Assembly: GCF_000018105.1 (NCBI RefSeq)
Contig: NC_009927.1
Coordinates: 120,001 to 152,000, forward strand
Direction: 5' to 3'
Origin: Acaryochloris marina MBIC11017
GTDB taxonomy: Bacteria; Cyanobacteriota; Cyanobacteriia; Thermosynechococcales; Thermosynechococcaceae
Length of the DNA stretch: 32,000 bases
In this document: positions 1 to 32,000 of the stretch, piece by piece
Position numbering within the stretch: position 1 is the stretch's first letter
Layout: the number at the start of each line of letters is the position of its first letter
Notes under the pieces: model-generated
Seen by the model: the letters and a program-made list of their open reading frames with translations, nothing else
Told to the model about the DNA's origin: nothing
Database searches by the model: none
Translations under genes and position numbers: made by a program

Positions 1-303
1 TATATCCCTAATGGCAAAGTGATTGGCCTGTCAAAAATCGCCCGCATCTGTGAGATGTATGCTCGGCGACTGCAGGTACAAGAACGGTTAACAGCTCAAA
101 TTGCTGATGCCTTGCAGGGCCTCCTAAACCCCCAAGGGGTGGCTGTAGTTGTAGAAGCAAGCCATATGTGTATGGTGATGCGAGGGGTGCAAAAACCCGG
201 ATCTTGGACTTCGACCAGTGCGATGCGAGGCGTGTTTTCCAGTGATTCTCGCACTCGCCAAGAATTTTTTAACCTGATCTCCCATTCACCAGCAAGTCGC
301 TAG
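1..303 (+). CDS. folE: GTP cyclohydrolase I (FolE), 3' part; the 5' end lies outside the window
   Basis: The frame is open from base 1 ([16 protein letters not shown]...). It contains the conserved FolE core [12 protein letters not shown]...[32 protein letters not shown] stop at 301-303. Confidence 0.9.
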
Positions 304-313
304 TTACGGCTTC

Positions 314-335
314 AGCCGGTCAGCACCGGGCTTTT
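314..335 (+). terminator. possible intrinsic terminator after folE
   Basis: AGCCGG-tcagca-CCGG(G)CT stem with one bulge, followed by TTTT, starting 11 nt after the folE stop. The stem is short. Confidence 0.3.
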
Positions 336-369
336 GGGGGAGTGGTAAAAATACTCTGCTGAACCATCT

Positions 370-882
370 CTCGTTCTTTAGGATTTTGTGGAGTGAATTG
401 CTCAAATCCTTTTCAAAACTTTGTTCTGTAGTATATAGAGTCCATAATGCCCTCACTCAATTCCTTCGTTCCCTTTACAAAGATTTGTCGAGCGATTGCC
501 CCGGTCGCTGCTCTATGCTCAGTATTTGGGACGGTATTGGGCCAAGCAGCCCCCAGTCACGCTGTCACGCCGAGGTCACTCTTGACACCGTCGTTAATTC
601 AGTCAATACCAATCACCACCTCTGTTGCAGAAGCCGTAAACCGGGTGCGTGGGGTTGAGCCCAAATTCTGTTGCCATATGCTGGCGTTAGCTATTGACGA
701 GATCCTTGAGGATCCCCGTTTTGAAACAGCCCAGTGGGGCATTGTTGTTGAATCCATTACTGGGCCAACGGTTCTCTACCAACACAATTGAGATCGCGCC
801 CTGATTCCGGCTTCGAATACCAAGCTGCTGACAACAATTGCTGCCATTAATGTCGTCAGCAATCGGGTTCCTGAAATGCCAC
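370..882 (+). repeat. direct repeat copy A (~513 bp) of the dacB leader plus 5' coding region
   Basis: Collinear, indel-free alignment to 2309-2821 (offset 1939). Bases 370-467 are identical. I count about 27 substitutions by eye over the rest (~94-95% identity overall). Similarity fades after CCTGAAAT(G/T)CCA near 882/2821. Confidence 0.9.
447..882 (+). pseudogene. truncated duplicate of the PBP4-family carboxypeptidase gene, containing a stop codon
   Basis: MPSLNSFVPFTKICRAIAPVAALCSVFG... is ~90% identical to the N-terminus of the intact 2386-3330 product. TGA at 789-791 sits where the intact copy has CGA (Arg). Homology continues in frame after the stop (DRALIPASNTKLLTT...) and ends near 882, so the C-terminal ~170 codons are absent. 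Confidence 0.85.
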
Positions 883-913
883 TTTTCCAATTGCACTCAA
901 CGTCTGAACGGTT

Positions 914-2167
914 TTGTTAAACCTTATTCGCCAAAAACTGATACTCCGGTGTTTACAGCTTTACTCTGGCTCCAGAAAGAGAAACTCCCCGTTTCGGCGG
1001 AGGCTGGTGGGCCTAATTTGTACTATCAGCCTGGCTACATTGCTTTTTACCCTTGGTGGGTTGCATACTTTAGCTCAAAATTCATCAGACTTGAACGACT
1101 TACAAGAGCGCCGGATACAAGTTGATGAACAGCGATCCAATGTTAGAAAGCAACGACAGCAGATTGAGAATCTGGAAGGTGCAGCCAAAAGACGTTTAGG
1201 GGGATTAGAGCGGAATATTCAGTTTACGGAAGGTCAAATTATGGAAAATGAAGTCAAACTCAAACAAGCCAACCAAACACTGCAGAAAATAGAAGCGGAT
1301 TTGACCGTAGCTGAAACCGCCTACAAAGAGAAACAGAGTAATACCGTTGCTCGCCTTCGGGTTCTGCAACGACAACGAGAATCCAGTACTTGGATTGTAT
1401 TATTACAGAGCCAATCGATAGAGGAACTGTTAGAGCGTCGATATCGGCTTCAACAGGTCTATAAAGCTGATCGCAAGTCGCTACTAGCACTCAAGACTGA
1501 AAAAGAAGAGATTAGTGACAAGAAACTCTTAGCAGAAATTCAGAAAAACCAGATTGCCCTTTTATCAGAACAACTCCAGTATCAAAAAGCGAATTACACA
1601 GCTCAAGCGTCTGTTCAAGCTGAATTGGTGACACGGCTAAAAACAGATCGACGCGCTTTAGAAGCTGCTGAGCAGCAATTATCTCAAGAAGCTAATAATC
1701 TTTCTAGCATCATTGCCCAACGCCTAGGCGAACAACAAGTGGCCTTCCGCTCTGGCACTCCCGGATATCAGCGTATATTGGGGACAGGACAACTGGTTAG
1801 ACCCGTAGTTGGACCCGTTACCAGTAATTTTGGCTATCGAATTCATCCCGTATTAGGAGGAAGACGGTTTCATGCTGGTACTGATTTTGGTGCTCCTACA
1901 GGTGCCCCGATTTTTGCGGCAGATAGCGGCACCGTAATTGTGGCTGAATGGTACGGTGGCTATGGCAATACGGTCATCGTTGACCATGGTAACGGCTTAA
2001 CCACTCTTTATGGTCACTGTAGTGAACTCTACGTAACCGTAGGTCAAGGTGTACAGCGAGGCCAAACCATTGCTGCGATAGGTTCAACGGGGTTGTCTAC
2101 TGGCCCTCACTTACACTTTGAAGTCAGACAGCAGGGTGAGCCAGTCGATCCGTTGGCCTATTTATAG
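914..2167 (+). CDS. M23/LytM-family murein endopeptidase with an N-terminal coiled-coil (EnvC/NlpD-like layout)
   Basis: C-terminal M23 motifs HAGTDF (HxxxD) and GPHLHFEV (HxH). Signal-like segment RRRLVGLICTISLATLLFTLGG..AQ, followed by a ~230-aa Q/E/K/R-rich helical region. There is no in-frame ATG near the 5' end. The ORF-track start is TTG 914, and GTG 1007 is an alternative. Confidence 0.85.
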   Translation: MLNLIRQKLILRCLQLYSGSRKRNSPFRRRLVGLICTISLATLLFTLGGLHTLAQNSSDLNDLQERRIQVDEQRSNVRKQRQQIENLEGAAKRRLGGLERNIQFTEGQIMENEVKLKQANQTLQKIEADLTVAETAYKEKQSNTVARLRVLQRQRESSTWIVLLQSQSIEELLERRYRLQQVYKADRKSLLALKTEKEEISDKKLLAEIQKNQIALLSEQLQYQKANYTAQASVQAELVTRLKTDRRALEAAEQQLSQEANNLSSIIAQRLGEQQVAFRSGTPGYQRILGTGQLVRPVVGPVTSNFGYRIHPVLGGRRFHAGTDFGAPTGAPIFAADSGTVIVAEWYGGYGNTVIVDHGNGLTTLYGHCSELYVTVGQGVQRGQTIAAIGSTGLSTGPHLHFEVRQQGEPVDPLAYL

Positions 2168-2308
2168 ACGCTATTTTGTAGAATTCAAGCGCCGTAGCCA
2201 AAGCTCTTGCAATTTTCCAATCGAATTCTCCACCTATTCATCAACCTGGCTAGCGGGTTTCTCTGAGGTTTCTTCGTGTTTCACCTCTGAGTCTTGGCCT
2301 GGATGTAA

Positions 2309-2821
2309 CTCGTTCTTTAGGATTTTGTGGAGTGAATTGCTCAAATCCTTTTCAAAACTTTGTTCTGTAGTATATAGAGTCCATAATGCCCTCACTCAAT
2401 TCCTTCATTCCCTTTACAAAGATTTGTCGAGCGATTGCCCCGGTCGCTGCTCTATGCTCAGTATTTGGGACGGTATTGAGCCAAGCAGCCCCCAGTCATG
2501 CCGTCACGCAAAGGTCGCTCTTGACACCGTCGTTAATTCAGTCAATACCAATCACCACCGCTGTTGCAAAAGCCGTAAACCGAGTGCGTGGGGTTAAGCC
2601 TAAATTCTGTTCCCATATGCTGGCGTTAGCTATTGACGAGATCCTTGAGGATCCCCGTTTTGAAACAGCCCAGTGGGGCATTGTCGTTGAACCCGTTGCT
2701 GAGCCAACGGTTCTCTATCAGCACAATCGAGATCGCGCCCTGATTCCGGCTTCGAATACCAAGCTGCTGACAACAGCTGCTGCCATCAATCTCATCAGCA
2801 ATCGGGTTCCTGAAATTCCAG
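2309..2821 (+). repeat. direct repeat copy B (the functional dacB leader plus 5' coding region)
   Basis: Partner of 370-882; see that feature. Confidence 0.9.
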
Positions 2822-3330
2822 TACCCTTGAACCAGCAGCTGATTGAAGTCAATCGCTACAGCAATAACAGCGAGGCAGATGCTCTCCTACGCCAGGTTGG
2901 CGGACAACGCAGGGTGAACCAGGAACTTATGCGCTTGGGCCTCCGCCCTGAGAGCTATATCCAGGTAGATGGTTCAGGGCTATCCCGTAGTAATCGCATG
3001 CCGCCCTCAACGCTGATTACGCTATTAAAAGCAATGAAGCGTCATCGCGAAGGAGTGGTGTTCTACAATTCGCTGCCGATCGCTGGGGTCAACGGCACCT
3101 TACGAAATCGCTTCCAAAACACCCGACTGCACGGAAAACTTCACGGTAAAACCGGCACCTTAAGGGGAGTGCGGGCACTATCGGGATATCTAGACAACGC
3201 AGACTATGGCACGATTGCTTTCAGTATTTTGGTCAACCAGCCTGGGCAATCGGGACAGGTTTTGACCCAAGCTATTGACCAAATTGTGTTGCAGATGGCT
3301 CAAGTCAATCGATGTAACTTAGATAGCTAA
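2386..3330 (+). CDS. dacB: D-alanyl-D-alanine carboxypeptidase/endopeptidase, PBP4 (peptidase S13) family
   Basis: Ordered penicillin-binding motifs SxxK (ASNTK), SxN (GSGLSRSN) and KTG (GKTGTL). N-terminal signal-like hydrophobic segment. At 314 aa it is short for the family. Confidence 0.8.
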   Translation: MPSLNSFIPFTKICRAIAPVAALCSVFGTVLSQAAPSHAVTQRSLLTPSLIQSIPITTAVAKAVNRVRGVKPKFCSHMLALAIDEILEDPRFETAQWGIVVEPVAEPTVLYQHNRDRALIPASNTKLLTTAAAINLISNRVPEIPVPLNQQLIEVNRYSNNSEADALLRQVGGQRRVNQELMRLGLRPESYIQVDGSGLSRSNRMPPSTLITLLKAMKRHREGVVFYNSLPIAGVNGTLRNRFQNTRLHGKLHGKTGTLRGVRALSGYLDNADYGTIAFSILVNQPGQSGQVLTQAIDQIVLQMAQVNRCNLDS

Positions 3331-3524
3331 CAAAGATAACCATAGTCCGGACAGAAAGGTGAGAGTAATGATGTGATTCAAATGTGGTCACAATCAGGTA
3401 ACAGTCTGACTCAGAGGCAGATCAGTCAGACGGTGGTCTGGCCGAAATTTAAAACTTTGATGATTGCTCGAAACTATAACCTGCTGTTGAACCGTGCTCA
3501 TACATGCAATAAAAAGGGTGATGC

Positions 3525-4868
3525 ATGACTAAGAAAATTTTGATTAAGAATGCCCAGCTAGTCAATGAAGGTAGGGTGTTTTTATCAGACGTACGTATTA
3601 GTAATGAACGAATAGAACAAATATCTAGATCAATAACACCCTCTGGCAGTGACGAGGTAGTTGATGCAGCTGGTTTTTACCTGCTGCCTGGAATGATTGA
3701 TGATCAAGTGCATTTTCGTGAGCCTGGGCTAACTCACAAAGGTACTATTGCGAGCGAGTCTCGTGCAGCTGCGGCTGGTGGTATTACGAGTTTTATGGAA
3801 ATGCCTAATGTTAGTCCTTCCACTACAACTATTGAGGCTCTAGAGAATAAATATAAAATCGCTCAGAAACGTTCGGTTGCAAACTATGCGTTTTATTTGG
3901 GAGCTACGGAAAATAATCTGGAACAAATCAAACGCCTTGATCCGAGTAAATATTGTGGCGTTAAAGTTTTCATGGGTGCTTCAACGGGAAACTTGTTGGT
4001 TGAAAATATAACTGCACTTGAGGATATTTTTCGGGAGGCACCAACATTAATCGTCACTCACTGTGAAAGTGGCCCGGTTATCGCAAAAAATCTGGCTCGT
4101 GTCAAAGCTTTCAATCGCCCTACTGTTATTACCGATCATCCAACTATTAGAGATGCTGAGGCTTGTTTCGCTTCGTCTTCTTTGGCTGTGGGCTTAGCCA
4201 AGCGTTATGGCAGTCAATTACATGTTTTACACATTACTACTGCCAAGGAATTAAGTTTATTTGATCCAGGTCCGATTGCTAATAAGTCCATTACTGCTGA
4301 AGCATGCGTTCATCATTTATGGTTTAGCGATCAGGATTATGCGGGACTTGGGAACTTGATTAAGTGCAATCCAGCCATTAAGTCTGCCGAAGATCGTGCT
4401 GCATTAATTCAAGCTGTTCATGAAGGTCTTATTGATATTATTGCCACCGATCATGCACCACACACTTGGGAAGAAAAGCAGATGGATTATCCACAGGCTC
4501 CTGCAGGTTTACCTTTAGTACAGCATGCTTTACTGACTCTTTTTGATCATGTAACTCATAAACGCATGTCTCTTGCTCAGCTAGTTGAAAAAACCGCTCA
4601 TAATCCCGCTATTCGATATGGTGTAATTGATCGAGGCTACATTCGTGAAGGGTATTTTGCCGATTTAGTATTAGTCGATATGGACACACCATTTACCGTC
4701 ACACCCGAGAATACTTTTTACCATTGTGGTTGGTCTCCTTTTATGGGGTATAGATTTAGTTCCAGTATTTTGAGGACTTGGATTAATGGTCAATTGGTGT
4801 TTGATGGCCAACAAATAATTGAGTGTCCGGGAGCCTCAAAAAATTTGGAATTTAGAGGTGTGAGATAA
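3525..4868 (+). CDS. pyrC: dihydroorotase (long, allantoinase-like amidohydrolase type)
   Basis: Motifs PGMIDDQVHFREPGLTHKG, AAAGGITSFMEMPN, KVFMGASTGN and IATDHAPH are characteristic of the dihydroorotase family. The first His of the usual HxH is Gln here (QVH). Confidence 0.8.
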   Translation: MTKKILIKNAQLVNEGRVFLSDVRISNERIEQISRSITPSGSDEVVDAAGFYLLPGMIDDQVHFREPGLTHKGTIASESRAAAAGGITSFMEMPNVSPSTTTIEALENKYKIAQKRSVANYAFYLGATENNLEQIKRLDPSKYCGVKVFMGASTGNLLVENITALEDIFREAPTLIVTHCESGPVIAKNLARVKAFNRPTVITDHPTIRDAEACFASSSLAVGLAKRYGSQLHVLHITTAKELSLFDPGPIANKSITAEACVHHLWFSDQDYAGLGNLIKCNPAIKSAEDRAALIQAVHEGLIDIIATDHAPHTWEEKQMDYPQAPAGLPLVQHALLTLFDHVTHKRMSLAQLVEKTAHNPAIRYGVIDRGYIREGYFADLVLVDMDTPFTVTPENTFYHCGWSPFMGYRFSSSILRTWINGQLVFDGQQIIECPGASKNLEFRGVR

Positions 4869-5027
4869 ATATTTAATAGCCCTATATTTTGCATGGTGAA
4901 AAGCAAAAAGCTACATGCTGAAGGAAACACTTCAATTTATGTTGAGGTCTATATGAAGCTCTATCTTCTCTGACCAAGCTAATAAGGGCACGGTGTTTGA
5001 GATTGATGCTAGTTCATCACAAATGTA

Positions 5028-5492
5028 TTACGCTTCCGTTGGAAGTTTTTTATCTTGCCAAGTAGGTACTCCTGGCTGGAATTCATCCCAAGTCTTACAT
5101 ACTTGCTCGTAGCATTGGGGTGGTGTAATGGGTAGGTTTTTCAAGTAAAAGAATGTGGCCTGATCGAAAGACTCCAGCAACAAGACAACTTCTGTGGTTG
5201 GAGAATAATTATCGACCACTTCCAAGATGTGATTAATCATATGGCAATGGGGCAAAACTGCCCTATCAGGAGCCTCTAACCAGGCCTTCAAGAAAGGCAT
5301 AAGGCGCGAACGTCCGACAAAGTGGGTTTTGAATGATTCTCCACTAATCCCCATTATTGGAGAATTTGTGCTGCAAACAATTGCTCCACGTTTTTGGCTG
5401 AGATGACCTGCCCAAGCGTTGTAGCCAATGACCAGTAAGTTACTTGCAACAAATTCTTGAGCCCAATTCGATCTATCAGTTGCTTCTCTCAT
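5028..5492 (-). CDS. hypothetical protein (no domain recognised)
   Basis: The ORF track extends it to 5600, but that overlaps the metH 3' end. The internal ATG at 5492 is preceded by AGGAGG (5499-5504) at 6-nt spacing, so MREATDRSNW... (154 aa) is the likely product. Confidence 0.6.
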   Translation of the reverse strand: MREATDRSNWAQEFVASNLLVIGYNAWAGHLSQKRGAIVCSTNSPIMGISGESFKTHFVGRSRLMPFLKAWLEAPDRAVLPHCHMINHILEVVDNYSPTTEVVLLLESFDQATFFYLKNLPITPPQCYEQVCKTWDEFQPGVPTWQDKKLPTEA

Positions 5493-5502
5493 TGGGTACC
5501 TC

Positions 5503-7473
5503 CTAAGCACTAAAGTATTTAGCAGCAGGATGGTAGATGACAAAAGCAGTGGTTGATTGCTCTGGATGAAGCTGTTCGCTCTCATCGATCGATAACCCAA
5601 TGAGATCGCACCTTAATAGTTGCAGCTGTGGCACTTGATCGATGACCACCGGACAAGCTGGATAGCCAAAACTATACCGGGAACCCTGATACCTCTGCGC
5701 TAAAATATCGCGAATGTTATCTGGCTCTAAATCCCCATAGCCCAATTCCCGTCGAATACTGGCATGACTCCATTCCGCCAAGGCTTCTGCCAACTGCACC
5801 GCCATCCCGTGGAAATAGAGATAATCGGTATAGCTGCTGTCTTGATAAAGTTCCTGTGCTTTCTGGGTGGCAATTTCTCCCATCGTGACGGCCTGCATCG
5901 GCAAGACATCAAATTGATTGTGTTCGATCGGGCGGATGAAATCAGCAATGCATAGCCGACGCATGGATTTCTGACGAGGGAATGTCCAAGTGACAAACGG
6001 GCTTGCTGTTGCGGGTGTTAAGCCCTGCTCGATGACACTTGGTTCGTAAACATGAACGGAATTGCCAATCGCCGCACAGGGGAAATAGCCATAAACTAGC
6101 GTGGGTTCCAACCAGTGTTCCGTGCGGATTTTTTGCTTCCATTCTTCCAAGATTGGATAAACCTTTGATGCCAGAAACCAATCATATTCCTCACGAGATT
6201 GGTCTTTCGGTTTACGGAATTGCCATTGGCCAGCGATCAGTGCCTGCAAATCCATGTACCAGAATAGTTCCTCTAAATCTAGATCGTTACTCTGAAGAAT
6301 TTTCGTCCCCCAGAAGGGTGGCGCAGGACGTTCGATATCAATCGATACCGCTGTCGAGCGTTCGGTATCGATGACAGTGGGTTGATCAGATTTCTGCTGG
6401 TCACCATTGAGTTCTCGATCTAAATCTTCAATCGCCTTGCGTCCCTTTTGATTAAACTGAGCAAATTCTCCTGAAAAGCCTTCGGTATCGACCCAGCACT
6501 GCTGTTCTTTGGCAGGCATCAGTCGATCCATAAAGGTCAAATCAGCAAATGCATCTTTGCCGTAAATGACCTGCCCTTGGTAGGTCTCTTGACAATCCCC
6601 ATAAACAAATTTTGGGGTGAGGGCCGCACCGCCCAAAATCACTGGGACTGTAATCCCTTTAGCATTAAATGCGGCGAGATTTTCTTTCATAAATGCGGTA
6701 GATTTCACCAGCAAGCCACTCATGGCAATACAATCTGGCTGATGCTCTTCATAGGCTTCGACGATGGCCTCAATGGCTTGTTTAATACCCAGATTGATCA
6801 CCTTGTAGCCATTATTGGTCAAGATAATATCCACCAGATTCTTCCCAATGTCATGGACATCCCCTTTGACGGTGGCAATCAGGAATTTCCCTTTACCGCG
6901 ATCTTCGTCCTCTCCTTCGATTTTTTCCATGTAGGGTTCGAGGAACGCCACCGCAGACTTCATGGTTTCGGCGGATTGCAACACGAAAGGCAATTGCATT
7001 TGACCCGAGCCAAACAGTTCGCCCACCACCTTCATCCCATCCAACAAGAAGGTATTAACAATTGCCAGTGCTTTATGACCCTCATCTAACGCAACCTTTA
7101 ACGCATCCTCCAATCCAATCCGTTCGCCATCAATAATATGTTGCTTCAAGCGTTGATCGATGGGCAAATCAGCTAAGGACGCACTCGCCCTAGCGTCTTT
7201 CGTACTCACCCCCGCAAAAAGTTCCGTCAGCTTCGTCAACGGATCGTAGGTGCAAATATCCCCTTCAAATCTGCGGTTGTCATAAATCAAATCGAGACAA
7301 ACCTGTTGATGGTCATCATCAATCTTCGATAACGGCAAAATCTTGGCTGCCGAAACAATCGCCCCATCCATCCCAGCCTTCATCGCTTCATTGAGGAAGA
7401 TCGAATTTAAGGTAATGCGCGAGGCTGGACTCAATCCAAACGAAACATTAGAGACCCCCAGCATAAAATGCAC
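5503..7473 (-). CDS. metH: methionine synthase MetH, C-terminal fragment (end of pterin barrel, cap, B12-binding and AdoMet-activation domains), separated from the N-terminal fragment by an in-frame TGA
   Basis: GVSNVSFGL (pterin domain), the cobalamin-binding DVHDIGKN (DxHxxG) and SGL...GG motifs, and the activation-domain tail ...[11 protein letters not shown]. The frame is continuous with 7531-9213 apart from the TGA at 7531-7533. Confidence 0.9.
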
Positions 7474-7530
7474 ACCGGGCAGATTTTCCCGAATCAGTCC
7501 AATGGCTTCGATTGTTGCTTTGGCGTTTTC

Positions 7531-9213
7531 TCAATCCTCTTCAATCCCAGTTGAAATCGGTAGGGCTAACGTGTCAAAGAAAAGTTCATGGGGTGGAAGT
7601 CCAAACTTGAGCGCATCCTGATACGCCCGTTGGGCAATCTCGAATTTTTTCTGGGCGGTTCGAGCCATTCCCTCTTCATCAATACAGCCAATGACAACCC
7701 CTGCGCCATATTCTTTTGCCAATTGCAGCACTTTAAAGAATCGCTCTTCTCCATCTTCATAGTTGGTGGAATTGAGCAAACATTTGCCCCCGGCAACCTT
7801 GAGACCCGCTTCCATTTTGGTCCACTCGGTGGAGTCGAGCATAAGGGGGAGCATCGTATGCTTCACTAGGCGTGATACGAGTTCTCGCATATCCCGTTCG
7901 CCATCACGCCCGACATAATCCACGTTTACGTCCAGCATATGTGCGCCTTCCTTGACTTGGGATTTGGCGATCGCCAACAACCCATCCCAATCATCTTCGT
8001 TCAACAGGGTGCGGACTTTCTTAGACCCACTGGCGTTTAATCGTTCACCAACGATTAAGAAGGAATTATCCTGCTGATAGGTTTGGGCGGAATAAATAGA
8101 CGCTGCCGCTGGCGTATAGGCAAGAGGCTCTCGAATCTCCCCCACAGTATTTTGTCGGACTTCACGCTCTTTTAGTGGAGTGTGTTCCACCGCATCGGCT
8201 AACGCTTTAATATGTGCTGGGCGCGTACCACAGCACCCTCCGACAATCTGAACGCCATGTTCCGCAATGAATTGAGTCATGGCAGTTGTATATTCTTCGG
8301 GGGTCATTTTGTAATGCGCCTGACCGCCAATATTTTCGGGGAGCCCCGCATTGGGGATACAGGAAATGGGGAATGGCGAATTTTCTGATAGGTACTTAAT
8401 GTGGGACGTCATCAAATCGGGACCCGTCGCACAATTTAGCCCCAAAACACTGATGGGAAACGGCTCCAAAATTGCCAGTACCCCAGAGATATCGGTCCCC
8501 ACTAGCATGGTCCCCTGGATTTCCATGGTCACGGACACCATTAAGGGGAGACGTGCCCCTTTTTTGGCAAATACCGCCTCAAAGGCACTAAGTGCCGCCT
8601 TAATTTGCAGTACATCTTGACAGGTTTCCACGATGAACAGATCGGCTCCTCCGTCATAGAGACCTTCTGCTTGCACCATGAAGCTTGCTTTCAGTTCGTC
8701 ATAGGTAATATGACCAAGGGTCGGTAGCTTGGTACCGGGACCGATGGAACCCGCGACAAATCTTGGTTTCTCAGGAGTCGTAAACTCATCCGCACAACTA
8801 CGCGCCAACTCTGCCGCCTTTCGACTTAGCTCGTAGGCGCGATCTGCCAGATCGTACTCTGCTAGGACTAATGGGCTAGCTCCAAAGCTATCAGTCTCGA
8901 CAACATCTGCCCCCGCTGCCAGAAAATCACGATGAACTTTCGCTACTGCTTCTGGCTTGGTGATGACCAAGTATTCATTACAACCTTCATATTCCGCACC
9001 ACCAAAATCCTCGGCGGTTAAGTTTTGGGATTGCAGGTTTGTTCCCATCGCACCGTCAAAGATTACCACTGGACGATCCGGATTTTGGAGCCGTCGGAGA
9101 AATGCAGTATTTAACTGAGGTTTCGTCGTTTCAGTACTTAGCATAGGCGTAATGATGTTTGTAGTACTCCGGCTTCCACTGAAATCTTTTTTCATCCCAA
9201 AGTTAGTCAGCAT
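7531..9213 (-). CDS. metH: methionine synthase MetH, N-terminal fragment (homocysteine S-methyltransferase domain plus most of the pterin-binding domain)
   Basis: [16 protein letters not shown] (zinc-site Cys pair) and [10 protein letters not shown] are hallmark MetH motifs. The fragment ends ...STGIEED then TGA. The true start is probably ATG 9144 (MLSTETT...) rather than 9213. Confidence 0.9.
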
Positions 9214-9420
9214 GGAAGAATGAAAATGATTATCATTCTAACGCAAGTCGATAGTTAATCCAGGCTTTGTCAAAGGAGAAAGCCGATTGTGCGTCAATAA
9301 AGATATTTTTTGGGCTGGCGGTGGCGAAGTTACTGCAACTTAATCGGCGAAGTCATGATTATGCAGTAATCAACCTTAGGATGATTTTTTGAAAGAATAA
9401 TTGTCTTCAAGACAGGCTGT

Positions 9421-10071
9421 TCAGGCACCCGTTTCAATCCAGACATTCTGGTCGTAAAATCCACCCCGTTGCTCAAACTGAAATCCACCCAATAACATCC
9501 CCAGCCAGATGGACACCAGCGATAACTGTAGCTCCTGCATTAGCTCGACCATGGGTACCTTTCCAGGCACTTGCTGTAAATACGTTGAAATGGCAGCCAC
9601 CCAAGCTGACACATCCTCCTCGTGACTGACCTTCATAGCAACCGACTCACCGCTTTCCAGTTCCTCCACGAACTTCAGTACTGATTCCTTGCTAACATCA
9701 CCTACAACCGACTCCACAGGCTTCCCCATGAACCCCTGGCGTCGTTTCCGTGACTTCGGCTGACGGCACAGGTCCGAGACATCCAAAAACATGGTCTGCT
9801 GAACCATCCCAGCTAAGAAATCCTCATCAAGCACCGGACCTTCAGAGTTGTATCGTTCCTCCCAACCCTGGATCATTAACTCTGCCCGTTGAAGACAAAC
9901 CTCAGCCATATCCTTGATCGCATCCCCAGCTACCCGAAGCTGTTCATGAGGAGAACGACCCTGTAAATGTTGATCCAACGATGCACACATCAGAGAAATA
10001 TCAGCCTGCTCCGGTTCATCTAAAGCAGAAGCCAAAGCACTTGCAAAATCTAGCTCAAGCTGTTTGAACAT
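9421..10071 (-). CDS. hypothetical acidic protein
   Basis: 216-aa ORF with an ATG start at 10071. It overlaps the stop of the upstream ORF by 17 nt, an operon-like arrangement. No motif recognised. Confidence 0.55.
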   Translation of the reverse strand: MFKQLELDFASALASALDEPEQADISLMCASLDQHLQGRSPHEQLRVAGDAIKDMAEVCLQRAELMIQGWEERYNSEGPVLDEDFLAGMVQQTMFLDVSDLCRQPKSRKRRQGFMGKPVESVVGDVSKESVLKFVEELESGESVAMKVSHEEDVSAWVAAISTYLQQVPGKVPMVELMQELQLSLVSIWLGMLLGGFQFEQRGGFYDQNVWIETGA

Positions 10072-10657
10072 GGCGCTTATCCTTCAGGGGACAGTCTGCA
10101 ATTTCGCACTCAGAAGGCTCCATGCGAATCGGCGGCTCAAACTCCGTGATGCCGTACCGCTCACGGATCACTTTAAGTACCTGGTTTAGGTAGTGACGGA
10201 CTTGAGTATTGGTCATACCCATACAGTGGATAGGCTCAATATCGGCTAACTTCTTGCTCCCTTGCCAGACACTAACGGCCAGAGCATGGAGATGGGCATC
10301 CTTGGGCTTCTCCTTGTAGAGATAGAGCAAAGCCACAAGAGGGGCTTGGACGGGAATCGAGAAGGTTTCAGTGGCTTCTATGGGCGTGGTTATGACCTTC
10401 CGCTGTGCATAGTTTCCTTTGCGCTTGGCATTGCTTTCCTTGCGGTGGCGGTAATGATTGCGCTTATTGTCGCAGGTATTGTCCTTCCAGCAGTCATCGC
10501 CTTGGGGTCCGTGAATACGCTTGGCTTCAGACCGGGAATAATCGATGCACGCTAAGCACTTGGGATTGATGGGTCGTGCCATTTCGGGGGCCACTCCATT
10601 GAGCGTCGGTGGTGAAAGCCCATAGGAGAAAGGCTTAAACCATCGCCAGGATACCAT
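10055..10657 (-). CDS. hypothetical basic, Cys-rich protein (possible zinc ribbon)
   Basis: ORF with KCLAC...C.KDNTC (CxxC...Cx6C) followed by a K/R/H-rich stretch. ATG 10582 (MARPINPK...) is a plausible alternative start. Confidence 0.5.
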   Translation of the reverse strand: MVSWRWFKPFSYGLSPPTLNGVAPEMARPINPKCLACIDYSRSEAKRIHGPQGDDCWKDNTCDNKRNHYRHRKESNAKRKGNYAQRKVITTPIEATETFSIPVQAPLVALLYLYKEKPKDAHLHALAVSVWQGSKKLADIEPIHCMGMTNTQVRHYLNQVLKVIRERYGITEFEPPIRMEPSECEIADCPLKDKRHVQTA

Positions 10658-10829
10658 ACGTTTTTTAGTCTAAAATTTAGTCTAATACAGATAAGGGGAG
10701 TTATTTGGAGTAGGAATAATCACAAAAATACCCCTGCTGTCAGTGGAAAGGGTTTGAATCGCAGGTTTGAGATTTTTGGGGAGCAACAGGGGTGCTGAAT
10801 TCCTGGTTATTCGTGTTGTCTTGCTTCAT

Positions 10830-12974
10830 TCACTCAGCAGGTTTGGGTAGGAACATGCGCTGCTTGATGGAATCCCATTGCTGAGCAGAGATTCCACTCG
10901 CTTGTTTACTGCAATCGATCATGAGCTGGCAGGTTGAGAAGTAGTTGGTGATGGCTTGCACATCATCTGTAGACAGATCCAATAATTCTGGAGAGATATC
11001 CAGTGATGAGCTGATTCCTTCGATTGAAACTGTTGATGAGTCAAATGATTTTTCTAGATATGAGATGAGGGTTTGAATATCAACATCTGTTATTAGTTTA
11101 TTATCCAGGGCAAATTTAGCGATGGCGATGGCGATGGCGCGGGCGCGGGCGCGGGCGCGGGCGATGGCGCTGGCGCGGGCGCTGGCGCGGGCGCTGGCGC
11201 GGTCGATGGCGCGGTCGAGGTCGAGGTCGAGGGCGCTGGCGCGGTCGAGGGCGCTGGCGATGGCGAGGGCGCGGGCGCTGGCGCGGTCGAGGGCGCGGGC
11301 GAGGTCGAGGGCGCGGGCGCTGGCGCGGTCGAGGTCGAGGGCGCGGTCGAGGGCGCGGTCGATGGCGCTGGCGATGGCGAGGACGAGGATTAGTATTAGA
11401 GTAAATACTCGTTTAACTTCACCAGAATAGTCACTGGATGCATGAGTTGTCTTAGCCCCTGCCCAAGCTAGCAATCTCTTTAACTTGGGATGTTCAGATA
11501 GCTCTTGAGTTTGTACTTCCAGTTTTTCCAAGAGTCCGATCGCAGCTTCACCCATCAACCCCGTAACTAGAAAAAAGACTTCTCTCCAGCGTTCACTTGA
11601 ACGGTGCAATTCAACTAGATCATCTAGTAGGTTCCATTTAACAATGTACTTTGCAGTTAAAAACTCCTGAAGCGTTAAGTGAGAGAAAGAATAAACATTA
11701 GTTGCTCTCTCAACGAAAATTCCTTGCTGAACTTCAATTGCTTCCAAGACTGCTGATGCATCAAGGTTCTTTGGAGCACCCAGCGAATCACCCAAAAAAT
11801 CAGCTATTGATTTCATCAACTGCTCTTCAGTGAAAAATAGTTGATTGTCCTCAAATCCCTGATAGGCAATTTTTGCCAACAATTGTTTCTCAAGGTCTGT
11901 GTGGAATCCCTCATAAATTTGACCTCGCCCAACCCGTTTTTCTGATGCCCACTCTTTTAGCAAAATGTTCAAGGCATCTTCATACAAAGTATGTCGGCTA
12001 CTGGGAACCGTTAGGGATTTGTTATAGACCATGCACAGAAACGTCAAGAGCAAAGGAGATTGAGCTAACTCCTTTGCTCCTTTATTCTCTGGTTTCTGCA
12101 ACAGTTCCCAACAGTGCTGAGCTGTCTGGCTCTGTTGGTCGAGTTCAGATGAGAACCAGTTTGTAATAAATTTCTCTATCTGCTCATCGTCAAATTCTGC
12201 GATCGCAACTGTAGTTACCCGCTTGAAATAGGTATGATAGGCGGCAATTCGACAAGAGGCTATAAACCGATTCTTGGAATATCGATCTACAAAGGCTTGA
12301 ATCTTCTGAATAACATTATCAAGATTTTCAGCAAGAACCTCATCCAGGCCGTCAAAGAGGATAAGGAGTCGCCCTTTTGCCAAAGCTTTTTTAGTAAAGC
12401 CATCTGGGTGTGGAAAGCCACAGTTTTCAAATTCAGCAGCGATACAGGTTTCCAGATCTAGATCGGGTGAGGTTAATAACTTTAATTCGAGGAAGACTGG
12501 AATTTGTTGATGCTTGTAGCTTCCTTGCTCTCCCTTAAGCGCTTCTAGTCCTACTTTCCTTAGAAAGGTAGACTTGCCAATTCCTGGATCTCCGAGAACA
12601 ATCAGCCGCTCACATTCGTTAGCAATATCAATACCGTTTCGCTTGGGACAGTTATGGTGTCTGAATCGACGGTCGCCCCGATTTCGATAGGCTTCTTCCA
12701 GGGCTTCACGAGAGTCATAACTTTTCATTGACTCCGTATCCAACATTCGGGCACCAGAATATATGGCATCTAACGATACGGGTTTAGACATTCCCAAAAC
12801 CTGGACTTGCCCATGTCGATCGCTGTAGTTTTGAAAGTATGCTTTTGTAGCATTAAAAAACAGTTGTCGAAATGAATCATCAATCTTGATCTCATCCCTC
12901 TCATCAAAGATTTTGATACCAAGGTCAAAGAGTGCCTTTATGAACGCTCCTGCAACTGCTGCCTCCAATGCCAC
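10830..12974 (-). CDS. NACHT-family STAND NTPase with a C-terminal dipeptide-repeat region
   Basis: Walker A LGDPGIGKSTFL, Walker B LLILFDGLDEV, and the typical pre-P-loop segment VQVLGMSKPVSLDAIY. GTG start at 12974. No recognisable effector domain at either end. Confidence 0.85.
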   Translation of the reverse strand: MALEAAVAGAFIKALFDLGIKIFDERDEIKIDDSFRQLFFNATKAYFQNYSDRHGQVQVLGMSKPVSLDAIYSGARMLDTESMKSYDSREALEEAYRNRGDRRFRHHNCPKRNGIDIANECERLIVLGDPGIGKSTFLRKVGLEALKGEQGSYKHQQIPVFLELKLLTSPDLDLETCIAAEFENCGFPHPDGFTKKALAKGRLLILFDGLDEVLAENLDNVIQKIQAFVDRYSKNRFIASCRIAAYHTYFKRVTTVAIAEFDDEQIEKFITNWFSSELDQQSQTAQHCWELLQKPENKGAKELAQSPLLLTFLCMVYNKSLTVPSSRHTLYEDALNILLKEWASEKRVGRGQIYEGFHTDLEKQLLAKIAYQGFEDNQLFFTEEQLMKSIADFLGDSLGAPKNLDASAVLEAIEVQQGIFVERATNVYSFSHLTLQEFLTAKYIVKWNLLDDLVELHRSSERWREVFFLVTGLMGEAAIGLLEKLEVQTQELSEHPKLKRLLAWAGAKTTHASSDYSGEVKRVFTLILILVLAIASAIDRALDRALDLDRASARALDLARALDRASARALAIASALDRASALDLDLDRAIDRASARASARASAIARARARARAIAIAIAKFALDNKLITDVDIQTLISYLEKSFDSSTVSIEGISSSLDISPELLDLSTDDVQAITNYFSTCQLMIDCSKQASGISAQQWDSIKQRMFLPKPAE
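11119..11388. repeat. 45 tandem hexanucleotide units, (G/T)CG(C/A)(G/T)G on the + strand, inside the NACHT ORF
   Basis: 270 nt of GCGCGG/GCGCTG/GCGATG/TCGAGG/GCGAGG units, far more GC-rich than the flanks. On the coding strand they give [A/D]-[R/L/S/I] dipeptides (ALDRALDRALDLDRASARALDLARALDRASARA...ARARARAIAIAIA). Confidence 0.95.
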
Positions 12975-13232
12975 TGTCCTTTAGTTCCCAAAGAATATTT
13001 GCTCCATTGTGATTATCCTATGGGTAAAACTTTGGCTCAGTTATTCATCAGTATTAATTCATAAAAGCTAAAAGCGAAGGATCTCTCAAGAACGATTTTT
13101 TGATAGCTTCCTAATTTCAGTCTTAGCTATAGCACTCCAGACTTCCAGCACCCACCCATTTATTTTGGAGTAGAATCCCCATAGCTAACCTCCCTACACA
13201 TCACACCATCCCAACCTCAGCAATCTTCCCCA

Positions 13233-15197
13233 ATGGCTATCCCTGAAGTAAATCTCATCGTACTGGCAGACCAGGCCGCCACCCCCATCGATGCTGCCCG
13301 GTCCCGGACCCAACCCGCAACAACCCCACTGGCCGATCTCCGGTGGATGCGAGTCGAAGAATTCCTAAGATCCCGCGAAATCCGACCCAACACCCACAAA
13401 GCCTATGAGCGAGACTTGAAGCAGCTCATGGACTGGACCCCAAAGGGATGGCATGAGATTACCTCCAGGGACTTGGATCGATACAAGACCTATCTCAAGA
13501 CTGAACCCAACCACCGGGGCAAGCTCCGCAAGTGTGCGACCATTAACCGGAGCTTGGCCGCATTGCAGAGCTTCTTCAAATGGCTGACGGTTCGGGACTA
13601 CATCACCAAAAACCCAGCTTTACTCTTAGAAAAGCTGAAGTCTGATCCATTGCTGCCCCAGGAATTCAGCCAGGACGAAGTGGATAATCTATATCAGGCC
13701 ATTTGCGATCGCGGGTTTCATTCCTTCCGAGATCGGGCATTGCTGCACCTGATTGATCATGGGTTGAGAGCATCAGAGATTCAGGGGTTGAATGTTGGGG
13801 ACTATGATGGTCAGCGTGTTCACATCAGAGAAGCCAAGGCTGATAGCGTTGGGTCTGTTCCACTTTTGAGCAAGGCCAGGAGAGCGTTTGACCAGTACAA
13901 GCAGTGGCGAGAACAACAGGGTGAAGTCCTTGAAGATGAGTCACCGTTGTTTGTATCCCACTCCAATAACAGCAAAGGACAACGGTTGCAATATTGGGGC
14001 ATCTACAAGATATTCAAGGCGATTGCTGATATTGCCGAGGTGGAGAATGCCCATCCTCACCGAGGACGGCATACCCTAGCGACTCGACTAGTGATGAAAG
14101 ACATGGACTCGATTCTGGCCCGGAAGGTTACCCGGCACAAATCAGAGCAGTCTTTTGTCCGTTATTCAGATCGGGGAATTGAGCTGAAGGCAGAGCAGCA
14201 ATTCTATGAGGTGCATGGGGAAGCGCCAGGGGGCGAGGATGGGATCGTTGAAGACCAGTTGGAAGGTATTGAGCTGAAGGCGGTCGTTGAGGAGCCTGCG
14301 AACTGGCCCAAGATTAAGGCGGTGGGTCTGCCCTTGAATACGGTCCAGGTGAGGCTGACCCTTGAGGTTTCAGGGAAGAAGAAGGGCAAGGTCAGGAAGG
14401 AGATCGAGGAGCGGGTCTTTAGTCCTTTTCAGATGGTCAAACCTAAGCCGAGGGGGAATGAGTATGAGCTGATGGTTGTGGTTGAGGGAGGCGATACGTT
14501 GTCTGCAATTACCGATCAGATGAAATGGGATATGGAGCTACTGGGGGAACTGGATGATTGCGAGGTGAAAGTGGCGTGGTTGGATCAGCAAGAATCGACT
14601 GGAGAGGTGACTCTAGAATCTCAGGAAGACGAGTCAGCTTTTGCCGAGTCTTCCGCAGGGCAACGGCCTACTTCCACCTCCAGCGTCTATCAAATGAAGA
14701 TCATGCTGCTGGGAGTACGGCCCCAAGTCTGGCGGCGCATTCAAGTCCCAGAGACGACGACGCTGGCCCAACTACATTCTGTATTGCAAGTCGTGATGGG
14801 GTGGGAAGGTTACCATCTGCACCAGTTCTCGGATAGCGAAGACGAAGCCATGACTTTAGCGGAGCTGATCGAAGATGATTTATTCTCATTCGGCTACCTA
14901 TATGACTTCGGGGATATGTGGCGACATGAAATCAAGGTGGAGAAGAGGTTAGAGAGTAAACCTGGAAAAAACTATCCCATTTGTCTGGCTGGAAAGCGGG
15001 CCTGTCCACCGGAAGACTGTGGTGGTGATTGGGGGTATGCTCGTCTGCTGAGGGTACTGAATAACCCCAGACATCCTGAGCATGAGGAGCGGTTGGAATG
15101 GGTTGGGAGTGATTTTGACCCGAAGGCGTTTGACCTGGAGGAGGTGAATCAAGCCTTGAAGGAGCTTGAGGTTGAAACAATGAGCTATTTTGATTGA
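13233..15197 (+). CDS. tyrosine recombinase (phage-integrase family) fused to a C-terminal pRiA4b ORF-3-like (MM3350-like) domain
   Basis: N-terminal SAM-like domain (NTHKAYERDLKQL). Catalytic residues are present: GLRASE (Arg), HPHRGRHTLAT (HxxR) and FVRYSD (Tyr). After an acidic linker comes VYQMKIMLLGVRPQVWRRIQVPETTTLAQLHSVLQVVMGWEGYHLHQF...YLYDFGDMWRHEIKVEK...CPPEDCGG, which I recognise as PF07929-type. Confidence 0.85.
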   Translation: MAIPEVNLIVLADQAATPIDAARSRTQPATTPLADLRWMRVEEFLRSREIRPNTHKAYERDLKQLMDWTPKGWHEITSRDLDRYKTYLKTEPNHRGKLRKCATINRSLAALQSFFKWLTVRDYITKNPALLLEKLKSDPLLPQEFSQDEVDNLYQAICDRGFHSFRDRALLHLIDHGLRASEIQGLNVGDYDGQRVHIREAKADSVGSVPLLSKARRAFDQYKQWREQQGEVLEDESPLFVSHSNNSKGQRLQYWGIYKIFKAIADIAEVENAHPHRGRHTLATRLVMKDMDSILARKVTRHKSEQSFVRYSDRGIELKAEQQFYEVHGEAPGGEDGIVEDQLEGIELKAVVEEPANWPKIKAVGLPLNTVQVRLTLEVSGKKKGKVRKEIEERVFSPFQMVKPKPRGNEYELMVVVEGGDTLSAITDQMKWDMELLGELDDCEVKVAWLDQQESTGEVTLESQEDESAFAESSAGQRPTSTSSVYQMKIMLLGVRPQVWRRIQVPETTTLAQLHSVLQVVMGWEGYHLHQFSDSEDEAMTLAELIEDDLFSFGYLYDFGDMWRHEIKVEKRLESKPGKNYPICLAGKRACPPEDCGGDWGYARLLRVLNNPRHPEHEERLEWVGSDFDPKAFDLEEVNQALKELEVETMSYFD

Positions 15198-15385
15198 GAA
15201 GGATCTTTACCCACTTGCTGACAGTCGGCTAAATAATCATCAATGACGTTATGAAAAGATTGCTTTAACTCATCCGCCGTCTGACCATCAAATGCAATGA
15301 CATCGCGAATCCCCAAGACGCGACCAAAGAAGATCTGATCATTAGCATCGAACTCAACCACAGATTCATAGCCCTTGTACTTCAT
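15185..15385 (-). pseudogene. HicB-family antitoxin, N-terminal domain only (C-terminal DNA-binding part missing)
   Basis: MKYKGYESVVEFDANDQIFFGRVLGIRDVIAFDGQTADELKQSFHNVIDDYLADCQQVGKDP matches the HicB N-domain. The expected ...YSGKF..RIP..LH RHH segment is absent. The ORF runs into the integrase 3' end with a 13-nt convergent overlap. Confidence 0.65.
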
Positions 15386-15718
15386 CTAACCCCCAGATAC
15401 CAATTTGCTACTAGCTAGGCGGTTGAGGCTAATCCCTTGTTCTGCTGCTTGGATAGCCAGTTGACGATGCTGCTCAGGTGGAATTCTCACCATAAATTTC
15501 CCACTGTATTGCTTTTTAGACAGAGGGGTAGGGATAGGCTCATCCTGTGCCACTAAATCCTCAATACAATCTTTGACCAATTCCACAATGCCAGCGAAAG
15601 CAGACTGTTGATCTTCATCCAGCCAGCTCAAACTTGGAAATTCGGCGCACAAGCCCACAAACTCCTCATCTTCTTGAGACCAGATGACCCGGTAGGTATA
15701 GTATTTGGCATCCATCAC
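15386..15718 (-). CDS. hicB: HicB-family antitoxin (N-domain plus RHH-like C-terminus)
   Basis: YTYRVIWSQEDEEFVGLCAEFPSLSWLDED...KKQYSGKFMVRIPPEQHRQLAIQAAEQGISLN. ATG 15713-15715 shares one base with the hicA TGA (15715-15717). The ORF-track start is the GTG one codon upstream. Confidence 0.85.
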   Translation of the reverse strand: MMDAKYYTYRVIWSQEDEEFVGLCAEFPSLSWLDEDQQSAFAGIVELVKDCIEDLVAQDEPIPTPLSKKQYSGKFMVRIPPEQHRQLAIQAAEQGISLNRLASSKLVSGG

Positions 15719-15960
15719 ATTGACTCCAGCTTTTGGATCGCGGCTAACACTTGTTTGACTTGGTAGGGTTTGCCCATCCCTTTCTTGGATTGGATATTGA
15801 CGAAAGGATCACCCTGCCAGGGAGTCTTGTAAACCCGATGGCTTCCAGAAGTCTGACGAGCTTCCCCGAAGTAGTGATCGCAAACCTTACACAAATCAGA
15901 GAACTTAATCCCAGCGGGATTATTCCCCATTTTGGCAACAATTTTGTCGATACTGGCCAT
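15715..15960 (-). CDS. hicA: HicA-family mRNA-interferase toxin
   Basis: 81 aa from the internal ATG 15960: MASIDKIVAKMGNNPAGIKFSDLCKVCDHYFGEARQTSGSHRVYKTPWQGDPFVNIQ..GKPYQVKQVLAAI (YcfA/HicA-like). The ORF-track extension up to 16227 looks non-coding. Confidence 0.8.
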   Translation of the reverse strand: MASIDKIVAKMGNNPAGIKFSDLCKVCDHYFGEARQTSGSHRVYKTPWQGDPFVNIQSKKGMGKPYQVKQVLAAIQKLESM

Positions 15961-15970
15961 GTGGTTAATA

Positions 15971-15992
15971 GTATCAATATCGATACTAGTAT
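15971..15992. promoter_or_regulatory. overlapping palindromes upstream of hicA (candidate TA operator)
   Basis: GTATCaATATcGATAC (imperfect 16-mer, 15971-15986) overlaps the perfect 10-mer ATACTAGTAT (15983-15992), 11-32 nt upstream of the hicA ATG. Confidence 0.25.
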
Positions 15993-16086
15993 AGAATACT
16001 CTTCGATATAAGACCAAACTGTTCGTTAGAGTTTCACTAGAGTCATAATGACTTGCTAAAATCCACGAATTTGCGTATATGGATAC

Positions 16087-16110
16087 GGAAATTGCCATTA
16101 TCGCAACCAA
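16087..16110 (+). repeat. copy A of a 24-nt dispersed direct motif (candidate recombination site)
   Basis: GGAAATTGCCATTATCGCAACCAA matches 23314-23337 at 20/24 positions in the same orientation. Confidence 0.7.
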
Positions 16111-16406
16111 ATCGAGAAATGAAGAATGAACGAAATACCTTTGGTTTGAATTTGGCCTGAAATCTTTGTGGGATTGTTCTTGAAATCGTTCATCTAAAAA
16201 CATAAAAACAGATGAAGGGTAGGGCAACAGTCTTTGGTCAACCCAAATGAATGATTAAGTACCCAGCAGTTATACAACAGCCTAAAAATATTGCGGAATA
16301 AGTAGAAATACTACTTTCCAAGGTTATCCATGCCATTATTTTATGCAAGGTGATTTTGGATTTAGCTTCAGCGCATTTAGAGGATTGGGGACTGTGATAA
16401 AAACTG

Positions 16407-17735
16407 TTGGAATGGATAGGTTTTATGGCACCAGATTTACGCCAATTCTTTCGCGCTTGCAATCCGGGTAAAACAATTCGCTTTGAAGACCCTGAAGAAC
16501 GAAACTATTACATCGACTTTTCATCGGTCCGAGGGGGAGAAGTCATTGAAGAACTGGGCCAAACCATTGCACTCATGGATCCAGATCCGACCTGCCAGCT
16601 TTTCTCGGGGCATATTGGCTGTGGTAAGTCCACTGAACTTCTGCGACTAAAAAAAGAGCTACAAGAAAAAGGCTTCCATGTCGTCTATTTCGAGTCCAGT
16701 GCAGATCTGGATATGGGTGATGTGGATGTGAGTGATATCTTGCTAGCCATTGCCCATCAAGTCAGTGAAAGCCTAGAAGCTGCCAAAATTTCCACTCAAT
16801 CGAGTTACTTTAATCGGCTGCTCAAGGAATGTGTGGATTTTTTAAATACCCCTGTGGAGTTGGGGATTGAAGCAGAACTGTCCTTGGGGATTGGCAAATT
16901 AACCGCAAAAACCAAAGAAAGCCCACAATTACGGAGCCAACTGCGCCAATATCTAGAACCTCGGACAGAAAGTTTGCTGAATGCTATTAACCGAGAACTG
17001 CTGCAACCTGCCCAGGAGGAGCTGAATAAGCAGGGGAAGCAGGGCTTAGTGGTGATTATCGACAATCTGGATCGGGTGGATAATCGACCGATAGCTTCGG
17101 GGCAAACCCAGGCGGAGTACTTATTTATCACTCGGGGAGAGCAGTTAGGGGGGTTACGATGCCATGTCGTCTATACCATTCCTCTGGTATTGATGTTCTC
17201 CAATGAGTTGCAAGCTCTGAAAAATCGGCTAGGCGGTGGGGCTAATCCGATGGTGTTGCCGATGGTTCCCATTCGATTGCGGGAGGGGAATGATTGTGAG
17301 GCGGGAATGGCTCTGTTGCGTCAAATGGTTTTAGCTCGGGCTTTTCCCCAGGCCACACCAGATGAACGTTTAGCTTCGGTGACAGAGGTGTTTGACTCAC
17401 CGGAGACATTAAATCAACTCTGTGTGGCGAGTGGTGGACATGTTCGTAATTTGCTGAGTCTGCTATTTACCTGTTTAAGAAAACGCAAGAGCTTGCCCAT
17501 TACCCAAGACAGTTTGCAGTTAGCGATTCAAGAAGCTAAGGATGATTTGACCGCTACTATCGATGCTGAAGAGTGGGAACTGCTCAAACAGGTCCATTCC
17601 TCGAAGAAAGTCACGGGAGAAGAGGAATGTCAGGCATTATTGCGGAGTCTATTTGTATTTGAATATCGCAACCATGCCGATGGTCGATGGTTTGATATTA
17701 ATCCAGTATTGGCAGGTGCTCGTGAATTGTCATGA
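16407..17735 (+). CDS. P-loop ATPase (AAA+/ORC-Cdc6-like or STAND-like, no repeat domain)
   Basis: Walker A GHIGCGKST (16608-16634) and Walker B LVVIIDNLDR (~17046-17075). The second ATG at 16425 (MAPDLRQFF...) may be the true start. The stop overlaps the next start as ATGA at 17732-17735. Confidence 0.8.
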   Translation: MEWIGFMAPDLRQFFRACNPGKTIRFEDPEERNYYIDFSSVRGGEVIEELGQTIALMDPDPTCQLFSGHIGCGKSTELLRLKKELQEKGFHVVYFESSADLDMGDVDVSDILLAIAHQVSESLEAAKISTQSSYFNRLLKECVDFLNTPVELGIEAELSLGIGKLTAKTKESPQLRSQLRQYLEPRTESLLNAINRELLQPAQEELNKQGKQGLVVIIDNLDRVDNRPIASGQTQAEYLFITRGEQLGGLRCHVVYTIPLVLMFSNELQALKNRLGGGANPMVLPMVPIRLREGNDCEAGMALLRQMVLARAFPQATPDERLASVTEVFDSPETLNQLCVASGGHVRNLLSLLFTCLRKRKSLPITQDSLQLAIQEAKDDLTATIDAEEWELLKQVHSSKKVTGEEECQALLRSLFVFEYRNHADGRWFDINPVLAGARELS

Positions 17736-20700
17736 CGGAGACTTCATTTACCGTAGGGACTGAGCATCTGGCTCAATTGGAAGAATTGGCCTGGACCATT
17801 GAGATGTCTGAGGGGCAGTTTACGCTGATTTTAGCGAACTGCAATTATGCTCAACTGCGAACGGCTTTAATCCAACGCTTGGCTGAGCTATGTTCTGTAG
17901 CGATCAAGCCTGTGCATTTGAATCCAGATGCAGTGACCTTGTACTCAGCTATCCAGCAGCAGCTTGGACAACAGGTTCCCCCGGCTTTGATGGTGACGGG
18001 GTTAGAATCGCTAGAAGCCTTAGAACAAGTTTTGACATCTGCGAATCAAGCCCGAGAGGAATTTCGCAAACGCCTACCCGTCCCGATGGTGCTGTGGCTG
18101 GATGATGATTTGCTGAAGCAGATGGTGCGTTTAGTTCCTGATCTAAAAAGTTGGGGGACTTCCTTTCGGTTTCAAGCTGAGCCTGTGGAATTGGTGCAGT
18201 TTCTACAAGACTGTAGCCAGCGCTTGTTTACAAAAATTCTCGATGTAGGGCAGTTTGTACCTAATTCTGAGGTATTGGGTAAACGGAATCGGCAAGAAAT
18301 TAGCTATGCAATACAAGCCTTAGAAACACCCGGGACCACTCTTAACCCAAAATTGCAAGCTACTGTGATCTTTGCTCAGGGCCGGAATGCCTATGCCAAG
18401 GGTGATTTGAAAAAGGCGCTTGATTTCTATCAGCATAGTTTGCAGGAGTGGCCGGATTCAGAACAACCCTCTGGAGGAATGCCTGCTAGGACAAACGATG
18501 AGTCTGGAAGTACCTCTGAAATAGAAAACTCACGACATAAGGGAATTGTACTGATTCATCAGGGCTGGTGTTATCAGGCAATGGCTCAACAGGATTCATC
18601 CCAAACAGCAGCATTTCTGGAACAAGCTAAGCAGTCCTTTGAGCAAGGATTGGATTGTTTAGGGGCATCGTCGGAGCTGGGGATTCTGTATCTGGGGCAA
18701 CTAGGAGAGGTTCTGCATCAGTTAGAGAATTGGGATGCGTTAGATCAACTGGCCTTAAACCTATATCAGAACACCACACCTGAAAAGCACCCTCTGCAAT
18801 ATATGGAAGCGTTGGTGTTGCGGGCACAGGTTTGCAACCATCGTCAAACCTGGGAGCCAGCTCTTGATTTGACCGAAGAAGCACTACAGATTTGGGAGGT
18901 GGGAAGTACTGAGATACAGGTGCTGGCCCAGCAGCAAATCTTGCGAATGCGTATGGGCCTACTCAGTGCCCAAGCTCAGCAAGCTCTGGGAAAGTCTCAA
19001 GCAGCTATTGACGATTTAGAGCAGACTATAGCTGCCACTGATGCAAGTGCAGATCCACATTTGTTTGTGGAGATTTTGGAGCAGCTAAGGCAGCTTTATT
19101 TTGATCAGAAAGACTATCAGAAAGCTTTTGAGACTAAGCAACTGAAAACGACGGTCAAACTCAAATTTCGATTACAGGCGTTTATTGGGGCGGGACAGTT
19201 GCAACCCCAGCTTGGGGACGAGGAAGGGATTGATGAATCCTTGGTGTTGTCGGGACGACAGCAAGATATTGAAGTGATTGTGAATGAACGGCTGAGCCAG
19301 GATCAATACAAGCTGGTGATATTGTATGGTCCTTCTGGCGTGGGCAAGAGTTCATTAGTCAAAGCAGGGCTGGTTCCAGTTTTGCAGCAGCGCGTGATTA
19401 GAGATCGGAAAACTTTGCCTGTGGTGGTGAATGTTTATAGCAATTGGGTTGCGGAGCTACAAGCAAAGCTAGAACAGGCTGCTTCTGTGCCACACACTAT
19501 GAAAACTGAGATTTCAGGTGTGGAGACCTCTGAAGATGTGAGCCAAGCATCCGATGTTGTCAAAGGTGAAACGGGCACTAGTGACAGCTTAGAGCAGATT
19601 AAGCAGCAACTTAAACACAATGTAGAGGCTCAACGATTAACTGTACTTGTTTTTGACCAGTTTGAGGAGTTCTTTTTTAACTGCCAAGAGCCTGGTTTAA
19701 GACGCCGATTCTATGAGTTTTTACAGGCTTGTTTGGACGGCAGAGCCATTCCCTTTGTGAAAGTGGTTTTATCGTTGCGGGAAGATTACTTTCACTATTT
19801 ACTTGAGTTTGGGCGGTTCACGACTAGACATGGGCTAGAGCAGGATGTACTCCGGCAAGATAATCGCTATTATTTGGGGAATTTTGATTTAGATTCAGCG
19901 CGGTTGGTCACAGAACGGCTGGCGAAACGAGCGCAATTTCATGTGCAATCGCAGGTGATTGAGCGGCTGATTGGTGATTTAGCGACGGAATTGGATCAGG
20001 TGCGTCCGATTGAATTGCAGGTGTCCGGCGCGCAACTTCAGACAGAAAATATTACAACCTTGCAGCAGTATGAACATCTTGGTGAGCAGCCCAAAAAGGT
20101 ATTAGCTAGTCGCTGGCTGGAACAGGTAGTAGAAGACTGTGGACCAGAGAACAACGAGACTGCTTGGAAGATGTTGGTTTCTTTGACTGATAGCAAGGGA
20201 ACACGACCGCTTCGAACTGAGCAAGAACTGTGGAATGCTGTCAGTACTTTTGCCTTGTTGGATACTGAAGATTCTAATCTTCAAGATTTACCTCAATCTA
20301 ACCCTGAAGATCTGACGCATTTTTCCTTGATTTTGAGAATATTGCAGGGATCTGGGTTAATTGTTCATTGGCCCCAAGAGCAAGATGATCGCTTTCAACT
20401 GGTTCATGATTATTTGGTTGAACCGATTCGACAACACTTTGACACTGACTTAGAGCAAAAACTTCGTAGTGAACGACAAGCTCGACAAAAAGCAGAAGCA
20501 GGGCGTGCAAAGCTCTTGAAGATCTCATTAGGCGGAGCTTTTATTGCCATTGCGGGTTTAATCGGTCTTTTATGGAGAGCAGAAAATTTGCGGTATAGAG
20601 CTGAGCGTCGAGAAGCTAACGCTGAAGTTTTAGCTCTAAGTCTTTCAAGTAAAAATTTGTTCGACTCCAACTATCAACTGAAATCCCTAACAAAAGCATT

Positions 20701-23224
20701 AATGGCTGGTCAAAATTTACGTGACTATGAAGAAAAACAAGAGAATCGACTAGAGAATCATATGTATGGTGTCGCAACACTTCGTGATTCCGTCTATAAC
20801 ATTCGACAGCAAAATAACCTCGAAGGCCATACCGATGCGGTCCTAGCCTTGGCCTATAGCCCGGATGGGAGCACCCTGGCCACGGCGAGTTCTGACAAGA
20901 CAGTGAAATTGTGGTCGAAGGAGGGGAGCCTGATCACTACCCTCGAAGGCCATACCGATTTGGTCCTAGCCTTGGCCTATAGCCCGGATGGGAGCACCCT
21001 GGCCACGGCGAGTTATGACAAGACAGTGAAATTGTGGTCGAAGGAGGGGAGCCTGATCACTACCCTCGAAGGCCATACCGATGCGGTCCTAGCCTTGGCC
21101 TATAGCCCGGATGGGAGCACCCTGGCCACGGCGAGTTCTGACAATACGGTGAAATTGTGGTCGAAGGAGGGGAGCCTGATCACTACCCTCGAAGGCCATA
21201 CCGATGCGGTCCTAGCCTTGGCCTATAGCCCGGATGGGAGCACCCTGGCCACGGCGAGTTCTGACAATACGGTGAAATTGTGGTCGAAGGAGGGGAGCCT
21301 GATCACTACCCTCGAAGGCCATACCGATTTGGTCCTAGCCTTGGCCTATAGCCCGGATGGGAGCACCCTGGCCACGGCGAGTTCTGACAATACGGTGAAA
21401 TTGTGGTCGAAGGAGGGGAGCCTGATCACCACCCTCGAAGGCCATACCGCTGCGGTCGGGGACTTGGCCTATAGCCCGGATGGGAGCACCCTGGCCACGG
21501 CGAGTGATGACAAGACAGTGAAATTGTGGTCGAAGGAGGGGAGCCTGATCACCACCCTCGAAGGCCATACCGCTGCGGTCGGGGACTTGGCCTATAGCCC
21601 GGATGGGAGCACCCTGGCCACGGCGAGTAGGGACAATACGGTGAAATTGTGGTCGAAGGAGGGGAGCCTGATCACCACCCTCGAAGGCCATACCGATTTG
21701 GTCCTAGCCTTGGCCTATAGCCCGGATGGGAGCACCCTGGCCACGGCGAGTTATGACAAGACGGTGAAATTGCGGTCGAAGGAGGGGAGCCTGATCACCA
21801 CCCTCGAAGGCCATACCGCTGCGGTCCTAGCCTTGGCCTATAGCCCGGATGGGAGCACCCTGGCCACGGCGAGTTCTGACAATACGGTGAAATTGTGGTC
21901 GAAGGAGGGGAGCCTGATCACCACCCTCGAAGGCCATACCGATTTGGTCAACACCTTGGCCTATAGCCCGGATGGGAGCACCCTGGCCACGGCGAGTAGG
22001 GACAATACGGTGAAATTGTGGTCGAAGGAGGGGAGCCTGATCACCACCCTCGAAGGCCATACCGATGCGATCTGGGCCTTGGCCTATAGCCCGGATGGGA
22101 GCACCCTGGCCACGGCGAGTGATGACAATACGGTGAAATTGTGGTCGAAGGAGGGGAGCCTGATCACCACCCTCGAAGGCCATACCGATGCGGTCGGGGA
22201 CTTGGCCTATAGCCCGGATGGGAGCACCCTGGCCACGGCGAGTTCTGACAATACGGTGAAATTGTGGTCGAAGGAGGGGAGCCTGATCACCACCCTCGAA
22301 GGCCATACCTATGCGATCTGGGACTTGGCCTATAGCCCGGATGGGAGCACCCTGGCCACGGCGAGTAGGGACAATACGGTGAAATTGTGGTCGAAGGAGG
22401 GGAGCCTAATCACCACCCTCGAAGGCCATACCGATGTGATCTGGGCCTTGGCCTATAGCCTGGATGGGAGCACCCTGGCCACGGCGAGTAGGGACAAGAC
22501 GGTGAAATTGTGGAACTTTGAGCTTGAAGATCTACTAAAGCGAGGCTGTCAATGGTTATCCGGCTATTTTATTCGACACCCACAGGAATTAGAATTACTA
22601 ACGGTTTGTCACAGTCCTGCGATTCTGAGTTTGGCTGCACTAGGCTTGGTCAGGCAAGGTCAAGTTCTTGCAGAAGCTGGAAATATGGAAAAAGCTCGAC
22701 AGAAGCTCCAAACTGCACTTAAATGGAGTCCCAAATTGGATCTTGATCCAGAAACTGAAATGAAAGATCGGGATGCTAAAAAGTTAGTGATTAAATGGGC
22801 TGCCCCTGCCAAAGCTGAAAAGGCTAAACAATTAGCTAGGCAAGGAAAAGTGAGTGACTCCATCCTCATTTTTCGAGAATTGCAGAGTTGGCAAGATACT
22901 GATAAGGCAGTAGAAATCTCAGCATCGTCTTGGAATTCACTTTGTTGGTTTGGGAGTTTGCATAGAAAAGCAAAATCGGTAATGTTTGCTTGTGAGAAAG
23001 CTGTCGCTTTTGACCCCAGTCATGGGGGGAGGCGCGATAGTAGAGGTTTAGCTAGAGCCTTAACCAATAACCCAAAAGGGGCAATAGAAGATTTTGAAGC
23101 GTATATCAAATTGTCTAATAGAGCTAGCGATCGTAAAAAGCAAAGGCAAAGTTGGATCGATGCCTTGAAAGCAGGGAAAGATCCTTTTACTGATGAAGTG
23201 CTGGATAGTCTCTTTGATGAATAA
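17732..23224 (+). CDS. 1830-aa multidomain STAND NTPase: degenerate P-loop-like N-module, TPR, nSTAND1-like NTPase, one TM helix, 14 WD40 repeats, TPR-like C-terminus
   Basis: N-module FTLILANCNYAQL / ALMVTGLES / VPMVLWLDDD has no Walker A. TPR-like AQGRNAYAKGDLKKALDFYQ. Walker A ILYGPSGVGKSSLVKAG (~19328), Walker B LTVLVFDQFEEFF (~19649). Hydrophobic helix ISLGGAFIAIAGLIGLLW (20522-20575). 14 x LEGHT....LAYSPDGSTLATAS.D.TVKLWSKEGSLITT. Confidence 0.9.
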   Translation: MTETSFTVGTEHLAQLEELAWTIEMSEGQFTLILANCNYAQLRTALIQRLAELCSVAIKPVHLNPDAVTLYSAIQQQLGQQVPPALMVTGLESLEALEQVLTSANQAREEFRKRLPVPMVLWLDDDLLKQMVRLVPDLKSWGTSFRFQAEPVELVQFLQDCSQRLFTKILDVGQFVPNSEVLGKRNRQEISYAIQALETPGTTLNPKLQATVIFAQGRNAYAKGDLKKALDFYQHSLQEWPDSEQPSGGMPARTNDESGSTSEIENSRHKGIVLIHQGWCYQAMAQQDSSQTAAFLEQAKQSFEQGLDCLGASSELGILYLGQLGEVLHQLENWDALDQLALNLYQNTTPEKHPLQYMEALVLRAQVCNHRQTWEPALDLTEEALQIWEVGSTEIQVLAQQQILRMRMGLLSAQAQQALGKSQAAIDDLEQTIAATDASADPHLFVEILEQLRQLYFDQKDYQKAFETKQLKTTVKLKFRLQAFIGAGQLQPQLGDEEGIDESLVLSGRQQDIEVIVNERLSQDQYKLVILYGPSGVGKSSLVKAGLVPVLQQRVIRDRKTLPVVVNVYSNWVAELQAKLEQAASVPHTMKTEISGVETSEDVSQASDVVKGETGTSDSLEQIKQQLKHNVEAQRLTVLVFDQFEEFFFNCQEPGLRRRFYEFLQACLDGRAIPFVKVVLSLREDYFHYLLEFGRFTTRHGLEQDVLRQDNRYYLGNFDLDSARLVTERLAKRAQFHVQSQVIERLIGDLATELDQVRPIELQVSGAQLQTENITTLQQYEHLGEQPKKVLASRWLEQVVEDCGPENNETAWKMLVSLTDSKGTRPLRTEQELWNAVSTFALLDTEDSNLQDLPQSNPEDLTHFSLILRILQGSGLIVHWPQEQDDRFQLVHDYLVEPIRQHFDTDLEQKLRSERQARQKAEAGRAKLLKISLGGAFIAIAGLIGLLWRAENLRYRAERREANAEVLALSLSSKNLFDSNYQLKSLTKALMAGQNLRDYEEKQENRLENHMYGVATLRDSVYNIRQQNNLEGHTDAVLALAYSPDGSTLATASSDKTVKLWSKEGSLITTLEGHTDLVLALAYSPDGSTLATASYDKTVKLWSKEGSLITTLEGHTDAVLALAYSPDGSTLATASSDNTVKLWSKEGSLITTLEGHTDAVLALAYSPDGSTLATASSDNTVKLWSKEGSLITTLEGHTDLVLALAYSPDGSTLATASSDNTVKLWSKEGSLITTLEGHTAAVGDLAYSPDGSTLATASDDKTVKLWSKEGSLITTLEGHTAAVGDLAYSPDGSTLATASRDNTVKLWSKEGSLITTLEGHTDLVLALAYSPDGSTLATASYDKTVKLRSKEGSLITTLEGHTAAVLALAYSPDGSTLATASSDNTVKLWSKEGSLITTLEGHTDLVNTLAYSPDGSTLATASRDNTVKLWSKEGSLITTLEGHTDAIWALAYSPDGSTLATASDDNTVKLWSKEGSLITTLEGHTDAVGDLAYSPDGSTLATASSDNTVKLWSKEGSLITTLEGHTYAIWDLAYSPDGSTLATASRDNTVKLWSKEGSLITTLEGHTDVIWALAYSLDGSTLATASRDKTVKLWNFELEDLLKRGCQWLSGYFIRHPQELELLTVCHSPAILSLAALGLVRQGQVLAEAGNMEKARQKLQTALKWSPKLDLDPETEMKDRDAKKLVIKWAAPAKAEKAKQLARQGKVSDSILIFRELQSWQDTDKAVEISASSWNSLCWFGSLHRKAKSVMFACEKAVAFDPSHGGRRDSRGLARALTNNPKGAIEDFEAYIKLSNRASDRKKQRQSWIDALKAGKDPFTDEVLDSLFDE
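20819..22513 (+). repeat. tandem array of 14 x 123-bp (41-codon) WD40-coding units
   Basis: Exact 123-nt period (units start at 20819, 20942, ...). A 42-nt block TTGGCCTATAGCCCGGATGGGAGCACCCTGGCCACGGCGAGT is identical in 13 of 14 units. Differences cluster at codons 6-10 and 25/27 of the unit. Confidence 0.95.
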
Positions 23225-23278
23225 TACCCTCACCACCCTTAGCAGACAAGAATCTATAGAACTAGTCTGACTGCTTTG

Positions 23279-23337
23279 TCTGAAAGGAATTCAGGGTGTG
23301 TATGATTGGTTCAGGAAACCGCCATTATCGTAACCAG
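23279..23337 (+). repeat. copy B of the dispersed direct motif (24-nt core 23314-23337 plus ~35 nt of weaker upstream similarity)
   Basis: The core GGAAACCGCCATTATCGTAACCAG matches copy C at 23/24. Upstream, CTGAAAGG..TTCA... aligns to 24196-24230 at roughly 65-70% identity without gaps. Confidence 0.8.
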
Positions 23338-23383
23338 TCGAAAGTAGGAGACAGTTCCCCCACTCTATTTCAACCTCAATATC

Positions 23384-23423
23384 AGTAGGACTATAGTAAC
23401 CTTTATGTTACTATAGTCCTACT
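23384..23423. promoter_or_regulatory. perfect 17-bp inverted repeat abutting the killer-gene start (candidate operator and promoter)
   Basis: AGTAGGACTATAGTAAC (23384-23400), a 6-nt spacer, then GTTACTATAGTCCTACT (23407-23423), with ATG at 23424. Each arm contains TATAGT. The right-arm copy ends 6 nt before the ATG. Confidence 0.5.
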
Positions 23424-23792
23424 ATGAAACTGCAAGAGTACATCAAAGAGGATGGCTCCAGTCCTTACCAAAAGTGGTTTAACCGATTAGATGCTATAGC
23501 AGCAGCAAAGGTTACGGTTGCCGTTTCTCGTCTGGAATTAGGCAACACCTCAAATGTGAAGTGGTTCGATGGAATTGGTGAATACCGGATCAATTGGGGG
23601 CCAGGATACCGTATCTATCTGATCCAAGATGGCAAGGAGTTGATTGTTTTATTGGGAGGAGGAACGAAAAAGGATCAACAGTCGGATATCACCAAGGCTA
23701 AGGAGCTTTCTCAAGAATATAAAAATCGGAAGAAGCAAGCGAATATAGATCCTCAAAAGAAGAAACAACGGCGAAAGAGAAAAAAGAAGTAA
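23424..23792 (+). CDS. addiction-module killer protein (RelE/ParE-superfamily toxin) with a Lys/Arg-rich tail
   Basis: YIKEDGSSPYQKWFNRLD...AAAKVTVAVSRLELGN.SNVKWFDGIGEYRINWGPGYRIYL.QDG.ELIVLLGGGTKK.Q..DI..AK fits the killer-protein family pattern. The C-terminal KNRKKQ...KKKQRRKRKKK extension is unusual. Confidence 0.8.
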   Translation: MKLQEYIKEDGSSPYQKWFNRLDAIAAAKVTVAVSRLELGNTSNVKWFDGIGEYRINWGPGYRIYLIQDGKELIVLLGGGTKKDQQSDITKAKELSQEYKNRKKQANIDPQKKKQRRKRKKK

Positions 23793-23797
23793 ATATC

Positions 23798-24121
23798 ATG
23801 GCATTGACGAGAGATTTCAAAGAGACTATCCACTCCCGAGTGCAGTCGGACCCTGAGTTTGCAACTGCCTTATTGGATGAAGCTGCATACCTCATGCTTA
23901 ATGGAGAGCCAGAAACAGCTCGATTAATATTGCGGGATTTAGTCAATGCGACGGTTGGCTTTGAACAACTTGCTGTCGAAGCGAATAAGCCCAGTAAGAG
24001 TCTTCATCGGATGCTATCTGCTAAAGGAAACCCAACGATGGATAGTTTGAACGCAATCTTTACTGCACTGCGTAAGAGGCTGAATGTGGATATTCAAGTT
24101 CATGCAGTTTCTTCTTCTTGA
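23798..24121 (+). CDS. addiction-module antidote protein (HTH antitoxin)
   Basis: Starts 5 nt after the toxin stop. Contains LLDEAAYLMLNGEPETARLILRDLVNATVGFEQLA...KSLHRMLS.KGNPTMDSL..IF.AL, as in the antidote proteins paired with killer proteins. Confidence 0.8.
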   Translation: MALTRDFKETIHSRVQSDPEFATALLDEAAYLMLNGEPETARLILRDLVNATVGFEQLAVEANKPSKSLHRMLSAKGNPTMDSLNAIFTALRKRLNVDIQVHAVSSS

Positions 24122-24195
24122 TGGATTCAGAACTGGAACTGAAGTGAGGGTTTCAGAAGACTGAAAATACAATATTAATTGGCTAAATCGCTTTA

Positions 24196-24254
24196 CCTGA
24201 AAGGGCTTCAAGACTTGTAAGCTTAGGGAAGGAAACAGCCATTATCGTAACCAG
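24196..24254 (+). repeat. copy C of the dispersed direct motif (core 24231-24254)
   Basis: GGAAACAGCCATTATCGTAACCAG. It ends 8 nt upstream of the recombinase ATG at 24263. Confidence 0.8.
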
Positions 24255-24262
24255 AAACCGAT

Positions 24263-25237
24263 ATGGAACTCGACGCAATACCCACCCCTCCAGCTTCGGC
24301 CCTAAAAATTCTTGAAAACGATGTTCTGAGTGATTTGCTCAGGGATAAACGATCTCCCAGCACCCGACGAGCCTACCGCAAAGACCTGACTGATTTTTTC
24401 CGCAAGATGTTTGCTGAAGATCCCACCCCTGAAATGGTGGGTCTATTCCTGGGGATGGATCGGCATGAGGCGCTGCAGCTAGTCGCCAGGTACAAGGGCA
24501 TTTTAATTGAGCTGGAGTTGGCCGAGGCCACGGTAAATCGGAGACTATCGGCCCTGAGAAGCTTGGTATCCTATGCCCGTCGAGCGGGTCAGTGCACCTG
24601 GGGCCTGGAGGATATTAAAGGTGAAAAAGTGATTGCCTATCGGGATACTTCAGGGGTGGATCTGGAGGATTTTCAGAAGATGTTGGCGATTCCAGATCGA
24701 GAAACGCAGCTAGGGAAGCGGGATTATGCGATTCTGGCCTTGCTCTGGGAAACAGCCTTGCGGCGAGGGGAGCTGAATCGTTGTAATGTCGGGGACTGGG
24801 AACCCGAGGAAAAAGCGCTGTGGATTCAGGGGAAGGGTCGAGGCACACAGAAAGAACGGGTGACGGTTGGTAACGTGAGTGCGATCGCACTGGAGGATTG
24901 GCTATCAACTCGGAAGCACTTGGAGGATGATGACCCGCTGATTGTGGCCCTGGATATCGTGCATTGGGGGCAGCGATTATCCACGACATCTATTTATAAG
25001 GTGGTCAGGAACATAGCCACGAAAGCGGGTATCAGCAAGGTGATGTCCCCACACCGGGTTAGGCATTCCTCGATCACTGCGGCACTAGATGCCACGGGTG
25101 GAAATGTCCGGGCCGTGCAGCAGCTCTCTCGCCATGCCAAGCCAGAAACAGTGATGCGCTATGACGATAATCGGAAGGATCTTCAGGGAGAGGTGACGGG
25201 GGTTTTATCTCGGTTATTGGGAGAGGCAGAGGATTGA
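24263..25237 (+). CDS. tyrosine site-specific recombinase (XerC/D-like integrase family)
   Basis: N-terminal SAM-like STRRAYRKDLTDFF. Catalytic LWETALRRGEL (Arg), HRVRHSSIT (HxxR) and SRHAKPETVMRYD (His, Tyr). Confidence 0.9.
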   Translation: MELDAIPTPPASALKILENDVLSDLLRDKRSPSTRRAYRKDLTDFFRKMFAEDPTPEMVGLFLGMDRHEALQLVARYKGILIELELAEATVNRRLSALRSLVSYARRAGQCTWGLEDIKGEKVIAYRDTSGVDLEDFQKMLAIPDRETQLGKRDYAILALLWETALRRGELNRCNVGDWEPEEKALWIQGKGRGTQKERVTVGNVSAIALEDWLSTRKHLEDDDPLIVALDIVHWGQRLSTTSIYKVVRNIATKAGISKVMSPHRVRHSSITAALDATGGNVRAVQQLSRHAKPETVMRYDDNRKDLQGEVTGVLSRLLGEAED

Positions 25238-25252
25238 GGTGAAGAGTAGTGA

Positions 25253-26704
25253 TTAATTCCAGATCTTTAGTTGTTCTTCTTTAACGAATATTTCTGCATC
25301 ATCGAGACTTGGGAAAATTTTTGGAAGGCGTTTGTGTAAGGCGGCAGCTACCTTGTCACAGTCCCTGTTGCGCTCAATCTTGATTTTATTGTGGAGTGGA
25401 GAGTTGCAAATCAATGGTGGTTCCTTGCTCTCTAGTTGAGATTGGATGAGATGAGTCTCCCGTAAGTCAGTATTCAATAGAATGGCGTTGTTGAGGTCGG
25501 CGCTGCTGAGGCTTGCATCGCTGAGGTTGGCACTGAGGAGGTTGGCACCCCTGAGGATAACATCGCTGAGGTTAGCTCTGCTGAGGTCGGCACCGATGAG
25601 GAAGGCACTGCTGAGGTTGGCTTTGTAGAGGTAGGCACCGCTGAAGTAGGCACCGCTGAGGTCGGCATCGTTGAGGTGGGCATGGCCGAGGTGGGCTTTG
25701 CTGATGTCGGCGAGGCTGAGGTTGGCTTTGCGGAAGTTGGCCCCGCTGAGGTGGGCATGGCGGAGGTTGGCTTTGCGGAGGTTGGAATAGCTGAGGTTGG
25801 CACCACCGAGATTGGCACCGATGAAGTTGGCGATGCTGAGGTAGGCATCGCTGAGGTTGGCATCGATGAGGTTGGCACCCCTGAGGTTGGCATCGATGAG
25901 GTTGGCACCCCTGAGGTTGGCACCGCTGAGGTTGGCATCGATGAGGTTGGCACCCCTGAGGATAGCAACGCTGAGGTCGGCATAGCTGAGGTCGGCACCG
26001 CTGAGGTCGTGACTTCTCAAGTCAAGCTGTTTACCTTGATCCTGCCCTGATTCGCGTCTACCAATAACTGTTAATGCAGCTTGAACATCGTTAGCAATTG
26101 GCTTTGGTGATTTTGATGATTTCTTCGTTACTTCAGTTGAAGGTGATTGTTTTGATATTGGATTTTGCTTTGATGCCTTATCCTTCTCATTCTTGGATAC
26201 TTTATCCTCCTCATCCAATGGCGATCTTTCAAGAACATAAGCCGATAGTAATTCCATGATTGTCCAATGGTCTCTCGGAGAATCCTTAGCTATTCTTTCT
26301 AATGAATAAATAGCTGCAATACGGACAGCATTATCTTCATTTGATAGAAGAGTCGCAGCCTTTGAAAATCGATCAGTAATCAGCCTCTCTTGTGTTAATT
26401 TCCGATCCTCCGTTGCATCCCAGACAGTCCAAATCAAGCCAACAGCAGCAGATGCAGTTGCCAGAATACCGAACATGGAAATGATGACCTTGATCGCTTC
26501 GCGCCGATTATCATCAAGGAGAGATGACCAAAATCCACCGACATAAGTCATAGGATTAATCCACCGGAGATATCCTTTGCTACTTGTTTTCTGCTCAATT
26601 TTCTCAATCTCAGCAGTCTCAATCGCCACCTGTTTTTCTTGCCAAATCTCATAGGAATTAGGCCCTAAAGCATCCTCAGAGGGCTTTTCTCGACGAAAAA
26701 GCAT
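25253..26704 (-). CDS. membrane-anchored pentapeptide-repeat protein
   Basis: About 38 consecutive A(D/N)LxG-type pentapeptides (...GANLIDANLSGANLRGANLIDANLRG...). One hydrophobic helix, AIKVIISMFGILATASAAVGLIWTVW. The ORF track starts at TTG 26710, but ATG 26704 is more likely. Confidence 0.85.
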   Translation of the reverse strand: MLFRREKPSEDALGPNSYEIWQEKQVAIETAEIEKIEQKTSSKGYLRWINPMTYVGGFWSSLLDDNRREAIKVIISMFGILATASAAVGLIWTVWDATEDRKLTQERLITDRFSKAATLLSNEDNAVRIAAIYSLERIAKDSPRDHWTIMELLSAYVLERSPLDEEDKVSKNEKDKASKQNPISKQSPSTEVTKKSSKSPKPIANDVQAALTVIGRRESGQDQGKQLDLRSHDLSGADLSYADLSVAILRGANLIDANLSGANLRGANLIDANLRGANLIDANLSDAYLSIANFIGANLGGANLSYSNLRKANLRHAHLSGANFRKANLSLADISKAHLGHAHLNDADLSGAYFSGAYLYKANLSSAFLIGADLSRANLSDVILRGANLLSANLSDASLSSADLNNAILLNTDLRETHLIQSQLESKEPPLICNSPLHNKIKIERNRDCDKVAAALHKRLPKIFPSLDDAEIFVKEEQLKIWN

Positions 26705-26818
26705 AGGCAAAACAGCTTGAAACCTCGCAAAAAGTATAGGTTATCAAGTGACAGTTTGAATCGATCACCGGTTATTCGTGAAGCTTTTGCTAATTGGGGT
26801 TATCGCAGTAATTTGGAC

Positions 26819-27253
26819 TTATCCGACCTCCAACCCATGCACAACGTAGGTGACAACTCCCCAAACATGGAAATCAGATCCATCCTGAATAACAATCGGT
26901 GGATAATCAGGGTTCTCTGCAGCCAGTAAAATCCGACCATTGGATTGTCGAAATCGCTTCACCGTAAACTCACCGTCGAGAACTGCGATTATTACCGATC
27001 CATCCACAGGATTCAGTGAGCGGTCCACAATAACCAAGTCTTCAGAGAAAATTCCACACCCCTTCATTGAATCACCATCAACCCGCATCAAAAACGTGGC
27101 CCCTGGATGAGGTATAAGAGCCTCATCCAGGTTAAGAGGATTCTGCAGATGGTCATCGGCTGGGGATGGGAACCCCGCTGATATGGCTTCCACTAATAGA
27201 GGCAGACACAGAGAATCTGCCCACTCGACAGGGTGAACTGATCGGACAAGCAT
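26819..27253 (-). CDS. S24 peptidase, UmuD-like (LexA C-terminal domain only)
   Basis: ISAGFPSPADD (Ala-Gly cleavage-site region), GDSM (Ser nucleophile) and EFTVKR (Lys). At 144 aa it has no N-terminal DNA-binding domain. Confidence 0.85.
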   Translation of the reverse strand: MLVRSVHPVEWADSLCLPLLVEAISAGFPSPADDHLQNPLNLDEALIPHPGATFLMRVDGDSMKGCGIFSEDLVIVDRSLNPVDGSVIIAVLDGEFTVKRFRQSNGRILLAAENPDYPPIVIQDGSDFHVWGVVTYVVHGLEVG

Positions 27254-27258
27254 TGTAG

Positions 27259-27287
27259 TGATATATATGTACTATTCATATTTATCA
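27259..27287. promoter_or_regulatory. AT-rich imperfect palindrome immediately upstream of the S24 peptidase gene
   Basis: TGATATATATGTA-cta-TTCATATTTATCA: 13-nt arms with 11/13 complementary, 6-34 nt upstream of the ATG at 27253. Confidence 0.3.
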
Positions 27288-27334
27288 CAGTTATCAAATT
27301 TTCTCTAGGATATTGGTTATTCCTTGATTGAGGC

Positions 27335-27937
27335 TTAAAGATGGTCTGGCAGGGACATTGGTTTGACTTCACCCAAAATCTTCTGCACAATCTCACCTAC
27401 AGCCGTCTCACCCGATACCACCAGATCGGCCACCGAAGCACCAGGCATGACCAGCTCCTTATGAGTGGGCATGACATTGGATTGCCATTCTTGAATCACA
27501 CTAGTCTTCGTTCTCAACTTCTCCTTGGAATCTCTGGCAATCCTGCGTTTCATCCTTAGATCATCTGGTGTCTCAACGTAAATCTTGAAATCCAAACACT
27601 CCAGAATTTCAGGTAGAGTCAAAACGAAAATTCCCTCTACGATGATGAATGGATGGGGATGCACCTGGATAGTCTCTGCTTTCCGGGAATTGGCGATCAT
27701 ATCGTAGATAGGCAAGTCAACCGAATAACCAGACCTCAGCCGTTCTAGATGAGCGATCATCATGTCCGTATCCAGTGATTCTGGGAGGTCATAGTTGCCA
27801 CAGGGCATATAGCGGTAGTAGCTATCATGGCTAATCAGCAAGGCTTGACCAGACAGGCGATCCACTAAAGCTTGGGCCAAGGTGGTTTTGCCTGCGCCAC
27901 TACCGCCAGCGATGCCAATGATTTTAGGGGTGGTCAT
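27335..27937 (-). CDS. udk: uridine kinase
   Basis: IIGIAGGSGAGKTTLA P-loop, ISHDSYY, NYDLPESLD, IIVEGIF and RRIARD match the Udk pattern. Confidence 0.85.
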   Translation of the reverse strand: MTTPKIIGIAGGSGAGKTTLAQALVDRLSGQALLISHDSYYRYMPCGNYDLPESLDTDMMIAHLERLRSGYSVDLPIYDMIANSRKAETIQVHPHPFIIVEGIFVLTLPEILECLDFKIYVETPDDLRMKRRIARDSKEKLRTKTSVIQEWQSNVMPTHKELVMPGASVADLVVSGETAVGEIVQKILGEVKPMSLPDHL

Positions 27938-27942
27938 TCGAT

Positions 27943-28380
27943 TCAGATTCTCTCGGGATTATGAAGCAATCTTTTCCGTACAGCCTGAGCCGATGCACCG
28001 TATTGCTCTGCGATCGCTTTGTAGGTCATTCCACTCTCTCTTAGCTCACGCAGTTTCTCTGTACTGGGTAGCTTGGGGGCATATTTCGATGGCGGGCGAT
28101 TTTTCTTCACTTTCTGCAAGTATTCCTTGTACCCTACCCGCAAAGGCTCGATGTTTTCTCGCCCCAACTCTGCGGCTCGTTCGCGGCGAAGACAGCCACA
28201 GCTTAAGGACTCACCTTTAACGTACCGCCACGCTAAAACCCTTTCAACGCCACTTCCACAAGTACAACGAACGCGAAATTTTCGCTCAGATTTGCGTTTT
28301 TGGGGTTCTGGCTCGATCTCTTCGAGGATTTCCCATCGGCTGTGACTGGGAATGATATTAGATATTTTAACGGCATCCAA
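27943..28380 (-). CDS. hypothetical protein, Cys-cluster plus C-terminal HTH-like segment
   Basis: VRCTCGSG...LSCGC cysteine cluster and MTYKAIAEQYGASAQAVRKRL (HTH-like). The only start in frame is TTG 28380, so the start is uncertain. The stop lies 5 nt before the udk start. Confidence 0.5.
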   Translation of the reverse strand: MDAVKISNIIPSHSRWEILEEIEPEPQKRKSERKFRVRCTCGSGVERVLAWRYVKGESLSCGCLRRERAAELGRENIEPLRVGYKEYLQKVKKNRPPSKYAPKLPSTEKLRELRESGMTYKAIAEQYGASAQAVRKRLLHNPERI

Positions 28381-28539
28381 GGGGTTGATTTTTTAAGTGG
28401 GTACGAGTACTATTATAGATGAACCTCTTAGATACCGTTAAACTTTGAAGCGGATTACTGTACGGAGGATTAAGAATCAAAAGGGGCTGGATCGATGTCA
28501 GTTATTCCCAAAATTTAAACATCCACAAAGGAGCTAAAA

Positions 28540-28737
28540 ATGTCAGGCAGCATGGGTTACGTACAGCTTGAGCATACAGCTCAAGAATTGGAAGATATCG
28601 TTTTCGGTTTAAACGAAGCTGAAAACCTTGATAAATACTGGAAAAATCTGTCTCCTGATCAACAGGAAAACTTCAGAAGATTAACCGAATTCGCCAGTGA
28701 GTTTCTTGACCTAGCCGATCAAATTGACACGGATTGA
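28540..28737 (+). CDS. hypothetical small acidic protein
   Basis: 65-aa ORF with AAGGAG 7 nt upstream of the ATG. Confidence 0.55.
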   Translation: MSGSMGYVQLEHTAQELEDIVFGLNEAENLDKYWKNLSPDQQENFRRLTEFASEFLDLADQIDTD

Positions 28738-28751
28738 TAAGTTGGAGTTCC

Positions 28752-29387
28752 ATGAACGAGCAGCCTATCCACAACAACCCACAAATCCTCGATAAACTGT
28801 GCCGTCGTATTGATTACCTAAATGATTTTCCCGCGTCAATAGAAGGCGATGATCTCGATAATGCCCAACTCTTAGGAACCTTGGAAACTGATGATTTCCT
28901 GGGGTTTGTGCTGGGTTATTCCACGGAAGAGGGCACTTTTTCAGCGGATCATTTCCAGATGCTATCTAGAGAAGAGAATATGAAGATCAAGCACTATCGC
29001 TTGCTGAAACCTGTTCTGCCCTGGCCTCAGCCAATTCTTGGTATTTCTGTACCTGGTGGTGAACCAGGAAAAGTGACAGGCATCCATCGCGTTCCCGTAG
29101 TGCTAAAGCCTTGTGGTGTTGCCCAAGTCTGGTGGGGTGGAGATGTGGCGGTTCTTTGGGAAGGACTATTAGATGGCGATGTCAAGGGACGCCAGGATTA
29201 CGAGGCCCTGATGAATCAACTTTGGGGATGCTGTGAAGCGTTTCTGAAAGGCCAGGGAGTTCGCCAGGTTTTTACCTACAATCGAGATGATGAATATCCG
29301 TTGGAATGGTATCAGGGGTTCTTAAAGCGTCGGAGGTATGTTCCTGTTGAGGATCGGAAAATAACGGTGAAGAAGATGCTCGGATAG
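28752..29387 (+). CDS. hypothetical protein
   Basis: The ORF track starts at TTG 28734. ATG 28752 with GGAG 4 nt upstream is likelier (MNEQPIHNN...). It sits tightly behind the previous ORF. Confidence 0.55.
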   Translation: MNEQPIHNNPQILDKLCRRIDYLNDFPASIEGDDLDNAQLLGTLETDDFLGFVLGYSTEEGTFSADHFQMLSREENMKIKHYRLLKPVLPWPQPILGISVPGGEPGKVTGIHRVPVVLKPCGVAQVWWGGDVAVLWEGLLDGDVKGRQDYEALMNQLWGCCEAFLKGQGVRQVFTYNRDDEYPLEWYQGFLKRRRYVPVEDRKITVKKMLG

Positions 29388-29529
29388 GCTTTTGCTGTTT
29401 CCAATGAAGATCAGTATGAGTTTGTATTTTCTGATCAATCAATATTAAAAATCAACAGACATTATTGATTTACCCTAGCCTTCGTCTTTTACTTGTTAGC
29501 TAAGTGCGGAAGCCCACAAATTTTGCCCC

Positions 29530-30038
29530 ATGATAAACCGCAGAGCAATCCTCTCTATCCTCCTTCCCCCTCTGCTTTTAGGATGCAGCCCACCTCCCCA
29601 AGCCACTAACACCAACATCACTTCAGCAAAGACCACCCCCGCAAAAATTCTTAGCACGGGTGATGGGGATAGCCTTAAGGTGCGATCCCCAAATGGAGCC
29701 TCAACCACCACAAGAATTGGCTGCATCGATGCACCAGAGTACAACCAAGAATATGGTCCTGAAGCTGGTCAACGACTAAAGGCATTGCTACCCAGAGGAG
29801 CAGATATCGCGCTTCGGAAAATCACCACTGACCAGAGATTTACTCGGAGGGGAAATCAGTGGGTTTACAGCTGGTTAGGGAAGGATATGCGGTCGTGTAT
29901 CACCGCTACCTTGATGGTTGTTCCGATACAGCAAATCAGTATGTTGACGCAGAGAATGATGCGAGATCACGAAAGCTCAATTTTTGGAGTCAGCCAAACC
30001 CAGTTATGCCGTGGGATTATCGCAGGAATCGGCGGTAA
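29530..30038 (+). pseudogene. thermonuclease (staphylococcal-nuclease-like lipoprotein) disrupted by a frameshifting deletion
   Basis: Lipobox LLLGC, then RIGCIDAPE...YGPEAGQRLKALL in frame A up to ...KITTD (about 29832). The homologous C-terminus EIYSEGKSVGLQLVREGYAVVYHRYL...ARSRKLNFWSQPNPVMPWDYRRNRR-stop is in another frame (29832-30038). The DxYGR segment between them is missing. Confidence 0.75.
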
Positions 30039-30104
30039 TATTGGACCGAGGGTTAAGGTTTAATACATCTGATCTACCATGGACTTATGCGTTAACACAC
30101 GCCC

Positions 30105-30893
30105 ATGTCCTATTCCCTGTCAGCCACCAAGCTCAAAACCTACGGACAGTGCCCAAAATCCTATCAATTTAGGTATGAGCATAAATTACCTTCACCAACC
30201 ATATTCGGCTCCACCAAGCTTGGCAATGCTCTCCATGCAGCGTTAGCCAATGTCTACAAGGATTGGAACTACGCTTACCCTCTTCCTTCCCTCGATTGGT
30301 TTGCCGTTTGTTGGCAGCAGCATACGAGTGAATTGACCCCAACTCAGGTCCATGAGGGGTGGGTAGCACTACAGCTTTATTATGAGCGGTATATTTCCTC
30401 ACTCCCCCAAATCCGCAAACCGCTGGGGATTGAGACAAAGGTCAGGGCAAATCTCCAAGTCCGTAATATCGAATTTACCCTGTCTGGTCGGTATGATCGC
30501 TTGGATTATATCGATGATGGTCTGGAACTGATTGATTACAAGACAAGCAAATCCGTTAATCCTCCTCCATCAGTGGATATCCAATTGGGTTTTTACTATC
30601 TGATTCTGGAACAGATCTACAAGAAAGCGCTCAAACGCCTGAGTCTCATCTACTTGCGTTCTAACGAGAAACTGACCTATGAGGTCACACCTGACCATCA
30701 CCAGCAAGCCCAATCTCTGATTGAAGATATGGCGATGAAGCTCAGATGCGATCAGGAATGGAAACCTGTGACGGGACAGCATTGCGATCGCTGCGGGTAT
30801 CAGAAATATTGCCCCGCGATAACCACTAGGCCAGAACCCCTACCGCAAGATGCTAGAGAGGTTACGCAAGTGCAGTTGGCTTTGGGGTTTTGA
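30105..30893 (+). CDS. PD-(D/E)XK nuclease, Cas4/RecB-like with a Cys cluster
   Basis: N-terminal YGQCPKSYQFRY, core RYDRLDYIDDGLELIDYKTSK (D...ExK), and C-terminal CDRCGYQKYCP. This is the four-Cys arrangement typical of Cas4/AddB-type nucleases. Confidence 0.75.
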   Translation: MSYSLSATKLKTYGQCPKSYQFRYEHKLPSPTIFGSTKLGNALHAALANVYKDWNYAYPLPSLDWFAVCWQQHTSELTPTQVHEGWVALQLYYERYISSLPQIRKPLGIETKVRANLQVRNIEFTLSGRYDRLDYIDDGLELIDYKTSKSVNPPPSVDIQLGFYYLILEQIYKKALKRLSLIYLRSNEKLTYEVTPDHHQQAQSLIEDMAMKLRCDQEWKPVTGQHCDRCGYQKYCPAITTRPEPLPQDAREVTQVQLALGF

Positions 30894-30903
30894 TTGAAAC
30901 TAT

Positions 30904-31278
30904 TCAAGGAGAATTAGGAGCCAGCATCAGAACCTGAAAAAGCGATTCAGGCAAGGGTGGCATCTCTATCGCCTTTCCTTGATAGTGGATCTGAGAGAAC
31001 GCGGCGAGATTGAATACACCATGAGGAACATCCAGTTTCTTGTCTCTAATCCACATTCCTAGCCGATAATCTACGCACCATCCCTCCAGACCTTCCATTA
31101 AGTCGATCCAAAAGTGCAAGGGAATCAACTGAGTATCCACCCGGCAAGACCCTCGATAAACTTGGTGGGGAATGTTGTGCCGAAAGAGTTGAGTATGACA
31201 TAGACGGGTCATACCATCACACTCAGTAGGAGAGGCATCTAATGGGTTTAATAGTTGGCGTAGTTCGTCAATTGTCAT
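30904..31278 (-). CDS. hypothetical protein
   Basis: The only long ORF in this interval (124 aa). No motif recognised. Confidence 0.45.
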   Translation of the reverse strand: MTIDELRQLLNPLDASPTECDGMTRLCHTQLFRHNIPHQVYRGSCRVDTQLIPLHFWIDLMEGLEGWCVDYRLGMWIRDKKLDVPHGVFNLAAFSQIHYQGKAIEMPPLPESLFQVLMLAPNSP

Positions 31279-31309
31279 ATCAAGAAAGCTAAGGTTAGTC
31301 AGTTGGAGC

Positions 31310-31585
31310 TTACGATCTCAGAAATTCCTGATTCGCTAACCACAAAGCTTCATCTGTCGGCTGATCGATCATCCCTAGTGCCGCAAAGACGCGCAGTTGG
31401 ATATCCCGTCCGCCTCGACAAGCTAGTTCCGGGTTGGTGTGGCAGATATGCTGTTTTCCGCTACACAGATACTCAGTGATTTCTGTCGTTCGATCATCGC
31501 CAAGGACTAAGCCTCCATCCTCTGGAGATCGGAAGATGCAGCTTTTGCACTGAGCGGGGTTGGGTTCAAGGAAATGGCTTCTCAT
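31310..31585 (-). CDS. hypothetical Cys/His-containing small protein
   Basis: 91-aa ORF with CKSC...CSGKQHICH...C. No family recognised. Confidence 0.45.
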   Translation of the reverse strand: MRSHFLEPNPAQCKSCIFRSPEDGGLVLGDDRTTEITEYLCSGKQHICHTNPELACRGGRDIQLRVFAALGMIDQPTDEALWLANQEFLRS

Positions 31586-31647
31586 GATTTTTCGGATAGT
31601 TCATTTAATGCTTTTATAAAATCATCAAGATTGTATTTATTCTGCTG

Positions 31648-31938
31648 TTAGAAAAAGAAAATATTGCTGATAGGGAAAAATGCTCTATCTTCATTGTTAC
31701 AGCACAACATAAACCCATAATTAAGTTCATCAATTCCATAAGATAGAGTAAAGCTATTCCCATTATCCTTAAAAGATACACTGGCAAAATCAAAGGGATT
31801 AAACCTTAAACTAAAGAATGTTGCGTCGATAATCTCGAAAAGGCTTACACCGAAAGTATCAATAAATCTTATGCATAGTCTTTCTTGAGATGGTGTCAGC
31901 GGTTTATGACTAACTTTAATCTTTCCAGGTTTATTCAT
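31648..31938 (-). CDS. hypothetical protein (AT-rich gene)
   Basis: 96-aa ORF in a markedly AT-rich stretch. No motif recognised. Confidence 0.4.
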   Translation of the reverse strand: MNKPGKIKVSHKPLTPSQERLCIRFIDTFGVSLFEIIDATFFSLRFNPFDFASVSFKDNGNSFTLSYGIDELNYGFMLCCNNEDRAFFPISNIFFF

Positions 31939-32000
31939 TTACATAATGGTGATAGTGGGCCAAACCAATATTCAGGTGTCCCTGGCTGCATAGACCTTGG

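Follow-up and report, generated by a model that had tools for sequence, protein, structure and literature searches.

At the Xer-type sites used by IMEX (CTX, TLC, VGJ and the gonococcal island), elements lie in tandem at one site, and between them stand hybrid dif-like sites that have one good and one degenerate arm. On Acinetobacter plasmids pdif sites alternate between C/D and D/C orientations. There, pdif (XerC/XerD) sites bound plasmid modules known as dif modules (PMC13141974; PMC6449649; PMC5790767), and the system is described in one account as unique to Acinetobacter (PMC13141974).

These dif modules are the nearest known counterpart of the locus analysed here, which lies within a 32,000-nucleotide window of Acaryochloris marina plasmid DNA. 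The features in common are discrete plasmid modules whose bounding dif-like cores place inverted arms around a 6-bp spacer, the occurrence of one module in several plasmid contexts with related plasmids differing by a single module, toxin-antitoxin (TA) modules as a typical cargo, and an apparent importance of spacer similarity. The Acaryochloris sites, however, unlike pdif, are all direct repeats, and their arms measure 13 bp as against 11 bp; a dedicated Xer-like recombinase gene adjoins the array, whereas Acinetobacter relies on chromosomal XerC/XerD; a STAND NTPase module of 7.2 kb is among the cargo, as opposed to resistance genes; and the array resides in a megaplasmid-bearing cyanobacterium. 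A literature search found no earlier description of such a system. The account that we favour, and hold to be likely, is that the repeats are dif/lox-type cores of a plasmid Xer-like recombinase that also act as landing pads for independent STAND and TA cassettes.

Architecture of the core sites

A scan of the window allowing ≤3 mismatches to the 24-mer gives exactly three matches, all on the + strand, namely copy A at 16087-16110 (GGAAATTGCCATTATCGCAACCAA), copy B at 23314-23337 (GGAAACCGCCATTATCGTAACCAG) and copy C at 24231-24254 (GGAAACAGCCATTATCGTAACCAG). The agreement reported in the initial annotation (23/24 between B and C, 20/24 between A and B) holds, the next best match in the window reaches 15/24, and none was found in 100 dinucleotide-preserving shuffles of the window. 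Start-to-start distances are 7227 bp from A to B and 917 bp from B to C. With copy C ending at 24254 and the recombinase ATG at 24263, the gap is the 8 nt originally described. The additional similarity upstream of B and C is present but at ~41 nt is slightly longer than the 35 nt claimed, giving a common stretch of 65 nt with 77% identity (23273-23337 and 24190-24254, repeat family D9). The 24-nt motif is likewise real, but the conserved unit begins 8 nt further to the left, which places 32-bp sites at 16079-16110, 23306-23337 and 24223-24254. Each is a dif/lox-like site in which 13-bp inverted arms surround a 6-bp spacer (13-6-13), and the 24-mer covers the 5 nt of the left arm nearest the spacer, the 6-nt spacer itself and the complete 13-nt right arm.

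All three sites are on the + strand and combine arms of different origin. Core A (ATGGATACGGAAA / TTGCCA / TTATCGCAACCAA) has the left arm of the backbone, on the HicA side, and the right arm of the STAND cassette; core B (TTGGTTCAGGAAA / CCGCCA / TTATCGTAACCAG) has the left arm of the STAND cassette and the right arm of the TA cassette; core C (TTAGGGAAGGAAA / CAGCCA / TTATCGTAACCAG) has the left arm of the TA cassette and a recombinase-side right arm. As in dif, the arms differ systematically beside the spacer, where the left one reads GGAAA and the right one TTATC. Arm symmetry is degenerate in the left arms of copies B (8/13) and C (6/13), which may be poor substrates or fossils. The spacers of A, B and C differ only at their first two positions (TT, CC and CA), a mismatch that would hinder a classical two-strand exchange requiring spacer identity.

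Sites were located with a matrix built from the 24-mer alone, so that the 8 outermost nt of the left arm played no part in detection. At the sites so located, these 8 nt complement the outer right arm at 69/96 positions (p < 1e-17). The arms moreover co-vary between species, as in the delta plasmid of PCC 7120 (ACGTTATTGGAAA/TTATCAATAACGC) and in Crinalium (TTATGTATGAAAA/TTAGCGTACATAA), and in relatives the motif is found in either orientation adjoining recombinase genes.

Could the motif rather be a transcription-factor operator common to three operons, or the relic of a coding sequence? Every copy does lie upstream of a + strand gene or operon, all three copies can indeed be read as G-N-x-H-Y-R-N-Q, as had been pointed out, and 3 of the 4 differences between A and B are synonymous in that frame. 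Yet the next start codon follows at uneven distances (8, 86 and ~315 nt), in-frame stops occur within ~10 codons of most copies, further copies depart from the peptide (GNDHCHNQ, VNRHYHNQ), and the breakpoints between strains described below fall inside the motif. Inverted recombinase-binding arms, which co-vary from species to species, account for its conservation, and both the operator and the coding relic are scarcely credible. Nor is the motif a common dispersed repeat, as a search of 72,556 records found near-perfect cores in no more than five plasmids, all from Acaryochloris.

Cassettes and their occurrence in related plasmids

On the left side of the array a 654-aa Xer-like tyrosine recombinase with a C-terminal PRiA4_ORF3 fusion (13233..15197, + strand; Pfam Phage_integrase, SAM-like and PRiA4_ORF3) is followed by HicB, HicB and HicA TA genes on the - strand (15185..15960), recognised by a HicB Pfam match and the RefSeq annotation of a 97.7%-identical stretch of MBIC10699. 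HicBA constitutes the conserved part of the backbone that flanks the array on its left, and it also precedes the site in S15 and in metagenomic contig L017. The STAND cassette starts with a right-hand flank of ~110 nt (R1; 16111..16225, +), conserved by alignment, which matches the site-to-recombinase stretch of L017 and the sequence to the right of the third site in S15 (L006:18030). Its genes encode a P-loop NTPase (KAP/AAA_22/NPHP3_N-like; 16425..17735, +; domain search and annotated homologue) and an 1830-aa STAND protein (17732..23224, +) with a TPR-like N-terminus, an nSTAND1 NTPase (residues 507-833) and ~14 WD40 repeats, whose coding sequence consists of tandem 123-nt units. The open reading frame of the P-loop NTPase reaches back to a TTG at 16407, and the annotated homologue begins at the ATG. 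A conserved 3' end, L2 (23273..23305, +; D9 family), adjoins core B and recurs in MBIC10699 and Moss Beach pMB06.

Within the TA cassette, repeat detection found a perfect 17-nt inverted repeat (I21; 23384..23423) directly in front of the toxin ATG, a probable TA operator that would give the cassette a control region of its own. The toxin belongs to the RelE/ParE family (23424-23792, +; TIGR02683 at 91 bits, above cutoff, and homologue annotation) and is followed by an antidote/HTH protein (23798-24121, +; weak TIGR02684 match and homologue annotation) and a conserved 3' end, again L2 (24190..24222, +; D9), which adjoins core C and is also present in S15 and Moss Beach pMB07. Beyond core C lie the 324-aa Xer-like tyrosine recombinase (24263..25237, +; Pfam Phage_integrase and SAM-like domains) and, convergent with it, a pentapeptide-repeat gene (25253..26710, -; domain search), which is 100% identical in MBIC10699 and part of the conserved right-hand backbone. 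The same order of recombinase and convergent pentapeptide gene recurs in L009 and L043, where the recombinase belongs to the other family. The domain searches agree with the gene content first proposed, of an ATPase and 1830-aa STAND pair, a killer/antidote pair and a recombinase.

Comparison of strains for the presence or absence of each cassette, as the initial annotation had suggested, reveals single-unit differences with junctions at the motif. For instance, pREC1 of MBIC10699 has the STAND module and lacks the TA module; its homology extends to 23337 and resumes at 24190, so that the window carries exactly one extra 917-bp unit. Plasmid unnamed10 of S15 has the TA module and lacks the STAND module, with homology to 16102, inside core A, and again from 23314, so that the window carries one extra 7227-bp unit. 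Neither cassette is present in L017, where HicB-HicA, one core and ~105 nt lead directly to an 84%-identical recombinase. Each cassette also occurs in another context, the TA cassette on Moss Beach pMB07, where homology ends exactly at 24254 (the end of core C), and the STAND cassette on Moss Beach pMB06, where it ends at 23337/23338 (the end of core B). A decayed left site is retained in pMB07. All of the breakpoints in these strain comparisons fall within or at the end of a core site. S15 unnamed15 has an intact HicA flank, left arm and spacer (TGACCA), and homology breaks off at precisely the expected start of the right arm; the exchange point appears to be the spacer/right-arm boundary. 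Identity to MBIC10699 is mosaic, at 97.7-100% in the flanks and 82-93% in the STAND cassette, and the TA cassette is closer to Moss Beach (95% identity) than to S15 (88%), a pattern that fits cassette exchange.

The comparison of MBIC10699, S15, L017 and Moss Beach supports the proposal that the copies are recombination sites splitting the locus into cassettes, such that the STAND module (7227 bp) and the RelE/ParE TA module (917 bp) are gained or lost independently of each other. The suggestion that the STAND system is a mobile cassette gains support from its absence in S15 and its other context in Moss Beach; from sequence we infer that such mobility, and the activity of the sites, may persist today. 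Alternatively, the repeats could be conserved cassette ends that are not current substrates, with the differences arising via homologous recombination, slippage or ordinary deletions. The 65 nt common to B and C could support a RecA-mediated deletion of the TA unit, the degenerate left arms of both copies count in the same direction, and no excision product, circle junction or alternative junction was recovered, the Logan contigs merely repeating the window. Against this, A and B share the 24-mer only, yet S15 differs by exactly the A-to-B unit; the cassettes on other plasmids have their junctions at the identical nucleotide; the unnamed15 break lies exactly at the spacer/right-arm boundary; and co-varying inverted arms beside recombinase genes in distant cyanobacteria oppose a passive repeat. 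We therefore regard this explanation as quite improbable.

As in integrons, co-oriented cassettes of strain-variable content end at a tyrosine recombinase gene, with the primary site beside its 5' end. Should the motif then be seen as part of a folded, single-stranded attC served by an IntI-type integrase? The 324-aa recombinase lacks an IntI signature, its match to the integron integrase model TIGR02249 being confined to the C-terminal 80 residues and reaching 35.9 bits where the cutoff is 265, and the 91-nt regions around B and C fold no better than shuffles on either strand (z -0.6 to -1.5). The site is a short, double-strand-type 13-6-13 core, unlike an attC hairpin; the recombinase gene is downstream of and co-oriented with the cassettes, not divergent from attI/Pc; and the TA cassette, at least, contains an operator-like palindrome as its putative control region. 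An integron is very improbable, and the 'integron-like' layout of the initial annotation survives as a loose analogy, whereas 'dif-module-like / tandem accretion at one site' is the best fit of the three layouts offered.

The recombinases beside the array

In the 324-aa recombinase the R, K, HxxR, H and Y motifs all align to XerA and XerD, and Xer models score below their equivalog cutoffs. Its association with the core was assessed at 14 loci of other cyanobacterial plasmids that encode ~50%-identical homologues. The best core match of the whole locus lies <200 nt upstream of the recombinase gene in seven of them (P = 3.6e-6), and an eighth has a core at -177, a recognisable upstream core being present in only about half of these distant homologues. 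The 324-aa recombinase is most likely the cognate enzyme of the core sites and would catalyse the exchange there.

The 654-aa recombinase, 26% identical to the 324-aa protein and 46% identical to a 461-aa recombinase of Moss Beach pMB04, is a possible alternative or partner. The cores could thus be genuine and yet be acted upon by the 654-aa/461-aa family, or by both families as a XerC/XerD-like pair, one for each of the non-identical arms (GGAAA and TTATC near the spacer, as in dif). In favour of this, cores on Moss Beach plasmids adjoin sequence from upstream of the 461-aa recombinase gene. On pMB04 a core of high symmetry (11/13) stands 258 nt before that gene, and its right flank also follows cores in pMB06 and pMB07; in the window and in MBIC10699, moreover, the array has one of the two recombinase genes on each side. 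However, core association across cyanobacterial plasmids has been demonstrated for the 324-aa family, and no core precedes the 654-aa gene of the window. S15 unnamed8 encodes a 461-aa homologue (94% identical) with the same upstream sequence but no canonical core, L017 combines a core and a 324-aa-type gene with no 654-type gene within 3 kb, and S15 unnamed10 retains only a fragment of the 654-type gene. An enzyme of the 654-aa/461-aa family, alone or in a pair, is on balance unlikely.

Resident cores as candidate landing pads

With the 324-aa recombinase as the favoured enzyme, an incoming segment with one core would recombine at the resident core and come to lie between two directly oriented hybrid cores. 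Integration of this kind would produce the combinations of arms seen in A (backbone/STAND), B (STAND/TA) and C (TA/recombinase side). Recombination between two direct cores would in turn excise the segment as a circle, circular intermediates being a prediction of the model. This resembles the tandem accretion of IMEX at one Xer-type site, with hybrid sites separating the elements; there, however, the site is chromosomal dif and the enzyme host XerCD, whereas in Acaryochloris a plasmid carries both the array and a recombinase of its own, and none of the cassettes is a phage.

A parallel to the single core may be drawn with Cre/loxP, ResD/rfsF and XerCD/cer-psi, which resolve multimers of plasmids or prophages, as one 13-N-13-type core adjoins the recombinase gene in 7-8 of the 14 family members, and the ~65-110 nt of conserved sequence flanking the core recalls the accessory sequences of cer/psi. 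Those systems have one site per replicon, whereas in Acaryochloris extra cores delimit accessory cassettes. The occurrence of a single core beside the gene across the 324-aa recombinase family suggests that the basic role of core and recombinase would be plasmid multimer resolution. In Acaryochloris plasmids the resident core would also serve as a landing pad.

Layout of the array and anatomy of the core site

The array lies within Acaryochloris marina plasmid DNA, and beyond its last repeat, to the right, the sequence matches plasmid pREC1 of strain MBIC10699 at 98.5-100% identity. The initial annotation had described three co-oriented copies of a 24-nt motif, and a search allowing up to 3 mismatches recovers exactly these three, copies A, B and C, all on the + strand at 16087, 23314 and 24231, with no match in 100 dinucleotide-preserving shuffles of the window and a next best match anywhere within it of only 15/24. 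Start to start, the copies are spaced by 7227 bp (A to B) and 917 bp (B to C), distances that define a STAND cassette and a TA cassette, respectively. From left to right the locus comprises a gene for a 654-aa Xer-like recombinase fused to PRiA4_ORF3 (13233-15197), HicB, HicB and HicA genes on the minus strand, copy A, a P-loop NTPase gene followed by that of an 1830-aa STAND protein (TPR-like at its N-terminus, with WD40 repeats and with residues 507-833 forming an nSTAND1 NTPase domain), copy B, a RelE/ParE-type toxin with its antidote, copy C, a 324-aa tyrosine recombinase gene and a convergent pentapeptide-repeat gene. The NTPase, the 1830-aa protein, the toxin and antidote, and the tyrosine recombinase are thus as first described, as is the distance of 8 nt between copy C and the recombinase ATG at 24263.

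Alignment of all copies together with their flanks reveals that the conserved unit extends leftwards beyond the reported motif by 8 nt. The resulting 32-bp core (16079-16110, 23306-23337 and 24223-24254 in the window) consists of a 13-nt left arm, a 6-nt spacer that fits every copy, and a 13-nt right arm that is an inverted copy of the left. Among the clearest copies are those of a metagenome contig, Ga0209185_1000059 (ATGGTTAAGGAAA TGACCA TTATCATAACCAG), and of pMB04 (CTGGTTCCTATAA CAGCCA TTATCGTAACCAG, symmetric at 11/13 positions); the window cores read ATGGATACGGAAA TTGCCA TTATCGCAACCAA for A, TTGGTTCAGGAAA CCGCCA TTATCGTAACCAG for B and TTAGGGAAGGAAA CAGCCA TTATCGTAACCAG for C. Arm symmetry amounts to 8-11/13 in backbone-type copies and in members of the wider family. 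The right arm is well kept in all copies and the cassette-side left arms are degenerate (8/13 in B, 6/13 in C), which is why just 24 nt were visible at first. The inner bases (GAAA/ATAA, six nucleotides, TTAT) resemble the dif site of E. coli.

Conserved sequence extends beyond the core on both sides. Copies B and C have in common a 65-nt stretch of 77% identity that ends at the motif (repeat family D9), and a left flank of about 40 nt, termed L2, is common to cassette 3' ends and contains CTGAAAGG and TGTRT. A right flank of about 110 nt, R1, is common to three places, namely the start of the STAND cassette, the interval between core and recombinase gene in the metagenome contig, and a third site on an S15 plasmid, where it precedes a caspase/CHAT module; BLAST of R1 against the plasmid collection returned only the self match. 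L2 and R1 may be accessory sequences for recombination. Given that just 8 nt separate the core from the recombinase ATG, L2 and the core may instead act together as the promoter of whichever gene comes next; promoter and terminator scans around the sites gave results no better than shuffles, and read by eye TTGTAA-19 nt-CATTAT across L2 and core is a weak promoter-like arrangement.

Explanations of the repeat as an operator or as the relic of a coding sequence are not supported; in-frame stops speak against the coding relic, which had been raised at the outset. Attachment repeats of a tRNA-targeting island or prophage were likewise considered and rejected, as the window yields no tRNA or tmRNA gene, no Rfam family at gathering thresholds and no ORF across the motif, where stops lie in frame.

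Several other repeats occur in the same DNA. A 23-nt inverted repeat (I1; 22/23 complementary, rough chance expectation ~2e-3) brackets the whole array, with one arm at 14686-14708 inside the 654-aa recombinase gene and the other at 26326-26348 inside the pentapeptide gene; each arm is sense to its own gene but the frames differ (VYQMKIML and LSNEDNAV). Within the STAND gene the WD40 region (20695-22593) is made up of 14 tandem 123-nt units of 91-97% mutual identity, and the repeat number appears to be strain-variable since the MBIC10699 orthologue is longer by 270 nt (90 aa). Another inverted repeat (I21, 23384-23423), with perfect 17-nt arms and a 6-nt gap, ends at the toxin ATG, is conserved in plasmid pMB07 of Acaryochloris sp. 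'Moss Beach' and is probably the TA operator. A little to the left of the array is another STAND-type gene, encoding a 714-aa protein (10830-12974, minus strand) whose MBIC10699 homologue is annotated NACHT, and which contains 12/18-nt tandem repeats (GATGGCGATGGC...) at 11077-11418. Finally, a 300-nt direct repeat (D7; 370-669 and 2309-2608, 1939 bp apart, 96% identity) is associated with an ORF at 447-791 that is a shortened duplicate of the first ~113 residues of the ORF at 2386-3330.

Cassette content of related plasmids

Comparison between strains, which had been suggested as a check on the cassette interpretation, bears it out in that relatives gain or lose single cassettes with junctions at the motif. 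In MBIC10699 pREC1 the order is HicA, site, NTPase and STAND genes, site, recombinase, without the TA pair; the window aligns with it as far as the last base of B (23337) and again from 24190, where the stretch common to B and C begins, and hence contains exactly one additional 917-bp unit. The complementary arrangement is found on S15 plasmid unnamed10, where HicA, site, TA cassette, site and recombinase follow one another without the STAND pair, and where alignment with the window breaks off at 16102, within A, and picks up again with the first base of B (23314), a difference of exactly one 7227-bp unit. The metagenome contig, whose recombinase is 84% identical to the 324-aa protein, has no cassette, and about 105 nt separate its recombinase gene from the single site that follows HicB-HicA. 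Of the 'Moss Beach' plasmids, pMB07 carries the TA cassette and pMB06 the STAND cassette, each amid unrelated surroundings, with homology to the window ending at 24254 (the end of C) and 23338 (the end of B), respectively; pMB07 retains a decayed left site. The STAND and TA modules are thus core-bounded in the window and in the MBIC10699, S15 and Moss Beach plasmids.

Homologous recombination between the repeats could have deleted the TA unit, but it would hardly explain the A/B event, for which just 24 nt are held in common, nor the junctions that are shared on other plasmids. Exchange of cassettes fits the mosaic pattern of identity better than simple loss does. Relative to MBIC10699, identity is 97.7% in the HicBA flank, 99.7% in the recombinase, 100% in the pentapeptide gene and 98.5% in the rest, as against 82-93% in the STAND cassette. 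The TA cassette is 95% identical to that of Moss Beach as against 88% to that of S15, with the adjoining HicBA flank 98% identical to S15.

The arms and spacers themselves point to where strands would be exchanged, with the junctions mapping to the spacer. The left arm follows the left flank (GGAAAT with the HicA flank, GGAAAC with cassette ends) and the right arm follows the right flank (CGCAACCAA with the STAND start, CGTAACCAG with the TA start or the recombinase side), with the spacer mostly following the left flank, TGACCA accompanying the HicA flank in S15 unnamed10, S15 unnamed15 and the metagenome contig. S15 unnamed15 carries a half site (~14690-14720 of the extracted locus) in which the HicA flank, left arm GTGTTTAAGGAGA and spacer TGACCA are intact, and homology stops exactly where the right arm should start, to be replaced by unrelated sequence; this looks like a recombination product with a non-canonical partner. 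From the linkage of arms and spacer to flanks, and from the break in S15 unnamed15, the predicted point of exchange is the boundary between spacer and right arm.

Two further junctions were observed. On Moss Beach pMB06, homology of the STAND cassette to the window begins at 16287 and not at the core, and a 50-aa N-terminal remnant of a 461-aa-type recombinase lies directly upstream (2297-2449 of that locus); this left junction was made by some other event. On S15 unnamed10 a third core (GTAAATAGGCATTATCACAACCAG, 18022-18053 of the locus) is located 4.1 kb downstream of the 324-aa-type recombinase gene, which may therefore lie inside a core-bounded unit. This core comes directly after a 190-aa fragment of a 'site-specific integrase' of another type, which was compared with both recombinase families and matches neither; the R1 flank and a caspase/CHAT/DUF4350 gene set come after the core.

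Near-perfect cores are confined to five Acaryochloris plasmids in the plasmid collection as searched by BLAST, to which diverged 32-bp sites are invisible. A pattern scan of GTDB genomes for GGAAANNGCCATTATCGNAACCA gave two unrelated matches, in Chitinilyticum and Paenibacillus, and returned no Acaryochloris sequence, so that it is uninformative on copy number. Exact-protein look-ups gave only contigs of up to 2 kb identical to the window, with no circle or alternative junction among them, and that for the P-loop NTPase gave no record. The locus is present in sequencing runs SRR29694083 and DRR194262-DRR194265 of Acaryochloris cultures.

The adjoining recombinase family

What is it that ties the core to the 324-aa protein? 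A tblastn search with this protein finds relatives of about 50% identity on 125 plasmid records, mostly cyanobacterial and including Nostoc PCC 7120, Synechococcus elongatus pANL, Microcystis, Crinalium and Planktothrix. When 14 distant homologue loci were scored on both strands with a matrix built from the Acaryochloris 24-mers alone, the best core match of the locus fell within 200 nt upstream of the gene in 7 of them (Poisson-binomial P = 3.6e-6), and an eighth locus has a core match 177 nt upstream. The outer 8 nt of the left arm, which lie outside the matrix, complement the outer right arm at 69/96 positions (p < 1e-17), and the arms change together between species, as in pCC7120delta (ACGTTATTGGAAA ... 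TTATCAATAACGC), Crinalium pCRI9333.04 (TTATGTATGAAAA ... TTAGCGTACATAA) and Crinalium pCRI9333.03 (ATGATTACGAAAA ... TTAGCGTAACCAT). Across the family the core may be oriented either way relative to the gene. A recombinase acting on a core site of its own would be expected to show just this, an adjoining core that is free in orientation and has co-varying arms. In the 324-aa protein the R, K, HxxR, H and Y motifs, with the active-site tyrosine in MRYD, align with those of XerA and XerD; it is the predicted cognate enzyme of the core and probably catalytically competent. Neither window recombinase comes near the XerC/XerD equivalog cutoffs (113-124 bits; cutoffs 330-335). A published classification of tyrosine recombinases (PMC8138268) has a group named 'Cyan' for simple Xer-like enzymes of cyanobacteria.

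Outside Acaryochloris a single core stands beside the recombinase gene on plasmids of Microcystis, Gloeothece, Crinalium, Planktothrix, Nostoc PCC 7120 (delta) and Stanieria. By analogy with Cre/loxP, ResD/rfsF and Xer/cer this would be the usual layout for multimer resolution. The 3-6 kb covered around each distant homologue holds no convincing additional core, with one marginal candidate in Crinalium. This possible second core (pCRI9333.03, 4429-4460 of the locus, minus strand; 21/32 overall and 11/13 left-arm bases) is in an intergenic gap and faces the same way as the main core at 2465; between the two would lie the recombinase gene and one hypothetical gene.

An unlikely alternative is that the other Xer-like family, represented by the 654-aa protein in the window and by 461-aa proteins in Moss Beach and S15, acts on the cores, either alone or as a partner. 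In Moss Beach it is indeed the upstream region of a 461-aa gene that the cores adjoin, but S15 unnamed8 has a 94%-identical 461-aa gene with that same upstream region and without a canonical core, the 654-aa gene in the window has no core upstream, and there is no 654-type gene near the core of the metagenome contig. A role for the 654-aa recombinase as a constant partner was rejected, as the contig has an FAD oxidoreductase in that position. The C-terminal PRiA4_ORF3 domain of the 654-aa protein (E = 7e-60) is absent from its 461-aa relatives, and in S15 the PRiA4 part alone survives, beside a transposase. Acaryochloris plasmids repeatedly show a pentapeptide-repeat gene convergent with a preceding tyrosine recombinase gene (24263-26710 in the window; 10279-14631 and 1969-6225 in loci L009 and L043, respectively). 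The recombinase of the pair is of the 324-aa family in the window and otherwise of the 461-aa family, and the window and L009 are homologous (72%) over the 3' end of the pentapeptide gene.

A true integron, an arrangement that the initial annotation had offered as a possible parallel, is excluded on three grounds: (i) the IntI signature is absent, the protein scoring 35.9 bits with TIGR02249 (cutoff 265) and 24.7 with NF011946 (cutoff 435), in each case over a C-terminal segment only; (ii) the 91-nt regions around B and C do not fold into attC-like hairpins on either strand (z -0.6 to -1.5); and (iii) the recombinase gene is co-oriented with the cassettes and downstream of them rather than divergent.

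Proposed mechanism and relation to known systems

Sequence comparison establishes the architecture of the core, its tie to the recombinase family and a cassette polymorphism with junctions inside the core. For the underlying process it is proposed that a segment with one core, arriving as a circle or through a plasmid cointegrate, would recombine with a resident core. Arm-bound recombinase would exchange strands at the spacer boundary, leaving the inserted segment between two hybrid cores in direct orientation, and the reverse reaction would remove it. Repeated insertions would generate the array A-STAND-B-TA-C. The predicted circle junctions are ...CTTGTAAGCTTAGGGAAGGAAAC[A/C]GCCATTATCGTAACCAGTCGAAAGTAGGAG... 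for the TA cassette and ...GATTGGTTCAGGAAA[CC/TT]GCCATTATCGCAACCAAATCGAGAAATG... for the STAND cassette. Loss of the STAND cassette would leave the HicA flank ...TATGGATACGGAAA-spacer-TTATCGTAACCAG then TCGAAAG, and loss of both cassettes the HicA flank ...TATGGATACGGAAA-spacer-TTATCGTAACCAG then AAACCGATATG. The acting protein, the use of the left arms of B and C, the tolerance of differing spacer positions 1-2 and present-day excision are all proposals of this scheme.

The nearest known system is that of the Acinetobacter dif modules, in which likewise the cores resemble dif, one module may turn up in several plasmid contexts, the cargo includes TA genes, and two plasmids may differ by a single module. 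There, however, the sites alternate in orientation (XerC-XerD / XerD-XerC), whereas here they are all direct, with every core in the window and in loci L005-L009 on the same strand; and there the chromosomal XerCD is used, whereas here a dedicated recombinase gene adjoins the array. The array therefore departs from dif modules on two defining points, orientation and dedicated recombinase, although host XerC/XerD may contribute to recombination here. IMEX tandem accretion at dif and integron arrays offer looser parallels. According to a 2026 paper (PMC13141974) the dif module system is unique to Acinetobacter, and in a 2011 survey dif prediction failed in cyanobacteria (PMC3025954). Full-text searches of openly accessible papers found neither an account of the Acaryochloris system nor any target site described for the recombinase family.

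Taken more broadly, and only tentatively, the 324-aa family and its 32-bp core might constitute a general platform for gene capture and shuffling on cyanobacterial plasmids, a double-strand counterpart of integrons and Acinetobacter dif modules that has its own recombinase. Such a platform would move defence-type (STAND, caspase/CHAT) and TA cassettes among Acaryochloris megaplasmids and explain part of their mosaic structure, and the core consensus would be a first lead to cyanobacterial Xer-type sites. Comparison alone defines a predicted 32-bp target for a recombinase family found on more than 100 cyanobacterial plasmids, with potential uses as a new recombinase/site pair for cyanobacterial genetics and in the annotation of plasmid resolution sites. 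The array itself would be a site-specific cassette system beyond the two well-known paradigms of integrons and Acinetobacter dif modules. Within it a complete 7.2-kb STAND NTPase module behaves as a discrete, exchangeable unit, which would provide a concrete mechanism for the spread of large defence-like genes between cyanobacterial plasmids.

Follow-up and report, generated by a model that had tools for sequence, protein, structure and literature searches.

Genomic locus and gene organization

The DNA analyzed here (the window) is a stretch of 32,000 nucleotides from plasmid pREB2 of Acaryochloris marina MBIC11017. Two adjacent genes on its plus strand are the subject of this study, namely ORF1 (16425..17735), coding for a 436-amino acid ATPase with 100% identity to ABW31910.1, and ORF2 (17732..23224), coding for an 1830-amino acid NLR-like protein (ABW31911.1). 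An earlier note on this DNA had reported both ORFs along with several short motifs, and the ORFs, as well as every motif quoted in either of them, were indeed recovered. The length of ORF1, however, had been given as 442 amino acids, which is that of the open reading frame beginning at TTG (16407-17735, plus strand), whereas public annotation and the alignment of homologues place the start at ATG 16425 and not at TTG 16407. The stop codon of ORF1 and the start codon of ORF2 share an ATGA, read directly in the sequence (17732..17735, plus strand), and a sister strain is annotated with the identical overlap. The overlap, from which translational coupling had been proposed, is not kept across the family; coupling is restricted to some lineages, and others have gaps of up to ~950 nt or more.

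The pair lies between two TA modules, as had been noted: HicA/HicB on one side (15185-16227, minus strand) and a RelE/ParE toxin with its antidote on the other (23424-24121, plus strand). Besides these, the neighbors comprise a NACHT gene, two integrase genes, a pentapeptide gene and an S24 peptidase gene; genes for MoxR, vWA or VMAP were not found in the window. Promoter and terminator scans were uninformative, since they returned fewer sites than the shuffled controls.

The partner ATPase

Three motifs of ORF1 stand out in an alignment of 24 homologues. The Walker A sequence GHIGCGKST (amino acids 62-70; 16608..16634, plus strand) has invariant G62, H63, G65, G67, K68, S69 and T70, and the Walker B sequence LVVIIDNLD (amino acids 208-216; 17046..17072, plus strand) is followed by an arginine, with D213, L215, D216 and R217 invariant; we take this to be the DxLDR type of KAP and NACHT NTPases. 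Further downstream, the lid motif SGGHVRNLL (17430..17456, plus strand) has invariant S336, G337, G338, H339 and R341, and its arginine may be the sensor-2 arginine of the clamp-loader or Cdc6 type. The same region of a distant ORF1 homologue gave a weak match to dnaX_nterm.

Pfam profiles that scored above their cut-offs on ORF1 were KAP_NTPase, AAA_22 and NPHP3_N. The KAP match (PF07693; 26.2 bits, cut-off 20) covered only positions 19-168 of the 293 in the profile. KAP NTPases reportedly contain transmembrane helices inserted into the NTPase domain. Such inserted membrane helices are absent from ORF1, in which the highest 19-residue Kyte-Doolittle mean was 1.4 and fell on a core β-strand, and the insert at amino acids 100-205 is polar and helical. 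For this reason, membership in the KAP family was not adopted, and the sequence is described simply as KAP/NACHT-like in type.

The AlphaFold2 (AF2) model of ORF1 (pLDDT 86) was matched by Foldseek to Cdc6/Orc1, ORC4, CED-4, Apaf-1, RuvBL, RFC and RdrA. Against the AAA+ structures Cdc6/Orc1, ORC, RFC and RuvB, the E values ranged from 7e-7 to 1e-4 and the TM-scores from 0.35 to 0.43. With both Walker motifs, a helical lid behind the αβα core, and similarity to AAA+ folds, the model supports the assignment of ORF1 as an AAA+ ATPase with three predicted domains arranged as in Cdc6/Orc1 or CED-4, i.e., a nucleotide-binding domain, a helical lid and a C-terminal winged helix. A sequence search of the PDB with the ORF1 profile returned matches at chance level only, and PADLOC-DB v2 offered a single weak match to PDC-S20 (E 9e-7) in the P-loop region; PADLOC and NCBIfam together assigned a meaningful family to neither ORF1 nor ORF2. 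ORF1 has no domain beyond the NOD-like NTPase module. Its identity between cyanobacterial orders is 59-72%, which is unusually high for a defense gene.

Domain anatomy of the NLR-like protein

Pfam and Kyte-Doolittle analyses of ORF2 agreed with the domain order proposed earlier, namely an N-terminal module, TPR repeats, nSTAND1, one hydrophobic helix, WD40 repeats and a TPR tail. They also bear out the count of three NTPase-type modules in the pair, of which one is separate, one presumably degenerate and one an intact nSTAND1. As the earlier note had also stated, domains of the nuclease, protease, TIR or pore kind are missing, none having been found with Pfam, NCBIfam or PADLOC. Matches to EAD, bDLD, TIR, caspase and peptidase were likewise absent from amino acids 1-500 of ORF2 and from the neighboring genes.

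The N-domain (amino acids 1-175; 17732..18256, plus strand) is predicted to be an AAA+-like α/β core and has no Walker A motif. The first 200 amino acids of ORF2 matched no Pfam or NCBIfam family, and a PDB sequence search with the N-domain profile gave chance-level matches only. In the AF2 model (pLDDT 86), a five-stranded β-α-β core is predicted, for which the best PDB matches in Foldseek were all AAA+ modules (RFC, RuvB, ORC, Sir3, Rif2 and Hda), those of Sir3 and Rif2 being inactive AAA+ cores. The E values were 4e-5 to 1e-3 and the TM-scores 0.4-0.5, a similarity of the predicted structure that has no counterpart in sequence or profile comparison. The model therefore supports, at the level of the fold only, a P-loop-type or AAA+-like domain devoid of Walker A, and to this extent agrees with the degenerate P-loop module suggested before. 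None of 73 homologues contains GxxxxGK[ST] in this domain. The loop after β1 reads ANCNY in ORF2, where FTLILANCNY occupies amino acids 30-39, and RCNY in the consensus; the conserved motifs of the domain are CNY, GLE, NQxR and P..LW..D. An exhaustive HMMER search placed the N-domain in 992 clusters at 50% identity, nearly always at the N-terminus. The idea of the N-domain as a decayed copy of ORF1 was rejected, because profile-profile alignment of the two by hhalign showed no relation (probability 0.2%). One protein from one MAG (P0297) is a natural in-frame fusion of an N-domain to an ORF1-type ATPase; the ATPase part is 46% identical to ORF1 with intact Walker motifs, and the gene is flanked by a free ATPase gene on one side and by a giant-protein gene on the other.

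The N-domain is followed by TPR-like helical repeats (amino acids ~200-470; 18329..19141, plus strand; matches to TPR_12, TPR_2 and TPR_MalT) and then by the nSTAND1 NTPase (amino acids 507-833; 19250..20230, plus strand), which matched PF20703 with an E value of 9.4e-33 (114.8 bits; cut-off 27.1). Both of its nucleotide-binding motifs are intact, i.e., Walker A, GPSGVGKSS (amino acids 533-541; 19328-19354, plus strand), and Walker B, VLVFDQFEE (amino acids 638-646; 19643-19669, plus strand). The NACHT profile scored under its cut-off on ORF2. In PADLOC-DB v2, the only matches of ORF2 were to HEAT-ARM_XIII, driven by the WD40 repeats, and marginal ones to P-loop models, with no Avs or NLR model among them.

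Between nSTAND1 and the WD40 repeats lies the hydrophobic helix ISLGGAFIAIAGLIGLLW (amino acids 931-948; 20522..20575, plus strand), a predicted single membrane span; the 19-mer at amino acids 929-947 has a Kyte-Doolittle value of 2.05. Of 57 family members, 47 have a hydrophobic segment with a value of at least 1.6 at this position, the hydrophobicity being conserved and the sequence not; the helix is missing from L051, a 1580-amino acid paralogue, and from L064. Lysine and arginine residues number 4.1 upstream and 2.8 downstream of the helix, a positive-inside bias. CHASE2 is an extracytoplasmic sensor domain, and it holds the corresponding position in some members of the family. The C-terminal sensor module of ORF2 is thus probably located outside the cytoplasm, past the single membrane span, in a topology derived from hydrophobicity alone.

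The WD40 region (20818..22540, plus strand) consists of 14 highly homogenized repeats of exactly 41 amino acids, enough for two propellers; at the nucleotide level the array has a period of 123 nt, 13.8 copies and 94% matches. Variation among the units is confined almost entirely to seven codon positions (6-10, 25 and 27), which, judged from the GH and D landmarks, would lie on the surface of the propeller top face. The protein ends in a TPR tail (amino acids ~1636-1802; 22637..23137, plus strand; matches to TPR_2 and TPR_9) that is specific to the clade, homologous tails being found only in the partner proteins L005 and L010. Comparison with the sister strain revealed 97.9% identity in ORF1 and 89.8% in amino acids 1-1029 of ORF2, followed by a rebuilt WD40 array and a duplication in the C-terminal TPR tail. 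It is to be noted that a second hydrophobic stretch, at amino acids 1622-1640, which may be a further membrane span, overlaps the first TPR helix of the tail, and that one more proline occurs at this place in the sister strain.

Pairing and distribution of the family

The ATPase is encoded at no fewer than 598 loci in species-representative genomes. At 76 of 79 loci, it was followed on the same strand by an ORF with a homologous N-domain, TPR repeats and nSTAND1, and at the three loci lacking a giant-protein gene the DNA extends less than 700 nt further downstream. Failure of the two genes to co-occur in other genomes had been named beforehand as evidence that would speak against the pair, and this frequency shows that they do occur together. 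For most loci, the intergenic gap is between -3 and ~950 nt, and two loci have a larger one. The pairwise distances calculated for the ATPase correlated with those of each part of ORF2 (r about 0.9), and the partners have therefore not been swapped. As r was ~0.9 for every part of ORF2, this mirror-tree comparison did not single out the N-domain as a specific contact and documents co-inheritance only.

The order N-domain, TPR, nSTAND1 was identical in all 145 representatives, while the C-terminus varied among WD40, CHASE2, TPR, NACHT with NCH2, dynamin-like and PEP carboxylase modules, the last in a fusion protein designated P0288. Variants ending in CHASE2 or PEP carboxylase still have the ATPase gene directly upstream. 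Neither PADLOC, Pfam, NCBIfam nor the literature searched yielded a description of the pair, and experiments on family members were not found in that literature. Overall, the ATPase and the giant sensor form a two-gene module that is widespread in cyanobacteria and undescribed in the literature and databases searched. The stand-alone plasmid system envisaged earlier was not borne out, as the pair in the window is one paralogue of this large cyanobacterial family.

Two kinds of locus could be distinguished. In 44 of the 79, the pair lies divergently beside ftsQ-ftsZ, an arrangement seen in many filamentous species: ftsZ comes first, then ftsQ, both read in the opposite direction, and then the ATPase and giant-protein genes, with a median of ~350 nt between ftsQ and the ATPase gene. 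These chromosomal loci, the largest orthologue group in the family, span Nostocales, Oscillatoriales, Coleofasciculales and Leptolyngbyales with varying outer flanks. Their WD40 region retains 60-76% identity across genera of Nostocales and is as conserved as their NTPase; an arms-race sensor does not evolve in this manner, and the conservation speaks for a ligand that is stable and perhaps endogenous, and for a role other than immunity in at least this group. The remaining loci, those of the window's clade included, are dispersed and have the highest internal WD40 repeat identity. The ATPase tree follows taxonomy, with the window copy in a separate clade from the ftsQ-linked group.

Comparison with known systems

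STAND/NLR proteins represent an immune logic common to bacteria, fungi, plants and animals. To our knowledge, the characterized bacterial ones carry an obvious effector domain; Avs proteins are encoded by single genes and carry a nuclease, protease, TIR or other effector. The window pair shares with Avs and other bacterial NLR-like proteins an N-terminal output region, a central STAND switch and a C-terminal repeat sensor, as well as, for the window copy, a context resembling a defense island, but it differs in its second, dedicated ATPase and its membrane span. In the Apaf-1/CED-4 apoptosome, a WD40 double propeller also lies behind a STAND NTPase, and the ORF1 model resembles the NOD of CED-4 and Apaf-1; unlike there, CARD and caspase are absent here, and the NTPases reside on two polypeptides rather than one. 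An AAA+-like module without an ATP site beside an active AAA+ ATPase is also known from mixed AAA+ assemblies (the clamp loader with δ', ORC, Sir3, Rif2), although here the likeness, that of a predicted structure, is at the fold level only, with no sequence relationship to the N-domain detected.

WD40 proteins with highly repetitive arrays have been described in which the diversity falls on hot spots of predicted interaction (Hu et al. 2017, PMC5587647). Such proteins, including fungal NWD/HET-E, have in common with ORF2 the near-identical repeats, the few variable positions and the change in repeat number and order between strains. However, the fungal proteins have a NACHT NOD and act in allorecognition, whereas ORF2 has an nSTAND1 NOD, a bacterial host, a membrane span ahead of its propellers and an ATPase partner encoded separately.

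The nSTAND1 counter-invader systems of Kaur, Burroughs, Iyer and Aravind (PMC7159879, PMC8195603) likewise have a central nSTAND1 with a variable C-terminal module, occur in cyanobacteria of multicellular habit and include KAP-type NTPases in the same system class. Their NTPase is linked to effectors by N-terminal adaptors of the EAD or Death-like kind, which are repeated on separate effector proteins (PMC8195603), whereas ORF2 begins with an AAA+-like domain and TPR repeats, its sole constant partner is the ATPase, and no effector gene lies at the locus. VMAP-MoxR loci have been described as a type of conflict system (Kaur et al. 2020, PMC7159879). An ORF1-like module, 26% identical over its full length, forms the C-terminal part of a SAV_2336_NTERM protein at such a locus on a Nostoc plasmid. 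The VMAP-MoxR-vWA ternary systems share an ORF1-like NTPase module with the window in this one locus, and differ from the window in their MoxR, vWA and VMAP genes.

Proposed mechanism and alternative explanations

We propose, at about an even chance, that the pair comprises a receptor of the NLR-like type, probably transmembrane, whose signal passes through the partner ATPase, the window copy being likely conflict-related. The two genes would constitute one signaling unit of the NLR/STAND type, with ORF2 as receptor and switch. Ligand bound by the C-terminal module (two WD40 propellers and the TPR tail) would free the cytoplasmic nSTAND1 for nucleotide exchange and oligomerization, which would gather the TPR array of the N-terminal half together with the degenerate AAA+-like domain. 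The N-domain could then dock ORF1 and nucleate or complete its assembly, much like the inactive subunits of clamp loaders and ORC, and ORF1 would hence be the output or gate of the system. If so, NLR signaling would here take a different route, on a very widespread chassis without an effector domain (at least 598 loci, and an N-domain in about 1,000 clusters at 50% identity); an extracytoplasmic sensor, if real, would be unusual for a STAND protein.

As to purpose, the window copy, a fast-diversifying paralogue on a plasmid, most likely has a conflict role in phage, mobile-element or non-self recognition. Its homogenized array, the turnover of that array, the TA modules, the two integrase genes, the NACHT gene and the swappable C-terminal modules of the family fit such a role, as does the ORF1-like module at a VMAP-MoxR locus. 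The conflict system proposed earlier fits the plasmid context, array turnover and module swapping, but fits poorly with a chromosomal largest group, its conserved WD40 region and the lack of a defense-family match. Because the ftsQ-linked group is conserved, coupling is lineage-specific and no known defense family was matched, the term is used here as a reading of the data and not as a finding. One architecture thus offers a natural contrast between a slow copy tied to ftsQ-ftsZ and fast, module-swapping copies in accessory DNA, which makes the question of how immune NLRs arise from core cell biology, or act on it, testable in tractable Nostoc/Anabaena.

The conserved group also suggests a cellular rather than an immune module, which would answer a cue of endogenous origin from the envelope, the septum or cell-cell contact and serve division or envelope homeostasis, the plasmid copy being redundant or neofunctionalized. 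This reading, which we consider possible but rather unlikely, draws on the ftsQ-ftsZ linkage over four orders despite differing outer flanks, the median distance from ftsQ, a WD40 region conserved to the same degree as the NTPase, an ATPase tree congruent with taxonomy and housekeeping-level conservation of ORF1. It accounts less well for a plasmid copy between integrase genes and TA modules, in a different ATPase clade, with a sensor array that turns over between strains; moreover, the swapping of C-terminal modules, a whole PEP carboxylase included, is ill-suited to a single housekeeping role, and the synteny may be inherited without a functional link. In a scenario that we regard as distinctly unlikely, the whole family would represent transmembrane NLRs of a class not described before in cyanobacteria, whose degenerate AAA+ 'stator' activates the partner AAA+ ATPase with no toxin read-out; an ancestral ftsQ-ftsZ copy would couple envelope or infection surveillance to division, and the dispersed copies would diversify sensors or carry baits, such as PEP carboxylase, for immunity.

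With its absence of any domain other than the NTPase module, ORF1 might instead be a chaperone or loader that holds ORF2 inactive or assembles it, in the manner of the MoxR partners in the ternary systems; NTPase chaperones have been proposed as a thresholding mechanism (Kaur et al. 2020, PMC7159879). The effector would then lie elsewhere, or the membrane span of ORF2, a single hydrophobic helix conserved in most members, would itself act by pore formation or disruption upon oligomerization. Such a role appears improbable, given that L051 and L064 lack the helix, that a pore is hard to build from one helix per protomer, and that the dispersed loci have no third gene conserved alongside the pair. 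By analogy with the HET-E/NWD NLRs, a kin or allorecognition receptor is also conceivable, whose polymorphic WD40 surface would probe the ligands of neighbors and trigger growth arrest or death. Homogenized repeats varying at few codon positions, as in PMC5587647, a probably extracytoplasmic sensor and the enrichment of the family, within the set of loci retrieved, in cyanobacteria of filamentous or colonial growth agree with it; nonetheless, we deem it quite improbable, as Acaryochloris is unicellular, no polymorphic partner gene is evident at the locus, and sensing of phage proteins predicts an equal repeat signature. Lastly, decay or loss of function of the plasmid copy as a mere duplicate seems very improbable indeed: the signature tryptophan of WD40 unit 8 is changed to arginine, and an accessory location tolerates loss, but both ORFs are intact over 6.8 kb with every catalytic motif present, and the locus has been retained in a second strain with 98% identity in ORF1.

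The ATPase and the giant protein

The best-supported reading of ORF1 (16425-17735, + strand) and ORF2 (17732-23224, + strand) is that they encode, respectively, a dedicated partner ATPase and an NLR-like receptor of 1830 amino acids. The two reading frames and the architecture claimed for them in the earlier note were confirmed. ORF1 is a 100% match to ABW31910.1 and ORF2 is ABW31911.1 (A. marina MBIC11017 plasmid pREB2, a contig of 356,087 bp), and their ATGA overlap was seen at 17732-17735. The length of 442 amino acids proposed for ORF1 is to be revised, more likely to 436, with ATG 16425 as the start, since the public annotation uses this codon and 24 homologues align from it.

In profile searches, the P-loop families KAP_NTPase, AAA_22, NPHP3_N, AAA_16 and ATPase_2 scored just above or near their cut-offs for ORF1. 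The AlphaFold2 model of ORF1 from the 24 homologues (pLDDT 86, pTM 0.87) predicted a nucleotide-binding αβα domain followed by a helical lid and a C-terminal winged helix, with a long polar helical insert separating Walker A from Walker B. By Foldseek against the PDB, this model matched Cdc6/Orc1, ORC4, CED-4, Apaf-1, RuvBL, RFC and the RADAR ATPase RdrA (E 7e-7 to 1e-4; TM-scores about 0.35-0.43). Invariant in the 24 homologues are Walker A (GHIGCGKST), Walker B (DxLDR) and the lid motif SGGHxRNLL, which is read as a putative sensor-2 arginine of the clamp-loader or Cdc6 type; a dnaX_nterm match in the same region of a distant ORF1 homologue offers weak support for this assignment. A hydrophobic insert was looked for in ORF1 and none was found, and thus the protein was not filed as a classical KAP NTPase.

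ORF2 begins with the N-domain (aa 1-175), for which no Pfam or NCBIfam match was obtained, followed by TPR-like repeats (about aa 200-470, profile matches) and nSTAND1 (aa 507-833; E 9e-33, Walker A and B intact). A strongly hydrophobic helix (aa 931-948, by hydrophobicity), 14 WD40 units of exactly 41 amino acids each (aa 1030-1603) and a TPR tail (about aa 1636-1802, profile matches) complete the protein. The AlphaFold2 model of the N-domain, from 22 sequences (pLDDT 86), shows a five-stranded β-α-β core, and its best PDB matches were all AAA+ modules, including E. coli-type Hda and the inactive modules Sir3 and Rif2 (E 4e-5 to 1e-3; TM-scores 0.4-0.5). The expected P-loop position is occupied in the family by a conserved (R/N)CNY. 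Conservation also extends to GLE after β3, an arginine after β4, and the motifs NQxR and P..LW..D. By profile comparison, the N-domain shows no sequence relationship with ORF1 or with chains of the PDB; therefore, the likeness to a P-loop fold devoid of its Walker A, as described in the earlier note, is supported at the fold level only.

Pairing of the two families

A scan that covered each species by a single genome found at least 598 loci encoding an ORF1 relative, and the best 79 of them (59-71% identity, all either cyanobacterial or from cyanobacteria-like bins) were examined further. It had been stated beforehand that failure of the two families to co-occur elsewhere would refute the proposal; an ORF with homologous N-domain, TPR and nSTAND1 in fact lies downstream of the ATPase gene, on the same strand, in 76 of the 79 loci, and in the remaining three the sequence ends within 700 nt downstream. 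Distances between pairs of ATPases correlate with those of each ORF2 part (about r = 0.9), and the two genes co-diverge without partner swapping. The ATPase is the slowest to evolve, with a mean p-distance of 0.30 versus 0.45-0.54 for the ORF2 parts. The ATGA overlap is not a general feature: in most loci the intergenic gap lies between -3 and about 950 nt, and in two it is larger. With the N-domain as query, exhaustive HMMER searching yielded 992 clusters (50% identity), with the domain almost always N-terminal, in proteins of 1,200-2,000 amino acids.

A natural fusion was found in a Xenococcaceae MAG, where P0297 (687 aa) joins an N-domain to an ORF1-type ATPase with intact Walker motifs. 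It is the middle one of three genes (L088 487-8799), lying between a free ATPase gene and a giant-protein gene; its N-domain shares 90% identity with the one in the giant protein, while its ATPase part shares 46% with ORF1 and 59% with the product of the free ATPase gene immediately upstream. As Rosetta-stone evidence, this single case suggests that N-domain and ATPase act jointly.

In some loci (L016, L027 and L051), two paralogues of the giant protein are grouped around one ATPase gene, the order in L051, of Anabaena azotica, being giant protein, ATPase, giant protein; one ATPase may thus serve two receptors. On an acidobacterial plasmid, a free ORF1 homologue is followed by a TPR protein.

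Exchange and turnover of the sensor

The order of N-domain, TPR and nSTAND1 was unchanged in all 145 representative proteins, and the C-terminal module was WD40 in 82 of them. Alternative modules were CHASE2 (P0174, P0248), TPR (P0201), NACHT plus NCH2 (P0190), a dynamin-like GTPase (P0283) and a complete PEP carboxylase (P0288; L089 6001-11799 and L090 2051-7849; PF00311, E 3e-294). The PEP carboxylase fusion occurs in two independent assemblies (L089, L090), with the ATPase gene directly upstream and overlapping; McdB-like and ParA/McdA-like genes are found downstream of it. The ATPase gene is also still upstream of a CHASE2 form in the 5.3-Mb chromosome record CP003620.1.

In 47 of 57 family members, a hydrophobic 19-mer (Kyte-Doolittle mean at least 1.6) was found at the equivalent position, about 350-480 residues past Walker A; what is conserved is its hydrophobicity, not its sequence. 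Flanking K+R residues averaged 4.1 upstream versus 2.8 downstream (37 distinct sequences; Wilcoxon p = 2e-4, ignoring phylogeny), and in some members the same position is taken by CHASE2, which is an extracytoplasmic sensor domain. The helix position, the K+R bias and CHASE2 together suggest a cytoplasmic N-half and an extracytoplasmic sensor. The helix is missing in two paralogues, and ORF2 has a second hydrophobic stretch (aa 1622-1640), a possible further span.

In ORF2 itself, the 14 WD40 units match at 94% of nucleotides. Except in the degenerate last unit, amino-acid variation is limited to codons 6-10, 25 and 27 and two singletons, and these codons differ at several nucleotides, e.g., CTA/GGG/AAC/TGG at codon 9; synonymous variation is found in three codon columns only. 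Judged from the GH and D landmarks, the variable positions would be top-face hot spots of the blades, and the same hot-spot variation pattern is seen in highly repetitive WD40 proteins (Hu et al. 2017, PMC5587647). The G+C content is 0.60 at 21001-22000, inside the array, versus 0.42-0.55 elsewhere in the window. Sister strain MBIC10699 carries a matching locus on plasmid pREC1. Sensor turnover is far faster than that of the rest of the system, since ORF1 of the two strains is 97.9% and ORF2 aa 1-1029 is 89.8% identical, while the MBIC10699 array has 15 units, several of them shortened, with different hot-spot residues, and its TPR tail contains a duplication (62% identity).

Two types of locus

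In 44 of the 79 loci the pair adjoins, and is divergent from, ftsQ and ftsZ, both confirmed by Pfam; the genes run ftsZ, ftsQ (these two on the opposite strand), ATPase, giant protein, with a median ftsQ-ATPase spacer of about 350 nt. This arrangement is found in Nostocales, Oscillatoriales, Coleofasciculales and Leptolyngbyales, with outer flanks that vary by order, and the ATPase tree of the group matches taxonomy. Here conservation of the WD40 region between genera equals that of the NTPase (e.g., 60-76% across Nostocales), and successive repeats are 0.27-0.5 identical. The rest of the 79 are dispersed in variable contexts and include the nearest relatives of the window's copy and a separate Nostoc paralogue clade; it is among them that internal repeat identity is highest, reaching 0.9. 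The clearest case of a fast sensor is L056 versus L074 (ATPase 95%, N-half 81%, WD region 59%), and L023 versus L040 is a counter-case (97%, 94% and 92%, respectively).

In Microcoleus (L047, L055, L058-L060, L065-L069, L072-L080), candidate dndC, dndD and dndE genes, judged by their N-terminal sequences, lie beyond ftsZ from the pair, and the spacer between the ATPase and giant-protein genes is unusually long (about 680-960 nt).

Proposed mechanism and relation to known systems

If the pair is indeed a receptor and its partner ATPase, the variable C-terminal module would detect a ligand, upon which nSTAND1 would switch and oligomerise; the constant N-terminal TPR and AAA+-like domain would then physically engage ORF1, which would act as the output or gate, signalling thus running from sensor to ATPase. 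Regarding purpose, a role in conflict, as proposed in the earlier note, is the likelier one for the window's plasmid copy. For the ftsQ-linked group, a stable and possibly endogenous ligand is more likely; therefore, the family as a whole should not be called a defence system, and the interpretation given in the earlier note is supported in part.

The module belongs among the STAND/NLR-like systems and is unusual in three respects: its constant partner is an ATPase instead of an effector, its N-domain is AAA+-like but degenerate, and one orthologue is conserved beside the cell-division locus. A link to a described system is offered by Nostoc sp. C057 plasmid p057_J (L087 4087-9260), where VMAP (VMAP-M1 plus VMAP-C) and MoxR genes are followed by one for a 974-aa SAV_2336_NTERM protein; the C-terminal 420 amino acids of the latter form an ORF1-like NTPase with intact Walker motifs, 26% identical to ORF1 over its full length. 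Kaur et al. (2020, PMC7159879) place the VMAP-MoxR arrangement among conflict systems. The same group defined nSTAND1, in systems wired via EAD adaptors (PMC8195603), whereas neither such an adaptor nor an effector was seen in the ORF2 profiles or neighbours of the pair. PADLOC has no model for the pair, and literature searches found no description of it.

Surroundings of the pair in the window

The accessory DNA around the pair comprises a NACHT gene, a tyrosine recombinase-PRiA4_ORF3 gene, HicA/HicB, a RelE/antidote cassette, a second tyrosine recombinase and genes for a pentapeptide-repeat protein, UmuD and a zeta toxin. The NACHT plus NCH2 protein (10830-12974, - strand; 714 aa), encoded 3.4 kb upstream of the pair and also in MBIC10699, is a second STAND protein, with no obvious repeat sensor. 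The first recombinase (13233-15197, + strand) has a C-terminal PRiA4_ORF3 domain (E 7e-60), and the HicA toxin gene with two HicB-family antitoxin genes (15185-16227, - strand) is directly upstream of ORF1 and divergent from it. The stretch from HicAB to the RelE cassette, with the pair in between, is bracketed by the first recombinase and the second (24263-25237), which are 26% identical.

The RelE/ParE toxin (23424-23792) and its antidote (23798-24121) look like a cassette inserted beside the integrase, since MBIC10699 has the same locus without them. They are flanked by a 65-nt direct repeat (23273-23337 and 24190-24254; 77% identical, 917 nt apart), the last 24 nt of which are nearly identical; the second copy stops 9 nt before the recombinase gene at 24263. 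Immediately upstream of the RelE-family gene, two 17-nt arms (23384-23400 and 23407-23423) separated by 6 nt form a perfect palindrome, possibly an operator or a site of recombination.

Follow-up and report, generated by a model that had tools for sequence, protein, structure and literature searches.

We found that a plasmid-borne gene of 1830 codons in Acaryochloris marina MBIC11017 carries 14 WD40 units that are kept nearly identical in DNA except at seven codons, and a confident structural model places these codons on the binding face of each blade. The gene lies in the window, that is, the whole 32,000-nucleotide stretch analysed here (contig NC_009927.1, positions 120,001 to 152,000). The array is probably the diversifying, WRAP-type WD40 sensor of an nSTAND1 NLR-like ATPase with a role in defence or non-self recognition. 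Unequal recombination or gene conversion combined with diversifying selection, the interpretation given in the original prediction, is supported. Arrays of this class were known before from cyanobacteria and fungi, and this one adds to them.

Results

Gene architecture and plasmid context

The 1830-residue protein comprises, in order, an alpha/beta domain, a TPR region, an nSTAND1 NTPase, a predicted membrane helix, the 14 WD40 blades and a C-terminal helical/TPR domain (Table 1), and its reading frame is open throughout. An exact look-up of the whole protein returned no record. In the model of the N-terminal module, residues ~28–150 form a five-stranded alpha/beta domain with no family match and residues ~150–480 a TPR-like superhelix; the Pfam TPR_12 match in this module is weak. 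A Foldseek search with the same model returned TPR proteins only (LGN, Rap and OGT), since the TPR part dominates it, and the alpha/beta domain was unmatched. On the NTPase domain the NACHT profile scored 18.6 bits, under its cut-off. The C-terminal domain is modelled as helical with low confidence.

The segment ISLGGAFIAIAGLIGLLW between the NTPase and the blades has a Kyte-Doolittle 19-residue mean of 2.05 and is predicted, by hydropathy alone, to span a membrane once. Its N-side flank is net-positive; 14 homologues have an equivalent segment, and P0016, P0019 and P0021 lack one. A second candidate helix at residue 1622 was dropped, since the matching stretch of the Moss Beach orthologue lacks hydrophobic character.

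Table 1. Features of the window discussed in the text (positions are those of the whole stretch).
Feature	Position	Strand	Evidence or remark
Divergent island, ~14 kb	10500..24200		BLAST, 500-nt identity profile, pREC1 annotation, Pfam
NACHT gene in the island	10830-12974	-	pREC1 annotation/Pfam
Upstream partner, KAP-like/STAND-like P-loop NTPase, ~436 aa	16425..17735	+	Pfam, pREC1 annotation
Whole STAND-WD gene, 1830 aa	17732..23224	+	ORF list/translation, Pfam, models
N-terminal module	17732..19171	+	AlphaFold model (mean pLDDT 84.6), DSSP
nSTAND1 NTPase domain	19250..20230	+	PF20703, E 5.6e-32, 112.2 bits (cut-off 27.1)
Walker A, GPSGVGKSS	19328-19354	+	
Walker B-like, LVFDQFEE	within 19637-19669	+	
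Predicted single membrane-spanning helix ISLGGAFIAIAGLIGLLW, aa 931-948	20522..20575	+	Kyte-Doolittle
Array of 14 WD40 units	20819..22513	+	TRF, unit table, 14 PF00400 matches, 2YMU alignment, model and Foldseek
Variable block 1 of unit 1, codons 6-10 (d-a loop and start of strand a)	20834..20848	+	
Variable block 2 of unit 1, codons 25-27 (x and K/N variable, the D between them invariant)	20891..20899	+	b-c turn
Units 3 and 4, the same over all 123 nt	21065..21310	+	Pairwise difference matrix
Singleton W32R, unit 8, TGG>CGG	21773..21775	+	Unit table
Singleton P15L, unit 14 codon 15, CCG>CTG (a-b loop, bottom face)	22460..22462	+	Unit table, model
C-terminal helical domain with TPR motifs	22514..23221	+	Pfam TPR_9, TPR_2

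The stop codon of the upstream partner overlaps the start of the STAND-WD gene by 4 nt (ATGA), and the two genes are co-transcribed. The partner exceeds the Pfam cut-offs for KAP_NTPase (26.2 bits, cut-off 20), NPHP3_N and AAA_22; its orthologue on pREC1, a plasmid of A. marina MBIC10699, carries the annotation KAP family NTPase, and in the Moss Beach, Nostoc and ENA relatives the corresponding place is taken by a gene of ~440 residues. Between the window and pREC1, dN/dS of the partner gene is 0.025. No hydrophobic segment was found in it by hydropathy, and neither a TIR nor a caspase domain was detected with Pfam and PADLOC profiles. Searched with the PADLOC models (including Avs and bNACHT), the STAND protein gave only P-loop-level matches (E 1e-3 or weaker) and the partner matched PDC-S20 at 1e-6, with no meaningful defence-family assignment.

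Both genes belong to the divergent island, which is carried by a conjugative Acaryochloris plasmid and is 75–97% identical to pREC1, while the backbone on either side is ~100% identical. Besides these two genes and the NACHT gene, the island contains an integrase-PRiA4 fusion, HicAB and a toxin-antitoxin-like pair. The two-gene module is conserved in relatives, yet it is missing at the same site in strain S15.

Such a protein might also serve signalling or scaffolding outside conflict, its variable face docking several cellular partners. WD40 propellers are general scaffolds, Hu et al. 2017 propose adaptation to different partners (PMC5587647), no defence model was matched, and TPRs occur at both the N- and C-termini. 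We consider this explanation unlikely, because the presence of the module differs between strains, the island diverges within an identical backbone near a NACHT gene, toxin-antitoxin pairs and integrases, relatives carry frameshifted arrays, and the fast turnover of blades described below is unexpected for housekeeping partners.

Layout of the array

As assembled, the array consists of 14 WD40 units of 41 codons, in frame within the gene, and the unit length is exactly 123 nt across it. Tandem Repeats Finder (TRF) reported a period of 123, 13.8 copies, 94% matches and zero indels over 20818–22513. Units 1–13 are complete, and unit 14 departs from the repeat after codon 32, at 22513. The WD40 profile PF00400 matched 14 stretches, with 560 bits against a curated cut-off of 27. 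All units possess the GH and WD dipeptides and the tetrad candidates H4, D26 and W32, save for W32R in unit 8, which may harm that one blade.

Amino-acid variation is restricted to codons 6 (D/A/Y), 7 (A/L/V), 8 (V/I), 9 (L/G/N/W), 10 (A/D/T), 25 (S/Y/D/R) and 27 (K/N), plus the two singletons in Table 1, and there are three synonymous polymorphisms (ACA/ACG at codon 28, CTG/CTA at codon 38 and ACT/ACC at codon 40). The first variable block recurs every 123 nt through unit 14, at offset +15 to +29 in each unit, and the second at offset +72 to +80. The unit count, the span, the variable codons and the two odd units had all been predicted, and TRF together with per-unit slicing from 20819 bore them out.

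Position of the variable codons on the propeller

Binding hotspots were assigned with the fingerprint rule published by Wu et al. 2012 (PMC3419727). From V8-x9-x10-L11, codon 9 is R1 and codon 7 is R1-2, both in the first block; codon 25, directly before the tetrad Asp, is D-1 and falls in the second. Codons 25 and 9 have the highest entropy in the unit, and codons 7 and 10 are tied third. According to DSSP on the AlphaFold model (pLDDT above 90), each unit has four strands, with strand a at codons 8–13, b at 19–24 and c at 28–33. Codons 6–7 therefore fall in the d-a loop, codons 8–10 at the start of strand a, and codons 25 and 27 in the b-c turn. All seven variable codons of each blade are thus placed on the top binding face by the model.

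The array is modelled as two 7-bladed propellers. Its alignment to PDB 2YMU is gapless over the whole array (54% identity, E 4e-210), and Foldseek with the array model ranked 2ymu_A first and matched the 7-bladed WRAP-T at TM 0.98 and rmsd 0.9 A. Apaf-1 is among both the sequence and the fold matches.

Substitution rates at variable and scaffold codons

Nei-Gojobori rates were calculated among the 13 complete units for the seven variable codons and for the other 34, here referred to as the scaffold. The variable codons gave dN 0.48 and dS 0.16, and the scaffold dN 0.002 and dS 0.042; dN at the variable codons is thus ~12 times the scaffold dS, a contrast that compares recombining paralogous units and is not a formal site test. 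Polymorphic nucleotides make up 14 of the 21 in variable codons versus 5 of the 102 in the scaffold (Fisher P = 1e-9). At least 20 non-synonymous changes are required at the variable codons, versus 1.9 expected from the scaffold synonymous rate (Poisson P = 3e-14). Some alleles with no base in common are shared across the orthologous arrays, namely AGG/TCT at codon 25 and CTA/AAC at codon 9, and also AGA and TGG. The alleles at the variable codons may be old rather than newly selected.

A recent amplification of a single blade followed by neutral drift, with surface positions merely unconstrained and no selection for diversity, would also give variable surfaces. Npun_R6612 has been read in that way, with 10 point mutations and zero synonymous changes (PMC9218822), and the identity of units 3 and 4 and the low scaffold dS are in keeping with it. 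However, neutral sites cannot outpace synonymous sites as the variable codons do here; the number of events far exceeds that expected; and codons 9 and 25 hold three-base-different alleles, several of which recur in orthologous arrays. We regard drift as very unlikely.

Concerted evolution and turnover of units

Compared with the orthologous Moss Beach array, the array of the window shows five fixed scaffold substitutions, with almost no variation inside either array; the Moss Beach array is homogenised too, around fixed scaffold differences of its own. Identical units are present in both (pairwise difference matrix). In the window, the latest duplication is that of units 3 and 4; in Moss Beach, units 1, 3, 10 and 12, units 11 and 13, and units 5 and 6 are identical. 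The similarity of units declines only slightly with their distance in the window (r 0.29, P 0.02), no such trend exists in Moss Beach, and a simple tandem-duplication gradient is a poor description of these arrays. In pREC1 the array is heterogeneous and degenerate, with 81% matches and in-frame deletions. The 14 units of the window compare with 15 and 16 in the other orthologous arrays, and the unit orders differ. Moreover, 42 of the 91 informative site pairs fail the four-gamete test, and the same positions vary in three further arrays (an NB-ARC-WD gene, a Nostoc relative and an ENA relative).

These results agree with what had been predicted from the letters of the array. Concerted evolution is upheld by the five fixed array-specific scaffold differences and the duplicate identical units in both arrays, and repeat shuffling by the four-gamete test. 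Diversifying selection is favoured by the high dN relative to scaffold dS and by the recurring three-base-different alleles. The proposed checks pointed the same way: per codon, variation is concentrated rather than even; on the propeller, the hotspot rule and the loops of the confident model agree with the suggested top face; and repeat number and order differ between strains. Continuing homogenisation and one recent re-amplification could each have produced the uniform arrays, and they are not distinguishable here.

Two consensus units searched against the 72,556 plasmids of PLSDB matched only the two orthologous arrays and, more distantly, a caspase-WD gene of Nostoc. None of these plasmids carries a paralogous array that could act as donor, and no repeat exchange between paralogous genes was detected among them. 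Exact-word scans for the unit in a genome collection (42-mer, 26-mer) and a metagenome collection returned nothing.

Two side observations concern base composition and divergence. GC3 is higher in the arrays than in the flanks of their own gene by 0.16–0.44 in all six arrays examined, and scaffold synonymous divergence between two orthologous arrays is ~7 times less than that of the flanks.

Short reads cannot resolve 123-nt units that are ~95% identical, and the number, order or composition of the units could be wrong in the assembly. Comparable fungal arrays have been mis-assembled from Illumina data (PMC12222747), the contig of the relative P0009 stops inside its own array, and the exact protein has no record elsewhere. 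We find an artefact quite improbable, given the intact frame of 1830 codons, the constant unit length, and the 15- and 16-unit orthologous arrays on two complete plasmids, one of which was sequenced with both Nanopore and short reads; the per-codon pattern is in any case independent of unit order. Targeted mutagenesis by a diversity-generating retroelement or similar, known to diversify nSTAND1/NACHT sensor domains in other multicellular bacteria (PMC10907252), is almost certainly not what writes the variable codons and was rejected: no reverse transcriptase is among the ORFs scanned, no template copy of the unit lies outside the array, all three codon positions vary with the same alleles in several units, unlike adenine-specific rewriting of first and second positions, and WD40 is not among the known targets, which are C-type lectin folds.

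Discussion

Comparison with known systems

The closest counterpart discussed here is Npun_R6612 of Nostoc punctiforme PCC 73102 (PDB 2YMU), which likewise has 14 WD40 units of 41 residues. The internal identity of the window array (94% matches) is like that of the WRAP type (> 90%). As in Npun_R6612, the blades are C-terminal to a cyanobacterial STAND ATPase, the gene has a coupled partner that encodes another P-loop NTPase, and relatives are frameshifted (PMC9218822). The two differ in that Npun_R6612 has its 10 point mutations and no synonymous ones, whereas the units of the window array differ at seven multi-allelic codons and at three synonymous sites. A coupled second STAND ATPase with TIR or caspase is a WRAP-type feature, and the partner of Npun_R6612 carries TIR (PMC9218822), whereas the partner in the window is a KAP-like NTPase without a recognisable effector.

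The same pattern was reported earlier for cyanobacterial WRAP propellers (PMC9218822). Hu et al. 2017 described the repeats of highly repetitive (HR) prokaryotic WD40 proteins as conserved except at predicted hotspot sites and enriched in cyanobacteria (PMC5587647). The window array fits this description exactly; their survey was at the protein level, without nucleotide dN/dS, comparison of orthologous arrays or genomic context.

The parallel drawn in the original prediction with fungal HET-E/HNWD repeats was stated correctly (PMC12222747, PMC4986451). In the HNWD NLRs HET-E and HET-D of Podospora anserina, as in the window gene, the WD repeats are almost the same apart from a few hypervariable codons of the interaction surface, evolve in concert, vary in number and form a double propeller. 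Unlike the fungal genes, the window gene is plasmid-borne in a bacterial host and encodes nSTAND1 rather than NACHT, with no HET effector domain and with an alpha/beta domain plus TPR at the N-terminus. No exchange with paralogues was detected (72,556 plasmids), and repeat-induced point mutation is inapplicable. The fungal function, allorecognition of HET-C, was shown experimentally, whereas the role of the window protein is putative. In common with Apaf-1 and other STAND receptors with WD40 sensors, it has a P-loop STAND NTPase followed by two WD40 propellers; Apaf-1, however, has diverged blades, one conserved ligand and a CARD, and the window protein has neither CARD nor known effector.

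Proposed mechanism

We propose that the two seven-bladed WRAP-type propellers serve as the ligand sensor of an NLR-like STAND ATPase (nSTAND1 clade). The blades are probably held near-identical in DNA by unequal crossing-over and/or gene conversion among units, and the binding-face alleles, far more diverged than neutral sites nearby, are reshuffled among blades. The variable residues would define the binding specificity of each propeller, and selection may favour new or diverse specificities. Ligand binding would let the STAND module oligomerise in an NTP-dependent way, as other STAND receptors such as Apaf-1 do, and the oligomer might activate an effector. Candidates are the alpha/beta domain at the N-terminus, the KAP-like partner and a membrane effect. 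The protein would presumably act in defence or non-self recognition. Several points speak against this reading: the predicted membrane helix before the blades misfits a simple cytosolic sensor, W32R may harm one blade, no donor array was found on the PLSDB plasmids, and no PADLOC defence model scored above noise.

The conserved predicted helix separates the ATPase from all 14 blades, and the blades may be non-cytosolic. The homogenisation may proceed by GC-biased gene conversion, a reading suggested by the GC3 excess and the slow scaffold divergence. Both readings are rather doubtful. If the receptor does span a membrane, the hypervariable propellers would face the periplasm or thylakoid lumen, and external or cell-contact cues could be sensed rather than intracellular phage proteins. 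If conversion is GC-biased, then conversion bias, besides selection, would shape immune-like sensors in bacteria.

Significance

What has been published on bacteria goes no further than that highly conserved NLR repeats "might similarly be" under fungal-like rapid diversification. The three orthologous arrays on related plasmids display that regime at nucleotide resolution, with array-specific fixed changes, duplicate units, 14, 15 or 16 blades, shared old alleles and one degenerate array. Of greater consequence, if confirmed, would be the GC3 excess, the slow scaffold synonymous divergence and the predicted membrane helix ahead of the sensor. The general picture is unchanged; the array provides a worked example of this regime, and a tractable one, in a culturable host and on a plasmid-borne gene.

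Organization of the WD40 array and its variable codons

The STAND-WD gene, which encodes an NTPase of the STAND type with WD40 repeats, carries one tandem array that Tandem Repeats Finder placed in the window at 20818-22513, with a period of 123, 13.8 copies, 94% matches and zero indels. The array is in frame inside one ORF (Table). When sliced from 20819, it gives 14 units of 41 codons, with count and order taken from the assembly rather than from reads, and unit 14 departs from the repeat past codon 32. Amino-acid variation falls at the seven codons named in the original prediction, namely 6 (D/A/Y), 7 (A/L/V), 8 (V/I), 9 (L/G/N/W), 10 (A/D/T), 25 (S/Y/D/R) and 27 (K/N). The two odd units that it had pointed out were also recovered, W32R in unit 8 (TGG>CGG, 21773-21775) and P15L in unit 14 (22460-22462), both singletons, and synonymous polymorphisms were confined, as described there, to codons 28, 38 and 40. 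Entropy was highest at codon 25 (1.84) and codon 9 (1.72), followed by codons 7 and 10 (1.20 each). Moreover, the alleles of codon 9 (CTA, GGG, TGG, AAC) and codon 25 (TCT, TAT, GAT, AGG) include ones different at all three bases.

When the 13 complete units were compared, polymorphism affected 14 of 21 nucleotide positions in the seven variable codons and 5 of the remaining 102 (Fisher P = 1e-9). The dN/dS comparison that had been proposed gave the expected contrast: by the Nei-Gojobori method among units, the variable codons have dN 0.48 and dS 0.16 and the other 34 codons (here referred to as the scaffold) dN 0.002 and dS 0.042, figures that are descriptive rather than a formal site model and that compare recombining paralogous units. 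The informative contrast, variable-codon dN over scaffold dS, is about 12. Connecting the variable-codon alleles requires at least 20 non-synonymous nucleotide changes versus 1.9 expected at the scaffold synonymous rate (Poisson P = 3e-14). The scaffold dN/dS is about 0.05; therefore the blade frame is under purifying selection and the STAND-WD gene is not decaying.

Structure of the blades and protein architecture

Three top-face hotspots of WD40 domains can be defined from sequence (Wu et al. 2012, PMC3419727). Two bulky residues at the beginning of strand a enclose R1 and R2; R1-2 is found two positions ahead of R1, and D-1 precedes the tetrad Asp (PMC3419727). When this rule was applied to the unit (V8-x9-x10-L11), codon 9 corresponded to R1, codon 7 to R1-2 and codon 25 to D-1. 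In an AlphaFold model of residues 1000-1830 the blades have pLDDT >90, and DSSP assigned strand a to codons 8-13, b to 19-24, c to 28-33 and d to codon 38 through codon 2 of the next unit. This assignment puts codons 6-7 into the d-a loop and codons 8-10 at the top of strand a, and codons 25 and 27 belong to the b-c turn. It is established that the top face of WD40 domains is built from the d-a and b-c loops (PMC3419727), and the bottom-face a-b and c-d loops of the model are invariant across units except for the P15L singleton. Both the hotspot rule and the modelled placement thus favour the proposal that the variable codons line the top face, where their exposure is read from loop positions.

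The entire array aligns without gaps to PDB 2YMU, the 14-blade WRAP domain of Nostoc punctiforme Npun_R6612 (E = 4e-210), and 2ymu_A was also the best Foldseek match of the blade model. The designed 7-bladed WRAP-T matched one half of the array model (Foldseek; TM 0.98, rmsd 0.9 A), and AlphaFold confidence dips at model residues 310-313, near the boundary of units 7 and 8. The modelled array fits two 7-bladed propellers.

The remaining domains and the KAP-like gene upstream are listed in the Table. A gene of KAP-like size occupies the same position in the Moss Beach, MBIC10699, Nostoc and ENA relatives, so the two genes together are probably the unit of function. When the STAND-WD and KAP-like proteins were searched with PADLOC defence models, nothing matched beyond the P-loop.

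Hydropathy predicts a single membrane helix, ISLGGAFIAIAGLIGLLW, between the NTPase and the blades, with many small residues and a net positive N-side flank. It is kept in 14 homologues and missing in three. Taken at face value, this helix would put the sensor blades outside the cytoplasm.

Table. Features of the window and of the arrays compared. Nucleotide positions refer to the window unless a contig is named; L001, plasmid of Acaryochloris sp. 'Moss Beach'; L002, pREC1 of A. marina MBIC10699; L003 and L004, contigs with the Nostoc and ENA relatives.
Feature	Position	GC3	GC3 of flanks	Remarks
Direct repeat, 300 nt	370-669 and 2309-2608			96% identical, 1.9 kb apart; overlaps peptidase-gene region
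metH	5503-9213, minus strand			3641/3642 identical to pREC1 copy; the sole difference is an in-frame stop giving two ORFs, 5503-7473 and 7531-9213
NACHT gene	10830-12974, minus strand			Inside divergent island
G+C-rich coding repeat	11119-11388			Inside NACHT gene; periods 6, 12 and 42 nt
KAP-like P-loop NTPase gene	~16425-17735			Upstream of STAND-WD gene, 4-nt overlap (Pfam)
STAND-WD gene	17732-23224, plus strand			1830 codons
Five-stranded alpha/beta domain	residues ~28-150			Without family match (AlphaFold model, Foldseek)
TPR-like superhelix	residues ~150-480			AlphaFold model, Foldseek
nSTAND1 NTPase	residues 507-833			PF20703, 112 bits; Walker A GPSGVGKSS, Walker B-like LVFDQFEE (Pfam)
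Predicted hydrophobic helix	residues 931-948 (20522-20575)			Hydropathy
14 WD40 blades	residues 1030-1594			Unit table, Pfam
Helical domain with TPR motifs	residues 1595-1830			Pfam
Window array	20819-22513	0.77	0.43 / 0.33	
Direct repeat, 65 nt	23273-23337 and 24190-24254			77% identical; brackets toxin-antitoxin-like cassette
Gp49/HigB-like gene	23424-23792			Cassette gene
Second cassette gene	23798-24121			Without Pfam match; S15 counterpart annotated transcriptional regulator
Tyrosine recombinase gene	24263-25237			Adjoins cassette site
Moss Beach array	L001 13103-15042	0.71	0.45 / 0.32	
pREC1 array	L002 16434-18138	0.62	0.42 / 0.30	
NB-ARC-WD array	L001 2797-4426	0.76	0.49 / 0.53	
Nostoc array	L003	0.60	0.37	
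ENA array	L004	0.55	0.39	

Turnover and homogenisation of orthologous arrays

Searching plasmids for the STAND-WD gene gave two orthologues, one on pREC1 of A. marina MBIC10699 and the other on a plasmid of Acaryochloris sp. 'Moss Beach'. In flanking gene sequence, pREC1 is 91% identical to the window (dS 0.28-0.36) and Moss Beach 72% (dS about 1.3). The arrays turn over between strains: that of Moss Beach has 16 units with 95% matches, in a gene split where a G4 run has lost 1 nt (L001 13718-13839), and that of pREC1 has 15 units with only 81% matches, more than 40 scaffold columns that vary, and deletions that stay in frame. The array of the window is uniform, as is that of Moss Beach, yet five substitutions are fixed differently between the two. 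This pattern marks homogenisation inside each array and agrees with the concerted evolution originally proposed. Identical units (3=4 in the window; 1=3=10=12, 11=13 and 5=6 in Moss Beach) indicate recent one-unit and two-unit duplications.

In keeping with the repeat shuffling of the original prediction, the four-gamete test failed for 42 of 91 informative pairs of sites in the window; therefore the variable blocks have either recombined among units or mutated recurrently. The plasmid search found no paralogous donor arrays for this unit family on plasmids.

Many of the variable-codon alleles occur in more than one array, among them pairs different at three bases. The window and pREC1 have AGG and TCT in common at codon 25, and at codon 9 CTA and AAC; furthermore, codon 9 TGG is common to the window and Moss Beach, and codon 9 AGA to pREC1 and Moss Beach. 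Such sharing argues, without proving it, that part of the variable-codon diversity predates the present scaffold and outlived homogenisation, while convergence under selection is a possible alternative. Variation at the same positions was seen again in three further homogenised arrays, those of the Nostoc and ENA relatives and of an NB-ARC-WD gene that is unrelated and is carried by the Moss Beach plasmid. The last gene (L001 1436-4582) is flanked by CHAT and CHAT-TIR genes, and its 42-codon units vary at codons 6, 7, 9, 25 and 27, as in the window array. The relatives' arrays are interrupted, in ENA by a 1-nt deletion (L004, unit starting at gene offset 3642) and in Nostoc by the end of the contig inside the array. 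These interruptions, together with that of Moss Beach, may be real turnover or sequencing or assembly errors.

Between the window and Moss Beach arrays, the scaffold consensus differs at 5 of 102 nucleotides and at 4 of about 25 synonymous sites, versus 62% of synonymous sites in the flanks of the gene (binomial P = 3e-6 for the shortfall), and the unique sequence adjoining the array is only about 74% identical. In every array compared GC3 exceeds that of its own gene's flanks (0.55-0.77 versus 0.30-0.53), and the degenerate pREC1 array has changed mainly GC>AT, with 29 changes versus 7. From these sequence comparisons, GC-biased gene conversion may account for both the GC3 excess and the slow divergence of the scaffold.

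Genomic context

The backbone of the window is about 100% identical to pREC1 at 4370-10500 and 24500-30000. In between lies a divergent island of roughly 14 kb (~10500-24200), 75-97% identical to pREC1, with two NLR-like genes inside. Besides the NACHT gene, it contains an integrase-PRiA4 fusion, HicAB, the KAP-like gene, the STAND-WD gene and a toxin-antitoxin-like pair. The KAP-like gene has dS 0.36 and dN/dS 0.025 against pREC1; therefore the island is an old divergent haplotype acquired by recombination and not a hypermutated copy. In the A. marina S15 plasmid (L005 6933-8252), a matching HicBA-regulator-integrase neighbourhood occurs without the two-gene module, whose presence therefore varies between strains. 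A common origin has been reported for pREC1 and pREB2, a plasmid of the type strain MBIC11017 (PMC9324425), and the window probably derives from a pREB2-like plasmid.

Several other differences from pREC1 were observed. The STAND-WD gene shows mosaic identity, with residues 681-720, 921-960 and 1001-1029 far more diverged, and residues 887-960 are nearer to the Moss Beach allele. The toxin-antitoxin-like cassette is missing from pREC1, where one copy of the 65-nt repeat appears retained. The 12-nt repeat of the NACHT gene has 22.5 copies in the window versus about 17 in pREC1.

Discussion

Published precedents exist for this kind of array. WRAP propellers have been described from STAND ATPases of cyanobacteria, whose genes are coupled to partner genes, and frameshifted relatives have been ascribed to rapid turnover in innate immunity (Pereira and Lupas, PMC9218822). 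Among highly repetitive WD40 repeats, the hotspot sites are the exception to overall conservation (Hu et al. 2017, PMC5587647), and in fungal HNWD concerted evolution with four hypervariable surface codons is established (PMC12222747, PMC4986451). The array therefore belongs to a known class, which the original prediction recognised correctly. Compared with Npun_R6612, the window array has far more allelic diversity per blade and carries synonymous polymorphisms; its protein has a predicted membrane helix, and its partner has no TIR. Unlike fungal HNWD, the window NTPase is of another clade and has no HET domain, and paralogous donors were not found in the plasmid search.

We consider it likely that recombination or conversion among units, together with selection for diversity at binding-face codons, shaped the array. 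Among units that are nearly identical, unequal crossing-over and gene conversion would produce new blade combinations, and selection would keep diversity at R1-2, R1, R2, D-1 and neighbouring residues. By analogy with STAND receptors such as Apaf-1 (PMC7159879), the top faces of the two propellers would bind a ligand, which would allow NTP-dependent oligomerisation and so switch on a putative effector. The chances that the biological role is defence or non-self recognition are about even. For bacterial repeats, a 2020 preprint goes no further than the statement that they "might similarly be" under a regime of the fungal HNWD kind; the comparison of three arrays adds nucleotide-level support in a bacterium.
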